DNA of 64,000 bases from Thainema sp. (lineage in GTDB: Bacteria; Cyanobacteriota; Cyanobacteriia; Phormidesmidales; Phormidesmidaceae): contig JBQLZK010000028.1 of the NCBI GenBank assembly GCA_052168235.1, forward strand, positions 18,827-82,826, given 5' to 3'. Positions within the stretch are counted from its first letter, which is position 1; each line of letters starts with the position of its first letter. Position numbers and translations under genes: made by a program. Shown here in pieces: positions 1-64,000 of the stretch. The notes below the pieces were generated by a model, which worked only from the letters and a program-made list of their open reading frames with translations, did not search any database and was not told the DNA's origin.

Positions 1-175
1 TGCCCCATAAGGTTGCTAATCCCTATAGAGGAGGAGAAATCTACTCTTGCGACGTTGTCCTTGACTTAGAAGGAAAGCTGAATGCGTATTACTGATACGT
101 GTTTCCCATGCGTGACTCAGTTGCGGTGTTACTGGTGCGATCGCGAGTTAACCATCTCACCGTTTTACGCTGGAA

Positions 176-415
176 CTATTGCTCGGGCAGGAGTTGGCGA
201 CTGTAGCTGTCGGAGCGGAATCCAGGTGTTCTTTCGTTGAAGTCCAGTGCTTTGCCCGTCAAGCTTTCAGACAGGTTTGCAAAAGACTCGGAGCGCCAGT
301 TGCGTTCGTGAATTGGCTTGCTTTGCTCACCGCGAAAATATGCTTGAGAACCGATCAGAGCTACGGCTACCCAACCTGTAACGAAGAGAATCGCAAGAAC
401 AATTAGGTTAATCAT
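176..415 (-). CDS. psb35: Small membrane protein, photosystem II assembly protein Psb35-like
   Basis: 79 aa; N-terminal TM helix followed by GSQAYFRGEQSKPIHERNWRS, a motif I recognise from this cyanobacterial family; AGGAG RBS upstream. Confidence 0.7.
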   Translation of the reverse strand: MINLIVLAILFVTGWVAVALIGSQAYFRGEQSKPIHERNWRSESFANLSESLTGKALDFNERTPGFRSDSYSRQLLPEQ

Positions 416-440
416 GTTGAACTCCTAAGTATCCTGAGCT

Positions 441-479
441 GTTGTAAATTAATGTAACGCTAATATTACAAAATGTCAA
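441..479 (-). promoter_or_regulatory. Sigma70-type promoter of the psb35-like gene with an overlapping HLR1 (RpaB) direct repeat
   Basis: Minus strand TTGACA (479-474), 17 bp spacer, TACATT (456-451); GTTACATT-AA-TTTACAAC (458-441) matches the HLR1 consensus at 15 of 16 positions. Confidence 0.6.
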
Positions 480-943
480 GATAGTTTGCGTGAAACGCGA
501 GTCTATATTAACTACCCATGCAATTTAGGTGCGGCAGGTTAGACTACATACATCAAGCAGTCCGTATGCAGCGTAGATATAGGTGCGATAGTGGCTTTGT
601 TGCCAGCAAAAAATCCTAAGGCTGCTATCAGTCATCTGTTTTCCATTCGTCTCTAGCCGTTCGACTTCTTTTACGACTTACACCTACGACTCACACAGCA
701 TTCACAATTCAAGCAAAATAGCGTTTTGCTGCTGTCCTGGTTATGCTCGCTCCTGGTCAGTGGCAGCCTGTTTCATGACATCGGAATAGCCTACTGTTCA
801 GATCAAGTCAGATCGGATTTGCTTCATATCTGCGTCTGAATGATCTGCTTAACCTATTCTTGATGTTGGTACGGATCAATAAGGATCAAGTGGTGCTGAG
901 ATAAACTGCATTGCGATCGCACTATCCCTGGGAGGAACTATCC

Positions 944-1366
944 ATGGCGACAAAATTAGTCAAGTTACACAAGTCCCACGATCATCAATGGGTTGGAGCT
1001 AATGCTGCAGGGAATACAATCGTTGTGGGCGATCCGGCAAAGGCGACATGGGGACCAATGGAAATGCTACTCGTGGCGCTTGGCTCCTGCGTCGCGCAGT
1101 ACGTCCTCAGTTTGATGCAGGCTAACCCGCAGGCATTTGAAAATTATCAAATCGAAGTTGAAGCCGAGCAGGCTGAAAGCCAACCGCAGCGTTATACCTC
1201 AATTATGGTGCGGCATGTTGCTCAGGGTGAAGATTTGACAGAAGCTGAGTTTCAGCGTGTTGCAGAATTGGCGTTGACGCAATATTGCGCGGTTGCAGCC
1301 AGTTTGAATGCAGAGATTAAAACGGAAGTGGTCATTGAAAGCACCCCTGCACCAGTGGTTTCGTAG
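944..1366 (+). CDS. OsmC/YhfA family protein
   Basis: GPMEMLLVALGSC ... YCAVAASL two-Cys motif; GGAGG RBS before ATG 944. Confidence 0.85.
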   Translation: MATKLVKLHKSHDHQWVGANAAGNTIVVGDPAKATWGPMEMLLVALGSCVAQYVLSLMQANPQAFENYQIEVEAEQAESQPQRYTSIMVRHVAQGEDLTEAEFQRVAELALTQYCAVAASLNAEIKTEVVIESTPAPVVS

Positions 1367-1390
1367 CGCCTGTGTAACGTTAACGTTTTA

Positions 1391-1417
1391 TGAGGGGCTT
1401 GTTGCACAAGCCCCTCA
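1391..1417. terminator. Hairpin between convergent genes
   Basis: TGAGGGGCTTGT-TGC-ACAAGCCCCTCA inverted repeat. Confidence 0.55.
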
Positions 1418-1464
1418 TTGTCTTTGATTGAACATGAGTTTGGCAAAGCTACAAGATAAATGAA

Positions 1465-1511
1465 GTGCGATCGCAGTTCACCAACCCTCGCGGCAAGAAA
1501 GTGCGATCGCA
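1465..1511. repeat. 47-bp double-HIP1 cassette-boundary repeat R1
   Basis: GTGCGATCGCAGTTCACCAACCCTCGCGGCAAGAAAGTGCGATCGCA; similar copies at 2186, 2871 and a partial copy at 3592. Confidence 0.85.
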
Positions 1512-1570
1512 AAAAACTGGGGTTCTGCTGACTGATTTGATAACACAACAGCAAAGGTATTGGCTTCACG

Positions 1571-1903
1571 CTACATCAACACCAGAAGGCTTTCTGTTTC
1601 GCTACGTTCAAACTGAAGGATTGTTTCCAAGTTGTTTCTCAGAATTTGAACAATTTTTGATGTTGGGCAATTGCCGACCCGCAGATAGATAAATTTAGGT
1701 GGATGACCATAGAGTAGACTGCGCTGATGAAAATCAGCATCTTTGGAAACAATCACAAACTCATTTGCCTTTGCGTATTCCCAGATCTCCGCATCCTCTG
1801 TATTAATCAATCCCAAGCTTTTTACATGTTGAGAATTTGGATACAAATCGGTAATTCTTGGAATTATTCGGTCTGATAGATTTTCATCCAGTAGCAGTTT
1901 CAC
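1571..1903 (-). CDS. DUF5615 family PIN-like toxin (VapC45 type), copy 1
   Basis: MKLLLDENLS...D.EIW.YA....VIVSKDADF motif; overlaps the DUF433 stop (GTGA). Confidence 0.9.
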   Translation of the reverse strand: MKLLLDENLSDRIIPRITDLYPNSQHVKSLGLINTEDAEIWEYAKANEFVIVSKDADFHQRSLLYGHPPKFIYLRVGNCPTSKIVQILRNNLETILQFERSETESLLVLM

Positions 1904-2124
1904 AGCGGTGCCACAAATAGCTTTTTCTCACGATCTGCTGCAAATGCAAGGCAAGCTTTAATATCTTCCGAGGTAAGTTCAGAAAAGTCTTCCAGAATTT
2001 CCGTCTCGGTCATTCCACCAGCCAAGTATTCTAGGATGTCATAAACTGTGATTCTCATTCTACGAATACACGGTTTCCCACTGCGCTTTCCAGGCTCAAT
2101 CGTGATGATGTGTTGGTAGTCCAT
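1900..2124 (-). CDS. DUF433 antitoxin (VapB45 type), copy 1
   Basis: GKPCIRRMRITVYDILEYLAGGMT..EILEDF.EL..EDI.ACL.FAA signature. Confidence 0.9.
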   Translation of the reverse strand: MDYQHIITIEPGKRSGKPCIRRMRITVYDILEYLAGGMTETEILEDFSELTSEDIKACLAFAADREKKLFVAPL

Positions 2125-2185
2125 AAGAGCTGGCCAAGAGAAAATAGCTGTCTACATTATGACATTTGGCACTCTTGCTGCTGAG

Positions 2186-2232
2186 TTGCGATCGCAGTTT
2201 GCCAACCCTCGCTGTGAAAAAGTGCGATCGCA
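2186..2232. repeat. 47-bp double-HIP1 cassette-boundary repeat R2
   Basis: TTGCGATCGCAGTTTGCCAACCCTCGCTGTGAAAAAGTGCGATCGCA. Confidence 0.85.
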
Positions 2233-2280
2233 CTAAAAATCTGGATTCTTGCCGATTGCAATGGAGGAACAGCAAGAACA

Positions 2281-2580
2281 TCAGTTGGATTCCTCAAAGA
2301 GAGAAGGAAAATCACGGCGACCACTCACAACTCTTAGGATTTCAATACCATCGTCGAGAATTCTGTAAAAGATGATGTAACCATCTAGCGACAGTCCTCT
2401 GAGTTCAGGACGAATGGTTGCGTAGCTTTTGCCGCTGCTGGGAAATGCTACAAGCTGCTGGCACTTGCGATTGAAAGCACGGAAAAACTTTTCACCCGCT
2501 TCGAGGCTATTTGCGGCAAAGTAATCAGCAATTTCGTTCAGGTCTTGGCTAGCCAGAACGTTGATAACATAGCGACTCAT
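2281..2580 (-). CDS. parE: RelE/ParE family toxin
   Basis: ASQDLNEIADY...FP..G......ELR......YIIFYR....IEILRV.SGRRD ParE pattern; 4-bp overlap with the antitoxin. Confidence 0.85.
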   Translation of the reverse strand: MSRYVINVLASQDLNEIADYFAANSLEAGEKFFRAFNRKCQQLVAFPSSGKSYATIRPELRGLSLDGYIIFYRILDDGIEILRVVSGRRDFPSLFEESN

Positions 2581-2837
2581 TCCTGGTTTGCCTGCTGGAA
2601 GCGCTCCAAAATGCCGTTGACAAACGTTTCGCCATCAACCGGAGCCGTATGCTTTGAGGCTTCAATTGCTGCATCAACCTTTGCCCGAATGTTTTCGACC
2701 CACTCCGCTTCGGAGCGATCGTACTCATCGAGCAACCGCAAAGCAATTTCTAGAACCTCTTCGGCGGAGTGATATTTACCCGCTTGCAGCTTGGTTTGGA
2801 TAAAGCGTTCTTGGTCAGGAGTGAGACTGATACTCAT
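2577..2837 (-). CDS. parD: ParD-like ribbon-helix-helix antitoxin
   Basis: MSISLTPDQERFIQTKLQAGKY.SAEEV..IALRLL (CC2985/ParD-like). Confidence 0.8.
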   Translation of the reverse strand: MSISLTPDQERFIQTKLQAGKYHSAEEVLEIALRLLDEYDRSEAEWVENIRAKVDAAIEASKHTAPVDGETFVNGILERFQQANQE

Positions 2838-2870
2838 ATAAACCTCTTTGCCAAACTACCAATTATTTTA

Positions 2871-2917
2871 GTGCGATCGCAGTTTGCCAATCCTCGCTGT
2901 GAGAAAGTGAGATCGCA
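2871..2917. repeat. 47-bp double-HIP1 cassette-boundary repeat R3
   Basis: GTGCGATCGCAGTTTGCCAATCCTCGCTGTGAGAAAGTGAGATCGCA (second HIP1 has one mismatch). Confidence 0.85.
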
Positions 2918-2976
2918 AAAATCTAGGGTTCTGCTGACTGATTTAATAACACAACAGCAAAGGTATTGGCTTCACG

Positions 2977-3309
2977 CTACATCAACACCAGAAGGCTTTC
3001 TGTTTCGCTACGTTCAAACTGAAGGATTGTTTCCAAGTTGTTTCTCAGAATTTGAACAATTTTTGATGTTGGGCAATTGCCGACCCGCAGATAGATAAAT
3101 TTAGGTGGATGACCATAGAGTAGACTGCGCTGATGAAAATCAGCATCTTTGGAAACAATCACAAACTCATTTGCCTTTGCGTATTCCCAGATCTCCGCAT
3201 CCTCTGTATTAATCAATCCCAAGCTTTTTACATGTTGAGAATTTGGATACAAATCGGTAATTCTTGGAATTATTCGGTCTGATAGATTTTCATCTAGTAG
3301 CAGTTTCAC
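2977..3309 (-). CDS. DUF5615 family PIN-like toxin, copy 2
   Basis: Protein identical to 1571-1903. Confidence 0.9.
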   Translation of the reverse strand: MKLLLDENLSDRIIPRITDLYPNSQHVKSLGLINTEDAEIWEYAKANEFVIVSKDADFHQRSLLYGHPPKFIYLRVGNCPTSKIVQILRNNLETILQFERSETESLLVLM

Positions 3310-3530
3310 AGCGGTGCCACAAATAGCTTTTTCTCACGATCTGCTGCGAATGCAAGGCAGGCTTTAATATCTTCCGAGGTGAGTTCAGAGAAGTCTTCCA
3401 GAATTTCCGCCTCGGTCATTCCACCAGCCAAATATTCTAGGATGTCATAAACTGTGATTCTCATTCTCCGAATACACGGTTTACCACTGCGCTTTCCGGG
3501 TTCAATCGTGATGATGTGTTGGTAGTCCAT
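3306..3530 (-). CDS. DUF433 antitoxin, copy 2
   Basis: One amino-acid difference (T/A) from 1900-2124. Confidence 0.9.
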   Translation of the reverse strand: MDYQHIITIEPGKRSGKPCIRRMRITVYDILEYLAGGMTEAEILEDFSELTSEDIKACLAFAADREKKLFVAPL

Positions 3531-3591
3531 AAGAGCTGGCCAAGAAAGAATAGCTGTCTACATTATTACATCTGGCACTCTTGCTGCTAAG

Positions 3592-3615
3592 GTGCGATCG
3601 CAGTCTGCTAACCCC
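3592..3615. repeat. Partial cassette-boundary repeat R4
   Basis: GTGCGATCGCAGTCTGCTAACCCC resembles the first half of R1-R3. Confidence 0.65.
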
Positions 3616-3657
3616 CAACGAAATATGAGTTACTGTAACATCCGTTGCGCTGAGCAA

Positions 3658-4719
3658 TTAGTGTGCAAACAAGCCAGAGCTTTGAGCATGATAGATATAA
3701 GCAAAACTTGAGTCTCTCAATTTAGCTCGATTATCGGAAACTTTCTTTTGTATGGATAGTGCAGCTTCAATTGAACCTACTAATGCCACACTACCTAAAG
3801 AAGAGCTGAGGGGGATGCTGCTTATACTTGAGACGTAGCGAGCAACTTCTGCTGAAGTCAAGAGAATAGGTAAGCGAGATATCATAAGACCTTTTGCTGA
3901 TCCCATAATTGCAGCGATTCCAAAGCCATCTAAGGCCTTCTTAAGATTTATAACCTCACGTTCAGCTTTTTCCTTGAACTTTACTAGAGTGATAGCAATC
4001 TCTCTGTTTGATACAGCCTGTGATAGTTCATTTTCAAGATCAGAAAACACCTCTCTCAGCGCATACAATTCACTTACATAACGCTGTTTGAATTCTAGGA
4101 TGTCTGAGTAAGAGACGCTCGAAATTGGCAATGGAAGGCAATCAAAAAATCTAATATCTAGGCATGGAATACCATTTATTTCATGCTCACTGCTTTTTCC
4201 AAAAGCAAAATTTTCATCTAAGATATTATCGGTTCCAACTGTCACAAATTGATCATCGCTTAGAGCAATGTGTTTGGCCAATATAGACATCATTACCCTA
4301 GCTGTACGTTGTTCTACATTAAGCCAAGAAGAATCTTTTGTTTCTTTTGCTAAACCATGACGATGCAGATAGGGGAGTATATCATTTGTGACTTTGTCAT
4401 AATGAATCTCAAAATTGAAGTTCCAGTTAATTTTAGATCCTAGTGAATCCTTAAAACTTTTGGAACCCACAATTGATTTCAATTCGTCATTGAATTCTCT
4501 AACTGCTTGCCGTTTATTCTTTAGCCTCTCTGGTGATATGGGACGATATACATCTTTCTCTAAAAGAAAGGCCATATCTGGATCTAATGGTTGTTCCTCG
4601 CTGTAATAAGAATCGCTGGGAACAATAGAGCTTATCTGATCCCAATACAGCAGAGCATGTTTTATCCATGTACTGTTTAAAATATCAATACTTGGGTAAT
4701 AAAGTATTGTTCTATTCAT
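3658..4719 (-). CDS. DUF6236-like hypothetical protein (AT-rich)
   Basis: MNRTILYYP.I......WIK.ALLYWD.I.SIVP N-terminus and P..SVS..DILEFK.RY..EL..LR motif; ATG 4719. Confidence 0.65.
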   Translation of the reverse strand: MNRTILYYPSIDILNSTWIKHALLYWDQISSIVPSDSYYSEEQPLDPDMAFLLEKDVYRPISPERLKNKRQAVREFNDELKSIVGSKSFKDSLGSKINWNFNFEIHYDKVTNDILPYLHRHGLAKETKDSSWLNVEQRTARVMMSILAKHIALSDDQFVTVGTDNILDENFAFGKSSEHEINGIPCLDIRFFDCLPLPISSVSYSDILEFKQRYVSELYALREVFSDLENELSQAVSNREIAITLVKFKEKAEREVINLKKALDGFGIAAIMGSAKGLMISRLPILLTSAEVARYVSSISSIPLSSSLGSVALVGSIEAALSIQKKVSDNRAKLRDSSFAYIYHAQSSGLFAH

Positions 4720-4756
4720 AGTGAGTACTCGCAGACGTGTCGCTGATAACAATCAC
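4712..4756 (-). pseudogene. N-terminal remnant of a DUF3368 PIN toxin
   Basis: GTG overlapping the UPF0175 stop reads MIVISDTSA, the typical DUF3368 start, then diverges and stops. Confidence 0.6.
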
Positions 4757-5001
4757 AATCGTCCCAACTCCTGTAGGTTTTTCAAATCCAGCTCAAAATC
4801 TTCAACATCATAGGAATACAGTGGAATATTTCGCTGCTTCAGCAGTTGGCGAAATTCATTAACTGGCACATCAGCCAAACGGCTAGCATAGCCAAGCGTT
4901 AACCGACCTGTTTGAAAGAAATGTATGGCAATTTCCTGGCGAAACTCGCTGGGTGTAAGCTGAGAAGCTTGCAAAATTTCATCCGAAATAACAACACTCA
5001 T
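4753..5001 (-). CDS. UPF0175 family protein (antitoxin partner of DUF3368)
   Basis: EFRQEIAI.FFQ.GRLTLG.ASRLA.....EF.QLL..RNIPL..YD.EDFE.DL..L. Confidence 0.85.
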   Translation of the reverse strand: MSVVISDEILQASQLTPSEFRQEIAIHFFQTGRLTLGYASRLADVPVNEFRQLLKQRNIPLYSYDVEDFELDLKNLQELGRL

Positions 5002-5064
5002 AAGAGCCACCTGCCTGACACATCTTTAGCGTAACCTAAACAATTTTGATGCCGTGCAATCATC

Positions 5065-6240
5065 TTATAGAGGATTCGTGGCCCAAATTCGTTGCTGGGT
5101 TTTGAGATAGCGTTCGATGGAGTTTCCGGCCATGATGGCCATGTCGCGATTGGTTTTCCAGACGTAATCGATGGGTTCTAGGTAAGCTCGATAAGATGCG
5201 ATCGCATCTTCATGCGTTGCAAAACTGCGATGTAATCCTTCAGATTCCTCGGTGAAACAGCGGCGCATTAGATCTTTAGCGGCGGCATCGTCTAAATCAA
5301 ATACAGGCGAGGTCAAAACCTGATAGATTGTGCCGTAAAGGGCTGGGTCATACCAGAAAATGCCGTTGATGGCGGCTGAAACATGGAAGTGGTCTTTTTG
5401 GCAGCCTTGAATACCGAGATTGGCGACCCAGGTTTCCCATTTCGTCGGTGCAGGTAAGCACTTAACTACCTCATGGGACAAAATGGTCGAGCTGCTGAAG
5501 TGGAAGCTCTCATCCATAAAGTGATAGTAGGAAATCTGGCTGGGAATGGGTGCGTTCTCTGGATCGGGATGCTGCTGGTAGAAGTTGCTCAGCTTGTGCT
5601 GCACCAGCTTGCCGTTGAGCGTTCGCAGTCCCCGCACGGTGAAATACTGACAGGCCAGAAACGTATTATCCGCCGACATTAGGCTAAAGGCGTGGAGCTG
5701 GAGCTTTTTCCAGAACCGCTTGAACCGATTCGTATCGGCAAAAATCATCGTCTCCGTAAACAGCGATCGCATGGGATAAGAAAACACCCGTTGCCCAAAC
5801 AGCGCCAGTTCCACTTGTTCCGAGACGGTTTTGAACGCACTAATATGTGCCCGTTCCTGGTTGGATTCCAAGTCCAGCATGTCGCACACCTGCCGAAAGT
5901 CGTCCTGGGCAAACAGTCCGGCGGCACTGGTCTGATTGAAGTAAATGGTGGCAATTTCGGCGGAGATGATTTGGCTGTAGTACGCCACCCAGTACAGATG
6001 GTTGAGCATTATGCGCTGGCTGCTGCTGGCCTGTTCCCAGACGGGCGTGCCGTAGAGCAGCGAAAACTCTTCAGCCTGCCAATACTGATCGCGACAGTCG
6101 GCATAGTTGAAGCGCTGAGCCGCTTGATCGAGGAGCTGTGTACGATCCTGGGCTTTGTTGCGCCGATAGTTAATTTCAATCTTTTTGCAAAGACGGGGAT
6201 GCTCGGTTAGGGTGTTGGACTGGGGGGGAAGGAGAGGCAT
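5065..6240 (-). CDS. Ferritin-like dimetal-carboxylate protein (AurF N-oxygenase / CylC halogenase-like)
   Basis: SLLYGTP.W...S..QR..LN, AEIAT, QERAH and DESFH (EXXH) metal-ligand motifs. Confidence 0.7.
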   Translation of the reverse strand: MPLLPPQSNTLTEHPRLCKKIEINYRRNKAQDRTQLLDQAAQRFNYADCRDQYWQAEEFSLLYGTPVWEQASSSQRIMLNHLYWVAYYSQIISAEIATIYFNQTSAAGLFAQDDFRQVCDMLDLESNQERAHISAFKTVSEQVELALFGQRVFSYPMRSLFTETMIFADTNRFKRFWKKLQLHAFSLMSADNTFLACQYFTVRGLRTLNGKLVQHKLSNFYQQHPDPENAPIPSQISYYHFMDESFHFSSSTILSHEVVKCLPAPTKWETWVANLGIQGCQKDHFHVSAAINGIFWYDPALYGTIYQVLTSPVFDLDDAAAKDLMRRCFTEESEGLHRSFATHEDAIASYRAYLEPIDYVWKTNRDMAIMAGNSIERYLKTQQRIWATNPL

Positions 6241-6317
6241 GGGCTGTAGAGTGTTTTGAGGCTGTAGATAAAGTAAGGAGTGAAGCGTGAGGCGTAAGGA
6301 CTGAAAGTAAAAGAGAA

Positions 6318-6373
6318 GTAGGCTGCTGTATAACCCTTCAGGTATGGCTACACTAAAGCGAAGCGTAACGCAC
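6318..6373 (+). repeat. About 55-bp dispersed repeat (copy at 37141-37196)
   Basis: GTAGGCTGCTGTATAACCCTTCAGGTATGGCTACACTAAAGCGAAGCGTAACGCAC versus GTAGGGTGCTGTATAGCCCTTCGGGCATGGCTGCGCTAAAGCGAAGCGTAACGCAC. Confidence 0.75.
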
Positions 6374-6582
6374 GGAACAGGGCTGTAGAAGGCTGTAAAG
6401 ATTGAGTTTTTAATTTTGAATATTGCAATGATTCCCTAAACTCAAAACTTAACACTCTTCACTCCTCTCGCCTCTCGCCTCACTCTCCAAGCCGAGAATC
6501 TAAATTGTTGATTATCAGTGGGTGGCTAATAGATATACTGCGCTGAAATAGTGGGTAAAAGGCGTAATAGGAGACAGAAAAG

Positions 6583-6930
6583 ATGGCGGCACTCAGCGGA
6601 CAAAAATGCGTTCCTTGCGAGGGTGGGGTTCCTCCGGCGACGGAGGCGGAAATTGAGGAGATGAAGCAGCAGGTGCCGGATTGGCATATTACTCGTGTGG
6701 ATGGTTCGCCTCGGCTGCATCGGGTGTTCTTTTTCAGTAATTTCCAGAAGGCGATGGAGTTTACGCAGCAGGTGGGTGATGTGGCGGAACAGGAAGGCCA
6801 TCATCCGGTGCTGGTGACGGAGTGGGGTAAGGTGACGGTTACGTGGTGGACGCACGCGATCAATGGTCTACACCAGAACGATTTCATTATGGCTGCGAAA
6901 ACGGATGAGGTGGCACAGCAGTTGAATTAG
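6583..6930 (+). CDS. phhB: Pterin-4-alpha-carbinolamine dehydratase
   Basis: CVPCEGG...F.NF..A..F...V...AE.EGHHP......WG.V.V.WWTH...GL..NDFIMAAK.D. Confidence 0.9.
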   Translation: MAALSGQKCVPCEGGVPPATEAEIEEMKQQVPDWHITRVDGSPRLHRVFFFSNFQKAMEFTQQVGDVAEQEGHHPVLVTEWGKVTVTWWTHAINGLHQNDFIMAAKTDEVAQQLN

Positions 6931-6984
6931 TCTAGAAGGGTATTACTGTCCACTATTGCCCAATCATCCTAGAAGAGGTCGCTA

Positions 6985-7245
6985 ATGACTCAGCAACTGC
7001 TTGATCTAATTCAGCAAGCTGAAGCTCTCTCTATTGAAGATCAGCTTACTTTGATTGCTCACTTAGCTCAGAATATTAAAACCACAACCGATCAAACCAA
7101 ATCGCTTAGAGAAGGCAAATCGCTCTGGCAAATTGCAGATGATTTTGTTGCTGATGTACCCGCAGAAACGCTGTCACAGCTTCCTAGGGATGGCGCTGTA
7201 GAACATGACCACTATATTTACGGCACAGACAGAGTTCAAGCATGA
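6985..7245 (+). CDS. Putative antitoxin of the adjacent PIN toxin
   Basis: C-terminal LP.DGA..HDHYIYG motif; ATGA overlap with vapC. Confidence 0.7.
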   Translation: MTQQLLDLIQQAEALSIEDQLTLIAHLAQNIKTTTDQTKSLREGKSLWQIADDFVADVPAETLSQLPRDGAVEHDHYIYGTDRVQA

Positions 7246-7746
7246 AGTTGCTGTTTGCTGATACCTTCTTCTGGATTGCTTTTCTGAATCCAGCCGACGA
7301 CTGGCATCATCAGGTTCGGCAAACGTTTGCTAGGCTTCAGCCTTGCCAACTGATCACCACCGATGAAGTACTTACAGAGGTTTTAGCTTTCTATTCAAAG
7401 TCGGGGGTACAACTTCGAACAAAAGCTGCGAACCTAGTTCGCGATATTCTGGCCAGTCCTGATGTAGACGTTTATCCTCAATCTCATCAGTCGTTTTTAG
7501 ATGGGTTAACGCTATATGAACAACGGTTGGATAAGGGGTACAGCCTTGCTGACTGCATCTCAATGAATGTCATGAAGCGCCAAAATATTGCTGAAATTCT
7601 CACTCATGATAAACATTAGACTTTATCGGAAATTGTTTTGTAGCGCGGCTTCGCCGCGCTACAAAACAATTTCCAACCCCAAAAACTTTATTTCCAATAA
7701 AGTCTATTTCTCCCAGGAAGGATTCATAATTCTATTCCCCGATTAG
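7242..7746 (+). pseudogene. vapC: VapC/PIN toxin with its 3' end disrupted by a MITE (premature stop at 7617-7619)
   Basis: LFADTFFWIA..N..D..H, T.EVLTE, YSL.DCIS...M, LTHDKH; removing the insert restores ...HDKHFSQEGFIILFPD*. Confidence 0.8.
7618..7705. mobile_element. 88-bp MITE with 16-bp TIRs and 3-bp TSD (ATT)
   Basis: AGACTTTATCGGAAAT ... ATTTCCAATAAAGTCT (15/16 inverted match); internal hairpin TTGTTTTGTAGCGCGGC-TTC-GCCGCGCTACAAAACAA; ATT on both sides. Confidence 0.85.
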
Positions 7747-7788
7747 GAAAAATGCGATCGCACATTCAATTGCTGCACCATCTCATAT

Positions 7789-9804
7789 TCACGATTGCAC
7801 AACCACATATCGATTACGGCCCAACTGCTTAGCTTGGTAGAGAGCTTGGTCGGCTAGATGAACCAAGGCGTCTGTGCTGCCGTCGAGTTGAGGCACAATT
7901 TGAGCGATGCCCATACTGATGGTGACGGTTTGGCTAACTTCAGATTGAGCGTGAGCAATGGCTAAATCCCGAATCGCATTTTGCAGCCGCTGAGCAACCC
8001 GAACTGCGCCGTTTTGGTCAGTATTGGGCAGAATGATGACGAATTCTTCTCCTCCATAGCGGGCCACTAGGTCATCTGAACGTTTCACCGCTTGAGCAGC
8101 GGCCTGGGCCACTTTTACCAAACATTCATCTCCGGCCTGATGACCATAAAAGTCGTTATAGCGCTTGAAATAATCGACATCGAGCAGAATGAGGGCCAGA
8201 GGTCGTTGCTCCCGCACCGATTTTTGCCATTCTTGTTGAAGTCGTTCATCAAAACAGCGTCTATTCGCAATGCGGGTTAGACCGTCAAGATTAACCAGTT
8301 GCTGTAGAGCCTGTACTGCGTCGTGGAGGGCGGCCTGAGCGCGTTCCCGCTGTTGAATTTCTCGCTGTAGCTGCTGGTTAGCGCTGGCCAGTTCGCGAGT
8401 TCGATGGCTGACTTCCTGCTCTAGTTCGTGAGTGTAGTTTGCCAAGATGGCCTCAGTGCGCTTGCGTTCAGTGATATCCTGCAAAACCGCGATCGCAGAT
8501 GTCACTGCACCCTGTTCATCCAAAATGGGGGTTCCCTGCACTTCGAGGGGAATCGTCCGGTCTGGATGCCGAATTTCCAGGTCATCATCCAGTAGGTATT
8601 CGCCTTTCAACGCTCGGCTGATCGGCAGTTGTTCAGGGGGACATAGAGTGTTTGTGCCAGCCCGATAGATTAAATTCTGTTCGCCTGATTGAGCGGTCTT
8701 CATGCTTTGATTGAGATGAATTTGACTGGACTGAAGCAGTTGTTCAGCCATCGGGTTCATATACAGAGCAGTTCCATCTGGGCTATGAACGCTGACCCCG
8801 ACTGGCAAGGCGTTGAGAAACTGATTCAGCATTGCATTGGTTTGCTTCAAGTCAGCTTTAGCCCGATTGTTTTCGTTCAAAACAGCGCTCACAATCAAGG
8901 TTGTAATGCTGATGAAGGCGATGAAGGATTGCAGTAAGGTCAATGATGAGCTGAGGGAGCTTTGGGCGAAGAGGCTACGGTTGTGAATGGTGCCGATGAT
9001 TGAGATCGCAGCTATCCCGACCATCAGCAAAGTGGCACCCACCTCGCCGAACCGAAAAGCTGCCCACAGGATTAACGGCACCACCAGGTAAGCCACCGGA
9101 TAGCCGTGACTAAAGGCGATCTGGCTGACAACCAGCATCAGGAAGACAATCAGCATTCCCTCCACGGGCTGTTGGTGGAGGAGACGCTTGAAGATGGATG
9201 CATCGTGATGCCAAGCCATGATTAAGGGCGTGACGGTCATGATCGCGAAGGCATCACCCATCCACAAGCTCAAAGCAAGGGGCAGGTAATACGCCCAGGC
9301 AAATTTGCCGAGTAGACAGAGCAGCAACGGCGTGAGCACGGCGGCAAACAGGGGGCTGAGAAAGCAGTTGCAGATAATGAAGGCCGTCGTATCGCGGGCA
9401 TGGCCCAAAATGTATCGCTTATGGGTTAAGGCGGTTGTCCCATACACGCCGAGCAGCGTGCCAATGGTGCCAATGGTGATGATCAGGATCGTGAGCAGGG
9501 CATCGGTGAGGGTGGCGAGGCCGTTATAAAGAACCGCTTGCGTCAGCAGTACCCCAAGGAGTGAGCCTAACCAGGTAGGGTATCCCCAGATGTAGATGAG
9601 TCCGACGCTGACGCCAGTGGGGAGCCAAATCGCGCTAAAGCCAGATACCGGATCGACGGCCAAATTCGAGAGGTAAGCTAGACCGAAGTAGGCGATCGCT
9701 GCAATGGCTTGCTGCCAAAGGGAAACTTGGCGAAAGTCGAGCAGTTGCGTATACCAATTGGCATCGGTTTTATGCATAACGGGGCTGGTAGATGCTGCTA
9801 TCAC
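7789..9804 (-). CDS. MASE1-PAS-GGDEF diguanylate cyclase
   Basis: Multi-TM MASE1-like N-terminus, PAS ending QDITERK, DGLT.IANRR, DVDYFK.YND.YGH.AGD, RYGGEEF; RSDD I-site. Confidence 0.9.
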   Translation of the reverse strand: MIAASTSPVMHKTDANWYTQLLDFRQVSLWQQAIAAIAYFGLAYLSNLAVDPVSGFSAIWLPTGVSVGLIYIWGYPTWLGSLLGVLLTQAVLYNGLATLTDALLTILIITIGTIGTLLGVYGTTALTHKRYILGHARDTTAFIICNCFLSPLFAAVLTPLLLCLLGKFAWAYYLPLALSLWMGDAFAIMTVTPLIMAWHHDASIFKRLLHQQPVEGMLIVFLMLVVSQIAFSHGYPVAYLVVPLILWAAFRFGEVGATLLMVGIAAISIIGTIHNRSLFAQSSLSSSLTLLQSFIAFISITTLIVSAVLNENNRAKADLKQTNAMLNQFLNALPVGVSVHSPDGTALYMNPMAEQLLQSSQIHLNQSMKTAQSGEQNLIYRAGTNTLCPPEQLPISRALKGEYLLDDDLEIRHPDRTIPLEVQGTPILDEQGAVTSAIAVLQDITERKRTEAILANYTHELEQEVSHRTRELASANQQLQREIQQRERAQAALHDAVQALQQLVNLDGLTRIANRRCFDERLQQEWQKSVREQRPLALILLDVDYFKRYNDFYGHQAGDECLVKVAQAAAQAVKRSDDLVARYGGEEFVIILPNTDQNGAVRVAQRLQNAIRDLAIAHAQSEVSQTVTISMGIAQIVPQLDGSTDALVHLADQALYQAKQLGRNRYVVVQS

Positions 9805-10035
9805 AGGGTGTATACCGATATTGCCCCATTAGGTTACCCAATAGTGATGTCTGAATAGGACTGGGTTCGAAGGTCGTCACAGCAGATAATCGCTAGCACC
9901 GATAAGGATAGATGCGATCGCACTTCCCCTCTCAATGTAGCTGGCACTATATGATCGGGATACAGTGTCAAAATTAAGCTGTGTCTGCGAGAGATATTTT
10001 TCACGAAGCCGTTAAACAAGCGCTGCAAAAAGAAC

Positions 10036-10104
10036 AAACGATATCAGGTCTTGATAATTGTGTATGACCCAACCAACGAGGTGATTGTGCAATGGACAAG
10101 TTAG
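10036..10104 (+). pseudogene. xisH: C-terminal remnant of XisH
   Basis: Frame reads KRYQVLIIVYDPTNEVIVQWTS*, overlapping the xisI start as in xisHI pairs; no XisH N-terminus upstream. Confidence 0.65.
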
Positions 10105-10427
10105 ACCAGTATCGGGAATATGTTCAGGCATTGTTACGTCAGTACGCCGAGGAGGATGCTTCGGACAATGAGGTTGATGTTCAGCTTATCTTTGATGCTG
10201 AGCGAGATCATTACCAATGGATGAATGTGGGCTGGCAGGGATTGAGCCGGGTTTATCGTTGCATCATCTATTTCGATATTAAGGATGGGAAAATTTGGCT
10301 TCAGCAGAATCTAACGGATCAAAATCCGGCAGAAGAACTGGTCGAAATGGGTGTGCCGAGGGAAGATATTGTGCTGGGCTTACAGCCTCCTTATAAACGG
10401 CAATATACGGATTATGGTGCTGCTTGA
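10092..10427 (+). CDS. xisI: XisI family protein
   Basis: MDKLD.YR...LIFD.ERDHYQ...VGW....R.Y.....DIKDGKIW.Q.N.T....AEELVE.GVP.EDIVLG..PP..R.YT.Y. Confidence 0.9.
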   Translation: MDKLDQYREYVQALLRQYAEEDASDNEVDVQLIFDAERDHYQWMNVGWQGLSRVYRCIIYFDIKDGKIWLQQNLTDQNPAEELVEMGVPREDIVLGLQPPYKRQYTDYGAA

Positions 10428-10611
10428 GGTTTAAGATGCGATCGCAGAGTTGAGCTATGAGATTGCTGTTAAAAGATGCGATCGCACCTCTTCCCACCCG
10501 CGATCGCAGTATGGAAAGCCGCTTAGCTTGATTAAAATGCTGTGACCTGCTCTTGAGTCAAGTTTTGCTGTTGTTGAATAAGGATTAACGGCTCAGCAAT
10601 GAGCAGTTGCT

Positions 10612-10830
10612 GGTTTTGCTTATGTGTTAAGGCCAAACCGATAAGCGTCAGCGGCTAAGCAATAAACGTTTTGAGGTTTTGCTTATACGTTAGCGTTAAA
10701 CCTATAAGCGTTAGCTGCTGGGCAGTAAGCCTTTGCTGGTTTTGCTGATACATTAGCGGCAAACCTATAAGTGTTAGCTGCAAGTGAGATATGCTTTCCT
10801 GCTGAGGAATAAGCGATTGCTGCTGGGCAA
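10612..10830. repeat. Degenerate tandem repeat, 63-bp period with 21-bp sub-period
   Basis: GGTTTTGCT.AT..GTTA...C.AAACC.ATAAG.GT.AGC recurs at about 10612, 10675 and 10738. Confidence 0.7.
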
Positions 10831-11046
10831 TCAAGGTTCGGCACTTGGCAATTGTGAGATCGCACCCTGTCTACATCTGGAGATAAGATATCGCTGAGCT
10901 GACAATGCTTCTTAGACTTCTCAGTTAAATTCTAATGTCAGGTTAAGCTGACATTCAGAGGGAATTAAGATTGGTCTTCCACCCTAGGAACTAGAGGACA
11001 GTAAATCGTTTGATTTCGCCTCAAGTTGCCTCAAGGAGAACTGAAT

Positions 11047-11241
11047 ATGAAACGCCTAATAGCAAAACTTAGTGTTCTTGCCGTTGCTGCTATCACAGCT
11101 CCCGTCCTTAGCGCTCCTAGTGCTACGGCACTTTCTTGCTCAAACTATCTACATGAACAACTCGGAGCAGAACAGATCGGGACTGAAACGCAACTAACTG
11201 AACGGTTTGAAGAGGAACGCTGTAGAACACTAGATGAATAG
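11047..11241 (+). CDS. Small secreted hypothetical protein
   Basis: AGGAG RBS; Sec-like signal MKRLIAKLSVLAVAAITAPVLSAPSATA; two Cys in the mature part; downstream terminator. Confidence 0.55.
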   Translation: MKRLIAKLSVLAVAAITAPVLSAPSATALSCSNYLHEQLGAEQIGTETQLTERFEEERCRTLDE

Positions 11242-11298
11242 ACCGAATACGCCATTAACTTTTTCTACAGGTATGTTTCGGTTTAAAGACTAAAATAG

Positions 11299-11328
11299 GC
11301 GAGCCTCCAGACGGGGGCTCGCTTTCTT
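11299..11328 (+). terminator. Intrinsic terminator
   Basis: GCGAGCCTCC-AGAC-GGGGGCTCGC followed by TTTCTT. Confidence 0.65.
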
Positions 11329-11602
11329 CAAAAGGTGTCTATGCTGCTCAGCCAATAGTCTTCATACGGAAGATGCGATCGCATCTCTCAACCCAAAAAG
11401 CGCGATCTCACCTCCCTGCTAATACAATTGCACCTCTCAACCCCAAAAGAAAAAATTCTAAAAGGCATGATATTACAAAGATTTGGGCGTGCCAACAGAT
11501 AAATATAAAGCTTATGCTTTCAAACATTGGGTAACATTGCAGTTCAAGATTTCTTTGTTCCACAATGGAGTAAATTTTTCTATCACGCTCCAATCTTAAA
11601 TA

Positions 11603-12613
11603 ATGTCAGATATCTCTCAGCGTAATGCTAGCTTCAACACTGCTGCTAATTCAAAAGTCCATCATGCTCAGTTATCCGATATCGCAGAGCATGTTCCAGA
11701 AAAATTAGGACATATAAAAAGGGGAGGTATTCGTAGTGGCCCTGGTCGAAATGAAGCTCAAGCTCAAACAATGGTTGAGAAAATCCCTCCATCTCAAAGA
11801 GCGGGCCATGATGGCAAATCTGCTGCTACTAAAGTTAAGGAGTATCTTGCCGATAAAGATGCAAGCCATGTAAAGCCTCACAGCAAAGGAGGCTCCAGTG
11901 ATCCGAGTAATATCAAATGGGAGAGTAAAGCACACAATCGTGCTCGCGGTAATCGGGCGATGACTGCCAAAGAGCAGCGGCAACTTACAACACAAGCCAG
12001 AATCGATAATATTACTGGTGCAGTAGGTGCTGGTATAAAAGCTATGCCTAAAGGTGCCGCTATAGGCGTAATTACCACAGCTCCTTTCTCCATGCTTCGC
12101 AATGGATTGCGAGTTATTCGAGGCGAAATCTCAGCGCAGGATGCTGCATTACAAACTACAAAGGAAACTATATTAGGTGGTGGTGTTGGTGCAGCTACAG
12201 CTTTTACTGTCACTACAGTTGCTGCTGCATGCCCTCCAATTGCTGTTGCATTAGCAGCAATCTCACCTGCTCTTCTTGCAGCTGGTGGAGCTGGAATGGT
12301 GTATGAATTTTTTAAGGTTTTGGATTATCACAAAGATGAAGTCCAGAAATATTATAGATCGTTAACACAACAAGATTTGAATTCTCTCAAAGAAATAGAG
12401 TCTGAGCTGCTATACGAACATTCGAGACATCTAGAGTTTTTCGATGATATTAAAGAATTGAACAGTGAAATTACAAATCGACCTCTCGCATCTGGTGTAG
12501 AAGGTGCATTAAACCGATATCTTGAGTCATCTGCCATTGCTCGTTCACTAGACGCAGAAACAGTTGGTACCAAGCAGTTATCTAAATTTCGGAAAGCTCT
12601 TCCATCACACTAA
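11603..12613 (+). CDS. HNH-motif protein with a Gly/Ala-rich hydrophobic region and helical C-terminus (AT-rich)
   Basis: DASHVKPHSKGGSSDPSNIKWESKAHNRARG fits HNH; GGGVGAATAFTVTTVAAACPPIAVALAAISPALLAAGGAG hydrophobic stretch. Confidence 0.65.
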   Translation: MSDISQRNASFNTAANSKVHHAQLSDIAEHVPEKLGHIKRGGIRSGPGRNEAQAQTMVEKIPPSQRAGHDGKSAATKVKEYLADKDASHVKPHSKGGSSDPSNIKWESKAHNRARGNRAMTAKEQRQLTTQARIDNITGAVGAGIKAMPKGAAIGVITTAPFSMLRNGLRVIRGEISAQDAALQTTKETILGGGVGAATAFTVTTVAAACPPIAVALAAISPALLAAGGAGMVYEFFKVLDYHKDEVQKYYRSLTQQDLNSLKEIESELLYEHSRHLEFFDDIKELNSEITNRPLASGVEGALNRYLESSAIARSLDAETVGTKQLSKFRKALPSH

Positions 12614-12630
12614 ATTTAACGAAAAAAGCT

Positions 12631-13146
12631 ATGTTTTTTTTGCTTCCCTTGGCAGGCGCTGCAGTTGGTGCTGTGGCTGGTGCTCTCATAACTCACGCTA
12701 GTGGAGAAAGACATCGACAGAAAGCAAAATACCAAGAAAAAATTGCTAATGAACTTACTAATCATTACTCTGAACTACAAAATAAATATGATGAATTGGC
12801 AAGAATAAGCCAAGATGAAATTATTGGTTTGACTCGTCAGCATGCAGCAGATGAAGCCGAAAAAGATTTTCTACGTTTAGCAGTTAGGTTGCAGCAGAAT
12901 TTGTATTCATTAATGTGGGATCTTGATCAAAATCCTACACAAGAAACTATAGAAGAATTTAAAAACGCTGTTGCAATAACCAATCAGGTTTTAGCCGAAT
13001 TAAATGAGGAAACAATAAAAGTTCCCCCAAAGTACTTCTCTCGAAACCTAGGTAGAGCCAAAGCTTATAAAAGTCTTGCTTCGTCAGTAGATAAACCAAA
13101 AATTAAGCGCAAGGCTGGACGTAGAAGACGTAGAAAGAATTATTAG
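12631..13146 (+). CDS. Membrane-anchored coiled-coil hypothetical protein with a basic tail (AT-rich)
   Basis: N-terminal glycine zipper LAGAAVGAVAGALI; heptad-rich body; KRKAGRRRRRK C-terminus; 17 bp after the previous gene. Confidence 0.65.
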   Translation: MFFLLPLAGAAVGAVAGALITHASGERHRQKAKYQEKIANELTNHYSELQNKYDELARISQDEIIGLTRQHAADEAEKDFLRLAVRLQQNLYSLMWDLDQNPTQETIEEFKNAVAITNQVLAELNEETIKVPPKYFSRNLGRAKAYKSLASSVDKPKIKRKAGRRRRRKNY

Positions 13147-13363
13147 CGAGATCGCAACTTCTGTGGGTTGTAAGAACAAAATCCAACAGCCTATTCTTCC
13201 CATGCCTGTCAATGAACCTGTATTGACTCCACAGGTCAAATCTCGTACTGTGAAACGTTAAGTTGCGATCGCAACTGGATACCAAAAATCTAGTCAGCGC
13301 TACCCAGAGTTGGTGCAAGCAACCCTGGATAGCTAACCGCTACGTTGAAACAGGCAACGCGAC

Positions 13364-13458
13364 GGCTTGGGGAATAATACCCCAGAGCCACCCTGCATTG
13401 CACTTCGAATTGCGGGCGTGGCTAGGTTTTTGGCTTTCCTCCCGAAAGTCCAAAACCA
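13364..13458 (+). promoter_or_regulatory. Candidate structured RNA leader upstream of the 13470 gene
   Basis: Three stems, two of which compete for AGCC (13386-13389); the third ends just before the AAGGA RBS. Confidence 0.4.
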
Positions 13459-13469
13459 AAGGAAACACA

Positions 13470-13754
13470 ATGACATACCTCATCCTCGGTGCTGCCTCCA
13501 ACGCAGCGCCACAACCTGCTGCGGCTCAGCCCAGCCAGCCAACTCGCGACGGTCGCCATCCCCTGCGGATTATCCTGCTCGGCTCCCGCCCCGACATCAT
13601 TGTCACCATCAAAAACCTGCATCGGCGCGGCTTTGCCGAAGCCAACGACTGGAGCCAGCCCATCCCCTGTCCCAGTGCAGGCGACGTTGCCCGTATCCTT
13701 GCCCAGCGCCAACCCGATGACCAAATCAGCATCCTCACCCGCTATCTGAGCTGA
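13470..13754 (+). CDS. Conserved small cyanobacterial hypothetical protein
   Basis: AAGGA RBS; R.ILLGSR.DI..TI..LH.RGFAE..DWS.P.P resembles a multi-copy cyanobacterial family I recall but cannot name. Confidence 0.6.
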   Translation: MTYLILGAASNAAPQPAAAQPSQPTRDGRHPLRIILLGSRPDIIVTIKNLHRRGFAEANDWSQPIPCPSAGDVARILAQRQPDDQISILTRYLS

Positions 13755-13859
13755 TCCGTTACGGGCCAGAAACCGGGTTTATTCAAGAAACTCGGTTTCT
13801 AAAGCACGTGGAATTGAGAGGGAAAAGTGCGATCTCAGATTAACCTCTAATTCAGTCCT

Positions 13860-13910
13860 AACTGAAAAGGGCGATTTTGCTACAGTGCAGCAAAATCGCC
13901 CTTTTCAGTT
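13860..13910. terminator. Bidirectional terminator-like inverted repeat downstream of clpP
   Basis: AACTGAAAAGGGCGATTTTGCT-ACAGTGC-AGCAAAATCGCCCTTTTCAGTT, a perfect 22-bp stem. Confidence 0.75.
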
Positions 13911-13937
13911 TTAGTTCTGAGTTTTTAGCTCAAAAAA

Positions 13938-14546
13938 CTAGTCTTGATTCACTGCCGGACGGCTACCCACTGCATGACGATCGATCACCTGATCGATGAG
14001 GCCATACTCCATCGCTTCGGTGGGTGACATGAAGAAATCGCGCTCCGTATCTTCCTGAATTTTGTCGAGTGGCTGATCCGTGTGATGCGCCAACGACGAA
14101 TTGAGATAGCTCTTGAGATACAGGATTTCGCGAGCCTGAATTTCAATATCCGTTGCCTGCCCCTGCGCACCGCCAATCGGCTGGTGAATCATGATGCGGG
14201 AATTCGGCAGGCTCATCCGCTTGCCCTTGGCACCGCCGCTGAGTAGAAAAGCGCCCATGCTAGCGGCTAGTCCTACACAAATCGTGCAGACATCCGGGCG
14301 GATGTGGTTCATTGTGTCGTAAATGCCGAGTCCGGCTAACACGGAACCACCCGGTGAATTGACATAGAGATAGATGTCCTTCTCTGGATCTTCAGCTTCA
14401 AGGAACAGCATTTGCGCCACAATCAGATTCGCGACATCGGATGTGACCTGTTCACCTAAAAAGACAATGCGCTCTCGCAGGAGTCGAGAATAAATATCAA
14501 AGGCGCGCTCACCACGACCTGACTGCTCGATAACGGTTGGAATCAT
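13938..14546 (-). CDS. clpP: ATP-dependent Clp protease proteolytic subunit
   Basis: [47 protein letters not shown]. Confidence 0.97.
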
Positions 14547-14652
14547 GGAAGTTCTGCGTCCCCAAGTAAACGTTTCACTAATTCTAGCGATTTCCGGCCC
14601 AGAACGAGTACGGGCTCTACGATAAGCCTACTAGATGAAGTCTAGTGATATT

Positions 14653-15537
14653 TTAGTGATGAAACGGCACCGTCAAAAGCGGCAAGATGATCCAGGCCAG
14701 CCAGCACCATGTCCAGCCATTCAGCGGGCGCTGCCAGTCAAATTCGCTGGAATCCGACAGCAGGGCATTAATGCGCTCTTGCATCCGGTTGCCGACGGCT
14801 TGGCAGCTAAAGGCTGCGGATAACGAGCAGGTTTGCATCAGGGGTGCTTTGGCCACTTGAACGAGCGATTCTGCGAGTACGAGCTGATCGACCTGCTGAG
14901 TCGCCCACTGATCGGCCCGAATTTCGCGCAGGAGGAGCAACTCTTCCCAAAGTGCCTGCGTATTCGGTAGCCAAGCCGTCAGTCGCCGCAGCCAGCCCAG
15001 CCAGAAAAACCAGAAGGTATCGCGATAGGCATAGTGGCCCATCTCGTGTACCAGCACCGCCTGCAGCTGAGCATCGGTCAACGATTCCATTAGTCCCCGG
15101 CTCACCATCAGCTCTGGCTCCCAGAAGCCAACTTGGGCGCTGTAAGGCAAATGGGTAGCCAAAACGCGGCATTGATAACCGTAAAGTTCCTGGCAGGGCT
15201 GCGCTTTTGCCGATTGCACCGACTGCCAACCGGACACCCCAGACACCAGCCCCAGGCTGATCGCCAGCCCCACAAATCCCCAGGCCAAACTGTAAATGCT
15301 CCAGCCTTCCCAGTAGGTGACCATGTGCCCTGATGGCCCCATCAGAATAATTGCGATCGCAGTCATCACGGGTAAACAAGCGGGCACAAGAAAACGAATC
15401 AGCGCCTGCTGCCACCGCTGCTGATAGGAGTCAGCAACTCGCCAGCTTAGCCGGAGAATGATCGACACCATCAGCGTGGCAACAACTAAGCCCAGATGCA
15501 TCCAGCCGAACTGCATCAACCCAGCGTGCATGGTCAT
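14653..15537 (-). CDS. M56 (BlaR1/MecR1-like) membrane metallopeptidase
   Basis: TM segments; AVLVHEMGH (HEXXH); RE.RAD; coupled to a BlaI-like gene. Confidence 0.85.
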   Translation of the reverse strand: MTMHAGLMQFGWMHLGLVVATLMVSIILRLSWRVADSYQQRWQQALIRFLVPACLPVMTAIAIILMGPSGHMVTYWEGWSIYSLAWGFVGLAISLGLVSGVSGWQSVQSAKAQPCQELYGYQCRVLATHLPYSAQVGFWEPELMVSRGLMESLTDAQLQAVLVHEMGHYAYRDTFWFFWLGWLRRLTAWLPNTQALWEELLLLREIRADQWATQQVDQLVLAESLVQVAKAPLMQTCSLSAAFSCQAVGNRMQERINALLSDSSEFDWQRPLNGWTWCWLAWIILPLLTVPFHH

Positions 15538-15956
15538 GATTGCGCCTCCCGTCGTTGACGTGCCGCTTGAATCTGTTGTGCGATCGCATCTAGTTGTTCC
15601 AGGCTAGCCGCATCTAAGCTATCGGCAAAGGCGGCCACAATGTCGGGATTGCTGACCGCGAGGAATTTCTGTAGCTGATCATGGGAGTGCAGCACCTTGG
15701 CCTCTACCTGGGAAATGCGGGGCTGCCAGCAAAAGGCTTTGCCCTGCTTTTGGCGTCTCACCCAGCCTTTCTTGGCTAGCCGATTCAATACGGTGGTGAC
15801 GGAGGCATAGGCCAGCTCCCGGTCAGGATCGGCCAAAATCTGGTCGTGAATGTCTTTCACAGTGGCGGTTTGGCGCTGCCAAAGAATACTCAGAATCTCG
15901 GCTTCGAGCGAGCCAAGACTGAGATGTTTGGGTGTGTAGTCCGGTAACGGCGGCAT
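15534..15956 (-). CDS. BlaI/MecI/CopY family transcriptional regulator
   Basis: LGSLEAEIL.ILW....ATVKDIH......RELAY.SVTTVL.RL.KKG. Confidence 0.9.
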   Translation of the reverse strand: MPPLPDYTPKHLSLGSLEAEILSILWQRQTATVKDIHDQILADPDRELAYASVTTVLNRLAKKGWVRRQKQGKAFCWQPRISQVEAKVLHSHDQLQKFLAVSNPDIVAAFADSLDAASLEQLDAIAQQIQAARQRREAQS

Positions 15957-16089
15957 GATCTGTAGGCGTTACGATTGTCAACTTTTACGGTCTTGCACAT
16001 TTGAGGAATGTTTTTGATCAGGACAAGACACTGCTGTGTCCCTATGGTGGGCTTAGATTTGTGCAAGCCCAATGCAAGACCACTTTAAC

Positions 16090-16213
16090 TGTACCAGGAC
16101 AGTCAAACCGAGAGGAGTGATTTTGCCGCCGCATCGCGGCGGCAAAATCACTCCTCTCGGTTTCCAGATTAACGAAAGGGCAAGAAATCTCAGATTCCTT
16201 GCCCTTGGACTAG
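16090..16213. mobile_element. Degenerate palindromic MITE-like element related to 53531 and 58631
   Basis: AAACCGAGAGGAGTGATTTTGCCGCCGCATCGCGGCGGCAAAATCACTCCTCTCGGTTT core; the centre matches the 58631 element. Confidence 0.65.
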
Positions 16214-16277
16214 GGGTATTCTGTGCATCGCTCTGGGTATGCAACAGCGCTCAGCGCTGCTAATCCGTTTAACGTTG

Positions 16278-17663
16278 CTAAACCTTGGCCACTGATTCTG
16301 TCAATCGTGATTCCGATTTATCGGGAATGTTCTGATCGGGGATAGAAGGCAGCTCGTCGTCGCCAGTAATTAAGCGTGCGCCCCGCTTGCGGGTGAAGTA
16401 GTTCCAGCCCCACTGGAGCATAACCAGCAGCTTGTTGTCGAACTCGATTAGATAATAGATGTGAACAAAGATCCAGATCAGCCAAGCGAAGAAGCCCTTC
16501 ATCTTGACTCCTTTCATATTGACCACAGCAGCATGGCGACCGATCACGGCCAAACTGCCCATATCGTTATAGTGGAAGGGCTGAATTTGTTCACCTTTCA
16601 GCCGAGCGCGAATTGCCTTCGCAACATATTGACCTTGCTGCATTGCCACCGGAGCCACACCGGGTAGTGGACGATTGTCCTGATGAGCATAATGAGCCAA
16701 GTCGCCAATCACAAAAATATTGGGGTAGGTCGGTAAGCTCAAGTCAGGGCTCACAATGACGCGACCAACTCGATCCAGTTCTGCTCCCGTCCGCTCAGCA
16801 AGCTTGCGGCCCATGGGGGATGCTTTAACGCCAGCTGCCCATAGAACTGTACAGGAGCGCATCTCATCAACATCATCGCCCCGTTTGATCGTGACCACAT
16901 CGCCATCAATATTGGTTACTAGCGATCGCGTTTGCACCGTGACGCCAAGTTGAGCCAGTGATTTTTCAGCCTCTGCTGATAGTTCGGGTGGATAGGGAGG
17001 CAACACCCGATCCATTCCCTCTAAGAGCAAAATGCGCGTTTCGGACGTGTTGATCGACTGGAAATCATCGCGCAGAGTCCCATAGGCAAGTTCAGCTAAA
17101 GCACCAGCTAACTCAACTCCCGTTGGGCCACCACCCACGACGACAAAGGTTAGTAAGGCTTTGCGCTTTTCCGGATCTGTTTCCTTTTCAGCTGCTTCAA
17201 ATGCCAAGAAGATGCGGCGACGGACTTCCAAGGCATCTTCGATGGTTTTCATGCCTGGTGCAACGTCGGCCCACTGATCGTTGCCAAAGTAGTGGTGGCT
17301 AACGCCTGTTGCCAGAATTAAGCTGTCGTAGCTCACCTCTTTGCCATCTTTGAGAATAACTTTCTTCTCATCGGCGTCAACGTCGATCACTTCACCCATC
17401 AGCACCTGCACATTCTTGTGATGATTCAGGACGGCGCGAATTGGCGAAGAAATATCACCCGCAGACAGTCCGCCTGTTGCCACTTGGTAGAGCAGCGGCT
17501 GGAAGAGGTGAAAATTGCGCTTATCAATTAGGGTTATTTGGACAGGCAAACCGCTTAACGCTTTCGCTGCATAGAGTCCGCCAAACCCTCCACCTACAAT
17601 CACGATATGGTGAGAATTTGCGGTTGTTCGGCTTGATTGGCTAGAGAGTTGTTGCTGCGTCAT
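16278..17663 (-). CDS. ndb: Type II NADH dehydrogenase (NDH-2)
   Basis: IVIVGGGFGGL, FQPLLYQVATG, FVVVGGGPTGVELAG, IFVIGD, PGVAPVAMQQG. Confidence 0.92.
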   Translation of the reverse strand: MTQQQLSSQSSRTTANSHHIVIVGGGFGGLYAAKALSGLPVQITLIDKRNFHLFQPLLYQVATGGLSAGDISSPIRAVLNHHKNVQVLMGEVIDVDADEKKVILKDGKEVSYDSLILATGVSHHYFGNDQWADVAPGMKTIEDALEVRRRIFLAFEAAEKETDPEKRKALLTFVVVGGGPTGVELAGALAELAYGTLRDDFQSINTSETRILLLEGMDRVLPPYPPELSAEAEKSLAQLGVTVQTRSLVTNIDGDVVTIKRGDDVDEMRSCTVLWAAGVKASPMGRKLAERTGAELDRVGRVIVSPDLSLPTYPNIFVIGDLAHYAHQDNRPLPGVAPVAMQQGQYVAKAIRARLKGEQIQPFHYNDMGSLAVIGRHAAVVNMKGVKMKGFFAWLIWIFVHIYYLIEFDNKLLVMLQWGWNYFTRKRGARLITGDDELPSIPDQNIPDKSESRLTESVAKV

Positions 17664-18235
17664 GGCGGTCGTTTCCTTATTACCTAGTCCTGGATTGACG
17701 AATGACGAATAGCGAACTCGACTACTCGTCTTGTTGCAAAAGTTAACCTAATCACTCCGAATATTTTACACAAGTTTATGTTCGTCGTTATAAAAGGTGG
17801 GTATTAACCGATACGGTGCGATTTAACTTTATGAGGTGTATCGTTTCTTCACAAAATTGTTACACACTACAGCTAGCCGGATGACAGACCAAACTTGCAG
17901 TTGGGAACACTGGATAACAAAGGTTCGTCTTGGTTGACATTCGTCTGAAAGAGTGGCGAATTCAGATCACAGCAACAAAGACGTATCAATCATCACCATG
18001 TAAATAGGTTGTGGCTACTACGTTGTCTATAACCTTAGCCTCGATCTAATTGAGTGCGCATCTACAATCATGCAGAATCCGATTGAAGTAGACTTTCATG
18101 TGTCGAACTGCCGAATTCTGCGGTAGTGATGAATTTCAGGCCCCCGGAAGCTCGTTTATGCGCAAACGTCGAAATACACAAGATTCGATGTAAACACGGT
18201 GCTGTTTAGCTTAGGGATGCGTCAGGCTGAATATT

Positions 18236-20170
18236 ATGCTGGGTGACACAATTGGTGGACGATATCAAATTCAGGAGTATTTGGGAGGTGGAGGTTTTGG
18301 GCAGACCTATCTGGCTCAGGATATTCACTTACCAGGCTGTCCGAAATGTGTCATCAAGCAACTGAAACCGAAGGTTGCAGATCCGATTACATTACAATCA
18401 GCCCGTCGTCTATTCGATACAGAGGCGCAGGCGCTATATGCATTGGGCAGTCACGATCGCATTCCCCGGCTGCTAGCGCACTTTGAGGAAAATCAGCAGT
18501 TTTATCTGGCCCAAGAACTGATTGAAGGCCAACTGCTGAGCCAAGAATTGGGTTCGGGCCGCTGCTGGAGCGAGGCCAAAGTGATTGATGTGCTCGACGA
18601 TTTGCTGAGTACATTGGCCTTTGTGCATGAGCAGGGGGTAATTCATCGCGATATCAAGCCGTCGAATCTGATTCGGCGACAAGTGGATCAAAAGATTGTG
18701 ATGATTGACTTTGGCTCTGTCAAACAGGTGGGCCATTTATCTGCGATCGCACAAGAGCAGGGTCAGGTGAGTATTACCATCGCCGTCGGTTCACTGGGCT
18801 ATATGCCGAATGAGCAACTAGCGGGGCAGCCCTGTTTGAGTAGTGATATCTATGCGGTGGGGATGCTAGCGATTCAGGCGCTGACGGGGATTGATCCCAA
18901 AACGCTGAAGAAAGATGTGCGCACCAGCGAAATTCTGTGGCGCGATCAGGCCGTGGTCAGCGACTGGCTGGCCGACATTATCGACCGCATGGTGCGCTAT
19001 GACTTTCGCCAACGGTATTCGTCAGCCGCAGAAGCGCTCTTTGCCCTACGTCAAGCTCAGGACGATGATGAATTTGAGGCTGATGAAACTATTGCGATCG
19101 CACCAGCGGTATCGCCGCCATTAGCGGCTGTCTGTTCAACTGATGAATCTGAGCAAGATACCGAACTGGAGCATATTGGGCTGGATGAGGCTGCATCAGA
19201 GGATGAGCAGACGCTGGAACTGTATCAGGGCAGCGTGGTGTTCAACCAGTCGGAGGGCCATCTGCTGGTCTGGATGGAGCGGGGTGACGAGCTGTTTCAG
19301 AGCCAGCGATTTGGGGCGGCGCTGGCCTGCTATGAGCGGATTACCCAGGCGCGGCCAGAGGACTACTTGGCCTGGTTTAAACAAGCGATCGCACTGGAAA
19401 ATATGCAGCAGTATGCCAGCGCCGCAGAGTCCTATCAGCAAGTGATTCGGTTGCGTCCCAATGACTATCTGGCCTGGTATCGGCAGGGCAAAGCGCTGGA
19501 AGTCCTCGAACGCTGGCAAGAGGCTTTAGCAGCCTATAGGGAAGTTACCCGCCTCCAGCCTAATAACTACTGGGTGTGGCACGATCGCGGTCAGGTTTTG
19601 GAACAGTTACAGAATCAGGAAGCCGCGATCGCAGCTTACACAAAAGCGGTGCAGATTAAACCCGACTTTCAACTAGCCATCGATAGCCGTAAGCGCTTGC
19701 TGAACCGTCTAGAACGGGTCGAGCAGCTCTATCAGTTGCAGCATTACGAAGATGCGATCGCATCTTGTGATCAGCTGATTGAGCAGGAGCCAGATAACTC
19801 GCTGGCTTGGCTGATGCGCGGTATGGCAATGGAGAACTTGGGCCAGCTTAAAGCCGCTGTCTCTTCCTACGCTAGGGTGACGCGCTTGCAGCCCTCGGAT
19901 CACCTGGCTTGGTACAAGCAAGCCTCGGTGCTGGAAAAAATCGACCGCTATGCGGACGCACTGGCCGCCTATAACCAGGTGGTGGAACTCCAGCCTGAAA
20001 ACTGTTGGGCTTGGCACGATCGCGGTCGCATGTTGGAACAGATTGGTCAACTGGAAGAAGCAGTAGTTTCCTACGATCGGGCTGTACAGCTTAAATCCGG
20101 TTTCCAGGAAGCACTACAAAGCTGCGAACGCGTCATGAATCGGCTCAAGCACCGTCAGGTGTTGCGGTAG
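18236..20170 (+). CDS. Hanks-type Ser/Thr protein kinase with C-terminal TPR repeats
   Basis: LGGGGFGQTY, CVIKQL, IHRDIKPSN, IDFG, SDIYAVG; multiple W...G..L..L..Y..A...Y..A TPR units. Confidence 0.93.
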   Translation: MLGDTIGGRYQIQEYLGGGGFGQTYLAQDIHLPGCPKCVIKQLKPKVADPITLQSARRLFDTEAQALYALGSHDRIPRLLAHFEENQQFYLAQELIEGQLLSQELGSGRCWSEAKVIDVLDDLLSTLAFVHEQGVIHRDIKPSNLIRRQVDQKIVMIDFGSVKQVGHLSAIAQEQGQVSITIAVGSLGYMPNEQLAGQPCLSSDIYAVGMLAIQALTGIDPKTLKKDVRTSEILWRDQAVVSDWLADIIDRMVRYDFRQRYSSAAEALFALRQAQDDDEFEADETIAIAPAVSPPLAAVCSTDESEQDTELEHIGLDEAASEDEQTLELYQGSVVFNQSEGHLLVWMERGDELFQSQRFGAALACYERITQARPEDYLAWFKQAIALENMQQYASAAESYQQVIRLRPNDYLAWYRQGKALEVLERWQEALAAYREVTRLQPNNYWVWHDRGQVLEQLQNQEAAIAAYTKAVQIKPDFQLAIDSRKRLLNRLERVEQLYQLQHYEDAIASCDQLIEQEPDNSLAWLMRGMAMENLGQLKAAVSSYARVTRLQPSDHLAWYKQASVLEKIDRYADALAAYNQVVELQPENCWAWHDRGRMLEQIGQLEEAVVSYDRAVQLKSGFQEALQSCERVMNRLKHRQVLR

Positions 20171-20180
20171 TCGCTACTCT

Positions 20181-22556
20181 TTATCCACGTATCGCCAAAT
20201 AGCCCCAGGTGTAAGCCGTGGGCGCGATGGTATCCATCACCGTAAACTCGGTGGCGGCCAAGAATTTGTAGACATCAAAATAAGCTTCTGCGGTTGGCCA
20301 TTCTCGCGGGTCAGGAAAGGTTTCATCTTCAAATAGCTGAACCGTCCAATAATCACCAAACTGAGTCAAATCCAGAGGGCCAAAGACGGTGATGCCGGGC
20401 GGTGGTGGTTCGCCAATAACGCGCTGATCGATAGCGTTTGGATGCTGCACACTCTGCTGACCTAAACCCGTTGTGTAGACAAGATTTTGGGGATTGGCAC
20501 CAGCGACAAATTGGGTGCCGAGAAGTGCGGCCTTTAGATACTTGTCATCTTGAGTCAGAGCATGGGCACGTAGAATCGGCAGGACTTGTGGGGTACCGAT
20601 GCTCTGACCCCAGCCGATGGGAGCATAAGGATTCGTTTTCACCCAGCGGAAAGCGGTATCTTGACCAAATTTCACCAACTGATCGGCTTCTCGCAGGAGG
20701 GCTTGGTAGGCGTGCTCGTGAATCGCTTCTGCGCCTGCAACAGGTTCGAGCTGAGCATACACATAAGCCGCATCTCGTTGATCATGGCTTCTCCACTCGC
20801 GCGTCGGCACATCGGCATCGGTATACACCGTTGTTTCTAGGAAAATACCGTGCCAGAGATTATCACCCGTCAGGCGATACAGTTCGACGGCTGCGAGGTT
20901 GCGTTCATCGCGAATCCGGTAATCATCAGCGTAATCTTCTTGCTGATAAACCTGTTCGGCATAGGCCATTGCCCGTTGCGCACTATCTTGATACTCCGCT
21001 GCTAAATCCGGCTGTCGTGACTGGAGCCAGTGAGCGGCGCGGGCTGCAACACCCGCATACATGTAGCTTGACCATATATCTGGCGCGTAGGCCATCACGT
21101 CTAACGAAGACTGCCAGCTAGTTTCGCCATACTCGGGGTGTTCTGCTGTTTCAATGCCTCCACGGATACCCCCATCGGGCGTTTGTAGTCGTTTAAAGAA
21201 ATCGAGGCTCCAAAGCGCTTCGTCAATTACATCCGGTAAGGCATTGTCTGATTCAGGAATATTCAGGCTGATTGAGCTGAGCTGAGTGGGAAACTGCTCC
21301 GCCAGTTCAAACAGCAGCCGGGGAATCTGCAAGTGCTGAATCCGTCGATCCCAATCACCAGCGTCGAAATAGCCACCCCAGGCATTGGGTACAACCTCAT
21401 TCGTCTTACCCTCTAAGAGGGCTGCAAAGGCATTTTGCTCACCAATACCCATATTGGTGTCCATCAGCTTCGCGTCGGACTGATACACCACGACGCCATC
21501 ATCAGGATGGAAGGGGCGAGGGCGCTTAACTGTGGTGTATGGTGGGCTGAGTTCAATGCCGCTGCGCTGATGATAAAGACCGCGCGTAGAGGTGATAAAT
21601 GCCTGCTGCCAAGCGCCCATTTCAATGGGAAAGGAGAATGAGCAGCCCACGGTATCGACACAAACGCGATACTCGCCTGGTTGGTTGAACTCGCTGAAGT
21701 CGAGGGTATAAACATCCGTTAGGGTATAGTCGCGATCGCGCGGATCTTCCTTGGCGTCTTTTCGATGCGTCAGCTGGGCTTGTCCGGTATAGACTGCTTG
21801 GTCGGTTGCCTCGTCAACCAAGGAAAATGATGGCGTGTTCGGATAGCCTAAGCTGCCGCCGTTGCCCATCCAGAGGGAGAGAAACGCCACCTTTGCCGGA
21901 TCATCGGGCCGAAAGCCAATTTGGGAGACATGCACCGCTTCGCTACGGATAGACTGCGGCTGATAGTCAAACGTGATGTTTTGCAAGCGCCCGTCTTGAA
22001 ACTGCACATCATAGGTATTGCCCGGTGTCAGATCGGTGGGCAACTGTAAGTAAATGCGGTGCTCAAGCGGCCATTCATGTGTATTTGGCCCAGTTTGTGC
22101 CCAGTCGGTTGGGCGAGTTTTACGGTAGACCGCTGTGGGTGTCATCGGTTGACGGTAGGCCGGATCAGTGCGGGAAACAATCTGATAGCTACTGGTGCGA
22201 TCGGCCCAGTTGGGACTGAGAAACTCACCTTCCACCCGGTCATAGGTATACAAAATATCCTCATCTTTACCAATCAGCGTGCCGATCGTTTGGCCGTTAC
22301 GCTGAACCTGTGGCTGTAGCTGGTCATCTTTCGTCGGGCGCTGGTCGCCGGGCTGAGGCTGATAGGGAAGCTGTTCGGCATAGTTCACTTCACCATTTTC
22401 AACTGCGATCGCAAGTACATCTTGCCGGACGGTATACACCTGCTGCACAGGTAAGCGGTCGGTTTGCTGCAAGAAAGACAAAGCACAAGATCCTGTCATT
22501 ACAATCAGCAGCGTGGCAAAAGCGAGTCTAATAAACCAACGACGTCCTCGGCGCAT
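20181..22556 (-). CDS. Glycoside hydrolase family 9 (cellulase-like) with Ig-like domain, probably exported
   Basis: VHVSQIGF.P...K.A, G.YHQRSG, GGYFDAGD, GANP....YTTGLG and a C-terminal TEFTV Glu; hydrophobic N-terminus ending TGSC; start uncertain (22589 or 22556). Confidence 0.85.
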   Translation of the reverse strand: MRRGRRWFIRLAFATLLIVMTGSCALSFLQQTDRLPVQQVYTVRQDVLAIAVENGEVNYAEQLPYQPQPGDQRPTKDDQLQPQVQRNGQTIGTLIGKDEDILYTYDRVEGEFLSPNWADRTSSYQIVSRTDPAYRQPMTPTAVYRKTRPTDWAQTGPNTHEWPLEHRIYLQLPTDLTPGNTYDVQFQDGRLQNITFDYQPQSIRSEAVHVSQIGFRPDDPAKVAFLSLWMGNGGSLGYPNTPSFSLVDEATDQAVYTGQAQLTHRKDAKEDPRDRDYTLTDVYTLDFSEFNQPGEYRVCVDTVGCSFSFPIEMGAWQQAFITSTRGLYHQRSGIELSPPYTTVKRPRPFHPDDGVVVYQSDAKLMDTNMGIGEQNAFAALLEGKTNEVVPNAWGGYFDAGDWDRRIQHLQIPRLLFELAEQFPTQLSSISLNIPESDNALPDVIDEALWSLDFFKRLQTPDGGIRGGIETAEHPEYGETSWQSSLDVMAYAPDIWSSYMYAGVAARAAHWLQSRQPDLAAEYQDSAQRAMAYAEQVYQQEDYADDYRIRDERNLAAVELYRLTGDNLWHGIFLETTVYTDADVPTREWRSHDQRDAAYVYAQLEPVAGAEAIHEHAYQALLREADQLVKFGQDTAFRWVKTNPYAPIGWGQSIGTPQVLPILRAHALTQDDKYLKAALLGTQFVAGANPQNLVYTTGLGQQSVQHPNAIDQRVIGEPPPPGITVFGPLDLTQFGDYWTVQLFEDETFPDPREWPTAEAYFDVYKFLAATEFTVMDTIAPTAYTWGYLAIRG

Positions 22557-22604
22557 AAGTAAAACCCAGTTAGTAAATCCGGATAGCAAAGCTAGTGGTT
22601 GGCC

Positions 22605-22660
22605 CCAGTGTGTTGGGTGATGTGAATTCCCCTAGGAGTTCATGCCACCCAACACACTGG
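22605..22660. other. 56-bp imperfect hairpin upstream of the GH9 gene
   Basis: CCAGTGTGTTGGGTG...CACCCAACACACTGG 15-bp perfect arms plus an inner stem. Confidence 0.7.
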
Positions 22661-22960
22661 ACGCTGTACTAGAGTGGCGTGTTGCCTTTCCTACACTGCC
22701 ACATCTTTTAATCTGCTGTAGCGTTAGGCGAATGAGAACCGTAAAACGGTTGATTCGTCTAGATTTCACGATTTGAGCTATAGGAGTTTACGGTGCCTTA
22801 AAAATTATTGCCGAAGGCTTTGTGAAGGGTTTTACTCGTGCGTGACTTAACGATCTGATGACAGATAGACCTCACATAACCCTAACAATTTATAGTTCTG
22901 TAAAACTTGTCTACATACGCCGTGATAAATCAGATACCGTGAGGTTGTAGGAACAGTTTG

Positions 22961-23195
22961 GAAGAGAGACTAAAACAACATTTTCTGAACAAAAATCAGC
23001 TTGGAAAATATGTTCACAAAAATAGCCCTTTGATGGAGCTAAATGGACTTAAACAATTTGGCTATTTCTCTGCTCAGCTTTCTCAGTATTGATATCAAAT
23101 TCCGCATGAATCATAGATTGACACGTGTTGGTGAGTATCAAAAATATGGGCAGACTAGAATTGGCTCAAGGATCTGAAGAGAGACTAAAACAACA
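22961..23195 (+). repeat. Exact 20-bp direct repeat pair in the hox promoter region
   Basis: GAAGAGAGACTAAAACAACA at 22961-22980 and 23176-23195. Confidence 0.8.
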
Positions 23196-23571
23196 CAAAT
23201 CGAGCAAAAGTCGCTGTAGCAAAATCTTGACATCATCCTGACATTGATGCGATCGCAATTAGATAGAAAAGCGACTGAATAGAAGAGCAGATTGCTCACT
23301 TTTGGGCCAGTTAAATGTCACGCATTGATTCACAAAAAGCAGTTCAGATTTTATTTTTTCTTAAGGCAGTTGGTACTCTTTAGAGCTTTAGTTGGCGATT
23401 AGAATATTCGTGTCTTGTCAATGCTCGCTTTAAGACGATTAACAGCTCAGATTCGGAGATATTGGGGTGATCCAATCTTGGCTTTAGCCTGCGTTTCAAA
23501 TGTAAATAATTGCTTAAGTCTGACTGCTCCTTACATCCCTGCTCCCTTCGTTGCTTCATGAGGAAATGTTT

Positions 23572-24114
23572 ATGATTGCCACCTCTAGCACCACGCCCAC
23601 AGACGAAACCAACGCCAAGACCTCACTGAATAAACCCGATCAACCTGCTGCCGATCGTCGTTTTAAGCGGCTCGATATGACGATGAAGCGGCATCAACAC
23701 CGAGGGGATGCCCTGATTGAAGTTTTGCATGCGGCACAGGATGCCTTTGGTTATCTCGAAGAAGATGTGCTGGCCTATATCGCTCAGGGCCTGAAGCTGC
23801 CGCTGAGCCGGGTGTACGGCGTTGCCACGTTTTACCATCTGTTTTCGCTGAAGCCCAGCGGTGCCCATAGCTGCGTCGTCTGTATGGGCACCGCCTGCTA
23901 TGTCAAAGGCAGCGGCAAGGTGATGGATGCACTGCAGGCTGAGCTGGGTGTCGAGGCTGGAGAAACTACGCCGGATGGTCAGGTTTCGCTGATGGCGGCC
24001 CGCTGCTTGGGAGCCTGTGGTATTGCTCCGGCGGCTGTATTTGATGGCACAGTGGCGGGCAAGTTGGATGCCAATACTGCCTTGGCGAAGGTTAAAGCCT
24101 GGGAGCAGGAATAA
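23572..24114 (+). CDS. hoxE: Bidirectional hydrogenase subunit HoxE
   Basis: DALIEVLH.AQ..FGYL, SRVYGVATFYH, C.VCMGTACYVKG, ARCLGACG.AP; GAGGA RBS. Confidence 0.95.
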   Translation: MIATSSTTPTDETNAKTSLNKPDQPAADRRFKRLDMTMKRHQHRGDALIEVLHAAQDAFGYLEEDVLAYIAQGLKLPLSRVYGVATFYHLFSLKPSGAHSCVVCMGTACYVKGSGKVMDALQAELGVEAGETTPDGQVSLMAARCLGACGIAPAAVFDGTVAGKLDANTALAKVKAWEQE

Positions 24115-24241
24115 CGAGTCAAGAAAACGAGTCAAGACGATCTGCATCAACGCGAACGGCTGACGTTATGACACCACCCCACCTATCGGCATGATTCTCG
24201 ACATGATGAGTCTGCAACGGTGAACAAGGAGAATTTTGATT

Positions 24242-25891
24242 ATGGATTTAACCGAATTAAGAGAAGTTGCTGCGGCTGAGAGAGCGCGCCAAAAGCCGAT
24301 TCGAATTCACTGCTGCACCTCCACAGGTTGTCGAGCTGCCCAGTCCACAGCGGTGATGGCGAATATGCAGGCGGCTGTGGAAGAAGCTGAATTGTGCGAT
24401 CGCATCGAAGTGGTGGGTGTGGGCTGCATGGGGTTCTGTGGACGGGGGCCACTGGTGCAGGTTGATCCCAGTGATGATTTGTATGAGGAAGTGGTACCGG
24501 AGGATGCGGCCAGTATCATTAGCGCCCTGAATGGCGGCGAGGCTAAGCCGATCAAGGGCGACCCGCAGCACCCCTTCTTTGCCCGCCAGCAGAAGATTGT
24601 GCGGAAGCACAGCGGCAAGGTTGATCCGGAGCGGATTGAAGAGTATATCGCCGTCGGTGGCTACGAGTCGCTGTATAAAGCGCTGTATGAGATGACGCCA
24701 GCAGAGGTGGTGGCGGAAATCAGCAATAGCGGTCTGCGTGGGCGGGGCGGCGGTGGCTATCCCACGGGCCTGAAGTGGGCGACGGTGGCCAAAATGCCCG
24801 GCGATCAGAAGTACGTCATCTGCAATGGTGACGAGGGCGATCCCGGTGCGTTTATGGATCGGAGCGTCTTGGAGAGCGATCCCCACCTGGTTCTGGAAGG
24901 AATGGCGATCGCAGGCTATGCGATTGGGGCTAATCACGGCTACATCTACGTGCGGGCCGAGTATCCCCTGGCGATTAAGCGGCTGCAAAAAGCGATTCAG
25001 CAGGCGAAAAAGTATGGCCTGATGGGTAGCCAGATTTTCGACTCGCCCTTTGACTTCAAGGTAGACATTCGGATTGGCGCAGGCGCATTTGTCTGTGGAG
25101 AAGAAACGGCGCTGATCTTCTCGATTGAAGGCAAGCGCGGCAATCCGCGTCCCCGTCCGCCCTATCCGGCTCAGTCCGGTTTGTGGGACTGCCCGACGCT
25201 GATTAACAACGTCGAAACCTTTGCCAATATTGCCACCATCGTCCAGAAAGGCGCTGACTGGTACGCCAGCATTGGCACCGAAAAGAGCAAGGGCACCAAG
25301 ATCTTTGCGCTGACGGGCAAGATTCTCAACAATGGCCTGATTGAAGTGCCAATGGGGATCACGCTGCGGGAAATTGTGGAGGAAATGGGCGGCGGCGTGC
25401 CCGATGGCGAAGTGAAGGCGGTGCAGACAGGCGGCCCGTCCGGTGGCTGCATTCCGGCTTCCATGCTAGATACGCCAGTGGACTATGACTCCCTGATGCA
25501 GATTGGCTCAATGATGGGTTCTGGCGGCATGGTGGTGATGGATCAAACCACCAGCATGGTTGAGGTAGCTCGCTTCTATATGGAGTTCTGCCGGGGTGAA
25601 ACCTGCGGTAAGTGCGTTCCCTGCCGGACGGGGACGGTACAGCTTTATGCCATGCTGACCAAGCTGGTGAATGGAGACGCCACCGAAGCGGATTTGGAGC
25701 GGATGAAAGCCCTTTGCTACATGGTGAAAGAAACCAGCCTCTGTGGCTTAGGCATGACGGCTCCCAACCCGATTCTGAGTACGCTGCACTTTTTTCCCGA
25801 AGAATATCAAGTGCTGTTGCGATCGCCTGCCTATCTGGACGCTACGCATAATGGCAAATCCGCCGATGCCGCGACCGTTTCAGCCTCCTAA
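24242..25891 (+). CDS. hoxF: Bidirectional hydrogenase diaphorase subunit HoxF
   Basis: [57 protein letters not shown]. Confidence 0.95.
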
Positions 25892-25915
25892 CTGTTTTCC
25901 CTACGAAACGCCTGG

Positions 25916-25982
25916 TAGGGGCGGGTTTAGCCCATAAATGGGAATTTCGATTCAAATCTGATCCACAAAACCCCCTCTTACG
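25916..25982. repeat. REP-like GTAGGG...CTTAC palindrome (long-spacer class)
   Basis: GTAGGGGCGGGTTTAGC...CAAAACCCCCTCTTAC; relatives at 37370, 49906 and 56499. Confidence 0.65.
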
Positions 25983-26061
25983 ATACGCACGACATAACCT
26001 TTCGCGTTCGATATATCCAGCGTTGTTTCAACGCCTATCGCTAAAACGGGATTCTTTAATC

Positions 26062-28737
26062 ATGAAGGTCAACACTATCGACGATCTCAATGCCCTGGTT
26101 GCTCAAGTCAAAGCGGCGCAGGCGCAATATGCCAACTTTACTCAGAACCAAGTTGATCAAATCTTCAAGCGGGCGGCGCTCAAAGCGAATGATGCTCGTA
26201 TCGCTCTGGCCAAACTGGCTGTCGCTGAAACTCAGATGGGCATCGTGGAGGACAAGGTGATCAAGAATCACTTTGCGTCTGAGTACATCTACAACAAATA
26301 CAAGAACGAGAAAACTTGTGGAGCCATCGAAACGGATAACACCTACGGCTTCCAGAAAATTGCTGAACCAATTGGGGTTCTAGCAGGAATCATCCCGGTG
26401 ACGAATCCCACCTCGACGACGATTTTCAAGGCATTACTGGCGCTGAAAACCCGCAACGCAATTATTTTTTCGCCCCATCCCCGCGCCAAGGGCTGTACGG
26501 CGGAAGCTGCTCGCATCGTGCTCGAAGCGGCAGTAGAAGCGGGTGCGCCGGAGCATATTATCGCCTGGATGGATGATCCGACGATTGAGCTGTCCCAGGC
26601 GCTGATGCAGCATCCGGAAGTGAAGCTGATTCTGGCGACGGGCGGCCCCGGCATGGTGAAAGCAGCTTATTCTTCAGGCCACCCGGCTTTAGGCGTCGGG
26701 GCGGGCAACACGCCAGCGGTGATTGACGAAACGGCGCACCTGAAGATGGCGGTGTCGTCGATTCTGCTCAGCAAAACCTTTGACCACGGCATGATCTGCG
26801 CCTCGGAGCAGTCCATCGTCGTCGTCGATGAAATTTACGATGAAGTGAAACAGGAACTGTGCGATCGCGGCGCTTATATCTTGACTACCGATGAAAAAGA
26901 AAAGGTAGGCCAGCAGATTATCGTCAACGGACGGTTAAATGCCGGAATTGTGGGTCAATCGGTATCTGGTATTGCAGATTTAGCGGGAATTACGATTCCG
27001 GATCACGTCAAGGTGCTGGTGGGCGAAGTCGATGCAATTGACCACGACGAACCCTTTGCCTACGAAAAGCTATCGCCGATCCTGGCCATGTACCGAGCCA
27101 AGTCCTTTGATGATGCGGTCAGCAAGGCGCAAAAGCTGGTGGATTTGGGCGGTCGGGGCCACACGTCGGTGCTCTATACCGCGCCCGCTAATCAGCAGCG
27201 GATTGAGAAGTTTGAGCAGGCGGTGCAGACGGCACGGGTGCTAATCAATACGCCGTCTTCGCAAGGAGCAATTGGCGACCTGTATAACTTCCGACTCGAT
27301 CCCTCGCTCACCCTGGGCTGCGGCACCTGGGGCGGCAACTCCGTCAGCGAAAACGTGGGGCCAAAGCACCTGCTCAATATCAAGAGCGTGTCCGAGCGGC
27401 GAGAAAACATGCTGTGGTTCCGCATTCCGCCCAAGATTTACTTCAAGTACGGCTGCTTACCCGTGGCACTGCGGGATCTGGCGGGCAAACAGCGGGCGCT
27501 GATCGTGACCGACAAACCGCTCTATGAGCTAGGCATGACTCGCACCGTGGAAGCCGTGCTGGACGACATCGGCATCAAATACGACATCTTCTACGATGTC
27601 GAACCCGATCCCTCGCTCGATACCGTGAATCGGGGACTGGCGCTGATGAATCGCTTCAATCCCGATGTGATTATTGCTTTTGGCGGCGGGTCGCCGATGG
27701 ATGCGGCCAAGGTGATGTGGCTGATGTATGAACAGCCGGACATCGAATTTGAAGGGATGGCCATGCGGTTTATGGATATCCGCAAGCGGGTGTATGAGTT
27801 CCCGACGACGCTGGGCGCAAAAGCTACGCTGGTCTGCATTCCCACTACCTCTGGCACGGGTTCCGAGGTGACGCCGTTTGCCGTTGTGACCGACAACCGG
27901 ACGGGGATCAAGTATCCCATTGCCGACTATGCGCTGACGCCCCACATGGCGATCGTTGATCCCCAGTTGGTGATGAACATGCCCAAGTCGCTGACGGCCT
28001 TTGGCGGCATTGATGCGCTGACTCATGCGCTGGAAGCCTACGTGTCGGTCTGTGCCTCGGAATTCACGAATGGGCAAGCCCTGGAAGCGATTCGCCTGCT
28101 GTTCAAATATCTGCCCAGTGCCTACAAAAACGGAGCCAACGATCCGAAGGCGCGGGAGAAGGTTCACTATGCCGCGACGATGGCGGGGATGGCCTTTGCC
28201 AACGGCTTCCTAGGTATCTGCCACTCGCTGGCCCACAAGCTGGGTTCCACGTTCCACATTCCCCACGGCTTGGCCAATGCGCTGATGATTTCGCACGTCA
28301 TCCGCTACAACGCCACCGATGCGCCGTTTAAGCAGGCCATCTTCCCGCAGTACAAGTATCCCAATGCCAAGTGGCGCTACGCCCGGATTGCCGATTACCT
28401 GCAGCTCGGCGGAGCCGACGAGGATGAAAAAGTGGATCGCTTAATCGCCGCCATTGAGCAGCTTAAGGCTGCTGTTGACATTCCCACCGCCATCCGCGAT
28501 GTGATTCCGGCTAAGACAGCAGACTTTTACCAGATGGTGCAGGATATGGCCGAGCAAGCCTTTGACGACCAATGCACGGGCACCAATCCCCGCTATCCGC
28601 TGATTGAAGACCTGAAGCAGTTATATATTCAAGCCTTTGAAGGAGAACGCCCCGTGGCCGTGATCGATCTGAATCAGGTGCTGCAGTTGAGCAATGGTCA
28701 CGCCTCAGACTGGACGCATGAGGAGGTCAAGATTTAG
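26062..28737 (+). CDS. adhE: Bifunctional acetaldehyde-CoA/alcohol dehydrogenase
   Basis: P.TNPTST, ATGGPGMV, FDHGMICASEQ, EKLSP, TLGCG.WG.N, GGGSPMDAAK, PTTSGTGSE, CHSLAHK. Confidence 0.97.
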   Translation: MKVNTIDDLNALVAQVKAAQAQYANFTQNQVDQIFKRAALKANDARIALAKLAVAETQMGIVEDKVIKNHFASEYIYNKYKNEKTCGAIETDNTYGFQKIAEPIGVLAGIIPVTNPTSTTIFKALLALKTRNAIIFSPHPRAKGCTAEAARIVLEAAVEAGAPEHIIAWMDDPTIELSQALMQHPEVKLILATGGPGMVKAAYSSGHPALGVGAGNTPAVIDETAHLKMAVSSILLSKTFDHGMICASEQSIVVVDEIYDEVKQELCDRGAYILTTDEKEKVGQQIIVNGRLNAGIVGQSVSGIADLAGITIPDHVKVLVGEVDAIDHDEPFAYEKLSPILAMYRAKSFDDAVSKAQKLVDLGGRGHTSVLYTAPANQQRIEKFEQAVQTARVLINTPSSQGAIGDLYNFRLDPSLTLGCGTWGGNSVSENVGPKHLLNIKSVSERRENMLWFRIPPKIYFKYGCLPVALRDLAGKQRALIVTDKPLYELGMTRTVEAVLDDIGIKYDIFYDVEPDPSLDTVNRGLALMNRFNPDVIIAFGGGSPMDAAKVMWLMYEQPDIEFEGMAMRFMDIRKRVYEFPTTLGAKATLVCIPTTSGTGSEVTPFAVVTDNRTGIKYPIADYALTPHMAIVDPQLVMNMPKSLTAFGGIDALTHALEAYVSVCASEFTNGQALEAIRLLFKYLPSAYKNGANDPKAREKVHYAATMAGMAFANGFLGICHSLAHKLGSTFHIPHGLANALMISHVIRYNATDAPFKQAIFPQYKYPNAKWRYARIADYLQLGGADEDEKVDRLIAAIEQLKAAVDIPTAIRDVIPAKTADFYQMVQDMAEQAFDDQCTGTNPRYPLIEDLKQLYIQAFEGERPVAVIDLNQVLQLSNGHASDWTHEEVKI

Positions 28738-28773
28738 GCAAGTTGCGGTGGAAGATGCGATCGCACTCTGTCA

Positions 28774-28849
28774 ATGAGTCAATGCCGATGAGTCAATGCC
28801 GATGAGTCAATGCCGATGAGTCAATGCGGGTGGGCACTGCCCACCCTAC
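28774..28849 (+). repeat. About four copies of a 14-bp tandem repeat followed by a REP-like palindrome
   Basis: ATGAGTCAATGCCG x3.9, then GGGTGGGCACTGCCCACCCTAC. Confidence 0.85.
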
Positions 28850-28929
28850 CCGAAAACGGTCCAATACAAGGTTGGCAAACACGGTGAACATCTACATGCC
28901 CCACACTGAATATCGTTTGGGAGGACTGC

Positions 28930-29949
28930 ATGATGTATAGACATGTCATCATTACCCAGCACGGTGGCTCCGAGGTTTTGCAGCTAGTTGAAGATGAGTT
29001 GCCGGAACCCGCCGCTGATCAAGTCCGGGTGCGAGTGTTGGCGACCGGAGCGGCCTTCACGGATGTGCTGATTCGGGAGGGACTGTATCCCGGTGTGCCC
29101 AAACCGCCATTTTCACCCGGATATGAAGTGGTTGGCCTGGTGGATCAGGTTGGGGCGAACGTAACCAATGTGCAGCCAGGGCAGCGGGTTGCGGCTCTCA
29201 CTGTCACGGGTGGCTACAGCGAGTTTATCTGCTTGCCAGCCGAGGAACTGGTGCCCGTCCCCGACGGCGTAGACTCTGCCGAAGTAGCCTGTTTAGTGTT
29301 GCAATATGTGACGGCGTATCAACTCCTGCATCGGGTGGCGCACGTGCAGCCAGGGCAGCGGCTGCTGATTCACGGGGCGGCGGGCGGTGTCGGGACGGCG
29401 CTACTTGAACTCGGCCAGTCGTTGAACCTAGAGATGTACGGCACGGCGTCGGCTGGCAAGCACGACTTGGTGCGGCAACTGGGCGGCACTCCCATTGACT
29501 ATCGCCACGAGGACTTTTGCGATCGCATTCGTGAACTGACGACCGACGGGGTTGATGTCGTGTTCGACGGCATTGGCGGCACGCATTTACTGGCCTCACA
29601 CCGAGCCTTGGCACCTAAAGGGCAACTCGTTTGCTACGGCTTTTCAGCAGCATTGAAATCCACCCAGCGCTGGCGCTCACTGGCGACCACGTTTGCGCTG
29701 ATTGCAGGGCTGAAGCTTTGGCCCGATGGTCGCCAGCTCTCGTTTTACAGCATCACGGGCATGAAACAGGCGCATCCTGACTGGTTCAAAGCCGATCTGA
29801 CCACTTTGATGGATGAGCTGAAAGCGGGCACCATCCGCCCGATTATTGCCCAGCGCTTGCCGCTACAGGAGGCACCCGCCGCCCATCGGCTGCTGGAGCA
29901 GTCTGCCGTTCAGGGACAACTGGTGCTGATGTGCGATCGCAATCTCTAA
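28930..29949 (+). CDS. Medium-chain dehydrogenase/reductase (NAD(P)H:quinone oxidoreductase-like)
   Basis: P..PFSPGYEVVG.V..VG, LIHGAAGGVGTA, GVDVVFDGIG. Confidence 0.85.
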   Translation: MMYRHVIITQHGGSEVLQLVEDELPEPAADQVRVRVLATGAAFTDVLIREGLYPGVPKPPFSPGYEVVGLVDQVGANVTNVQPGQRVAALTVTGGYSEFICLPAEELVPVPDGVDSAEVACLVLQYVTAYQLLHRVAHVQPGQRLLIHGAAGGVGTALLELGQSLNLEMYGTASAGKHDLVRQLGGTPIDYRHEDFCDRIRELTTDGVDVVFDGIGGTHLLASHRALAPKGQLVCYGFSAALKSTQRWRSLATTFALIAGLKLWPDGRQLSFYSITGMKQAHPDWFKADLTTLMDELKAGTIRPIIAQRLPLQEAPAAHRLLEQSAVQGQLVLMCDRNL

Positions 29950-29971
29950 TTAACGTTCGAGGGGAAATGGT

Positions 29972-30688
29972 ATGGCAGTTAAAACACTCAAAATTGACGA
30001 TCAGGATATTGCGATCGCAGAAGGCGCGTCTATCCTGGAGGCCGCCAAAGAAGCGGGCGTACGGATTCCAACTCTGTGCTTTTTGGAAGGGGTCAGCTCC
30101 GTGGGAGCCTGCCGTCTCTGCCTGGTGGAAATCGAAGGCAGCAATAAACTTTTGCCCGCCTGCGTCACCGAAGTGGCCGAAGGCATGGTGGTGCATACCC
30201 AAACGCCCAAGCTGCAAGAGTATCGCCGCATGGCCGTGGAGCTGATTTTTGCCGAGGGCAATCACGTCTGCTCAATCTGCGTGGCCAACGGCAACTGCGA
30301 ACTGCAAGATGTCGCCATCGAAGTCGGCATGGATCACTCCCGCTTTGCCTATCGCTTCCCGGATCGGGGCGTGGACTTGTCTCACGACCTGTTTGGCATT
30401 GATCACAACCGCTGCATCCTCTGCACCCGCTGCGTCCGCGTCTGCGACGAGATTGAGGGGGCACACGTTTGGGATGTGGCCAATCGGGGCGCGGCTTGCT
30501 ATATCGTCTCCGGTCTGAATCAGCCCTGGGGCGATGTCAGCGCCTGCACCTCCTGCGGCAAATGCGTCGATGCCTGCCCCACCGGATCGATTTTCCACAA
30601 GGGCGAAACCACAGGCGAAAAAATCCGCGATCGCGACAAGTTCGCTTTCCTATCTACCGCACGGGAGAAACACGAATGGACAAGATAA
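29972..30688 (+). CDS. hoxU: Bidirectional hydrogenase subunit HoxU
   Basis: IPTLC...GACRLC.VE, GNHVC.IC.ANG.CELQ, RCILCTRCVRVC, CTSCGKCV.ACPTG. Confidence 0.95.
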   Translation: MAVKTLKIDDQDIAIAEGASILEAAKEAGVRIPTLCFLEGVSSVGACRLCLVEIEGSNKLLPACVTEVAEGMVVHTQTPKLQEYRRMAVELIFAEGNHVCSICVANGNCELQDVAIEVGMDHSRFAYRFPDRGVDLSHDLFGIDHNRCILCTRCVRVCDEIEGAHVWDVANRGAACYIVSGLNQPWGDVSACTSCGKCVDACPTGSIFHKGETTGEKIRDRDKFAFLSTAREKHEWTR

Positions 30689-31227
30689 AGTTTGCCACGG
30701 TTTGGCTAGCGGGCTGTTCCGGTTGCCACATGTCATTTCTCGATCTGGATGAGTTTCTGATTGAGCTGGCGGGTTTAGTAGACGTGGTCTACAGTCCGGT
30801 CGCCTCGGATCTGAAAGACTATCCCGACGGCGTGGATGTTTGCCTGGTGGAAGGCGCAGTAGCCAACGAAGAAAACCTGGAGCTGATTTACCAAGTGCGC
30901 CGCCGCACCAAACTGCTGATTTCCTTTGGTGACTGCGCGGTGACGGCTAACGTGCCCGCCATGCGGAACCTGCTGCGGGAGGGAGCCAAGCCCGTCCTGG
31001 AGCGTGGCTATTTGGAACTGGCGGACGAAAATCCCCATTTACCCCACGCACCAGGCATCGTGCCGGAACTGCTAGATCGCGTTTTGCCAGTGCATGAAGT
31101 GGTGCCCATTGATATTTTCATGCCCGGTTGTCCACCCTCAGCAGATCGGATTCGCGCCACGTTGGAGCCGCTGCTCCAGGGGCAGGCACCGGAAATGGTA
31201 GGCCGCGACATGATCAAATTTGGTTAA
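30676..31227 (+). CDS. hoxY: Bidirectional hydrogenase small subunit HoxY
   Basis: TVWLAGCSGCHMSFLDLDE, FGDCAVTANVP, PGCPP; overlaps the end of hoxU. Confidence 0.95.
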   Translation: MDKIKFATVWLAGCSGCHMSFLDLDEFLIELAGLVDVVYSPVASDLKDYPDGVDVCLVEGAVANEENLELIYQVRRRTKLLISFGDCAVTANVPAMRNLLREGAKPVLERGYLELADENPHLPHAPGIVPELLDRVLPVHEVVPIDIFMPGCPPSADRIRATLEPLLQGQAPEMVGRDMIKFG

Positions 31228-31280
31228 TTTAGTTAATTTAATGATTTCACTTGACTGGGAGAAGCAAAGGAGAATTGGCC

Positions 31281-31514
31281 ATGAGCGTTGACAGTACAAA
31301 ATTCCAAGCCGAACTCGATTCTGCGATCGCAGAAGCCCATCGCATCCAGGCCGAAAAAGGAGCGGACTCACCGGAATGTGCCGCCGCCTGGGATGCCGTT
31401 GAAGAAATGCGGGCTGAGGTATCGCACCAGCATCAAGCGTCGCCAACGTCTAATTTCCAAAAATATGTAGACGAGCATCCCGATGCGCCGGAAGCTCGCA
31501 TGTACGACGACTGA
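31281..31514 (+). CDS. cp12: CP12 family protein, cysteine-depleted variant
   Basis: Core AAAWDAVEE motif and C-terminal Y.DEHPDAPE.R.YDD; only one Cys; AGGAG RBS. Confidence 0.85.
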   Translation: MSVDSTKFQAELDSAIAEAHRIQAEKGADSPECAAAWDAVEEMRAEVSHQHQASPTSNFQKYVDEHPDAPEARMYDD

Positions 31515-31589
31515 ACCGCGACTCACCGATCTATCTATGCTCACAAGCCATACCCCGTGTTTGACCAGGGGTGAAGGGAGGTTTACGAA

Positions 31590-33017
31590 ATGTCTAAAAC
31601 GGTTGTGATTGATCCCGTCACTCGGATTGAGGGTCACGCCAAGATCTCCGTCTTTCTCAACGATGCCGGAGAGGTCGATAAAGCACAGTTTCACGTGGTG
31701 GAATATCGGGGATTCGAGAAGTTTTGCGAAGGCCGCCCCTTCACCGAAATGGCCGGAATTACGGCGCGCATCTGCGGCATTTGTCCCGTAAGCCACCTGA
31801 TTTGCGCTGCCAAAACGGGCGATAAAATCCTGGCGGTGAAAGTGCCAGTGGCGGCAGACAAACTGCGGCGCTTGATGAACTTGGCCCAAATTACCCAATC
31901 CCATGCGCTCTCGTTTTTCCACTTGAGCAGTCCCGATTTTCTACTCGGCTGGGATAGCGATCCGGCCAAGCGCAATGTGTTTGGACTAATCGCCGCTGAT
32001 CCAGAGCTGGCTAGAGCGGGCATTCGCCTGCGTCAGTTCGGTCAAAAAATTATCGAAATTCTGGGTGGGCGCAAGATTCACGCCGCTTGGACTGTCCCCG
32101 GTGGAGTGCGATCGCCGCTGAGTGAAGAGGGTCGCGCTTGGATTGTCGATCGGCTACCGGAATCCCTCGATACCGTCCGTAAAGCCCTGGATATCTTCAA
32201 GGGGCTAATCAACGGCCCGATGCAGGAAGAAGTGAACGTGTTTGGCGAATTCCCGTCGCTATTCATGAGTCTGGTTGGTAAAGATGGCGAATGGGAGCAT
32301 TACGACGGCTATCTGCGCTTTACCGACAGCAACGGCAATATCGTTGCCGATCACCTGAGCGAGGACGACTACCAGGACTTCCTGGGTGAAGCGGTGGAAG
32401 ACTGGTCATACCTGAAATTCCCCTATTACAAGCCCCTGGGCTATCCCGGCGGCATCTATCGGGTGGGGCCACTGGCGCGGTTGAACAACTGTAGCCACAT
32501 TGGCACGCCCAGCGCCAATGCTGAACTGCAAGCCTTCCGGGAATATGCGGGCGGCGTGCCTACCTCGTCGTTCCTCTACCACTATGCGCGGCTAATTGAA
32601 ATTCTGGCCTGTCTCGAAAAAATTCAGGTGCTGATGGACGATCCGGATATGATGTCCAGCCGAGTCCGCTCCGAAGCGGGCGTGAACTCCCTGGTCGGCA
32701 TCGGCGTCAGCGAAGCACCGCGCGGCACCCTGTTCCATCACTATCAGGTGGATGAAAATGGCCTAATCAAAAAGGTCAACCTGATTATTGCCACGGGGCA
32801 CAACAATCTGGCCATGAACAAAACCGTCACCCAGATTGCCCAGCACTACATCCACGGCGAAGACATTCCCGAAGGCTTCCTGAACCGAGTCGAAGCAGGC
32901 ATCCGCTGTTATGATCCCTGCCTCTCCTGCTCCACCCATGCGGTGGGCCAAATGCCGCTGCACATTCAGCTGGTGAAGCCGGACGGTTCCGTCGCGAAAG
33001 AGGTGTATCGGGATTAA
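31590..33017 (+). CDS. hoxH: Bidirectional [NiFe] hydrogenase large subunit HoxH
   Basis: [12 protein letters not shown]1 RICGIC, L2 DPCLSCSTH and a C-terminal extension for HoxW cleavage. Confidence 0.97.
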
Positions 33018-33114
33018 TTGAGAGTGAAGGAGAAGTGCGATCGCACTTTTAATCACTATGCTGATCGCACTTGTCTGAATCTGCCCATGTTGCTACTAGG
33101 GAGGGAAAAGCCAG

Positions 33115-33387
33115 ATGGCCAAAGAAAACTTATTTCTCTGTATGGGATCGGCCTGCCATCAACTGGGTGTCTACGACGTGCTGCCCAAACTGCAAGCTCT
33201 AATCCAAAAGCACGGTCTTGAACAGGAGATTGAGCTGAAGGGATCATTCTGCCTGGAAACCTGTAGCCAAGGCATCGTCATGAAGTTCCACGACACCTGC
33301 TTTTCCAACATCAGCCCTCAAAATGTCGAATCCAAATTCGAAGCCGAAATTCTGCCGAAAATTCAGTCAGCTCTGTCGGCAGTTTAG
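33115..33387 (+). CDS. Thioredoxin-like [2Fe-2S] small protein (HfsA-like)
   Basis: CMGSACH...ELKGSFCLETC (Cx4C...Cx3C); GGAGG RBS. Confidence 0.8.
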   Translation: MAKENLFLCMGSACHQLGVYDVLPKLQALIQKHGLEQEIELKGSFCLETCSQGIVMKFHDTCFSNISPQNVESKFEAEILPKIQSALSAV

Positions 33388-33394
33388 GTCAAGC

Positions 33395-33422
33395 GTAGGG
33401 GCGAATGGCCATTCGCCCCTAC
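33395..33422. repeat. REP-like palindrome
   Basis: GTAGGGGCGAATGGCCATTCGCCCCTAC; same element at 45841, variant at 49030. Confidence 0.85.
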
Positions 33423-33464
33423 GCAATTTAACGCTCCCAGTCCCCATTCTCAGCTTGTTGCACC

Positions 33465-34025
33465 ATGCTGATCCCTACCGTGACTGCTAACGTACCCAAT
33501 CACCTCTGGCAAATCCTCTGGGAATACGACCCCAATGGTCTAATCGTGGTCGATGCCGATTTGTATATCAAGCTGGTGAATCCGGCCTTTTGTGAGATGT
33601 TTGGCATCAAGCCGGACGATGCCATCGGCCAGCCAGCGGAAACGATTTTAGACGATGTCAGCGACTTTAAGCGGGTGTGGGAAACGGGCACGGTGATTCG
33701 CAATCAGCTCAAGCAGTATACGCAGCCGCCGCTGTTGCTCAACCAGGTGATTTTCTCCATTGAGGATGAGGGCATCATTGCCTGCATCATGACCGACTTC
33801 AGCCATCAGCTAGCGCAAAAGCAGGCGCTCACCAAGCTGAAGCACGAGACGATTAAGCAGGTGAACGAAGTGGTCGATCACCAAATGAAAGTGGTGCAGG
33901 AAATCGCCGGACTGCTGGGCGAAACGACTGCCGAAACCAAAGTCAGCCTGCTGAAAATTATTCAGATGCTACAGCAGGAAGCGAGCGATTCTTTGCCGTT
34001 GTTGAATCCCGATGAGCAGCCGTGA
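33465..34025 (+). CDS. PAS domain protein resembling the C-terminal half of sensory [FeFe] hydrogenases (HydS/HfsB)
   Basis: PNGLIVVD.DL.I..VNPAFCEMF PAS followed by VVDHQMKVVQEIAGLLGETTAETKVSL. Confidence 0.75.
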   Translation: MLIPTVTANVPNHLWQILWEYDPNGLIVVDADLYIKLVNPAFCEMFGIKPDDAIGQPAETILDDVSDFKRVWETGTVIRNQLKQYTQPPLLLNQVIFSIEDEGIIACIMTDFSHQLAQKQALTKLKHETIKQVNEVVDHQMKVVQEIAGLLGETTAETKVSLLKIIQMLQQEASDSLPLLNPDEQP

Positions 34026-35265
34026 CATGGAACAGATTTTGTCTTCAACGCGGACTGATGTGGATGCCACCGTTCGTTCTTCGCCTCTGATTGCTGTGAT
34101 GGAAGCCGACAATTTTCTCGATATTGCAGTCAGCAGTTTGAATAAGCAGGGCGAGGAATTGTGCGGTGACAAGGTGAAGTATCTGAAAACCGATGATCAG
34201 GTGATTATCGTCCTGTCAGACGGTTTGGGCAGCGGCGTGAAGGCAAATATTTTGGCCACGCTCACCACTGAAATTCTGATCACGATGCTGAATGCGGATG
34301 TGCCGCTGGAAGAAGTCCTGAAGACAGTAATTGCGACGCTGCCGATCTGCCAGGTGCGGAAGATTGCCTACTCCACGTTCACGATTTTGCGGATCAATCC
34401 GGCCAATAACCACTTCCGCGTGATTAATTTTGACAATCCGGCTCCGTTCTATTTCCACCAGGGTAAGGCCGTCAAGCTAGAGCTGAAAACGCAGGAAATC
34501 CTCGGTCGCAAAATTCAAATTGGTGAAGGCTATCTGCAACGGGGCGATTTTCTGGGCGCGATTAGTGACGGGGTACTCTATGCCGGGATGGGCATTACGC
34601 TGAATTTTGGCTGGGGCTGGGAGAATATCGCGAGTCACATTGAGCAGGTGTTGGTGAATCGCGCTCACACGGCTCGCACCATTATTCGCGAGGTGATTCG
34701 GCATACCCATGAGCTGTATCAAGGCGCAACCGGGGATGATGCCACGTTTGTTGGGGTGTATGTTCGCCAACGCAATCCGCTGCTGATTTTTACGGGGCCA
34801 CCGCTGGATGCGGAGCAGGATGAAGCCTACGTCAGCCGCTTTCTGGAATTTGAAGGGCGCAAGGTGATTTGCGGCGGTACGACTGGCAACATCGTGGCAA
34901 ATTTCCTGGGCGAAATGATTGACATGGATCTGTCCACCATGCGGCGGGAACTGCCACCCATTGGCATGTTGAGCTGCGTAGATCTGGTCACGGAAGGGAT
35001 TTTGACGCTCTCGAAGGCTACCGAGTATATCCGCAACTGTCACTGCGATGTCAGCCAGCTCCAGTTTGACAATAACGGTGCTTACTTGCTCAGCAAAGAG
35101 ATTTTGCAGGCGGATTCGATTCACTTTCTGGTTGGCCAAAGCATCAACGAGTTCTATCAAAATCCGCTGCTGCCCAAGAACATCTCAATTCGGCGCAGTC
35201 TCGTTGAAACATTGGTAGACGTGCTGAGGGCGGGGCAGAAGGAGGTGATGGTGGAGTATTGCTAG
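34012..35265 (+). CDS. SpoIIE/PP2C-family Ser/Thr phosphatase (HfsC-like)
   Basis: SLNK.GEELCGD, VLSDGLGSGVKANILATLT, TLPIC.VR.IAYSTF, SDGV..AG, GDDAT, KVICGGTT; alternative start 34099. Confidence 0.85.
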   Translation: MSSRDMEQILSSTRTDVDATVRSSPLIAVMEADNFLDIAVSSLNKQGEELCGDKVKYLKTDDQVIIVLSDGLGSGVKANILATLTTEILITMLNADVPLEEVLKTVIATLPICQVRKIAYSTFTILRINPANNHFRVINFDNPAPFYFHQGKAVKLELKTQEILGRKIQIGEGYLQRGDFLGAISDGVLYAGMGITLNFGWGWENIASHIEQVLVNRAHTARTIIREVIRHTHELYQGATGDDATFVGVYVRQRNPLLIFTGPPLDAEQDEAYVSRFLEFEGRKVICGGTTGNIVANFLGEMIDMDLSTMRRELPPIGMLSCVDLVTEGILTLSKATEYIRNCHCDVSQLQFDNNGAYLLSKEILQADSIHFLVGQSINEFYQNPLLPKNISIRRSLVETLVDVLRAGQKEVMVEYC

Positions 35266-35410
35266 GGGGGAGTAGGGGAGAGAGGGTGGATGGGTGGATG
35301 GGTGGATGGGTGGATGAGTGGATGGGTAAGGAGTAGGGAGTAGGGAGTAGGTGAGAAAGGGGGTGGGAGTGGGGATGGGTGTTGGTTGCGATGTAGGGAG
35401 TAAGGGGGGG
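35265..35410 (+). repeat. G-rich short tandem repeats (GGATGGGT / GGAGTAG)
   Basis: GGGTGGAT x5 and AGGGAGT x3 between the phosphatase gene and hoxW. Confidence 0.8.
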
Positions 35411-35416
35411 AAGGAG

Positions 35417-35896
35417 ATGGTGGGGATGTTGGTGGTTGGGTATGGCAATACGTTGCGGGGGGATGATGCGGTGGGGTATGAGATTGCGGAGGTGGTGCAG
35501 GATTGGGGGTTGGCTGGTGTGGAGGCGGTAGCTTGCCATCAGTTGACGCCGGAATTGGCAGATGCGATCGCAACTTTCCAATCCATTATTTTCGTAGATG
35601 CTGCGATCGCATCTGTCACCACCTCATCGGATATCACGCTGGAGCGGGTGGAACCGAGTGAGCAAAATCCGTTTACGACCCATGCGTCTACGCCAGCGGC
35701 GTTGCTGACCTTAGCGAAGTGGCTCTATGACGCGACCCCTGTTGCCTATCAGCTGACGATTCCAGCGATTGAGTTTGAGTTTACGGAAAGCCTGTCGCCT
35801 GTGACGGCTGAGGGCAAACGGCTGGCGCTGATGCAGTTACGCCGCATGTGTGAAGACACGCCATCCTCTGCAATGGGAGGCTACGCGAATGCATGA
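35417..35896 (+). CDS. hoxW: Hydrogenase maturation protease HoxW
   Basis: LVVGYGNTLRGDDAVG, HQLTPELA, IIFVDAA, TH; AAGGAG RBS. Confidence 0.9.
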   Translation: MVGMLVVGYGNTLRGDDAVGYEIAEVVQDWGLAGVEAVACHQLTPELADAIATFQSIIFVDAAIASVTTSSDITLERVEPSEQNPFTTHASTPAALLTLAKWLYDATPVAYQLTIPAIEFEFTESLSPVTAEGKRLALMQLRRMCEDTPSSAMGGYANA

Positions 35897-36230
35897 AGTG
35901 AGCATCATGGAAAGCACGCTGGAACTGGCGGAGCAGTCGGCCCAGCAGCAGGGCGCAACGCGGATTCACCAGTTGACGCTGCGGGTGGGTGAGCTGTCGG
36001 GAGTGATTCCGGAGGCGCTGCGGTTTGCCTTTGATGTGGTGGCCCAGGGCACGATGGCGGCAGCGGCCAAGTTAACCATTGAATCGGTGCCTGCGGTGTG
36101 TCATTGCCCCGTTTGCGATCGCGACTTTCAGCCACCGGACATCATCTATGAATGTCCCCACTGCCACGGGCTAGCGACGGAACTGCGGCAGGGCAAAGAA
36201 CTAGAACTTGTATCGTTGGAGGTGTCTTAA
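35889..36230 (+). CDS. hypA: Nickel metallochaperone HypA
   Basis: MHEVSI, VGELSGV.PEAL.FAF, two CxxC motifs, G.EL.L..LEV. Confidence 0.95.
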
Positions 36231-36231
36231 G

Positions 36232-37179
36232 ATGTGTCAGAACTGCGGCTGTAGCCAAGTTGGCGCGGTGACGATTGACGGCATAGAAATGCCCGCGCAT
36301 TCACATGAGGATACGCATGGTCACGCCCACGATCACATGCATGATCATCCTCATATCCATTCACCCTCCCACTCTCCTACCCTCCCACCCGATCACCCAT
36401 CTACCCATCCACCCATCCACCCTCATACTCACCCACCCGATCACAACCATTCCCACACGCTAACAGTGCATCAGGGAATTCTGAGCAAAAATGATCGTTT
36501 AGCTGCCCAAAATCGCGAATCTTTTAAAGCGGCGGGTGTGTTGGTACTCAACGTTCTCTCCTCCCCAGGAGCCGGAAAAACGGCGCTTATTGAACGCTTA
36601 GCTCAAGATTTAGCCGCGCAAACGCCTCAAGATGGGCCGCAGTCTCTCAAAATGGGCGTTGTTGTGGGCGATTTAGCGACGGACAATGATGCTCAGCGGT
36701 TACGGCAGGCGGGTGCGCCAGCGGTGCAGATCACGACGGGTAATGCCTGTCATCTAGAAGCGGAAATGGTAGCGCAGTCGCTAACCCGATTAGACCAGTG
36801 GCCGGAGTTCGATCTGCTGGTAATTGAAAATGTGGGTAATCTGGTGTGCCCGACCAGCTATGACCTGGGCGAAACGCTGCGGGTGGTGTTGCTGTCTACG
36901 ACCGAGGGAGAAGATAAGCCGCTGAAGTATCCGGCCACGTTTAAGAGTGCGGATGTGGTGTTGTTGACGAAGGTGGATATTGCCGAAGCCGTGGGTTGCG
37001 ATCGCACTTTAGCTCTCTCAAATATTCAACGAGTTGCACCACAGGCCAAAGTGTTTGAAGTCTCAGCCCGAACGGGGGCAGGGTTGTCGGATTGGTATGA
37101 GTATTTGGTGGGTCAGCTTGTGCTGCTGGAAAACAAACCAGTAGGGTGCTGTATAGCCCTTCGGGCATGGCTGCGCTAA
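36232..37179 (+). CDS. hypB: Nickel incorporation GTPase HypB
   Basis: MCQNCGC, His-rich segment, [32 protein letters not shown]. Confidence 0.95.
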
Positions 37180-37226
37180 AGCGAAGCGTAACGCACCGTT
37201 CATGGATTTACCTTGATGTAGTTGAG

Positions 37227-37327
37227 GTGTGGGAAAAAACCCGTTTGTGGTGGTGCTTGCCCCCACGCCCCCGCTGGAGGACGAGTCGCTTCCCCCAGAC
37301 CCCCTCCGAAAAAATAACCTGTTGGGT
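37227..37327. repeat. About 100-bp dispersed GC-rich element (inverted copy at 45963-46063)
   Basis: CCCCACGCCCCCGCTGGAGGACG..TCGC.TCCCCCAGACCCCCTCCGAAAAA matches the reverse complement of the 45.97-46.03 kb sequence. Confidence 0.8.
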
Positions 37328-37341
37328 TAGTTAAACGTTAA

Positions 37342-37461
37342 GGAACGTGGATTGAATTAATCCGCAACTGTAGGGGCAGGTTTAGCAGACCAATTTGCAT
37401 CTTGTAATCGATTTGACGGCGAAACCTGCCCCTACGAGATGTCGAATTTAATTCACAATCC
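37342..37461. mobile_element. MITE-like element enclosing a REP palindrome
   Basis: Ends GGAACGTGGATT...AATTCACAATCC; internal GTAGGGGCAGGTTT...AAACCTGCCCCTAC; family members at 49876-50096. Confidence 0.6.
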
Positions 37462-37464
37462 CAA

Positions 37465-40143
37465 ATGAAGGGTGTGGTTATGGTTGCAGTACCTTATCCC
37501 AAATCGAATATCCCTCAGCGTTTGAGTCTCCATGTGGAGGGGATTGTGCAGGGTGTGGGCTTTCGGCCTTTTGTGTATACGCTGGCGCGGTCGGTGGGGG
37601 TGACAGGTTGGGTGCAGAATACGGCGCAGGGTGTGTTTATTGAAATTGAAGGAACGGCGGCGCAACTGCAATCGTTTCAGCAGCGGTTGGAGGCCGAGAA
37701 ACCGGAACATGCGTTGCTTCAGCGAGTGGAGGTAACGCAGTTAGAGAGTATGGGCGATCAGGACTTTCGTATCCTCCCGTCTTCTCAAACAGCGGCGAAA
37801 ACGGCTTTAATTCTGCCCGATCTGGCCACCTGTCCTACCTGTCTCGCAGAAATGTGGGAGCCGACGAATCGCCGCTATCGCTATCCGTTTATCAACTGCA
37901 CCCACTGCGGCCCCCGGTTCAGCATTGTGCGATCGCTACCCTATGATCGACCGCATACGACAATGGCAGGATTTCCGCTTTGTCCTGACTGTCGGCGAGA
38001 GTATGAAGACCCCTGCGATCGCAGATTTCACGCGCAGCCCAATGCTTGCTCAACCTGCGGCCCGCATGTGGAACTGTGGGATCGAGAAGGTAACTGTTTA
38101 GAGCAATCTGATCCAGCGCTTCGGCAGGCAGCAGTGGCACTTGAACAGGGGCAAGTCCTGGCGCTGAAGGGACTGGGCGGATTTCATCTGATGGTGGATG
38201 CCACTAACGAAGCGGCGGTGCAAACGCTGCGGCAGCGGAAGCATCGACCGGATAAGCCGTTAGCGGTGATATTTCCGTCGTTGGCGATGCTGCGCGATTA
38301 CTGTGAGGTATCCGATGCCGCCGTGCAGGTGATGCAATCGGCGGCGGCTCCGATTGTGCTGTTGCCGTTGCGCACGGATGGCGTAATGCTTGCGCCTGGG
38401 GTAGCTCCGGGCAATCCCTCTATCGGCGCGATGTTGCCCTATACGCCGCTGCATCATTTGCTGCTGGCGGAGGTGAATCGCCCCATTGTGGCGACGAGCG
38501 GTAATTTATCCGGTGAACCAATTTGTATTGATGAGCGGGACGCTCTGGAGCGCCTGGGCCAGATTGCCGATAGCTTTCTAGTGCACAATCGCCCGATTGC
38601 CCGTCCGGTGGACGATTCCATTGTGCAGATGGTGCAGGATCAGCCCGTGACGCTGCGACGAGCCAGGGGCTATGCGCCATTTCCGGTAATGCCGCCTGTG
38701 CTCTCATCCCCAGCTCTTCTTCCTCAGGGAGAAGGGAGCAATTCTCCGGAAGTCCCTCTCCCACGGGGAGAGGGATTTAGGGTGAGGGCCACAAACGCCG
38801 AACGACAACAAGATGTAGTTATGCTGGACGTTCCGCTTCCTGACGATACGAAGACTTTGGGTTCTAGTTCGGCGTTGAGATCCCCCCTAGCCCCCCTTAA
38901 AAAGGGGGGAATTGGTTCAAAGTTCCCCCTTTTTAAGGGGGATTTAGGGGGATCGGTTTGGGGTGTTGAAAAACAATTGCAAGATGCCGTTATTTTGTCC
39001 GTTGGTAGTCACCTGAAAAATACCGTCGCCCTACATTTACATGGTCAAACGTTGATTAGTCAGCATTTAGGCGATTTAGATACGCCGCAAGGGTGCGATC
39101 GCTTTAAAGAAACAATTCAGCATCTCTGTGGTTTGTACGATTTGCAGCCCACGGATGTAGATGCGATCGCACATGACGCTCACCCGGATTACTACTCGAC
39201 CCAGTTTGCTAAGGCGTTGCTCAGCCAAACCGATAAGTCCCCGCAACTCATACCTGTCCAGCATCACTACGCTCATGTCCTGTCCTGCATGGTCGATAAC
39301 CAGTGGCAGCCGCCTGTGTTGGGCGTTGCCTGGGACGGCACGGGCTATGGGCTAGACGGCACAATTTGGGGAGGTGAGCTGCTGTGGATTCCGTCCGCTC
39401 ACGTGCCCGCACCGGGATTTGAGCGGGTGGGGCACGTAAAGCCGTTTCCGCTGCCGGGGAGTGAACGGGCGACGGTGGAGCCGCGCCGATCGGCGATTGG
39501 ATTACTCTACAGTTGCCTGGGCGATCGCGCGTTTGACTATACGCATCTGCCCTGCTTCCAGACGTTTACCGCTCAAGAGCAGACGGTGCTGCACCAAATG
39601 CTCCAGCGGGGCTTAAATGCGCCGCTCACGTCCAGCATGGGACGGCTGTTTGATGCCGTTGCCTCGCTGGTAGGACTCCGCCAGCAGGCCAGTTTTGAGG
39701 GACAGGCGGCGATGGCGCTGGAATTTGCGATCGCACATCCCACAGACCAACTCACAGATCAGATCTATCCCTATGCGCTGCATCACTTGCCGGATTCCTC
39801 GCTTCAGTTTGATCCAAAGCCAATGGTGCTGGCGATTTTGGATGACTTGGCGAATCAAGAGTTAACGGCGGACATTGCGATAACATTTCACAATACTTTA
39901 ATTGCCGCATTAGTGGAAATCATTCAGCATTTATGTAAGCGGTATCCAGAACTACAGAAAGTCGCTCTTACGGGTGGATGTTTTCAAAATCGCTATTTGT
40001 TGAACCGCGCCATTCAGCAGCTCCAGGCCATAAATCTATCGGTTGGTTGGCATCAAACCATTCCCACCAATGACGGCGGCATTTCGGCTGGGCAAACAAT
40101 GGCAGCACTGATTGAGTTAAACAATCAGTTAGTTGTCAAATAG
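37465..40143 (+). CDS. hypF: Carbamoyltransferase HypF, with an in-frame repeat-derived insertion
   Basis: GIVQGVGFRPFVY, PDLATC..C, NCTHCGPR, RRFHAQPNAC..CGP, KGLGGFHL, QHHYAH, DGTGYG, SSMGRLFD, GGCFQN, NDGGIS.GQ. Confidence 0.95.
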   Translation: MKGVVMVAVPYPKSNIPQRLSLHVEGIVQGVGFRPFVYTLARSVGVTGWVQNTAQGVFIEIEGTAAQLQSFQQRLEAEKPEHALLQRVEVTQLESMGDQDFRILPSSQTAAKTALILPDLATCPTCLAEMWEPTNRRYRYPFINCTHCGPRFSIVRSLPYDRPHTTMAGFPLCPDCRREYEDPCDRRFHAQPNACSTCGPHVELWDREGNCLEQSDPALRQAAVALEQGQVLALKGLGGFHLMVDATNEAAVQTLRQRKHRPDKPLAVIFPSLAMLRDYCEVSDAAVQVMQSAAAPIVLLPLRTDGVMLAPGVAPGNPSIGAMLPYTPLHHLLLAEVNRPIVATSGNLSGEPICIDERDALERLGQIADSFLVHNRPIARPVDDSIVQMVQDQPVTLRRARGYAPFPVMPPVLSSPALLPQGEGSNSPEVPLPRGEGFRVRATNAERQQDVVMLDVPLPDDTKTLGSSSALRSPLAPLKKGGIGSKFPLFKGDLGGSVWGVEKQLQDAVILSVGSHLKNTVALHLHGQTLISQHLGDLDTPQGCDRFKETIQHLCGLYDLQPTDVDAIAHDAHPDYYSTQFAKALLSQTDKSPQLIPVQHHYAHVLSCMVDNQWQPPVLGVAWDGTGYGLDGTIWGGELLWIPSAHVPAPGFERVGHVKPFPLPGSERATVEPRRSAIGLLYSCLGDRAFDYTHLPCFQTFTAQEQTVLHQMLQRGLNAPLTSSMGRLFDAVASLVGLRQQASFEGQAAMALEFAIAHPTDQLTDQIYPYALHHLPDSSLQFDPKPMVLAILDDLANQELTADIAITFHNTLIAALVEIIQHLCKRYPELQKVALTGGCFQNRYLLNRAIQQLQAINLSVGWHQTIPTNDGGISAGQTMAALIELNNQLVVK
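38701..38954. repeat. Two cyanobacterial palindromic repeat elements inside hypF
   Basis: 38701-38790 ...AGTCCCTCTCCCACGGGGAGAGGGATTTAGGGTGAGGGC; 38879-38954 GATCCCCCCTAGCCCCCCTTAAAAAGGGGGGA...TCCCCCTTTTTAAGGGGGATTTAGGGGGATC. Confidence 0.8.
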
Positions 40144-40249
40144 AGTTGAAGATTAAGACGTTCAGGCGCTGAGCAAATTAAACAATCATTTGGTTGCTAA
40201 ATAGACCATTTCATTCGCATTAATTACGACATTTTTAGGGCATTTAATT

Positions 40250-40513
40250 ATGTGTCTTTCAGTACCCGGAAAGCTTGTTAGTATTACTGATCAAATCAGC
40301 AGTCAAAATCAGGACTCTGACGACTCATCGCTGTGGCGCATGGGCAAGGTTAGCTTTAGCGGTGTGCTGCGAGAGGTCAGTCTGGCCTACGTTCCAGAGG
40401 CTAAGGTGGGGGACTATGTGCTGGTGCATGTTGGCTTTGCCCTCAGCGTCATTGATGAAACAGAAGCTGCCGAAACATTAAGTTACTTGGATCAGCTCAA
40501 TCCGACTAATTAA
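40250..40513 (+). CDS. hypC: Hydrogenase assembly chaperone HypC
   Basis: MCLSVPG, V.F.GV.REV.L, GDYVLVHVGFAL. Confidence 0.95.
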   Translation: MCLSVPGKLVSITDQISSQNQDSDDSSLWRMGKVSFSGVLREVSLAYVPEAKVGDYVLVHVGFALSVIDETEAAETLSYLDQLNPTN

Positions 40514-41038
40514 TCAGAACTATAGTGGAAGTATGGCTGAGTTGGTTGATCTTTTTATTGATACGAGGTTAGTTGAAGTATTAAGGGTCAATTAACTGTT
40601 TGCTGTTGTCGTTATTGATTTTTGCCAGGATTTTTGCCAGCTTCTGTCAATCATTTCTTAATTATTATTCTTGGCAGATGAGCCATTTAATGTATTGGAT
40701 GGAACGATATAAAGCCCAATCCCGATCTAAGATTTTGTTGCAAGAAGACTGAATCAAGGAAAAATTTCAGACTCAATCCTGACTTGATCAAGACTGATTC
40801 AGTGTATTCACTAGCCCGATTTACTGGCCCGATTCATAGCCGACTTATAGATTGATAGTTTCGCAGGTCATTCAAAGATTTTTCGCAATTTATTTGTCGC
40901 TTGCACCACTGCGATATGGCAGAGTTTGCCAAAGAGTTTACCAACTCGTTTGCAGCGACAACCACCAGATGTAGCCGGGTGAGTCTAACTCATCCTGTGC
41001 ATCCATTCATCGTCAAGCTTTCTCGCGAGGAAAGAGCC

Positions 41039-44000
41039 ATGCTATCTCAAACCTTTGCCACGCTGGATGGGAACGAAGCCGTTGCCCGCGTTGCCTATCG
41101 CCTCAGTGAAGTCATCGCCATCTACCCGATCACCCCCGCTTCACCCATGGGCGAATGGGCCGATGCTTGGGCATCCGCAGACCAACCCAACCTATGGGGA
41201 TCGACTCCATCAGTGGTTGAGATGCAGAGCGAAGCGGGTGCAGCCGGAGCCGTTCACGGGGCACTTCAGGCGGGCACGCTGACCACGACGTTTACCGCTT
41301 CCCAGGGGTTGCTGTTGATGATCCCCAACCTCTACAAAATTGCGGGAGAGTTAACCCCAGCCGTGATTCACATCGCCGCTCGTTCCCTGGCCGCGCAGGG
41401 ATTGTCCATCTTTGGCGACCACAGTGACGTAATGGCCGTGCGGTCTACGGGCTGTGCGCTGCTCTGCTCTGCGTCGGTGCAAGAAGCTCAGGATTTAGCT
41501 GCGATCGCAACTCGGGCCACGCTGGAATCGCGCATTCCCTTCCTGCATTTCTTTGATGGTTTCCGCACCTCCCACGAAATTCAGAAGGTGTCGCTGCTGC
41601 CGGATGAGATCCTGCGGGAGTTCATTTCGGATGGCTATGTGCTAGCGCATCGGGCACGGGCGCTCACGCCGGATCGCCCCGTGATTCGCGGCACGGCTCA
41701 GAACCCGGATGTTTACTTCCAGGCGCGGGAAAGCGTCAACACCTACTACAACGCTGCCAGCGAAATCGTGCAGCAGGCAATGGATGACTTTGCCAAGCTG
41801 ACCGGACGGCAGTATCGTCTGTACGACTATCACGGTGCGCCCGATGCCGAGCGAGTGGTAGTGCTGATGGGTTCCGGCTGCGAAACGGCCCATGAAGCGG
41901 TGGATGCGCTGGTGGCTCAGGGTGAGAAAGTGGGCGTTCTGAAAGTGCGGCTCTATCGTCCATTTGATTTGCAAAGCTTTGTCGATGCCCTACCCAGCAC
42001 TGTGAAGGCTTTGGCCGTCTTGGATCGCACCAAGGAACCGGGCAGCACGGGCGAACCGCTCTATTTGGATGTGGTGGGAGCGTTAGCTGAAGCGCAGCGG
42101 TCAGCGGTGAAAGTCGTGGGCGGTCGCTATGGCTTGTCCTCCAAGGAATTCACGCCTGCAATGGTCAAGGCTGTCTTTGATAATTTGGCGGCTGACACTC
42201 CCAAGAATCACTTCACGCTCGGCATCAACGACGATGTTACCCACACCTCGCTTGCCGTTGATCCCAGCTTCTCGACAGAGTCAGATCAAGTGGTGCGGGC
42301 CATCTTCTACGGCCTCGGTTCGGACGGTACCGTTGGAGCCAACAAGAACTCAATCAAGATCATCGGTGAAGAAACCGATAACTACGCCCAGGGCTACTTC
42401 GTCTATGACTCGAAGAAGTCCGGCTCCGTGACCGTGTCGCACCTGCGCTTTGGCCCAGAGCTGATTCGCTCCACCTACCTGGTGTCTAGCGCCAACTTTG
42501 TCGCCTGTCACCAGTGGCAGTTCCTGGAAAAATTTGACCTGCTCTCAGCAGCGAATCCCCAGGGCACATTCCTGCTTAACAGTCCCTACAGCCCGGAAGA
42601 AACCTGGCAGCGACTGCCAGAGTTCCAGCGAGAAGCGATTATCCGCAAACAGCTCCGCGTCTACGTGATCAACGCCTCCCAAGTGGCCAAAGACGCAGGC
42701 ATGGGTCAGCGAATCAACACCGTCATGCAGGTGTGCTTTTTTGCGATCGCAGGTGTCCTCCCTAGAGACGAAGCGATTGCTCAAATTAAGCAGTCCATCC
42801 GCAAGACCTACGGCAAGAAGGGCGAAGCGGTGGTGCAGATGAACCTGAATGCCGTCGATCAAACCCTGGATAACCTGTACGAAGTCGATTACCAGAGCTA
42901 CGCAGCGATTCCCGCTGCCGACGGTGCGGCTCCCGGGTCCTGGGTGCCCGACACTGCACCCGCCTTTGTGCGAGACGTGCTCGGTAAGATGATGGCGCGT
43001 CAGGGCGACGAGATTCCGGTCAGCGCCCTGCCCGTAGATGGCACCTATCCCTGCGGTACGGCCAAGTGGGAAAAACGCAATATCGCCGATGAAATTCCGG
43101 TTTGGGACCCTGATGTCTGCGTCCAGTGCGGCAAGTGTGTCATGGTTTGTCCCCACGCGGTCATTCGGGCCAAAGTCTATGAACCCGCTGCGCTAGACGG
43201 CGCACCCGCCACGTTCAAGAGCACCGATGCCCGCGATCGCGATTGGTCAGGCGAGAAATTCACCATTCAAGTCGCTGCCGAAGACTGTACGGGCTGCACC
43301 CTCTGCGTCGATGTTTGCCCCGCTAAGAACAAGGCGGAACCGCGCAAGAAAGCGCTAAATATGGAGCCGCAGCTACCCTTGCGAGAGCAAGAGCGGGAAA
43401 ACTGGGATTTCTTCCTGAATCTCCCCAATCCTGACCGTCAAGACTTGAATCTGCATAAAATTGCTCACCAGCAAATGCAGGAGCCGCTGTTTGAATTCTC
43501 TGGTGCCTGTGCGGGCTGTGGCGAAACGCCGTACATCAAACTGGCGACCCAGCTCTTTGGCGATCGCATGTTGGTGGCCAATGCCACGGGCTGCTCCTCT
43601 ATCTACGGCGGCAACCTGCCCACCACGCCCTGGAGCTACAACGCCGAAGGACGGGGGCCAGCCTGGTCGAACTCCCTGTTTGAAGATAATGCCGAGTTTG
43701 GCATGGGCTTCCGCGTTGCGGTAGACAAGCAGACGGAATATGCCCGCGAGCTAGTGCAGCAGCTTGCCCTGACCGATACTGGCCCGATTCCCCGCGATTT
43801 GGCAACGGCCATCCTGGCTACCAACCAAACGGACGAAGCCGAAATCTTTGAACAGCGGCAGCGGGTCGCCACGCTGAAGCAACAGATTGAACAAGCACTG
43901 GCCGCTACCACCGATGCCAGTCAGCGCCAGAAACTGATGGCTCTGAAAGCGGTGGCCGACTACCTGGTCAAGAAGAGCGTTTGGCTGATTGGCGGTGACG

Positions 44001-44716
44001 GCTGGGCCTATGACATCGGCTACGGTGGCCTTGATCATGCCTTGGCCAGCGGACGCAATATCAATGTCCTGGTGCTTGATACGGAGGTGTACTCGAATAC
44101 AGGCGGACAGATGTCCAAGTCCACCCCACGGGGAGCAGTGGCCAAATTTGCGGCGGGCGGCAAACCTGCGCCCAAGAAGGATCTGGGCCTGATGGCGATG
44201 ACCTACGGCAACGTCTACGTGGCCAGCGTGGCGATGGGTGCTCGCGATGAGCATACCCTGCGCGCCTTTATGGAAGCCGAAGCTTATGAGGGGCCATCCC
44301 TGATCATTGCCTACTCGCACTGTATCGCCCACGGTATTAACCTGGCGGACGGTCTGAAGCAGCAAAAAGCAATGGTGGATTCCGGTCGCTGGCTGCTCTA
44401 CCGCTACGACCCCCGCCGCACAGAGCAGGGCGAAAATCCATTGGTGATTGACTCCCGTTCGCCCAAGCTGCCTGTTCAGCAAGCAATGTACAGCGAAAAC
44501 CGCTTCAAGCTGCTGACCCGCACCAAGCCGGAAGCCGCCAAGCAACTGGCCGAACTGGCCCAGTCCGACGTAGACACTCGCTGGCAACTGTATCAGTCCC
44601 TGGCGGCTCGGCACATGCAAACCAATGGTCACGATGCCGGACAGGAATCGGGTAACGGTCACAAACCCGCCCCAGATTCGTCCTCATCCGCACCGCCAAC
44701 GGGTTCAACCGTTTAG
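41039..44716 (+). CDS. nifJ: Pyruvate:ferredoxin (flavodoxin) oxidoreductase
   Basis: DGNEAVA, IYPITP, EMQSEAGAAG, GLGSDGTVGANKN, two ferredoxin motifs, FSGACAGCGE, GGDGWAYDIG TPP motif. Confidence 0.97.
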   Translation: MLSQTFATLDGNEAVARVAYRLSEVIAIYPITPASPMGEWADAWASADQPNLWGSTPSVVEMQSEAGAAGAVHGALQAGTLTTTFTASQGLLLMIPNLYKIAGELTPAVIHIAARSLAAQGLSIFGDHSDVMAVRSTGCALLCSASVQEAQDLAAIATRATLESRIPFLHFFDGFRTSHEIQKVSLLPDEILREFISDGYVLAHRARALTPDRPVIRGTAQNPDVYFQARESVNTYYNAASEIVQQAMDDFAKLTGRQYRLYDYHGAPDAERVVVLMGSGCETAHEAVDALVAQGEKVGVLKVRLYRPFDLQSFVDALPSTVKALAVLDRTKEPGSTGEPLYLDVVGALAEAQRSAVKVVGGRYGLSSKEFTPAMVKAVFDNLAADTPKNHFTLGINDDVTHTSLAVDPSFSTESDQVVRAIFYGLGSDGTVGANKNSIKIIGEETDNYAQGYFVYDSKKSGSVTVSHLRFGPELIRSTYLVSSANFVACHQWQFLEKFDLLSAANPQGTFLLNSPYSPEETWQRLPEFQREAIIRKQLRVYVINASQVAKDAGMGQRINTVMQVCFFAIAGVLPRDEAIAQIKQSIRKTYGKKGEAVVQMNLNAVDQTLDNLYEVDYQSYAAIPAADGAAPGSWVPDTAPAFVRDVLGKMMARQGDEIPVSALPVDGTYPCGTAKWEKRNIADEIPVWDPDVCVQCGKCVMVCPHAVIRAKVYEPAALDGAPATFKSTDARDRDWSGEKFTIQVAAEDCTGCTLCVDVCPAKNKAEPRKKALNMEPQLPLREQERENWDFFLNLPNPDRQDLNLHKIAHQQMQEPLFEFSGACAGCGETPYIKLATQLFGDRMLVANATGCSSIYGGNLPTTPWSYNAEGRGPAWSNSLFEDNAEFGMGFRVAVDKQTEYARELVQQLALTDTGPIPRDLATAILATNQTDEAEIFEQRQRVATLKQQIEQALAATTDASQRQKLMALKAVADYLVKKSVWLIGGDGWAYDIGYGGLDHALASGRNINVLVLDTEVYSNTGGQMSKSTPRGAVAKFAAGGKPAPKKDLGLMAMTYGNVYVASVAMGARDEHTLRAFMEAEAYEGPSLIIAYSHCIAHGINLADGLKQQKAMVDSGRWLLYRYDPRRTEQGENPLVIDSRSPKLPVQQAMYSENRFKLLTRTKPEAAKQLAELAQSDVDTRWQLYQSLAARHMQTNGHDAGQESGNGHKPAPDSSSSAPPTGSTV

Positions 44717-44815
44717 TCCTCGCGTCCCGGTGCGATCGCAGGTGGATAAATATGCGATCGCACCTTTCCCTTCATTGATTCGCTCGCTATTTATCAATTG
44801 GTCAGGAGAAACCAC

Positions 44816-45823
44816 ATGGATTTAACGACTACCTATCTGGGATTAAACTTGCGATCGCCCCTGGTTGTGGGTGCAGCGGCTATCCTCTCCGAAGACCTGG
44901 ATAATCTGAAGCGGATGGAAGACGCTGGCGCAGCGGCGGTTGTGCTGCATTCTCTGTTTGAAGAGCAAATTGAGCAAGACATGTTCGATCTGCATCACCA
45001 CATGCAGCAGGGCACCGACAGCTTTGCCGAAGCCCTCACCTACTTCCCCGAACCCGACGTGTTTCACGTTGGCCCGTCGCTGTATCTGGAGCATATCCGC
45101 CGTGCCAAAGAAATGGTGCAGATGCCGATTATCGCCAGCCTCAATGGCACCAGCATGGGCGGCTGGACAGACTACGCTCGCCAAATTGAACAGGCCGGAG
45201 CTGATGCTCTAGAACTCAATATCTACGCCATTCCCACCGACATCACCCTCTCCGCCAGCGACATCGAGCAGCAGTATTACTCTATTGTTCGCTCTGTAAA
45301 AGCTGCCGTGACCATCCCGGTCGCCGTTAAGCTCAGCCCCTACTTCACCAGCCTGGCCCATGTCGCCGATCAGCTCACTGCGAACGGTGCCGATGGCCTA
45401 GTTCTGTTTAACCGCTTCTATCAGCCTGACATTGACGTAGAGGAACTGACCGTCAAACCTCACGTTCTGCTCAGCACGCCTCAAGATCTGCGCCTACCCA
45501 TGCGCTGGATCGCCATTTTGTACGGACGGGTCAGCGCTGATTTTGCCGCTACGGGCGGCATTCACCACGGCGTTGATGTCATCCGCATGGGCATGGCCGG
45601 AGCCAAAATCTCCTACATCGTCAGCGCTCTCCTACGCCACGGCATCCACCACCTGCGCGACATCGAAACCGAACTCGTCCGCTGGCTAGAAGACCACGAA
45701 TACGAATCCTACCAATCCCTAATCGGCACCATGAGCCAACGCTCCTGCCCCGACCCCAGCGAATTTGAACGCGTGCAATACATGAAAGCCGTTCAAACCT
45801 ACCATCCAACGCTGCCCGTTTGA
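44816..45823 (+). CDS. Dihydroorotate dehydrogenase-like flavoprotein (PFOR-associated)
   Basis: MDLTTTYLGL.LRSPLV, SLFEEQI, PIIASLNG, GADALELNIY, VKLSPYF, LFNRFYQPD; AGGAG RBS. Confidence 0.9.
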   Translation: MDLTTTYLGLNLRSPLVVGAAAILSEDLDNLKRMEDAGAAAVVLHSLFEEQIEQDMFDLHHHMQQGTDSFAEALTYFPEPDVFHVGPSLYLEHIRRAKEMVQMPIIASLNGTSMGGWTDYARQIEQAGADALELNIYAIPTDITLSASDIEQQYYSIVRSVKAAVTIPVAVKLSPYFTSLAHVADQLTANGADGLVLFNRFYQPDIDVEELTVKPHVLLSTPQDLRLPMRWIAILYGRVSADFAATGGIHHGVDVIRMGMAGAKISYIVSALLRHGIHHLRDIETELVRWLEDHEYESYQSLIGTMSQRSCPDPSEFERVQYMKAVQTYHPTLPV

Positions 45824-45840
45824 AATTGATTCCACACCCC

Positions 45841-45917
45841 GTAGGGGCGAATGGCCATTCGCCCCTACACACATTTGGATTCCAGATTTTCAAAGGGCGA
45901 ACAGCGTTCGCCCCTAC
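45841..45917. repeat. Tandem REP-like palindromes
   Basis: GTAGGGGCGAATGGCCATTCGCCCCTAC ... AGGGCGAACAGCGTTCGCCCCTAC. Confidence 0.8.
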
Positions 45918-45962
45918 TAAACGGAAAAACACCCGACACCCACATCACCCCCAACCATTGAC

Positions 45963-46063
45963 ACCCACAGATTAGGTTTTTCGGAGGGGGTCTGGGGGAC
46001 GCGACCGTCCTCCAGCGGGGGCGTGGGGGTAAGCGCCCCCACAAACGGGGGTTTTTCCCACAA
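45963..46063. repeat. Inverted copy of the 37227-37327 element
   Basis: TTTTTCGGAGGGGGTCTGGGGGACGCGACCGTCCTCCAGCGGGGGCGTGGGG. Confidence 0.8.
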
Positions 46064-46098
46064 AACAAAACCGCCCCAAAGCAACACCGAAACCACCC

Positions 46099-47235
46099 AT
46101 GAAATTCGTTGACGAATACCGCGACGCCGACCTCACCCAACACTACGCAACCGCGATCGCAGATCTCACCACCCGCCCCTGGACACTAATGGAAATCTGC
46201 GGCGGCCAAACCCACGCCATCGTCAAATACGGCCTAGATAGGCTCCTACCACCCGAAATCACCCTAATTCATGGCCCCGGCTGTCCCGTCTGCGTCACCT
46301 CTGCCGAAGTGATCGACACTGCGATCGCACTGGCTCGTCAGCCCAACGTGATTTTCTGCTCCTTCGGCGACATGCTGCGCGTCCCCGGTTCCGTCCCCGA
46401 CTCGACCAGCGGCGCACCCGTCCCCACCGACCTGCTCAGCGTCAAAGCCAACGGCGGCGATGTCCGCATGGTCTACTCGCCGCTGGATGCCTTGACCATT
46501 GCCCAGGCGAACCCCGACAAAGAAGTCGTCTTCTTCGCCGTTGGCTTTGAAACCACTGCTCCCGCTACCGCGATGGCCGTTTATCAAGCCAAACAGCAGG
46601 GCTTAGACAATTTCTCGTTACTCGTATCCCATGTATTAGTGCCGCCCGCCATGGAAGCGTTACTCTCCTCACCAGACTGTCAGGTGCAGGGCTTTTTAGC
46701 AGCGGGTCACGTCTGCACCGTGATGGGTTATGAAGAGTATGGTGCGATCGCAGATCGGTTCCAGGTGCCTATTGTCGTCACGGGCTTCGAACCCGTCGAT
46801 ATTCTGCAAGGCGTTTACCTCTGCATCCAGCAGCTCGAATCCGGTCGGGCCGAAGTGGAAAACCAGTATCGCCGCTCCGTCCGGCAGCAGGGCAACACCA
46901 CCGCTCAGCAGGTAATTCAGCAAGTCTTTCAAGTCGTGCCCCAAACCTGGCGTGGCTTGGGTGAGATTCCCCAAAGCGGCCTTGGTTTACGCCCGGAATA
47001 CGCCCAGTTTGATGCCCTGCAAAAGGGCATTCTAACCACTCCGGTGCAGCCCGCTACCAACGCCACTGAATGTATCAGCGGCCTCATTCTCCAGGGACTC
47101 CGCAAACCGGAAACCTGCCCCGCCTTCGGCACCCGCTGCACCCCCGACCATCCCCTCGGCGCACCCATGGTGTCCTCCGAAGGAGCCTGTGCGGCCTACT
47201 ACCGATATCGTCAGCGGACATTAACGACGATCTAA
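46099..47235 (+). CDS. hypD: Hydrogenase formation protein HypD
   Basis: [65 protein letters not shown]. Confidence 0.97.
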
Positions 47236-47240
47236 CTAGT

Positions 47241-47275
47241 AAGAAAAAAGCGCTGCAACGCAGCGCTTTTTTCTT
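47241..47275. terminator. Bidirectional terminator between hypD and era
   Basis: AAGAAAAAAGCGCTGC-AAC-GCAGCGCTTTTTTCTT. Confidence 0.85.
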
Positions 47276-47279
47276 ACGA

Positions 47280-48323
47280 TTATTCTTCCACCCGATACCC
47301 CAATTCCGCCAACCGCGATCGCGACTGTCGCCACTTGGGCTGCACCTTCACAAACAGCTCCAGGTAAACCTTTCCGGCGATCAGCTTTTGAATCTGCTGC
47401 CGTGCATCGGAGCCGATGGCTTTGATCATGGCACCGCCCTTGCCGATGATGATGCCCTTTTGGGACTTGCGCTCCACATTTACCGTCGCCAAAATGCGCG
47501 TAATATCCGGTTCCTCGTCCACCCGGTCAATTGCGATCGCAACTGAGTGAGGCACTTCCTCCCGCGTATGCAACAAGATTTGCTCCCGAATTAGTTCGCC
47601 CATGATGAACCGCTCCGGCTGATCGGTGACCAGATCCGGCGGGTAGTAGTAGGGGCCAGGTTCCAAATGCTGAATCAGCGCGGCTTGCAGGTCTTCTACG
47701 CCTTCTCCGGTCACGGCGGAAAATTTGTGGATTGACCAACCGTGAGCTTTAGCCATCGCGGTATAGCTTCGCTCCACTAATGAGGCATCTACTGAGTCAT
47801 CGCCGGATTGCAGGTCAATTTTGTTGATACCGAGTAAAACCGGAGTTTTTTGCTCCGCCAGCAGCTCGGCAATAAAGCGATCGCCGCCGCCCGCTTCGCT
47901 CGTCGCTTCCACGACAAACAGCACCACGTCTACAGACTGAATCGCAATCCGCGCGTTTTGCACCAGCACCTTGCCGAGCTGATGGTGTGGCTTATGAATC
48001 CCCGGCGTATCGACAAAAATGATTTGCGCGTCGTCGGTTGTCAGAATGCCCCGCAGCCGATTGCGCGTCGTCTGGGCAATAGGGGAGGTGATGGCAATTT
48101 TTTGGCCCACCAGATAGTTCATTAAGGTTGACTTGCCGACGTTGGGGCGACCGACAATGCCCACAAATCCCGACCGGAATCCCTCCGGCGCAGCGGGAAT
48201 TAGCGGCAAGCCAAAGTCAAGTGATGGAGTTGGCGTATCGGTGTCGGTGTTCTCTGGAATATTATCTGCGATCGCATCTGACAATGGAGCGGTTTTTGAC
48301 ATTACGGAATTAGAGTCGGTCAT
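47280..48323 (-). CDS. era: GTPase Era
   Basis: GRPNVGKSTL, QTTR, DTPG, NKID, KH domain IIGKGG. Confidence 0.97.
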   Translation of the reverse strand: MTDSNSVMSKTAPLSDAIADNIPENTDTDTPTPSLDFGLPLIPAAPEGFRSGFVGIVGRPNVGKSTLMNYLVGQKIAITSPIAQTTRNRLRGILTTDDAQIIFVDTPGIHKPHHQLGKVLVQNARIAIQSVDVVLFVVEATSEAGGGDRFIAELLAEQKTPVLLGINKIDLQSGDDSVDASLVERSYTAMAKAHGWSIHKFSAVTGEGVEDLQAALIQHLEPGPYYYPPDLVTDQPERFIMGELIREQILLHTREEVPHSVAIAIDRVDEEPDITRILATVNVERKSQKGIIIGKGGAMIKAIGSDARQQIQKLIAGKVYLELFVKVQPKWRQSRSRLAELGYRVEE

Positions 48324-48370
48324 AGAAAGTTGAATTTAGGTAGTTTTAGGCTGTAAAGGAAAGAAATCTT

Positions 48371-48484
48371 GTCGGTTGGGTTGAGCGATGCGAAACCCAA
48401 TACAGGTCATCGACATCATGAAAGCGATGTTGCGATCGCATCACCGATTACTGATGTTGGGTTTCATGCTTCAACCCAACCTAC
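48371..48484. repeat. REP/REPIN-like composite palindrome
   Basis: GTCGGTTGGGTTGAGC...GAAACCCAA...TTGGGTTTC...TTCAACCCAACCTAC. Confidence 0.7.
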
Positions 48485-48501
48485 GAGTTAGGCCGCAATA
48501 A

Positions 48502-48939
48502 TTAATAGCCGGAGACATGTACGATCACTTCACGGTGATGGCCGCGAGCGCGGTGTTCCCAGACGTAGATGCCTTGCCAGGTGCCGAGCAGCAGCCGACC
48601 GTTGCCGACTGGGATATTCTCGGACGTGTGGGTCAAGGCTGTCCGCAGATGGGCAGGCATATCGTCGGGGCCTTCGGTGCTGTGGATGTAGGAATGATCT
48701 TCGGGGACGAGCTTGGAGAAAAAGCGCTCCATGTCGCGCAGCACGTCGGGGTCAGCGTTCTCTTGAATCACGAGGCTGGCTGAGGTATGACGTAAAAAGA
48801 CGGTGCATAATCCGGTTTGGATGCCCGATTGGCTCACCACGTCCCGAACCTCGGCAGTAATTTTGTGGAGTGATTTGCCGGAGGTACGGATGCTGAGGCG
48901 TTTCTGAAAATGCTGAGTGTTGGAGGTCGTCGTTGTCAT
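48502..48939 (-). CDS. yjbQ: YjbQ/UPF0047 family protein
   Basis: HTSASL.IQENADPDV..D, H..EGPDDMPAH, LGTWQGIY..EHR. Confidence 0.9.
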   Translation of the reverse strand: MTTTTSNTQHFQKRLSIRTSGKSLHKITAEVRDVVSQSGIQTGLCTVFLRHTSASLVIQENADPDVLRDMERFFSKLVPEDHSYIHSTEGPDDMPAHLRTALTHTSENIPVGNGRLLLGTWQGIYVWEHRARGHHREVIVHVSGY

Positions 48940-49083
48940 AAGTGAAGTTGTGACAGTATCTGCTCTATCCATCTTAGATGGACACGCGCCGATGGATCAG
49001 CAACTTCTATAGCGGTAGCCATGTTGGTTGTAGGGGCAAATGGCCATTTGCCCCTACAACCGTTGGTAGTCCTCAAACGTTAG

Positions 49084-49746
49084 CTATGACTTCAGCGGAT
49101 CATGGCCCCAGTTCATCAGTGAGTAGCGCCAGTTGGTGTCCTCAATATCTCCAGAAGGCTTCTGGGCTGAGTGACGATGCACGTAGCTGACGACCCGTTT
49201 CATCTGGTGAACATCGTCATCGTTGTAGTCAGACTTGTTCTTGTTGAGCAGTTCAATGATGTATTTCCCGGATTTGCGGCCCTTCGATTCGCCATCGCCT
49301 GAATCTTGACCAACGGACTGGCTTTCGTCGGTTTGGAGCCAGCGCTCAATTTCCTTGGCGGTCATATTGACGGCATCCTTAAAGTCTTGCAGCGCAGTAT
49401 CCAGTTCGTCAGCGTCCGGCTGCTGCCCAGAAGACGAGTGAGCCGACTTGTTTGATGTGTCTGATTTGGATGCGTCTGCTTTTGACGTGTTGGATTGAGA
49501 CTTGGATCTGGATTGAGATTGAGAGCCGGATATCTTGCGCAACGTGTCAGGACGATGCCCGCTTACAGTGCCCGTGCTGTCATTTTTCACTAGGTAGCGT
49601 GGATTGTCTTCAGATGCTGCGACGGTTTGACCGTGTACTGTCGTGTTTTGGGTCACTTGCTTTTGAATTTCGCCTGTTGTCGTACCGGAGCCAGCGCTCC
49701 ACTCGACCCGATCGCCAGGTTTAAACTGATTTGCCTGCTTTGCCAT
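49084..49746 (-). CDS. DUF2945 (HVA1 Tudor-like) and DUF3140 fusion protein
   Basis: N-terminal F..GD.VEW....G.T.G...ASED.P.Y.V....TG....H; C-terminal F..AVNMT..E...WL.T.ES..VG, M..VV.YV.RH, WRYSLMNWGHDP. Confidence 0.75.
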   Translation of the reverse strand: MAKQANQFKPGDRVEWSAGSGTTTGEIQKQVTQNTTVHGQTVAASEDNPRYLVKNDSTGTVSGHRPDTLRKISGSQSQSRSKSQSNTSKADASKSDTSNKSAHSSSGQQPDADELDTALQDFKDAVNMTAKEIERWLQTDESQSVGQDSGDGESKGRKSGKYIIELLNKNKSDYNDDDVHQMKRVVSYVHRHSAQKPSGDIEDTNWRYSLMNWGHDPLKS

Positions 49747-49875
49747 TGGGGAGTTGTCCTCTCGATGTGCTGATAAGTTCAACGTAAAGAGAGGCTATTC
49801 GCGAATCATCAATCGTATTAGCGAATTCTTTGGTTTCCGATTTCCTCAATTGGGACGACCCACGCGGCTTCCTTG

Positions 49876-50096
49876 GGAACATGAATTTAAATAAACCCGC
49901 AAATTGTAGGACGGGTTTTGCCGTTAAATCTATACGCAGATTGGTCTACTAAACCCGACCCTACTTAACATCGAACTGGTTTAATTCACGATCCTTAGGA
50001 ACGCGGATTTAATAAGGTGGAAATCTTTGGGTAGGGACACGGCATTGCCGTGTCCCTACGGATGAAATGATTGACAGGCTATTTGATCCACGATCC
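49876..50096. mobile_element. Two tandem MITE-like elements, each enclosing a REP palindrome
   Basis: GGAACATGAAT...ATTCACGATCC TTA GGAACGCGGAT...ATCCACGATCC TTA; internal GTAGG...CCTAC palindromes. Confidence 0.65.
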
Positions 50097-50102
50097 TTAG
50101 TA

Positions 50103-51011
50103 TTACTCAGGTGCATCCGTGAGCGGGGCGGTTTTAGGATATTGAAGCTGAGCTTCGGCGAAGGCTTGTTTGGCGCGGCGAGTCAGATCGGTTTGATAGA
50201 CGATTTCATCGCGGGCATCGATGGGATAGGCTTTGAGGCGAAAATGGGTGGCCCAGGCGAGTTCTTCCATAACGACAACGATAGGCAAGTTGAGCTGAGT
50301 GTATTTGCTGCTGTAGGCGGCTTCATAGAGGATTTGAAAGACCTGTTCGACATCAATGCCATGTTCAAAATAGAAGTGGGTAATCACTTGGGCTTCCAAA
50401 CTGCCGCTGTTGGCATTGGAGATCGCGTCTGTCCAGGTTTTGCTGTGGGGAATGGTGACCTGATTGTCGTCGAGGGTGCGCAGCCGAATGCTCCGCAGGC
50501 CGTAGCTGACCACTTCGCCATAGCTATCGCCGATCCGCACGCGATCGCCCACTCGATAAGGCGCTTCAAACAGAGCGACAATGCCCGCAATGATCGAGGT
50601 GACGTAATCTTTGAAGGCAAAACCCAGCGCAACGGCAATCGTTCCGGTCACAGCAAACAGATTTTCCTCAGATAAGTCAAAGAACAGGTTGATTAGATAA
50701 GCCGTGATCACAATCAGGATCAGCCCTTTCCAGAAGGGGAGCGACTGTTTGACAATCAGCCGATAGCGACGGGCCACCTGCTCCGAAACCCAGTTGGTCA
50801 AAGACTGGGCGGCGCGACTCAGACTATAAGCCAGCAGAATCACCAAGACGGTTTTGATGATTTTACGTACCGTGATGTCGGTAAAGATGTCCTGTGGCCG
50901 CAGACCGTCGCCATCCTGCGCCAGCCAATGAAGGGGAGAAAGTAGCGCTGATAAGTGCATGAAGTGCGCTAAATCGGGCTGTAGCGCCCTGTCCAGTAGC
51001 GTCATATCCAT
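50103..51011 (-). CDS. MscS family mechanosensitive channel
   Basis: Three TM segments; ALGFAFKD...SIIAG....FE.PYRVGD.V.IG..YGEV...GLRS..LRT.DD..VTIP. Confidence 0.88.
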   Translation of the reverse strand: MDMTLLDRALQPDLAHFMHLSALLSPLHWLAQDGDGLRPQDIFTDITVRKIIKTVLVILLAYSLSRAAQSLTNWVSEQVARRYRLIVKQSLPFWKGLILIVITAYLINLFFDLSEENLFAVTGTIAVALGFAFKDYVTSIIAGIVALFEAPYRVGDRVRIGDSYGEVVSYGLRSIRLRTLDDNQVTIPHSKTWTDAISNANSGSLEAQVITHFYFEHGIDVEQVFQILYEAAYSSKYTQLNLPIVVVMEELAWATHFRLKAYPIDARDEIVYQTDLTRRAKQAFAEAQLQYPKTAPLTDAPE

Positions 51012-52336
51012 CAGGTTTCTCCCACTAGAAAGTTATTGTCCGCAAGTTCCGTTTTAAGCCGGGGATAGTGCTTGGGGCTGACGGCGAGCTGTCCTTGGTG
51101 CTGTTCTAAAACACCTTGGCGGAGTAAAAGCTGGGCTTGCGATCGCAAAATACTTTCTGTTTCTCCCAAGCTCAGCGCCAAGTGCGATCTCGTCATGGCA
51201 CCGTGCAGCAGCAGGGAGTGCAGCAGATAGCGATCTTTCATGGTGATCGATGGCAGGCTGGGCAGGACGGGGTGGGTTTGATGGAGTTTGTTGGCCCAGT
51301 AGGTGGGGATTTGGGTGGATGGGGAAGAGGTAGATGGGTGGATGGGTGGATGGGTGGATGGGTGATCGGTGGGTGATGAATCGGTGGGTGGTGAAGAGGG
51401 TGAGTGGGTGGTGGGATGGGTTGGATCGTGGGGTGGTTCGGTTGTCTTATCGGTGGTGCGGATGCGGAGGGATTTGAGCCAGAGCTGAGCGGCGGCGCGG
51501 CTGCCGCCGCGTGAGAGGTCGGCGAGTCCTTTCCAGTAGGAGTCGGACTCAAAGGTTGGCACATTCAGGTCATCGCAGTCGGGTTCGAGCAGGTGAGTTG
51601 CGATCGCACTCAGCCAGTTTTGTAAATCTTTGCCGGATAGATCGGGGAGCGATGTGCAACAGTCAAAGTAGGCGCGAATTTGGCAAACGCGGTCTAAGAA
51701 TTCCCAGGCCCAGGTGTTGCAGCCAATCAGCCAGAACACGTGGGGATACTGCACCACCGCATCCCGCACTTCGATCAGCTCTTGCCAGCCGCCGATGCTG
51801 CGTAGAAAATTCTGGTGCAGTTCGGGAATTACCATCAAAATCGGCTGGGCAGACTGGGATGAATCGGCATCCGGATCGTCAGCGCCATTTTTTTCGTTTT
51901 CATCAGGCTTCCCGTCGCCGCGCGGCATACTTTTTTGCTGTTCTGCCTGATCCTCTAGGATGCGCCGTAGCTGACTGGCCTGATTGGAGAGCTGCGTGAG
52001 CCGCTTTGAGGGTAGCGGATAGACGACGTTGAACTGTGTGTATTCGGAGGCCAGCGTATTCAGCAATTCTGCGGGTGAGTTGACAGGGCTGCTCAAGACC
52101 ACCAAATGATTGGGTTCATCGTCCGGATCAGCTTGCCACTGCTGAATCGTAGAGGCCAATTTGTTTTGTAGGGTTGTGTAGTAAATCTCTGGCCACTGCA
52201 ACCGTTCCAGATCATGTGCGATCGTATCGGCTAAATCTTCTGGTAATGAATCGGATTGTTGCTCTGTACGGCTAGCCTGTCGCCGCGATAACCACGACTG
52301 CACCTGGTTCAACAGCGATCGCAATCGAACGCTCAT
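51011..52336 (-). CDS. Hypothetical protein (degenerate P-loop-like fold, C-terminal winged helix), coupled to MscS
   Basis: 441-aa ORF overlapping both neighbours; LHSLLLHG.MTR..LA.SLG HTH-like tail; internal THPPIHP repeat-derived linker. Confidence 0.6.
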   Translation of the reverse strand: MSVRLRSLLNQVQSWLSRRQASRTEQQSDSLPEDLADTIAHDLERLQWPEIYYTTLQNKLASTIQQWQADPDDEPNHLVVLSSPVNSPAELLNTLASEYTQFNVVYPLPSKRLTQLSNQASQLRRILEDQAEQQKSMPRGDGKPDENEKNGADDPDADSSQSAQPILMVIPELHQNFLRSIGGWQELIEVRDAVVQYPHVFWLIGCNTWAWEFLDRVCQIRAYFDCCTSLPDLSGKDLQNWLSAIATHLLEPDCDDLNVPTFESDSYWKGLADLSRGGSRAAAQLWLKSLRIRTTDKTTEPPHDPTHPTTHSPSSPPTDSSPTDHPSTHPPIHPSTSSPSTQIPTYWANKLHQTHPVLPSLPSITMKDRYLLHSLLLHGAMTRSHLALSLGETESILRSQAQLLLRQGVLEQHQGQLAVSPKHYPRLKTELADNNFLVGET

Positions 52337-53427
52337 CCGCTGCCTCCCTGCGCAATGTAGTCCGCTACCGCCTGTGCGATCGCAGTATTGCCATCCGTTG
52401 GCAGTGGCTCAGCCTGTCGCGGTGGCTGCATGGGCTGGGACAAGAACGACCAGGCGCCTGCCGCAAACTCTGCTGGCGACACAATCAGGTGTTCCGCATT
52501 ATTCTGAATGCCCTCCAGCAAAAACGGCGTTTCGGCAAAGCCCTCGCGGGTAATTGTCACAATCGGCACACCCACCCGACAGGCTTCGCTAAAGGTGCCA
52601 AAGCCCGGTTTCGAAACCACCCGCCCACACAGCGGCATAAAGTCCACAGGCCGATAGGCGCGCTCCATCACCTTAATCAAATTGGGCAGGTCAGGAGCCT
52701 GTCGGTCGAAGGTAATAAACTGCCAATCTGGAAACCGAGCCAGATTACCGTAGGGAATGCCCGCTAGCCCCAAACCGCCGAAGGTGAGCAGAATCGTCTG
52801 TTCTGGAGGCGCGGTGATCCTAAATTTTTCTCGTAACGTATCCTCGTCGTAGCCTGGATCGCCGCCCGTTAGCCCCACGTCAATCACGTTTTTGAAAGCG
52901 CTCATCGGCTCATGCCACGGATAGCGATATAAGCGATCGCACTTGGCAAACTGCTGACTAATCCAGTCAGCCATCTCGACAAACTCGCCGCCCCACTCCC
53001 GGTAAATCAAATCCCAGCCAAAGTTGCTCATCATCCAGCAGGGTACACCCGCCGCAACTGCGATCGCAGTTGCTAGCGGCGGAATGTCAGCCAGAACGAG
53101 GCAGGCTTTGTTCTGGGCAATAAAATTGGCCTCAGCGCTGATAATCTGAGAACTGCGATCGCGGATTTGCTTTAGCTTCTCCAACGTCGCCGCCTTATCC
53201 ATCGTCAAACTATCGCTCTGCACCACCCCCACATCAAAACTGCGGGGCCGATGAATAAAATCGCTGTTCGGTAGGTAAGACTCCAATAGCCAGCGAGGAG
53301 CTGTCGTCACAAACGCCAGCAGCACATCGGGACAAAATTTCTGAATCGTCGCGGCTACCCCTGCCGTGCGCGTCGCATGACCAAAGCCATGATTCGTAAT
53401 TGCAATATAAATAACCGGACGAGACAT
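52333..53427 (-). CDS. GT-B glycosyltransferase-like protein
   Basis: IYIAITNHGFGHATR, DVGVVQSDSL, LADIPPLA, SNFGWD, LLTFGG.G, VVSKPGFGTFSEA. Confidence 0.8.
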   Translation of the reverse strand: MSRPVIYIAITNHGFGHATRTAGVAATIQKFCPDVLLAFVTTAPRWLLESYLPNSDFIHRPRSFDVGVVQSDSLTMDKAATLEKLKQIRDRSSQIISAEANFIAQNKACLVLADIPPLATAIAVAAGVPCWMMSNFGWDLIYREWGGEFVEMADWISQQFAKCDRLYRYPWHEPMSAFKNVIDVGLTGGDPGYDEDTLREKFRITAPPEQTILLTFGGLGLAGIPYGNLARFPDWQFITFDRQAPDLPNLIKVMERAYRPVDFMPLCGRVVSKPGFGTFSEACRVGVPIVTITREGFAETPFLLEGIQNNAEHLIVSPAEFAAGAWSFLSQPMQPPRQAEPLPTDGNTAIAQAVADYIAQGGSG

Positions 53428-53530
53428 GTGACCTGCTTTATCGTGAGTCAACAATCCTGACTCATAATAAAGCAACGCCCGAAATCTCACCTATTGAATG
53501 CTCGCCTCATTAAAACCATATTTCGTATAT

Positions 53531-53628
53531 CTCACATCTTGCACCTTGCACGTTGAGAGCCTGAAGAGGTTATTTTGCCGTGATGCGGCGGCAAAATAAC
53601 CCTTCTGGGTTTTGGTGCAAGATGTGAG
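53531..53628. mobile_element. MITE with 14-15 bp TIRs and 5-bp TSD (TATAT)
   Basis: CTCACATCTTGCACC ... GGTGCAAGATGTGAG flanked by TATAT; central TTTTGCCG...CGGCAAAA. Confidence 0.85.
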
Positions 53629-53640
53629 TATATTGAGTTC

Positions 53641-54030
53641 TTAAAGTTCAATGACTGGACTCCAGCTACCGCCAGGAACTGCTGGCGTGATCTGAGCTGC
53701 GCTTGTTACTGCACCATCATCGATAAACCAGACACTTGTACGACCTAATGTAGAGTTATGCCACAGCAAGTCATTTGCAAAGCCATCCCCATCAAAACCT
53801 GAAACTCCTTCAATTCGCCAATTTAGATTACTAATTGAATCTAGAGATTGCGTTTGTTTCGTTCCATCTGGATTTACAGACCAGACAACATTTTTCCCGG
53901 TTTCATAATTGCGCTAGACTAGCTCGTTTAATCGACCATCTCCATCAAAATCACCCACACCTGCAATTTCCCAGTTTAGATTACTAACGTCTTGAATATT
54001 AGACTTTATAGTGTTTTGTATTTTTGCAGT
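53641..54030 (-). pseudogene. C-terminal fragment of an FG-GAP repeat protein with an internal stop
   Basis: WEIAGVGDFDGDGRLNELV*RNYETG.NVVW ... WRIEGVSGFDGDG..NDLLWHN...G..SVW; TAG replaces Trp at 53914-53916. Confidence 0.75.
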
Positions 54031-54158
54031 TTGCACCTTGTAAACCAATTACCCGAAGAGATTATTTTATGCCGACGAATGCCTCTCTTTTATCGATAGG
54101 ATGTGAACATTGCTAAAGAATTTTTAGAAGATTGAAGCAAAAGCGGAATCAGATATAC

Positions 54159-55883
54159 ATGGGTGATCAACAGAATGCTCTCCGTCAAATGCTGCTCAGT
54201 CTTGACCAGCGGAGCTACAAAGCATATCGAGACATTAAGGGCGAATATGCCTTTCCTGGTTTTGATCTGGTTATTGATCGGGTTCAGGGTGATCCGTTTG
54301 CTGCACCGAGCCAGGTGCGCGTGCGGGTGTCGCAAGATGAAGCCGGATTTCCGCCCACGCTGTTTCACAATCGCAGTCGCGAAATTGCCGTAAGAGACTA
54401 CCTGACCCGTCAGTTTTATCAGGCGACTCACGACCTGCGACAGCGGCGGGGCAGCGGCAAAAGCGGTTTGATTTCGATGACGCAGCCCGGACAAGCGGTT
54501 TTAGAACGCACATCGGTTTGGATCAATGCCGACTGGGTAGAAGCGCGATTTGTTGTTGGTTTACCTGCCTTCGGTCGCCGGATTGCCGGACAGCAAGTGG
54601 CAGAATTGCTGTGTGATGATATTCCGGCTTTGGTGGAACGGGCGATGATGTTTGAGAACCTAAATGCTCAGGCCATCCAAACCCATGTTGATACTGCCGA
54701 AGATGCCGACTGGTTGCGATCGCAACTCTCCTCTCAAAACCTCGTTGCCTTTATTGCCAATGGTGCCATCCTGCCCCGTCGCAGCGGTGTGGATGATCGG
54801 CCATTAGATGCCAAAGAAGCGATTCCGTTTCAAGCGCCGGAATCCTTGCAAGTGACCTTTGAGCGACCCCACTATGGCACGATTACCGGATTGGGTATTC
54901 CCGCCGGAGTGACGCTGATTGTGGGTGGCGGCTATCACGGTAAATCGACCTTGCTGCGGGCGATTGAGCTAGGGATCTACAATCATATTCCCGGTGACGG
55001 ACGCGAGTGGGTGGTGACGAATGCCGATGCGGTGAAGATTCGTGCCGAGGATGGCCGCAGTGTCGCTGGGGTCAATATTTCGCCGTTTATTAACCACCTG
55101 CCCCAAGGTCGTGATACTCAAGCCTTCTCCACGCCCAACGCCAGCGGCAGCACGTCGCAAGCGGCCAATATTATCGAAGCGATCGCAGCTCAGGCCCAGG
55201 TACTCCTAGTGGACGAAGACACGGCTGCAACCAACTTCATGATTCGCGATCGCAGAATGCAGGCGCTGATCGCCAAGGATGACGAGCCGATTACGCCGTT
55301 TATCGACAAGGTAAGACAGCTCAAGCAGGATTTGGATATTTCGACAATCCTGGTCATGGGTGGCAGCGGCGACTACTTTGACGTGGCCGATACGGTGATT
55401 GCGATGGAGAATTTTGTGCCGCGTGAGGTGACGGCAGAAGCGCGGCAAATTGCCCAGCAGTATCCCACCGATCGGCAGGCAGAAGGCGGAAAATCGTTTG
55501 GTGAATTAACGGAACGCATCCCCGCAGCTAACTGCCTCGATCCCAGTCGGGGCAAGAAGTCTGTGAAATGGTCGGTACGCGGCGTAGACCAGCTTGCCTT
55601 TGGCACAGAAGACATCGATCTGTCGGCGCTGGAGCAGATTGTGGAACCGGGACAGGTACGCGCGATCTCAGTTGCGATGGTGCATCTCCAGTCTTATCTG
55701 GACGAGTCGCAATCTCTGACGGAAATCCTCGATCAGGTGATGCAGGATATTGCCACCAAAGGCTGGGACGCCATGACCTGGCTACCGGAGGGCGATATCG
55801 TCACCTGTCGCCGTTTTGAACTAGCTGCCGCAATTAATCGGACGCGATCGCTACGGATTGTGCAGACGGTGCTTCATCCATAG
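54159..55883 (+). CDS. ABC-class ATPase domain protein (ABC_ATPase / MRB1590-like family)
   Basis: Y.AY.D..G, VQGDPFA.PS, LPR.SG, LIVGGGYHGKSTLL, KIRAEDGR, ASGSTSQAA, LLVDEDT.ATNFM.RD. Confidence 0.85.
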   Translation: MGDQQNALRQMLLSLDQRSYKAYRDIKGEYAFPGFDLVIDRVQGDPFAAPSQVRVRVSQDEAGFPPTLFHNRSREIAVRDYLTRQFYQATHDLRQRRGSGKSGLISMTQPGQAVLERTSVWINADWVEARFVVGLPAFGRRIAGQQVAELLCDDIPALVERAMMFENLNAQAIQTHVDTAEDADWLRSQLSSQNLVAFIANGAILPRRSGVDDRPLDAKEAIPFQAPESLQVTFERPHYGTITGLGIPAGVTLIVGGGYHGKSTLLRAIELGIYNHIPGDGREWVVTNADAVKIRAEDGRSVAGVNISPFINHLPQGRDTQAFSTPNASGSTSQAANIIEAIAAQAQVLLVDEDTAATNFMIRDRRMQALIAKDDEPITPFIDKVRQLKQDLDISTILVMGGSGDYFDVADTVIAMENFVPREVTAEARQIAQQYPTDRQAEGGKSFGELTERIPAANCLDPSRGKKSVKWSVRGVDQLAFGTEDIDLSALEQIVEPGQVRAISVAMVHLQSYLDESQSLTEILDQVMQDIATKGWDAMTWLPEGDIVTCRRFELAAAINRTRSLRIVQTVLHP

Positions 55884-56124
55884 CTGGTTTGTGATCAAAA
55901 ATGTGCGATCGCAAAGAAACGTAGCGAATTGCTTCAGAGCACAAGCAAACTGTGATCAATCTCACAAATTTGGGCATAGTTAGCGAAGAAAGAACTTCTA
56001 CGATAGCTCTGTAGGTGTTCAATCATCGTTCTACAGGTTGTGGCACACTGCGTTGGCGGATCAAGTGAGTAGCTTTATTGATCCTGCGATGTGAGGTTGA
56101 TGCTAGTAACCTATTCCAGCGTAT

Positions 56125-56160
56125 GGGGGACTCGCGTGTTGGCGTGAGTCCTATTTTTTT
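56125..56160 (+). terminator. Intrinsic terminator-like hairpin
   Basis: GGACTCGCGT-GTTG-GCGTGAGTCC followed by TATTTTTTT. Confidence 0.6.
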
Positions 56161-56468
56161 GTTTGTACTTGCTCTGACTTGGCCGTTTTCCAAATCCACC
56201 AACCTGCGATACATAGCGTCACGTTGCCCACAACCGTCATCGCGGCCTGAAGCGTCACCAGCCAGTCTAGAGAATCCGGATTGTCAAAAAAGTGCCAGGT
56301 ACAGGCACACATAGCGCTGACCAATGCAGGCAGCATCCCAAAGGATAAGGCCCGCCAAGCTGTGTTGCCGCTAACGTTGCTGTATGTCCAAATCAGCCAA
56401 ATCGCGGCAATCCATTCAATCACGCTGGAAACGTGAATAATCCAAGTCGGAATCGATAAAGCATGCAT
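56151..56468 (-). CDS. ycf49: Ycf49 / DUF2499 family membrane protein
   Basis: MHALSIPTWIIHVSSVIEW.AA...MLPALVSAMCACTWHFFDN. Confidence 0.88.
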   Translation of the reverse strand: MHALSIPTWIIHVSSVIEWIAAIWLIWTYSNVSGNTAWRALSFGMLPALVSAMCACTWHFFDNPDSLDWLVTLQAAMTVVGNVTLCIAGWWIWKTAKSEQVQTKK

Positions 56469-56693
56469 ATCAGAACCAAAGATTAACCAACACGTTCAGT
56501 AGGGGCGGGTTTAGCAGTCAGTGCATCGATTAAACCCAAATTGATCAACAAAACCCGCCTTTACAACAGTACATACATTTCTACAGCATTTCCCAATCTG
56601 GCGAGATACACTCAATTAACGTTCGCAATCATCGGACTCAGGCATCCTATGCTACCAACCAAAATACTTCAAAGTCCCGGTGCATTGCGGTTG

Positions 56694-57332
56694 TTATGCT
56701 TCGCCACCACCTGAATCCCAATCTATATCATCCAAGGTCTTCAGGAGCAAATCTATGAATGCAATGATTGCTCCACCTACCTCTGGACTAGGATCTATAA
56801 TCCTGTGCGCGTAGGGATTGCGAAAAACAGCCATCATACCTGCATACAGATCACGATATGCCTTGAGTTGCTTATCATCAAGCTTGCTACCTAGCACTGG
56901 ATTCTTACCAGCAAAAATGATATTCACGATCCCTTCACCAGTAGCATCTCGATTGATCAATTCAGTCTTTCCAAGCTTTCTTAAACGTTCTTCCAAAACC
57001 ACTGTTGCTGTGCGAACTGCCTTGTCCCAGGCTTTGGGATCATCTCCACCAGAACTCAACGAAAAACGACATCTCTCCCACAATTCAGGATCTAAATGTT
57101 TAACTTCAGTGAGAGGTATCAAATGAGGAATTGCAGATAAGTCAGGATCACCTAAATCAGAGCCAGCCGCTTTATTCCTACCGATCTCTTGTTCCCGAAG
57201 ACTCAGCAAGAACTGTATTTTTCTATCGTATGCTTTTTCCGCATCAGGATCACCAAAACCACCGCCATTTTCTGTAAGTGATATGAGGTGTTCAAGCTCT
57301 TTATCTATATCCTCTATGGTTCTTCTTTCCAT
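56694..57332 (-). CDS. TIGR02391 (Ymh-like) domain protein, AT-rich
   Basis: L.PELW, AVR.A.VVLEERLR, LYAG.MAVFRNP.AH. Confidence 0.7.
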   Translation of the reverse strand: MERRTIEDIDKELEHLISLTENGGGFGDPDAEKAYDRKIQFLLSLREQEIGRNKAAGSDLGDPDLSAIPHLIPLTEVKHLDPELWERCRFSLSSGGDDPKAWDKAVRTATVVLEERLRKLGKTELINRDATGEGIVNIIFAGKNPVLGSKLDDKQLKAYRDLYAGMMAVFRNPYAHRIIDPSPEVGGAIIAFIDLLLKTLDDIDWDSGGGEA

Positions 57333-57527
57333 TGGTTCTCCAAGAAGCATAGTTTAGAAGCATAACAAGGGGCTTAAGCCCCCTGCCTGCACTGCACTAG
57401 AATAAAAAACGCTACATAACCGTCTCTAATCAAATTGGGCAAAACAGACAAGGCTGACGAAACCGTTGGGTGATGATTCCCCTGCAAGGTATTGTAAGGG
57501 GACAAGCGTAGAGAATGTTAGCGACCG

Positions 57528-58619
57528 ATGATGAGGGCAGTTTTGTGTGGCTATTACGGACAGGGCAATGGCGGTGACGAGGCGCTGTTGGCCTCGCTGC
57601 TGCAAATGTTGCCGTCTCACGTGGTGCCCGTGGTGCTATCCGGCAATCCCCAGCAAACCCGCGATCGCTATGGCGTAGATGCCGTGCCGCGCAAGTCGGC
57701 CTTTCAGGTTTTGCAAGCCCTACGGCAGGCCGATGTTTTTATCTGGGGCGGCGGCAGTTTGATGCAGGACAGCACCAGCGTCCTCAATCCGGTGTACTAC
57801 GGCGGTCTGATGGGATTAGCCCAGCGTATGGGATTGCGCTCCATTGCCTGGGCGCAAGGCGTTGGCCCCCTGCGGCGTTCCACCTCACGCTGGATTACTC
57901 AGCAGGCTTTGCGCGGTTGTCGCGCTGTCAGCGTGCGCGATCAGCAATCGGCAGAAATCCTAGCCAACTGGGGCGTTCCCTTCTGGCTGGCTCCCGATCC
58001 GGTCTGGGCACTTGAAGCCGAACCGCTGCCGGGACTGTGGGATTTACCCGCGCCACGAGTGGCAGTCTGTCTGCGATCGCACCCCTGGCTCACCCCTGAT
58101 CGGTTGGAACTGATTACTCAGGCGTTAGTTACCTTTCAGCAAGCTACGCAAACCTGCATTCTACTCATCCCATTTCAGCCCGTGCAGGATACTGCGATCG
58201 CGGAATTCATTCAGGCCAAGTTAAAAGGGCCAAGCAAGATTTTGCCTGTGGAGCAGCCGCGCCAGTTGAAAGGGGTGTTTCGCGGTGTGGAAATGACGAT
58301 TGGGATGCGCTTTCATGCCCTGGTAATGGGAGCGGCAGAAGGCTGTCGCTGCGTGGGATTGAGCTATGATCCAAAGGTGACACAGCTCATGCGATCGCTC
58401 AATCTCAAGGGCTGGGATTTGAATCCCAAGGGTTCAGCTCAGTCCAGTTCGAAAGACGATTGGCACCTGCCATTATTACCGACAACGGCAACTGACCTTA
58501 GTCAAGCCTGGATTGAGTTCTATGCCAATGGCAATCCGCTTACCGATGATCAAATTCAATCCCTCGTGGATCGGGCACTGATGCATCAGGATTTACTGAA
58601 AGAAGCGCTACATTTGTAG
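57528..58619 (+). CDS. csaB: Polysaccharide pyruvyl transferase CsaB
   Basis: LCGYYG.GNGGDEALL, WGGGSLMQD.TS, WAQGVGPL, SVRD, APDPVW, GMRFH, SYDPKV. Confidence 0.93.
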   Translation: MMRAVLCGYYGQGNGGDEALLASLLQMLPSHVVPVVLSGNPQQTRDRYGVDAVPRKSAFQVLQALRQADVFIWGGGSLMQDSTSVLNPVYYGGLMGLAQRMGLRSIAWAQGVGPLRRSTSRWITQQALRGCRAVSVRDQQSAEILANWGVPFWLAPDPVWALEAEPLPGLWDLPAPRVAVCLRSHPWLTPDRLELITQALVTFQQATQTCILLIPFQPVQDTAIAEFIQAKLKGPSKILPVEQPRQLKGVFRGVEMTIGMRFHALVMGAAEGCRCVGLSYDPKVTQLMRSLNLKGWDLNPKGSAQSSSKDDWHLPLLPTTATDLSQAWIEFYANGNPLTDDQIQSLVDRALMHQDLLKEALHL

Positions 58620-58630
58620 TATTTGATATT

Positions 58631-58731
58631 CTCACATCTTGCACTAAAACCCGAAGAGGTTGTTTTGCCGCCGCATCGCGGCGGCAAAACAACCTCTTCG
58701 GGTTTTCAAAGTGCAAGGTGCAAGATGTGAG
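58631..58731. mobile_element. MITE of the same family as 53531, inverted, with 5-bp TSD (ATATT)
   Basis: CTCACATCTTGCAC ... GTGCAAGATGTGAG flanked by ATATT; large internal palindrome. Confidence 0.85.
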
Positions 58732-58751
58732 ATATTCAGATTTCCCGGCCC

Positions 58752-59181
58752 ATGATGGTCATTCTTGCGTTGCTGCTTGGCTTGCTGGGTGCAGCCATTT
58801 TTCTAATCATTTGCAGAGTTGTGACGCCTGAGACTCAGACTCAAACGCTTGCAGTAGGACTGATGGTTGCTGCATTCATCTACATTGGTTTTGCAATTCT
58901 AGGCCAAGCAAGCGCAGCATGGATCTCCGTAGAAGTAGCTGGCATAGCGATATACGGTTTATTTGCCGTTTTGGGACTGTACTCCTCACGCTGGTGGCTG
59001 ATGGTCGGTTGGCTGCTCCATCCCGTCTGGGATCTGGGACTCCACTTTTATGAGCGCAGTGCAAGCTTTGCGCCAGCCTGGTACGTTTTGATGTGCCTCA
59101 GCTTTGATCTTGCTGGTCGCAGCGTACATCGGTGGAATGCAGTTTGGATTATTCAAATTAAAGACAGTTGATCCGCTGTAA
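58752..59181 (+). pseudogene. DUF6010-like membrane protein with a probable +1 frameshift near its 3' end
   Basis: A.IYIGFA, GWLLH..WD..LH, P.WY...C.SFD; removing one base near 59108 continues LLVAAYIGG. Confidence 0.55.
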
Positions 59182-59550
59182 ATCTTACAAGACGGTAATT
59201 CAAGGCAGCGGAGCACTCAAATCTAGATTAGCCAGAGTGCGATCGCTGGTAACCTTTTCTTTGATAACTAGTATTTCGCGTCATCTTTTGGTTATAAGCC
59301 TTTAGTTTATTGCATAAAAAATATCGAAATGAGCCAGTGTTCAAGGCGTTAACTTGCTAAAGAATGATGAGAGAGTAAATCTTCTGAATCTTTAGAACCA
59401 AGCCTTCTCTGACAATAGTGACAGATTAAATAAAAGCTTACTTTACTGCTCTTTCGACGGATGGGAAAACAGTTTGAGATTGCAAACATGAAAGTACCAG
59501 AAAAGGCAGAAACTTATCTGCTTTTTCATGTTGATTACTAAACAATTTTC

Positions 59551-60405
59551 ATGTTCTACCATAAAAAACGCCTGCAATATTTCACCAAGCCAGAAAATCC
59601 AGATCCCGTTTACGCTAAGCAGCTACAAGAGCTGATCGGTGGGCCTTTTGGTGAAATGTCGGTGATGATGCAGTACCTGTTCCAAGGCTGGAATTGCCGT
59701 GGTCCTGCAAAGTACAAAGATATGATGCTGGACATCGGTACCGAAGAAATTGGTCACATTGAAATGTTGGCTAATTTGATCGCGCATCTAGTGGATAAAG
59801 CACCACCGGATGTTCAAGAAAAGTCTGCCGCTGACCCAATTGTTGAAGGGGTCATGGGCGGTATGAATGCTAAAGATATCATCATGGCAAGTATGAATCC
59901 CAAACATGCTGTGATGTCTGGCGGCGGCGCTTTACCGGCTGACAGTGTGGGATATCCCTGGAACGGAAACTACATTGTGGCTTCTGGTAATTTGATGGCT
60001 GACTTCTTCTCAAATGTGCAAGCTGAAGCGCAGGGTCGTCTACAGGCGGTACGTCTGTATGAGATGGCGACTGATCCCGGTGTAAAAGATACGCTGAGCT
60101 ACATGATTGCTCGCGATACCATGCACCAAAACCAGTGGTTAGCGGCGATCGAAGAACTAAAAGCAGATGGATTAGAGAATCTGCCTGTTCCCAGCCGATT
60201 CCCGCAGTCACAGGAGAAGCAGGACGCGTCTTATACGTTCTGGAACTTGTCTGAAGGCACTGAAAGCCAGCAGGGACGCTGGGCTAAAGGAACCGCTCCT
60301 GATGGCAAGGGTGAATTTAAGTATCTGGAAAACCCAGAGCCTCAAGGCCCTGCCGCAGAAGCACCCAAGCCGAATCCCAAACTCTACTCCACTCCTAAGC
60401 AATAG
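59551..60405 (+). CDS. Manganese catalase
   Basis: MFYH.K.LQY, LQE.IGG.FGE, MQYLFQG, IGTEEIGH.E, N..AE...R, L.YMIARDTMHQNQW. Confidence 0.93.
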   Translation: MFYHKKRLQYFTKPENPDPVYAKQLQELIGGPFGEMSVMMQYLFQGWNCRGPAKYKDMMLDIGTEEIGHIEMLANLIAHLVDKAPPDVQEKSAADPIVEGVMGGMNAKDIIMASMNPKHAVMSGGGALPADSVGYPWNGNYIVASGNLMADFFSNVQAEAQGRLQAVRLYEMATDPGVKDTLSYMIARDTMHQNQWLAAIEELKADGLENLPVPSRFPQSQEKQDASYTFWNLSEGTESQQGRWAKGTAPDGKGEFKYLENPEPQGPAAEAPKPNPKLYSTPKQ

Positions 60406-60442
60406 AGAGTAGAACGTCTTTTTTAGGGTGCTTAATGACCTC

Positions 60443-60484
60443 AAGAGGGAGGAGTTTGCTGCGTCGCAGCAGCTCCTCCCTCTT
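60443..60484 (+). terminator. Terminator-like hairpin after the Mn catalase gene
   Basis: AAGAGGGAGGAGTTTGCTGC-GTC-GCAGCAGCTCCTCCCTCTT. Confidence 0.7.
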
Positions 60485-60733
60485 GATTTAAGAATCATAG
60501 AGTCGTAGTTTAGGAAGCTCTACAGGTACGCTGCGCCAAAGCGATCGCAAAACCTAACAGATTCATTACCGATATCGAGTTTCGCAAACTCAACCCACCG
60601 CAAGAAACTAAAACCCCTCCTCAATTCCCTTTACAGCCTTTACAACCTCTACAGCCTCTACAGCCCTTCGCCCTCCTTGTAGTATGCTGTATTATATTAA
60701 TTGAACGTCCCGTCAACTGGAGTTCATGTGGTG

Positions 60734-61237
60734 ATGCAAATTGAACCGTATGCTCCTCACTACCTTGATGTTGTGATTGGTCTGTCGCTGCGGGCATGGA
60801 CGCCAGTCTTTGATTCAATTCGGCAAGCGCTGAATCCAGAGGTGTACCAGGCATTCTATGTCGATGGTTGGCAGATGAGTCAGCAAAAGGCTGTCGAGGA
60901 TGTCTGTGCGGCGGAAGACATCCATGTATGGGTTGCGATCTCATCTGGCTCTGGTTCTTCCAATTCTCCAAATTCCGTCGTTGGTTTTATTGCCGTAAAG
61001 CTCCACCAAGAGGACAATATGGGCGAAATTTACATGGTGGCAGTCGATCCGGACGCTCAGGGACAGGGCATTGGCAGCGCTCTAATCGAGTTTGCGCTGG
61101 ACTGGATGAAGAACGCTGGAATGTCAATTGCAATGGTCGAAACAGGCGGCGATCCTGGTCATGCTCCAGCGCGTCATACTTACGAAAAGGTTGGTTTTGA
61201 GCTGTTTCCAGTCGCTCGATACTTCAAAAAGCTGTAG
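60734..61237 (+). CDS. GNAT family N-acetyltransferase
   Basis: EIYMVAVDPDAQGQGIGSALI, HAPAR.TYEK.GF. Confidence 0.9.
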   Translation: MQIEPYAPHYLDVVIGLSLRAWTPVFDSIRQALNPEVYQAFYVDGWQMSQQKAVEDVCAAEDIHVWVAISSGSGSSNSPNSVVGFIAVKLHQEDNMGEIYMVAVDPDAQGQGIGSALIEFALDWMKNAGMSIAMVETGGDPGHAPARHTYEKVGFELFPVARYFKKL

Positions 61238-61281
61238 GTCATCACCTTGAAGGCTCAACGTATAAAGACATGGTTAACGAA

Positions 61282-61558
61282 ATGCGATCGCGGCCAGAAA
61301 TACTAAAGCTCGCTCACCAGAATGGTTTGAGCATTCAAGCAGATTCGCTGCAATTCAACGAGTCGGGTCTTGATTTTCAGGTTGCGTTAGCGACGGACGC
61401 TGAGGGAGATCGCTGGGTTTTGTGGCTTCCGCGCCGCACCGATGTTCTGCCGTCAGTCGAGAAGGAACAACGAACGCTGGAACTGGTTGCGCCACTGCTC
61501 GCTGTAGAAGCACCACGATGGACGATTTGCACAGATGAACTGATTAATCTGCGATCGC
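61282..61558 (+). pseudogene. mph: N-terminal fragment of a macrolide 2'-phosphotransferase (Mph-like)
   Basis: LA.Q.GL......L.FNESGLDFQV..A.D..G.RWVL.LPRR.DV......E.R.L.L.....AV.AP.W.I.T.ELI, then similarity stops; no kinase core. Confidence 0.7.
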
Positions 61559-61650
61559 ACAAAAGATTAAGGCTTGACTGTTGCCATGACTAACTTGTCC
61601 TAGCGCTAACGTAGAGTTAAATCATGCGTTGAGCGCAGTGGAGAACGATC

Positions 61651-62994
61651 ATGGTGAGCCAACTACCGAACTGCATCACTAGCCCACCTTGGTGGCAGCT
61701 GATTAAGTGGATTGCCGATCCAATTGGGTTTCAAGACCAATACAGCCAGCAGTATGGCGATATATTCACAATGCGGCTGGGTCAAATTGCGACCTGTGTT
61801 GTCACGGGAGATCCGCAAGTTATTCAGGAGATTTTTAGCCAGAGTGCCAAATTTGATGTGGGTCGAGGTAATGCACTGGCTGAACCGCTGGTTGGGTCAA
61901 ATTCGCTGATGCTGCTGGATGGCGAGCGCCATCGACGCGAGCGAAAATTGCTGATGCCGCCGTTTCATGGGGAACGGCTACAGACCTATGCGCAGCAGAT
62001 TTGCTTGATTACGGAACAAGTGGCAGCGCAGTGGCAGGTTGGTCAACCCTTCGTTGCACGAACGGCGATGCAGAAGATTAGCCTGGAGGTGATTTTGCAG
62101 GTGGTCTTTGGCTTGAGCACCGGGGAACGGTATGAACAGCTCAAGCCTCTGCTAGCCGACTGGCTCAATATGACCGATTCTCCACTGCGATCGAGCGTCC
62201 TGTTTTTGCGGTTTCTCCAGCAAGACTGGGGCGCTTGGACACCGTGGGGCGGCATGAGACGGCGACAGCGTCAGGTTCATGAGCTGCTGCAAGCCGAAAT
62301 TGATGAACGGCGATCGCAAGGTAAGGAAGGCGGAACAGATGTGCTCAGCCTGATGATGGCGGCGCGGGATGAAAATGGGCAGGCGATGGCCGATGCGGAA
62401 CTGCGAGATGAGCTGCTGACAATCTTGTTTGCTGGGCATGAAACCACGGCTACAACGCTTGCCTGGGCGTTCTATCAAATTCATCGACATGCAGATGTGC
62501 TGGAAAAACTGCTGCACGAATTAGACAGCCTGGGAGACAATCCAGCACCGTTAGATATTGCGAAGCTTCCTTATCTATCAGCCGTCTGTCAGGAAACGCT
62601 GCGCATGTATCCGGTTATCCCGATCCTCTTCCCTCGCATCACGAAGTCGTCTATGAAAATTGCCGGACACCAGTTTGATGCTGAAACGACGCTGATGCCG
62701 AGTATTTATCTGGTGCATTATCGCGAGGATCTCTATCCCAATCCTCAGCAGTTCAAGCCAGAGCGGTTTTTTGAGCGTGAATATTCCCCGTCTGAATATT
62801 TACCATTTGGCGGCGGCAATCGTCGCTGTTTGGGCTATGCCCTGGCTCAGCTAGAAATGAAGCTGGTTCTGGCGACGATTTTGGCTCAGTATCAACTGGC
62901 CCTAGGGGAGAATAAACCTGTGAAGCTACAGCGACGAGGCTTCACGCTGGCACCTGCGGGTGGAGTGCCGCTGGTAATGACCGGAAAACGATGA
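61651..62994 (+). CDS. Cytochrome P450 (CYP110-like)
   Basis: [34 protein letters not shown] heme motif. Confidence 0.95.
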
Positions 62995-63098
62995 AATAAG
63001 TATATTTTCGTGATGCGATCGCGACTTTGAGGATGCAATCAGGATGCGATCGCATGTTGAAACGTTGGCGAAAACATGAGAAAAAGCAGGACACCTAA

Positions 63099-63920
63099 AT
63101 GCCGTGGCAACTTGATCAGCGTGTAATAACCAGTGCAGGTGCGATCGCGGCGGGTACGGCTGGCGACGGGCCTGCTCTAGTCTTAGCGCATGGATGGCCG
63201 TGGTCTTCTTTTTCATGGCATCGCGTTATCCCCGGACTAGAACAGCACTTCCACGTCCATTGGTATGACATGCCCGGCTACGGCAAATCCGCCAAAACAG
63301 ATAATCAGCGAACATCACTGGATTTACAAGGGCAGATTTTTGCTGAGATGGTTGAGCATTGGGGACTGGAGCGCCCTTTGGTCATCGCGCATGATTTCGG
63401 AGGCGCAACGACTCTCCGTGCTCACTTGCTGCACGGGTGTGAGTTTGAGCGATACGTTTTAATGAATGTTGTTGCTATGCGTCCCTGGGGTTCAGAATTT
63501 TTCGACCATGTGGGTCGTCACGTCGATGCGTTTCTTGGACTCCCCCCACATATCCATCAGGCTGTCGTCAGAGCCTATATCGAAGGTGCGTTGGTCAACG
63601 ATATCGACTGTGCCGATCTAGAACAGCTGATCGAGCCTTGGCTGTCGGAAGCTGGTCGCAAGAGCTTTTATCGGCAGTTCGCGCAGGCTGATGAAAAGTA
63701 CACAGCTGAAATCGAGCCATTATTCGGAGATGTGCGCTGCCCCATAAAAATTCTGTGGGGCAAAGATGATCCCTGGATTCCGCTCCAGCGAGGAGAAGCA
63801 CTGCATTCTCTCATCCATCATGCGTCGTTTAAGACATTGGACAATGTGGGCCATCTGCCCCAGTTGGAGGCCCCACAAGTTGTCTTAGACGAAGTGGTCG
63901 ATTTTTTGTTGGACAAATAG
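63099..63920 (+). CDS. Alpha/beta fold hydrolase (epoxide hydrolase/dehalogenase-like)
   Basis: HGWPWSS, DMPGYG.S, AHDFGG nucleophile elbow, LWG.DD, GHLPQLEAP. Confidence 0.9.
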   Translation: MPWQLDQRVITSAGAIAAGTAGDGPALVLAHGWPWSSFSWHRVIPGLEQHFHVHWYDMPGYGKSAKTDNQRTSLDLQGQIFAEMVEHWGLERPLVIAHDFGGATTLRAHLLHGCEFERYVLMNVVAMRPWGSEFFDHVGRHVDAFLGLPPHIHQAVVRAYIEGALVNDIDCADLEQLIEPWLSEAGRKSFYRQFAQADEKYTAEIEPLFGDVRCPIKILWGKDDPWIPLQRGEALHSLIHHASFKTLDNVGHLPQLEAPQVVLDEVVDFLLDK

Positions 63921-64000
63921 CGGCTGCAGATAATGGCTGTTGCACTAGTGGTTAGTCAAGAATTAATTGACGGGTAAAGTCGTTTCAACTTAATGCGTGC

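Follow-up and report, generated by a model that had tools for sequence, protein, structure and literature searches.

An H-domain-less relative of the HfsA/HydS/HfsC module between hoxH and hoxW of a cyanobacterial hox operon

Regulation of the cyanobacterial Hox hydrogenase is known only as transcriptional, through LexA, CyAbrB1/2 and RpaA (2026 review). In a stretch of 64,000 nucleotides from Thainema sp. (the window), three genes, here called A, B and C, occupy the space between hoxH and hoxW. Their co-directional arrangement, proposed when the DNA was first read, is borne out by the ORF coordinates, all on the + strand (Table 1). What do these genes encode, where did they come from and what might they do beside a [NiFe] hydrogenase? 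The original prediction regarded them as a Firmicute-type signalling module without its [FeFe] domain, undescribed in cyanobacteria. We likewise found no description of such a module in cyanobacteria in full-text literature, reviews and surveys.

Table 1 Genes of the hox region, with their positions in the window and the basis of annotation.
Feature	Position	Strand	Annotation
Ser/Thr kinase-TPR gene	18236-20170		3.4 kb upstream of hoxE
hoxE + hoxF	23551-25891	+	Diaphorase subunits; HoxE NF005747, 271 bits (cut-off 224); HoxF, NuoF family match
adhE	26023-28737	+	AdhE NF010378, 1410 bits (cut-off 951)
Zn-ADH/quinone-oxidoreductase gene	28930-29949	+	With adhE, inserted between hoxF and hoxU
hoxU	29972-30688	+	NF005745, 421 bits (cut-off 333)
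hoxY	about 30676-31227	+	Homologues at every hox locus compared
CP12-domain gene	31251-31514	+	PF02672, E 1e-23; between hoxY and hoxH
hoxH	31590-33017	+	[NiFe] hydrogenase large subunit, NiFeSe_Hases domain; directly upstream of A
A	33115-33387	+	90 aa ORF; predicted HfsA-type thioredoxin-like [2Fe-2S] ferredoxin
B	33465-34025	+	186 aa ORF; PAS domain and conserved C-terminal helix
C	34012-35265 (likely start 34099)	+	417 aa ORF; predicted HfsC-type PP2C/SpoIIE phosphatase
hoxW	35351-35896 (probable start ATG at 35417)	+	Maturation protease; TIGR00072, 65 bits (cut-off 47); directly downstream of C
hypA, hypB, hypF, hypC	35850-40513	+	TIGR00100, TIGR00073, TIGR00143, TIGR00074, all above cut-offs
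nifJ/PFOR	40901-44716	+	Pyruvate:ferredoxin oxidoreductase; TIGR02176, 1833 bits

Gene order and motifs had been predicted to match hfsA-hfsB(hydS)-hfsC, and we find A, B and C to be homologues of HfsA, of the PAS domain plus helix of HydS/HfsB and of HfsC, both domains of C included. As in hfsABCD of Thermoanaerobacterium saccharolyticum and T. thermosaccharolyticum, a small thioredoxin-like [2Fe-2S] protein is encoded just upstream of a PAS-bearing protein that continues into a QEIA.LLGETTAETK helix, and a PP2C protein with a family-specific C-terminal domain is encoded directly downstream. The order A-(HydS or B)-C holds at 80 of the 80 loci whose flanks permit the view: 57 with a full HydS, 21 without its H-cluster domain (H-less; 10 from cyanobacteria and 11 from elsewhere) and 2 at the edge of a contig. 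The differences concern the sensor and the enzyme. HfsB combines an H-cluster domain with Fe-S clusters, whereas B has neither; the absence covers all accessory [4Fe-4S] clusters of the sensor, of which the C-terminal one precedes the PAS domain. In hfsABCD, hfsC is followed by the gene of the ferredoxin-linked [FeFe] hydrogenase HfsD, according to PMC11837493; here, in place of a gene of the HfsD/HydA2 type, hoxW follows C, and the enzyme is the [NiFe] hydrogenase Hox. An H-domain gene lies within 2.5 kb downstream of C at 30 of the 57 HydS loci. On sequence grounds, the cassette is an H-domain-less version of the output half of a HydS-type module.

Protein A contains the Cx4C...Cx3C pattern that had been noticed, as C9-x4-C14 and C46-x3-C50. 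Its match to the thioredoxin-like [2Fe-2S] family PF01257 (E 6e-4, 20 bits) lies under the 24.8-bit cut-off, while homologous A proteins of two other loci score 33-37 bits. In an alignment of 44 A/HfsA sequences, drawn from both HydS and H-less loci, none departs from the four Cys (C.GS.CH..G ... FC...C). Within the window, A can be aligned with residues 110-183 of HoxE, which make up the [2Fe-2S] domain there (26% identity, E 1e-5), and is the counterpart of the C-terminal domain of HoxE/NuoE alone; a comparison with HoxF gave no similarity (E 4.8). The protein was detected at 49 of 57 HydS loci, at all 10 cyanobacterial loci and at 9 of the 11 remaining H-less ones.

Protein B matches PAS families only (PAS_9, E 1.7e-8). 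About 12 residues precede its PAS core, and it has just two Cys (C43, C107), no H-domain and no Fe-S cluster motif. The predicted absence of an H-cluster domain extends to the whole host genome (99.99% complete), where PF02906 has no match, and to the 301 sampled genomes of the same class; the same search was positive in Thermotoga maritima and Bacteroides thetaiotaomicron. All of the best 120 longer relatives of B that were listed combine an [FeFe] H-domain (PF02906) with a PAS domain in the manner of HydS, at 34-43% identity and 80-100% query coverage. The group C putative sensory [FeFe] hydrogenases (HydS of T. maritima and Ruminococcus albus) thus share their PAS end with B and differ from it in carrying the H-domain and a C-terminal [4Fe-4S] cluster, which PMC13104023 places before the PAS domain. 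Since it lacks both the H-domain and this site, B itself cannot bind H2. An alignment of 49 proteins, HydS and H-less ones together, shows conservation of the helix QM.V.QEIA.LLGETTAETK, whose residues are invariant or nearly so in a second alignment of 40 sequences. The motif VVDHQMKVVQEIAGLLGETTAETKVSL, first taken to end the protein, is present, but 24 further residues follow it. The genome contains only two other PAS matches, both weak (E 9e-5 and 5e-4), and a profile of B retrieved only generic PAS sensors from the PDB sequences.

Protein C was predicted to be a SpoIIE phosphatase. The motifs LNKQGEELCGD, SDGLGSGVKANILATLT and ICGGTT are all present, and Pfam SpoIIE matches residues 61-249 (E 2.2e-19). 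Because most homologues are 388 aa long, M30 is probably the true start; 1044 representatives match at full length, over residues 30-417 (E<=1e-10). In the AlphaFold model (pLDDT 93.2), residues 1-225 resemble SpoIIE (5mqh, E 4e-15), 3pu9, 5ucg, RsbU (3ke6) and RsbX (3w40) as the top Foldseek matches, with E from 4e-15 to 3e-12. Residues D41 and D214 are invariant and D24, D150, D157 and D213 are found in at least 90% of 77 sequences; we take these Asp, from PP2C motifs rather than structural superposition, to be the metal-binding site. Judged by sequence and model, C is a PP2C-fold protein of the SpoIIE subfamily with the metal-binding Asp retained, and a predicted phosphatase. It shares this fold and the conserved Asp with SpoIIE, RsbU and RsbX and differs from them in its regulatory part, a C-terminal α/β domain without a Pfam family.

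This C-terminal domain of about 160 aa is conserved (CGGTT, DLVTEG, terminal EYC) and aligns across 50 loci, with GPP, GG, TEG and other positions invariant. No Pfam family matches residues 250-417, and a Foldseek search of the PDB returned nothing at E<=0.001, the best matches being methylglyoxal-synthase-like (TM about 0.4). A wide VIA-align search ranked NuoG first (7awt_G residues 374-532, Z 10.0, rmsd 3.0 over 116 residues), followed by FhcB (Z 9.4) and formate dehydrogenase/HDCR domains (Z 8.2-8.7). As these values exceed the typical Z of 7-8 only modestly, we treat the NuoG-type match as a lead and not as an assignment. A profile of the domain found only phosphoheptose isomerase among PDB sequences (E 0.005), and in the ESM Atlas it occurs as stand-alone hypothetical proteins of about 150 aa without a family. 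The predicted structure of a complex of C with B (score 0.01, mark 0.32) says nothing either way.

The phylogeny of C bears on the origin of the cassette. In a 56-row tree, all cyanobacterial copies form one clade (support 99/98), nested in an H-less clade of 21 rows (99/93) with members from Chloroflexota (Bellilinea), KSB3 (Moduliflexus), Armatimonadota (Chthonomonadaceae) and Acidobacteriota (Acidobacteriales). The HydS loci of Bacillota lie on the far side of a 96/94 branch. This careful tree excludes one row with a very long branch as well as near-duplicates; a quick tree with all 104 rows has the same topology. The window's C is 52-57% identical to the H-less cassettes of other phyla and 35-44% to HydS-linked copies, those of Bacillota included. 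The cassettes of the other phyla have the same three genes and clade-specific motifs, among them a stand-alone B with LW.LLW[DE]YDPNGL and NPAFC. They differ in their surroundings, being found by HoxE/F-like genes with or without an [FeFe] hydrogenase of the HydABC type (8 of 11), and not by [NiFe] Hox.

Of the predicted ancestry, the homology to HfsA, HydS/HfsB and HfsC therefore stands, while the Firmicute placement is not supported. Nor is the notion that the PAS part is all that was left in this lineage, since the cyanobacterial clade is nested among cassettes that were already H-less. Given this nesting and the identities of C, the H-domain was most likely absent before the cyanobacterial acquisition. 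Cyanobacteria would have acquired the H-less cassette once, and it would since have travelled with, or been retained beside, the Hox genes. It is quite improbable that a complete Firmicute hfsA-hydS-hfsC was transferred laterally and its H-cluster domain deleted inside a cyanobacterium. The order and motifs are indeed those of hfsABC, and many of the 120 listed relatives whose PAS ends resemble B come from Bacillota, but C is closer to the H-less cassettes than to HydS-linked copies, its clade lies within an all-H-less clade across a supported branch from Bacillota, and the stand-alone B with the same motifs already exists in other phyla.

Vertical descent from a phylum ancestor with a HydS module, kept by the small-genome non-photosynthetic class and stripped of its H-domain in the photosynthetic class, seems very improbable to us. 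The other classes of the phylum do carry A-HydS-C in 126 genomes (families f34 and f37), and one of these loci reads adhE-rex-hydS-hfsC. Against this descent, the f34/f37 copies of C are only 30-36% identical to that of the window and form a separate long branch (100/100), and C is present in only 25 of the 301 genomes of the photosynthetic class. Forcing the f34/f37 copies to group with the cyanobacterial clade costs 18.7 lnL, with a p-AU of 0.031; the rejection is marginal, and the group was chosen with the tree already in view.

Within the class, the cassette is closely tied to hoxH. Among the 301 sampled genomes, hoxH is present in 97, including all 25 with C, and C occurs in 0 of the 204 genomes without hoxH; these are raw genome counts that ignore kinship, the 25 genomes belonging to about 11 families. 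Other cyanobacteria preserve the predicted linkage to hox: in 22 of the 25 genomes, C shares its strand with hoxH and lies 0.8-4.3 kb further downstream. One family has the genes scattered but still retains C, B and hoxH in four of four genomes. A hoxW homologue follows C at six further loci and at others. The window's hoxH is 66-96% identical to that of the 96 other sampled genomes with the gene.

A generic partner-switching module of the RsbU/SpoIIE type, acting on a sigma factor and placed in the hox operon by chance, would fit the fold of the PP2C domain, whose nearest relatives are SpoIIE, RsbU and RsbX. The strict phyletic tie to hoxH and the hydrogenase genes that adjoin the cassette in several phyla make this reading barely credible. 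No partner kinase is encoded beside the cassette, the 37 other ORFs scanned in the window include neither a STAS-type substrate nor an anti-sigma kinase, and no kinase or STAS protein was found among 24 ORFs downstream of C at other loci (24 of 70, after removal of ORFs with tblastn matches to genes for hydrogenase, hoxW or hoxE). For the same reason, it might be doubted that C is a protein phosphatase acting on a dedicated partner. The Ser/Thr kinase-TPR gene further upstream does not have a conserved adjacency to the cassette, its sole match elsewhere (44%) being at a single locus.

The cassette is dispensable for Hox function, since 72 of the 97 genomes with hoxH do without it. One of these (G465) is of the same genus and has hoxEFUYH-hoxW-hypAB with hoxUYH 96% identical to those of the window. 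It is improbable that A, B and C are accessories of hydrogenase assembly, maturation or electron transfer and not signalling proteins. Their position amid hox and hyp genes, the resemblance of A to a HoxE domain and the NuoG and formate dehydrogenase domains found as best fold matches of the C terminus of C (Z 8-10) speak for such a role. Against it, the cassette also adjoins [FeFe] hydrogenases, which use other maturases, PAS and PP2C with intact catalytic Asp are a signalling architecture, and so many genomes, the same-genus one included, manage without the cassette.

A second association is with fermentation. adhE is present in 23 of the 25 genomes with C, in 27 of the 72 with hoxH and no C and in 79 of the 204 without hoxH; the gene is common class-wide (129 of 301). 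It directly precedes A at three other loci, lies inside the operon in the window and, together with the Zn-ADH gene, is absent from the hox locus of G465. At HydS loci, adhE is found at 14 of 57 and rex at 12 of 57. HoxF/NuoF-like genes adjoin 8 of the 11 non-cyanobacterial H-less cassettes vs 6 of the 57 HydS loci. In Thermoanaerobacterium too, adhE is a neighbour or genetic partner of the hfs genes, and PMC5707799 reports stronger expression of adhE and a higher yield of ethanol once hfsA or hfsB has been deleted.

The cassette probably ties the redox state of the cell to hydrogen and ethanol fermentation. Homology, domain content, the missing H-domain, linkage to hoxH, co-occurrence with adhE and phylogenetic position are observed, and they lead us to a reading that we hold somewhat more probable than all others combined: a signalling cassette of the H-less branch of HfsA/HydS/HfsC, acquired once in that form, acts as a redox-sensing phospho-relay linked to both Hox and fermentation. 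The signal and target of this relay, its running order from A through B to C and the activity of C as a phosphatase are proposals. The [2Fe-2S] cluster of A would be its sole redox cofactor and would report how reduced the ferredoxin/NAD(P)H pool is, with the NuoE/F-like diaphorase portion of the adjacent hydrogenase (HoxEFU) as the probable intermediary. B would pass on the state of A through its PAS domain and invariant C-terminal helix. C, with its additional and possibly nucleotide-binding α/β domain, would dephosphorylate a Ser/Thr phosphoprotein encoded elsewhere and so set the activity or expression of Hox, along with fermentation by way of AdhE/PFOR, under dark anoxic conditions.

A further possibility, in our view less likely than not, is that the H-less lineage outsourced sensing altogether. 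A would dock on a NuoE/F-like diaphorase, HoxEFU here and HydBC elsewhere, so that the catalytic Hox enzyme doubles as the H2/redox sensor that B and C read out, and C would control AdhE-dependent ethanol fermentation and Hox itself through dephosphorylation. Candidate targets of C would then be CyAbrB-type regulators, which are reported as phosphoproteins (2026 review).

The input may also be a different one. Sensing of O2 or oxidative stress, by the [2Fe-2S] cluster of A or by thiols of B and C, could switch off the O2-sensitive metabolism of Hox, PFOR and AdhE. In favour of this, the enzymes encoded nearby operate under anoxia, no part but A bears a cofactor, and the main H-less clade has additional conserved Cys (NPAFC in B, terminal EYC and CxC in C) that the HydS-linked copies lack. 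We consider this input unlikely, as most non-cyanobacterial hosts of the cassette, judged by their names, are strict anaerobes.

A redox phospho-relay of the preferred kind is comparable in principle to HoxBC-HoxJ-HoxA of Ralstonia/Cupriavidus, where a hydrogenase-linked sensor acts through a phosphorylation switch on hydrogenase genes (PMC5707799). The two are unrelated in sequence: the Ralstonia system uses a histidine kinase and response regulator and no PP2C, and its sensor is a dedicated [NiFe] hydrogenase. With the phosphatase cassette in about a quarter of the hoxH-bearing genomes (25 of 97 sampled), an unstudied regulatory layer of Hox may exist, for which the co-occurrence with adhE suggests a concrete phenotype, the split between H2 and ethanol in dark anoxia. 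The signalling mechanism and partners of HydS are stated as unknown in PMC13104023. A natural cassette with ferredoxin, PAS plus helix and phosphatase and no H-domain separates output from input, and it occurs in genetically tractable phototrophs. If Hox indeed serves as the sensing head, the cassette would constitute a post-translational H2/redox signalling pathway in cyanobacteria and a natural 'split' HydS that could shed light on signalling by sensory hydrogenases. Deletion of hfsB is described in PMC5707799 as a practical route to higher ethanol yield in thermophiles, and a cyanobacterial counterpart could matter for photobiological production of H2 or ethanol.

Base composition shows no island, with a GC of 0.537-0.543 in the cassette against 0.54-0.57 in its surroundings. 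A consensus scan of positions 22500-41000 for promoters and terminators gave fewer sites than shuffled sequence (7 vs 13.2; 13 vs 18.5) and no terminator-like site in the hoxH-A, A-B and C-hoxW spacers, and is uninformative. The CP12-domain gene upstream of hoxH occupies the identical position at four other hox loci.

The A-B-C cassette is a real, conserved variant of the HydS/Hfs signalling module, a natural form that lacks the H2-binding domain, is strictly tied to hoxH and is also tied to adhE. Its three genes lie between hoxH and hoxW in a hydrogenase and fermentation cluster that reads, on the + strand, hoxE, hoxF, adhE, Zn-ADH/quinone-oxidoreductase, hoxU, hoxY, CP12, hoxH, A, B, C, hoxW, hypA, hypB, hypF, hypC and PFOR (nifJ); hypD is also present in the window, farther along than PFOR. 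The motifs quoted for A, B and C in the original prediction were all found in the translations. Most C homologues are 388 aa long and start at the position equivalent to M30 of the window protein, so the true start of C is probably 34099, which would do away with the 14-nt overlap of B and C. No island was seen in the base composition across the cassette.

Features of the cassette and its surroundings (window positions)
Feature	Position	Strand	Description
DUF5615 gene	1571-1903		Pfam score identical to that of the second copy
ParE-type toxin gene	2281-2580		flanked by the DUF5615 genes
DUF5615 gene	2977-3309		second copy
PIN-domain gene	7242-7619
XisI gene	10092-10427
NDH-2 gene	16278-17663		neighbour of the kinase gene
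Ser/Thr kinase-TPR gene	18236-20170		Hanks-type kinase with TPR repeats, 3.4 kb upstream of hoxE
GH9 glycoside hydrolase gene	20181-22589		neighbour of the kinase gene
hox cluster compared for identity	23551-37179	+
adhE and Zn-ADH/quinone-oxidoreductase	26023-29949	+	inserted between hoxF and hoxU
CP12-domain gene	31251-31514	+	between hoxY and hoxH
A	33115-33387	+	90 aa, Cx4C...Cx3C pattern
B	33465-34025	+	186 aa, PAS domain then helix
C	34012-35265	+	417 aa, SpoIIE/PP2C domain (residues 61-249), then ~165 residues without a Pfam family
G-rich tandem repeat	35263-35434		spacer between C and hoxW
hypB segment with repeat complement	36343-36438	+	encodes the His/Pro-rich HypB N-terminus

According to the available text of two studies, hfsA encodes a small Fe-S protein, hfsB an [FeFe] hydrogenase that bears a PAS domain and is homologous to R. 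albus HydS, hfsC a serine phosphatase and hfsD an [FeFe] hydrogenase linked to ferredoxin (PMC5707799, PMC11837493). The proposed correspondence of A, B and C to hfsA-hydS-hfsC is borne out. Compared with longer proteins, B matched 1771 of 2362 candidates at E<=0.001. The best 120 of these all contain both the H-domain (PF02906) and PAS families, and are 34-43% identical to B across 80-100% of its length; the names among them include Armatimonadota, Desulfofundulus, Desulfotomaculum, Limnochordia and Hydrogenispora. Generic PAS similarity was ruled out as the source of these matches, since B matched just two other PAS stretches in its own genome (E 9e-5 and 5e-4). The helix QM.V.QEIA.LLGETTAETK is conserved throughout an alignment of 49 B and HydS-PAS sequences. 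A can be aligned with the small protein whose gene lies upstream of hydS, with all four cysteines invariant in 44/44 sequences, and it matches the [2Fe-2S] domain of the window HoxE as well (E 1e-5). Full-length relatives of C, containing both domains, are found in 1044 representative clusters at E<=1e-10. PF02906 was detected neither in the genome of the window (99.99% complete) nor in the 301 sampled genomes of the class, with the control positive in Thermotoga maritima and Bacteroides thetaiotaomicron. The absence of the H-domain from the cassette, as predicted, is real.

Among the best 120 near-length relatives of each protein, identities are 63-99% for B and 72-99% for C, and all named sources are cyanobacterial apart from that of one C relative, P0097. 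Named carriers of close relatives of B and C include Leptolyngbya, Nodosilinea, Phormidium, Cyanothece PCC 7425, Pleurocapsales, Hydrococcus, Stanieria, Scytonema, Spirulina subsalsa, Pantanalinema and Elainella. Going by record names, culturable strains with the cassette include Cyanothece sp. PCC 7425, Spirulina subsalsa and Limnospira. P0097 (388 aa, 74% identical) is labelled as a 'Candidatus Obscuribacterales bacterium' MAG; the other named close relatives come from photosynthetic organisms. Obscuribacterales are a non-photosynthetic lineage, and the entry may reflect a binning error or a transfer.

The linkage to hox was confirmed by a synteny survey of 301 evenly chosen genomes of the class (cut-offs: hoxH E<=1e-120, C E<=1e-60, adhE E<=1e-150). 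hoxH is present in 97 genomes and C in 25; hoxH accompanies C in all 25, and C is absent from every one of the 204 genomes that lack hoxH. C follows hoxH on the same contig and strand, at a distance of 0.8-4.3 kb, in 22 of the 25 genomes; in the remaining three (G424, G414, G555) the two genes are on separate contigs. Local tblastn recovered the order hoxE-F-U-Y-H-A-B-C-(hoxW) in loci L034-L040, L062, L065, L066, L070-L072, L074, L076, L077 and L085. In one family (f14) the genes are dispersed, yet C, B (43-46% identity) and hoxH are retained in 4/4 genomes, with hoxH-A-B still together in G296. This retention without linkage argues for a functional unit.

Hox does not require the cassette as such, because the cassette is absent from 72 of the 97 hoxH-containing genomes. 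One of these, the same-genus genome G465, carries hoxEFUYH-hoxW-hypAB at the same chromosomal place, preceded by a GH9 gene. Its hoxU, hoxY and hoxH share 96% identity with those of the window, and its hox locus (L061) is devoid of A-B-C, adhE, the Zn-ADH gene and CP12. Comparison with L061 and with L062 (G609) reveals a mosaic of identities along the hox cluster: relative to G465, hoxU/Y/H are highly similar, but hoxF is 72%, hoxW 74% and hypB 78% identical. The window hoxH is 92% identical to those of G609 and G563 from other families and only 85% identical to those of G264 and G478 from its own. This pattern suggests that hox segments have been recombined or transferred among cyanobacteria.

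The cassette is also associated with adhE, which occurs in 129/301 genomes of the class: in 23/25 genomes with the cassette, 27/72 with hoxH but no cassette and 79/204 without hoxH. Fisher's test of the first two groups gives p 1.4e-6, a value that ignores kinship, the 25 genomes representing about 11 families. In L065 and L066, adhE directly separates hoxH from A; it immediately precedes A in Spirulina subsalsa (L079) and immediately follows hoxH in G424, and in L062 it is found 5 kb ahead of hoxE. In G438, an adhE 88% identical to that of the window is 1.7 kb from hoxH. At non-cyanobacterial HydS loci, adhE is found within 6 kb in 14/57 cases and rex in 12/57. The association parallels the effect of deleting hfsA or hfsB, which, in the available text, raised adhE expression and ethanol yield (PMC5707799). 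In the window, the insertion of adhE and the Zn-ADH gene places an ethanol-forming enzyme within the hox operon. The most compact ethanol/redox/HydS linkage among the loci compared is L049 (8962-15201 of that locus; G293, a small genome of the sister class), with the order adhE-rex-hydS-hfsC and an adhE 62% identical to that of the window.

The original prediction described the module as of Firmicute type and possibly acquired laterally, with no more than the PAS and helix part of HydS left. At the level of 50% clusters, the closest non-cyanobacterial relative of C is from Bellilinea (57%), followed at ~41% by Acidobacteriota, Thermotogota and Izemoplasmataceae/Bacillota. Sampling one genome per species yielded 580 relatives, of which 80 loci were kept and classified by whether the H-domain HSP abuts the PAS HSP. 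There are 57 HydS-type loci, 10 cyanobacterial and 11 other loci without the domain (H-less), and 2 at contig edges. The other H-less loci belong to Chloroflexota (L069, L078, L093), KSB3/Moduliflexus (L109, L131), Chthonomonadaceae (L138), Acidobacteriales (L108), Thermotogota (L097), Planctomycetota (L099, L135) and a bacterium (L092). A 104-row quick tree and a 56-row careful tree (LG+C20 PMSF) were calculated for C. All cyanobacterial sequences fall in a single clade (99/98) nested in a 21-row clade of H-less cassettes only (99/93; 94/91 with the long Thermotogota branch added), and all Bacillota HydS-linked copies lie across a 96/94 branch from it. On these trees, the cyanobacterial cassettes belong to a larger H-less lineage, and their formation within cyanobacteria out of a Firmicute gene is unlikely.

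A second, independent H-less group (L099, L135, L105 and L087; Planctomycetota and one Anaerolineales bin) is likewise across the 96/94 branch, sister to a full Planctomycete HydS locus (100/99). The H-less state thus arose at least twice, or was lost and regained, with the H-domain dropped or added more than once. Families f34 and f37 of the sister class (126 genomes, ~2 Mb), which we infer to be the non-photosynthetic Vampirovibrionia/Melainabacteria, have HydS-type C copies (30-36% identical) on a separate branch. A tree constrained to unite these with the cyanobacterial clade is rejected by a narrow margin (delta lnL 18.7, p-AU 0.031, for a group chosen after the tree was known). The motifs LW.LLW[DE]YDPNGL and NPAFC of B and the terminal EYC of C are found in the main H-less clade and not in the HydS-linked proteins. 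Conserved cysteines specific to this clade are present in B (NPAFC and IACI) and in C (EYC), and cyanobacterial C has an additional CxC, e.g. NCHCD. These cysteines may be thiol or metal sites.

Gene neighbourhoods offer a possible input. HoxF/NuoF-like genes are located within 6 kb of 8/11 non-cyanobacterial H-less loci, versus 6/57 HydS loci, where the usual downstream gene encodes an HfsD-like [FeFe] hydrogenase (30/57). The diaphorase neighbours of H-less loci are mostly HoxE/F/U-like genes accompanied by an [FeFe] H-domain gene (HydABC type); in the Chloroflexota locus L069, nothing but hoxE-hoxF precedes A-B-C. The H-less lineage, with its cyanobacterial members, has in common a hydrogenase or its remnant with a NuoE/F-type flavoprotein diaphorase. 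Given these neighbours and the NuoE/HoxE-like domain of A, we propose that A senses redox state at, or via, the diaphorase. As the sole cofactor-bearing part, A would be the input and B the transducer, while C would provide the output by acting on a phosphoprotein whose gene lies elsewhere. O2 or oxidative stress could just as well be the signal. Neither a kinase nor a STAS partner was found beside the cassette among the window ORFs scanned or 24 scanned ORFs downstream of C elsewhere. A redox-signalling function is plausible.

The model of C, based on a 77-sequence alignment, has a pLDDT of 93.2 and a pTM of 0.87. Residues 1-225 adopt a PP2C fold, with SpoIIE, a Sphaerobacter phosphatase, RsbU and RsbX as the best Foldseek matches. 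The aspartates expected, from known PP2C motifs, to bind the metal are fully or almost fully conserved. The C-terminal domain, modelled alone (pLDDT 92.4), is a three-layer alpha/beta structure. An invariant CGGTT lies between the second strand and the next helix, and an invariant TEG ends a later strand, a layout that would suit a loop binding phosphate or a nucleotide. Foldseek comparison of this model with the PDB gave no clear solved relative. VIA-align matched it best to domains that bind dinucleotides in NuoG and in enzymes of the formate dehydrogenase type (Z 8-10), a likeness that serves only as a lead.

The variant is apparently undescribed in print, in line with the original prediction: no published account of the cassette in cyanobacteria was found in the main texts of the open-access articles searched. 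The available text of a phylum-wide hydrogenase survey does not mention PAS, phosphatase or SpoIIE (PMC5186783), and PP2C, SpoIIE and HydS are absent from that of a 2026 review of cyanobacterial redox signalling (PMC13421787). The accessible part of a Lyngbya genome paper describes ORFs between hoxH and hoxW in general terms only (PMC3858816).

Several further features surround the cassette. Between the C stop and the ATG at 35417, where hoxW probably begins, the ~150-nt spacer consists of a G-rich tandem repeat with a period of 8 (GGATGGGT-like), which accounts for the GC skew of 0.22 in 34001-36000. Its complement (ACCCATCC-like) reappears in hypB. CP12 is a redox-regulated switch protein of the Calvin cycle. 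Its gene has the same position in L062, L063, L064 and L065 as in the window, and lies downstream of hoxW in L066 and L071; it accompanies the cassette in L062, L064 and L065 and occurs without it in L063. The Ser/Thr kinase-TPR gene is not conserved beside the cassette in the other loci compared. At the start of the window, the DUF5615/ParE region looks like a duplicated toxin-antitoxin-like unit.
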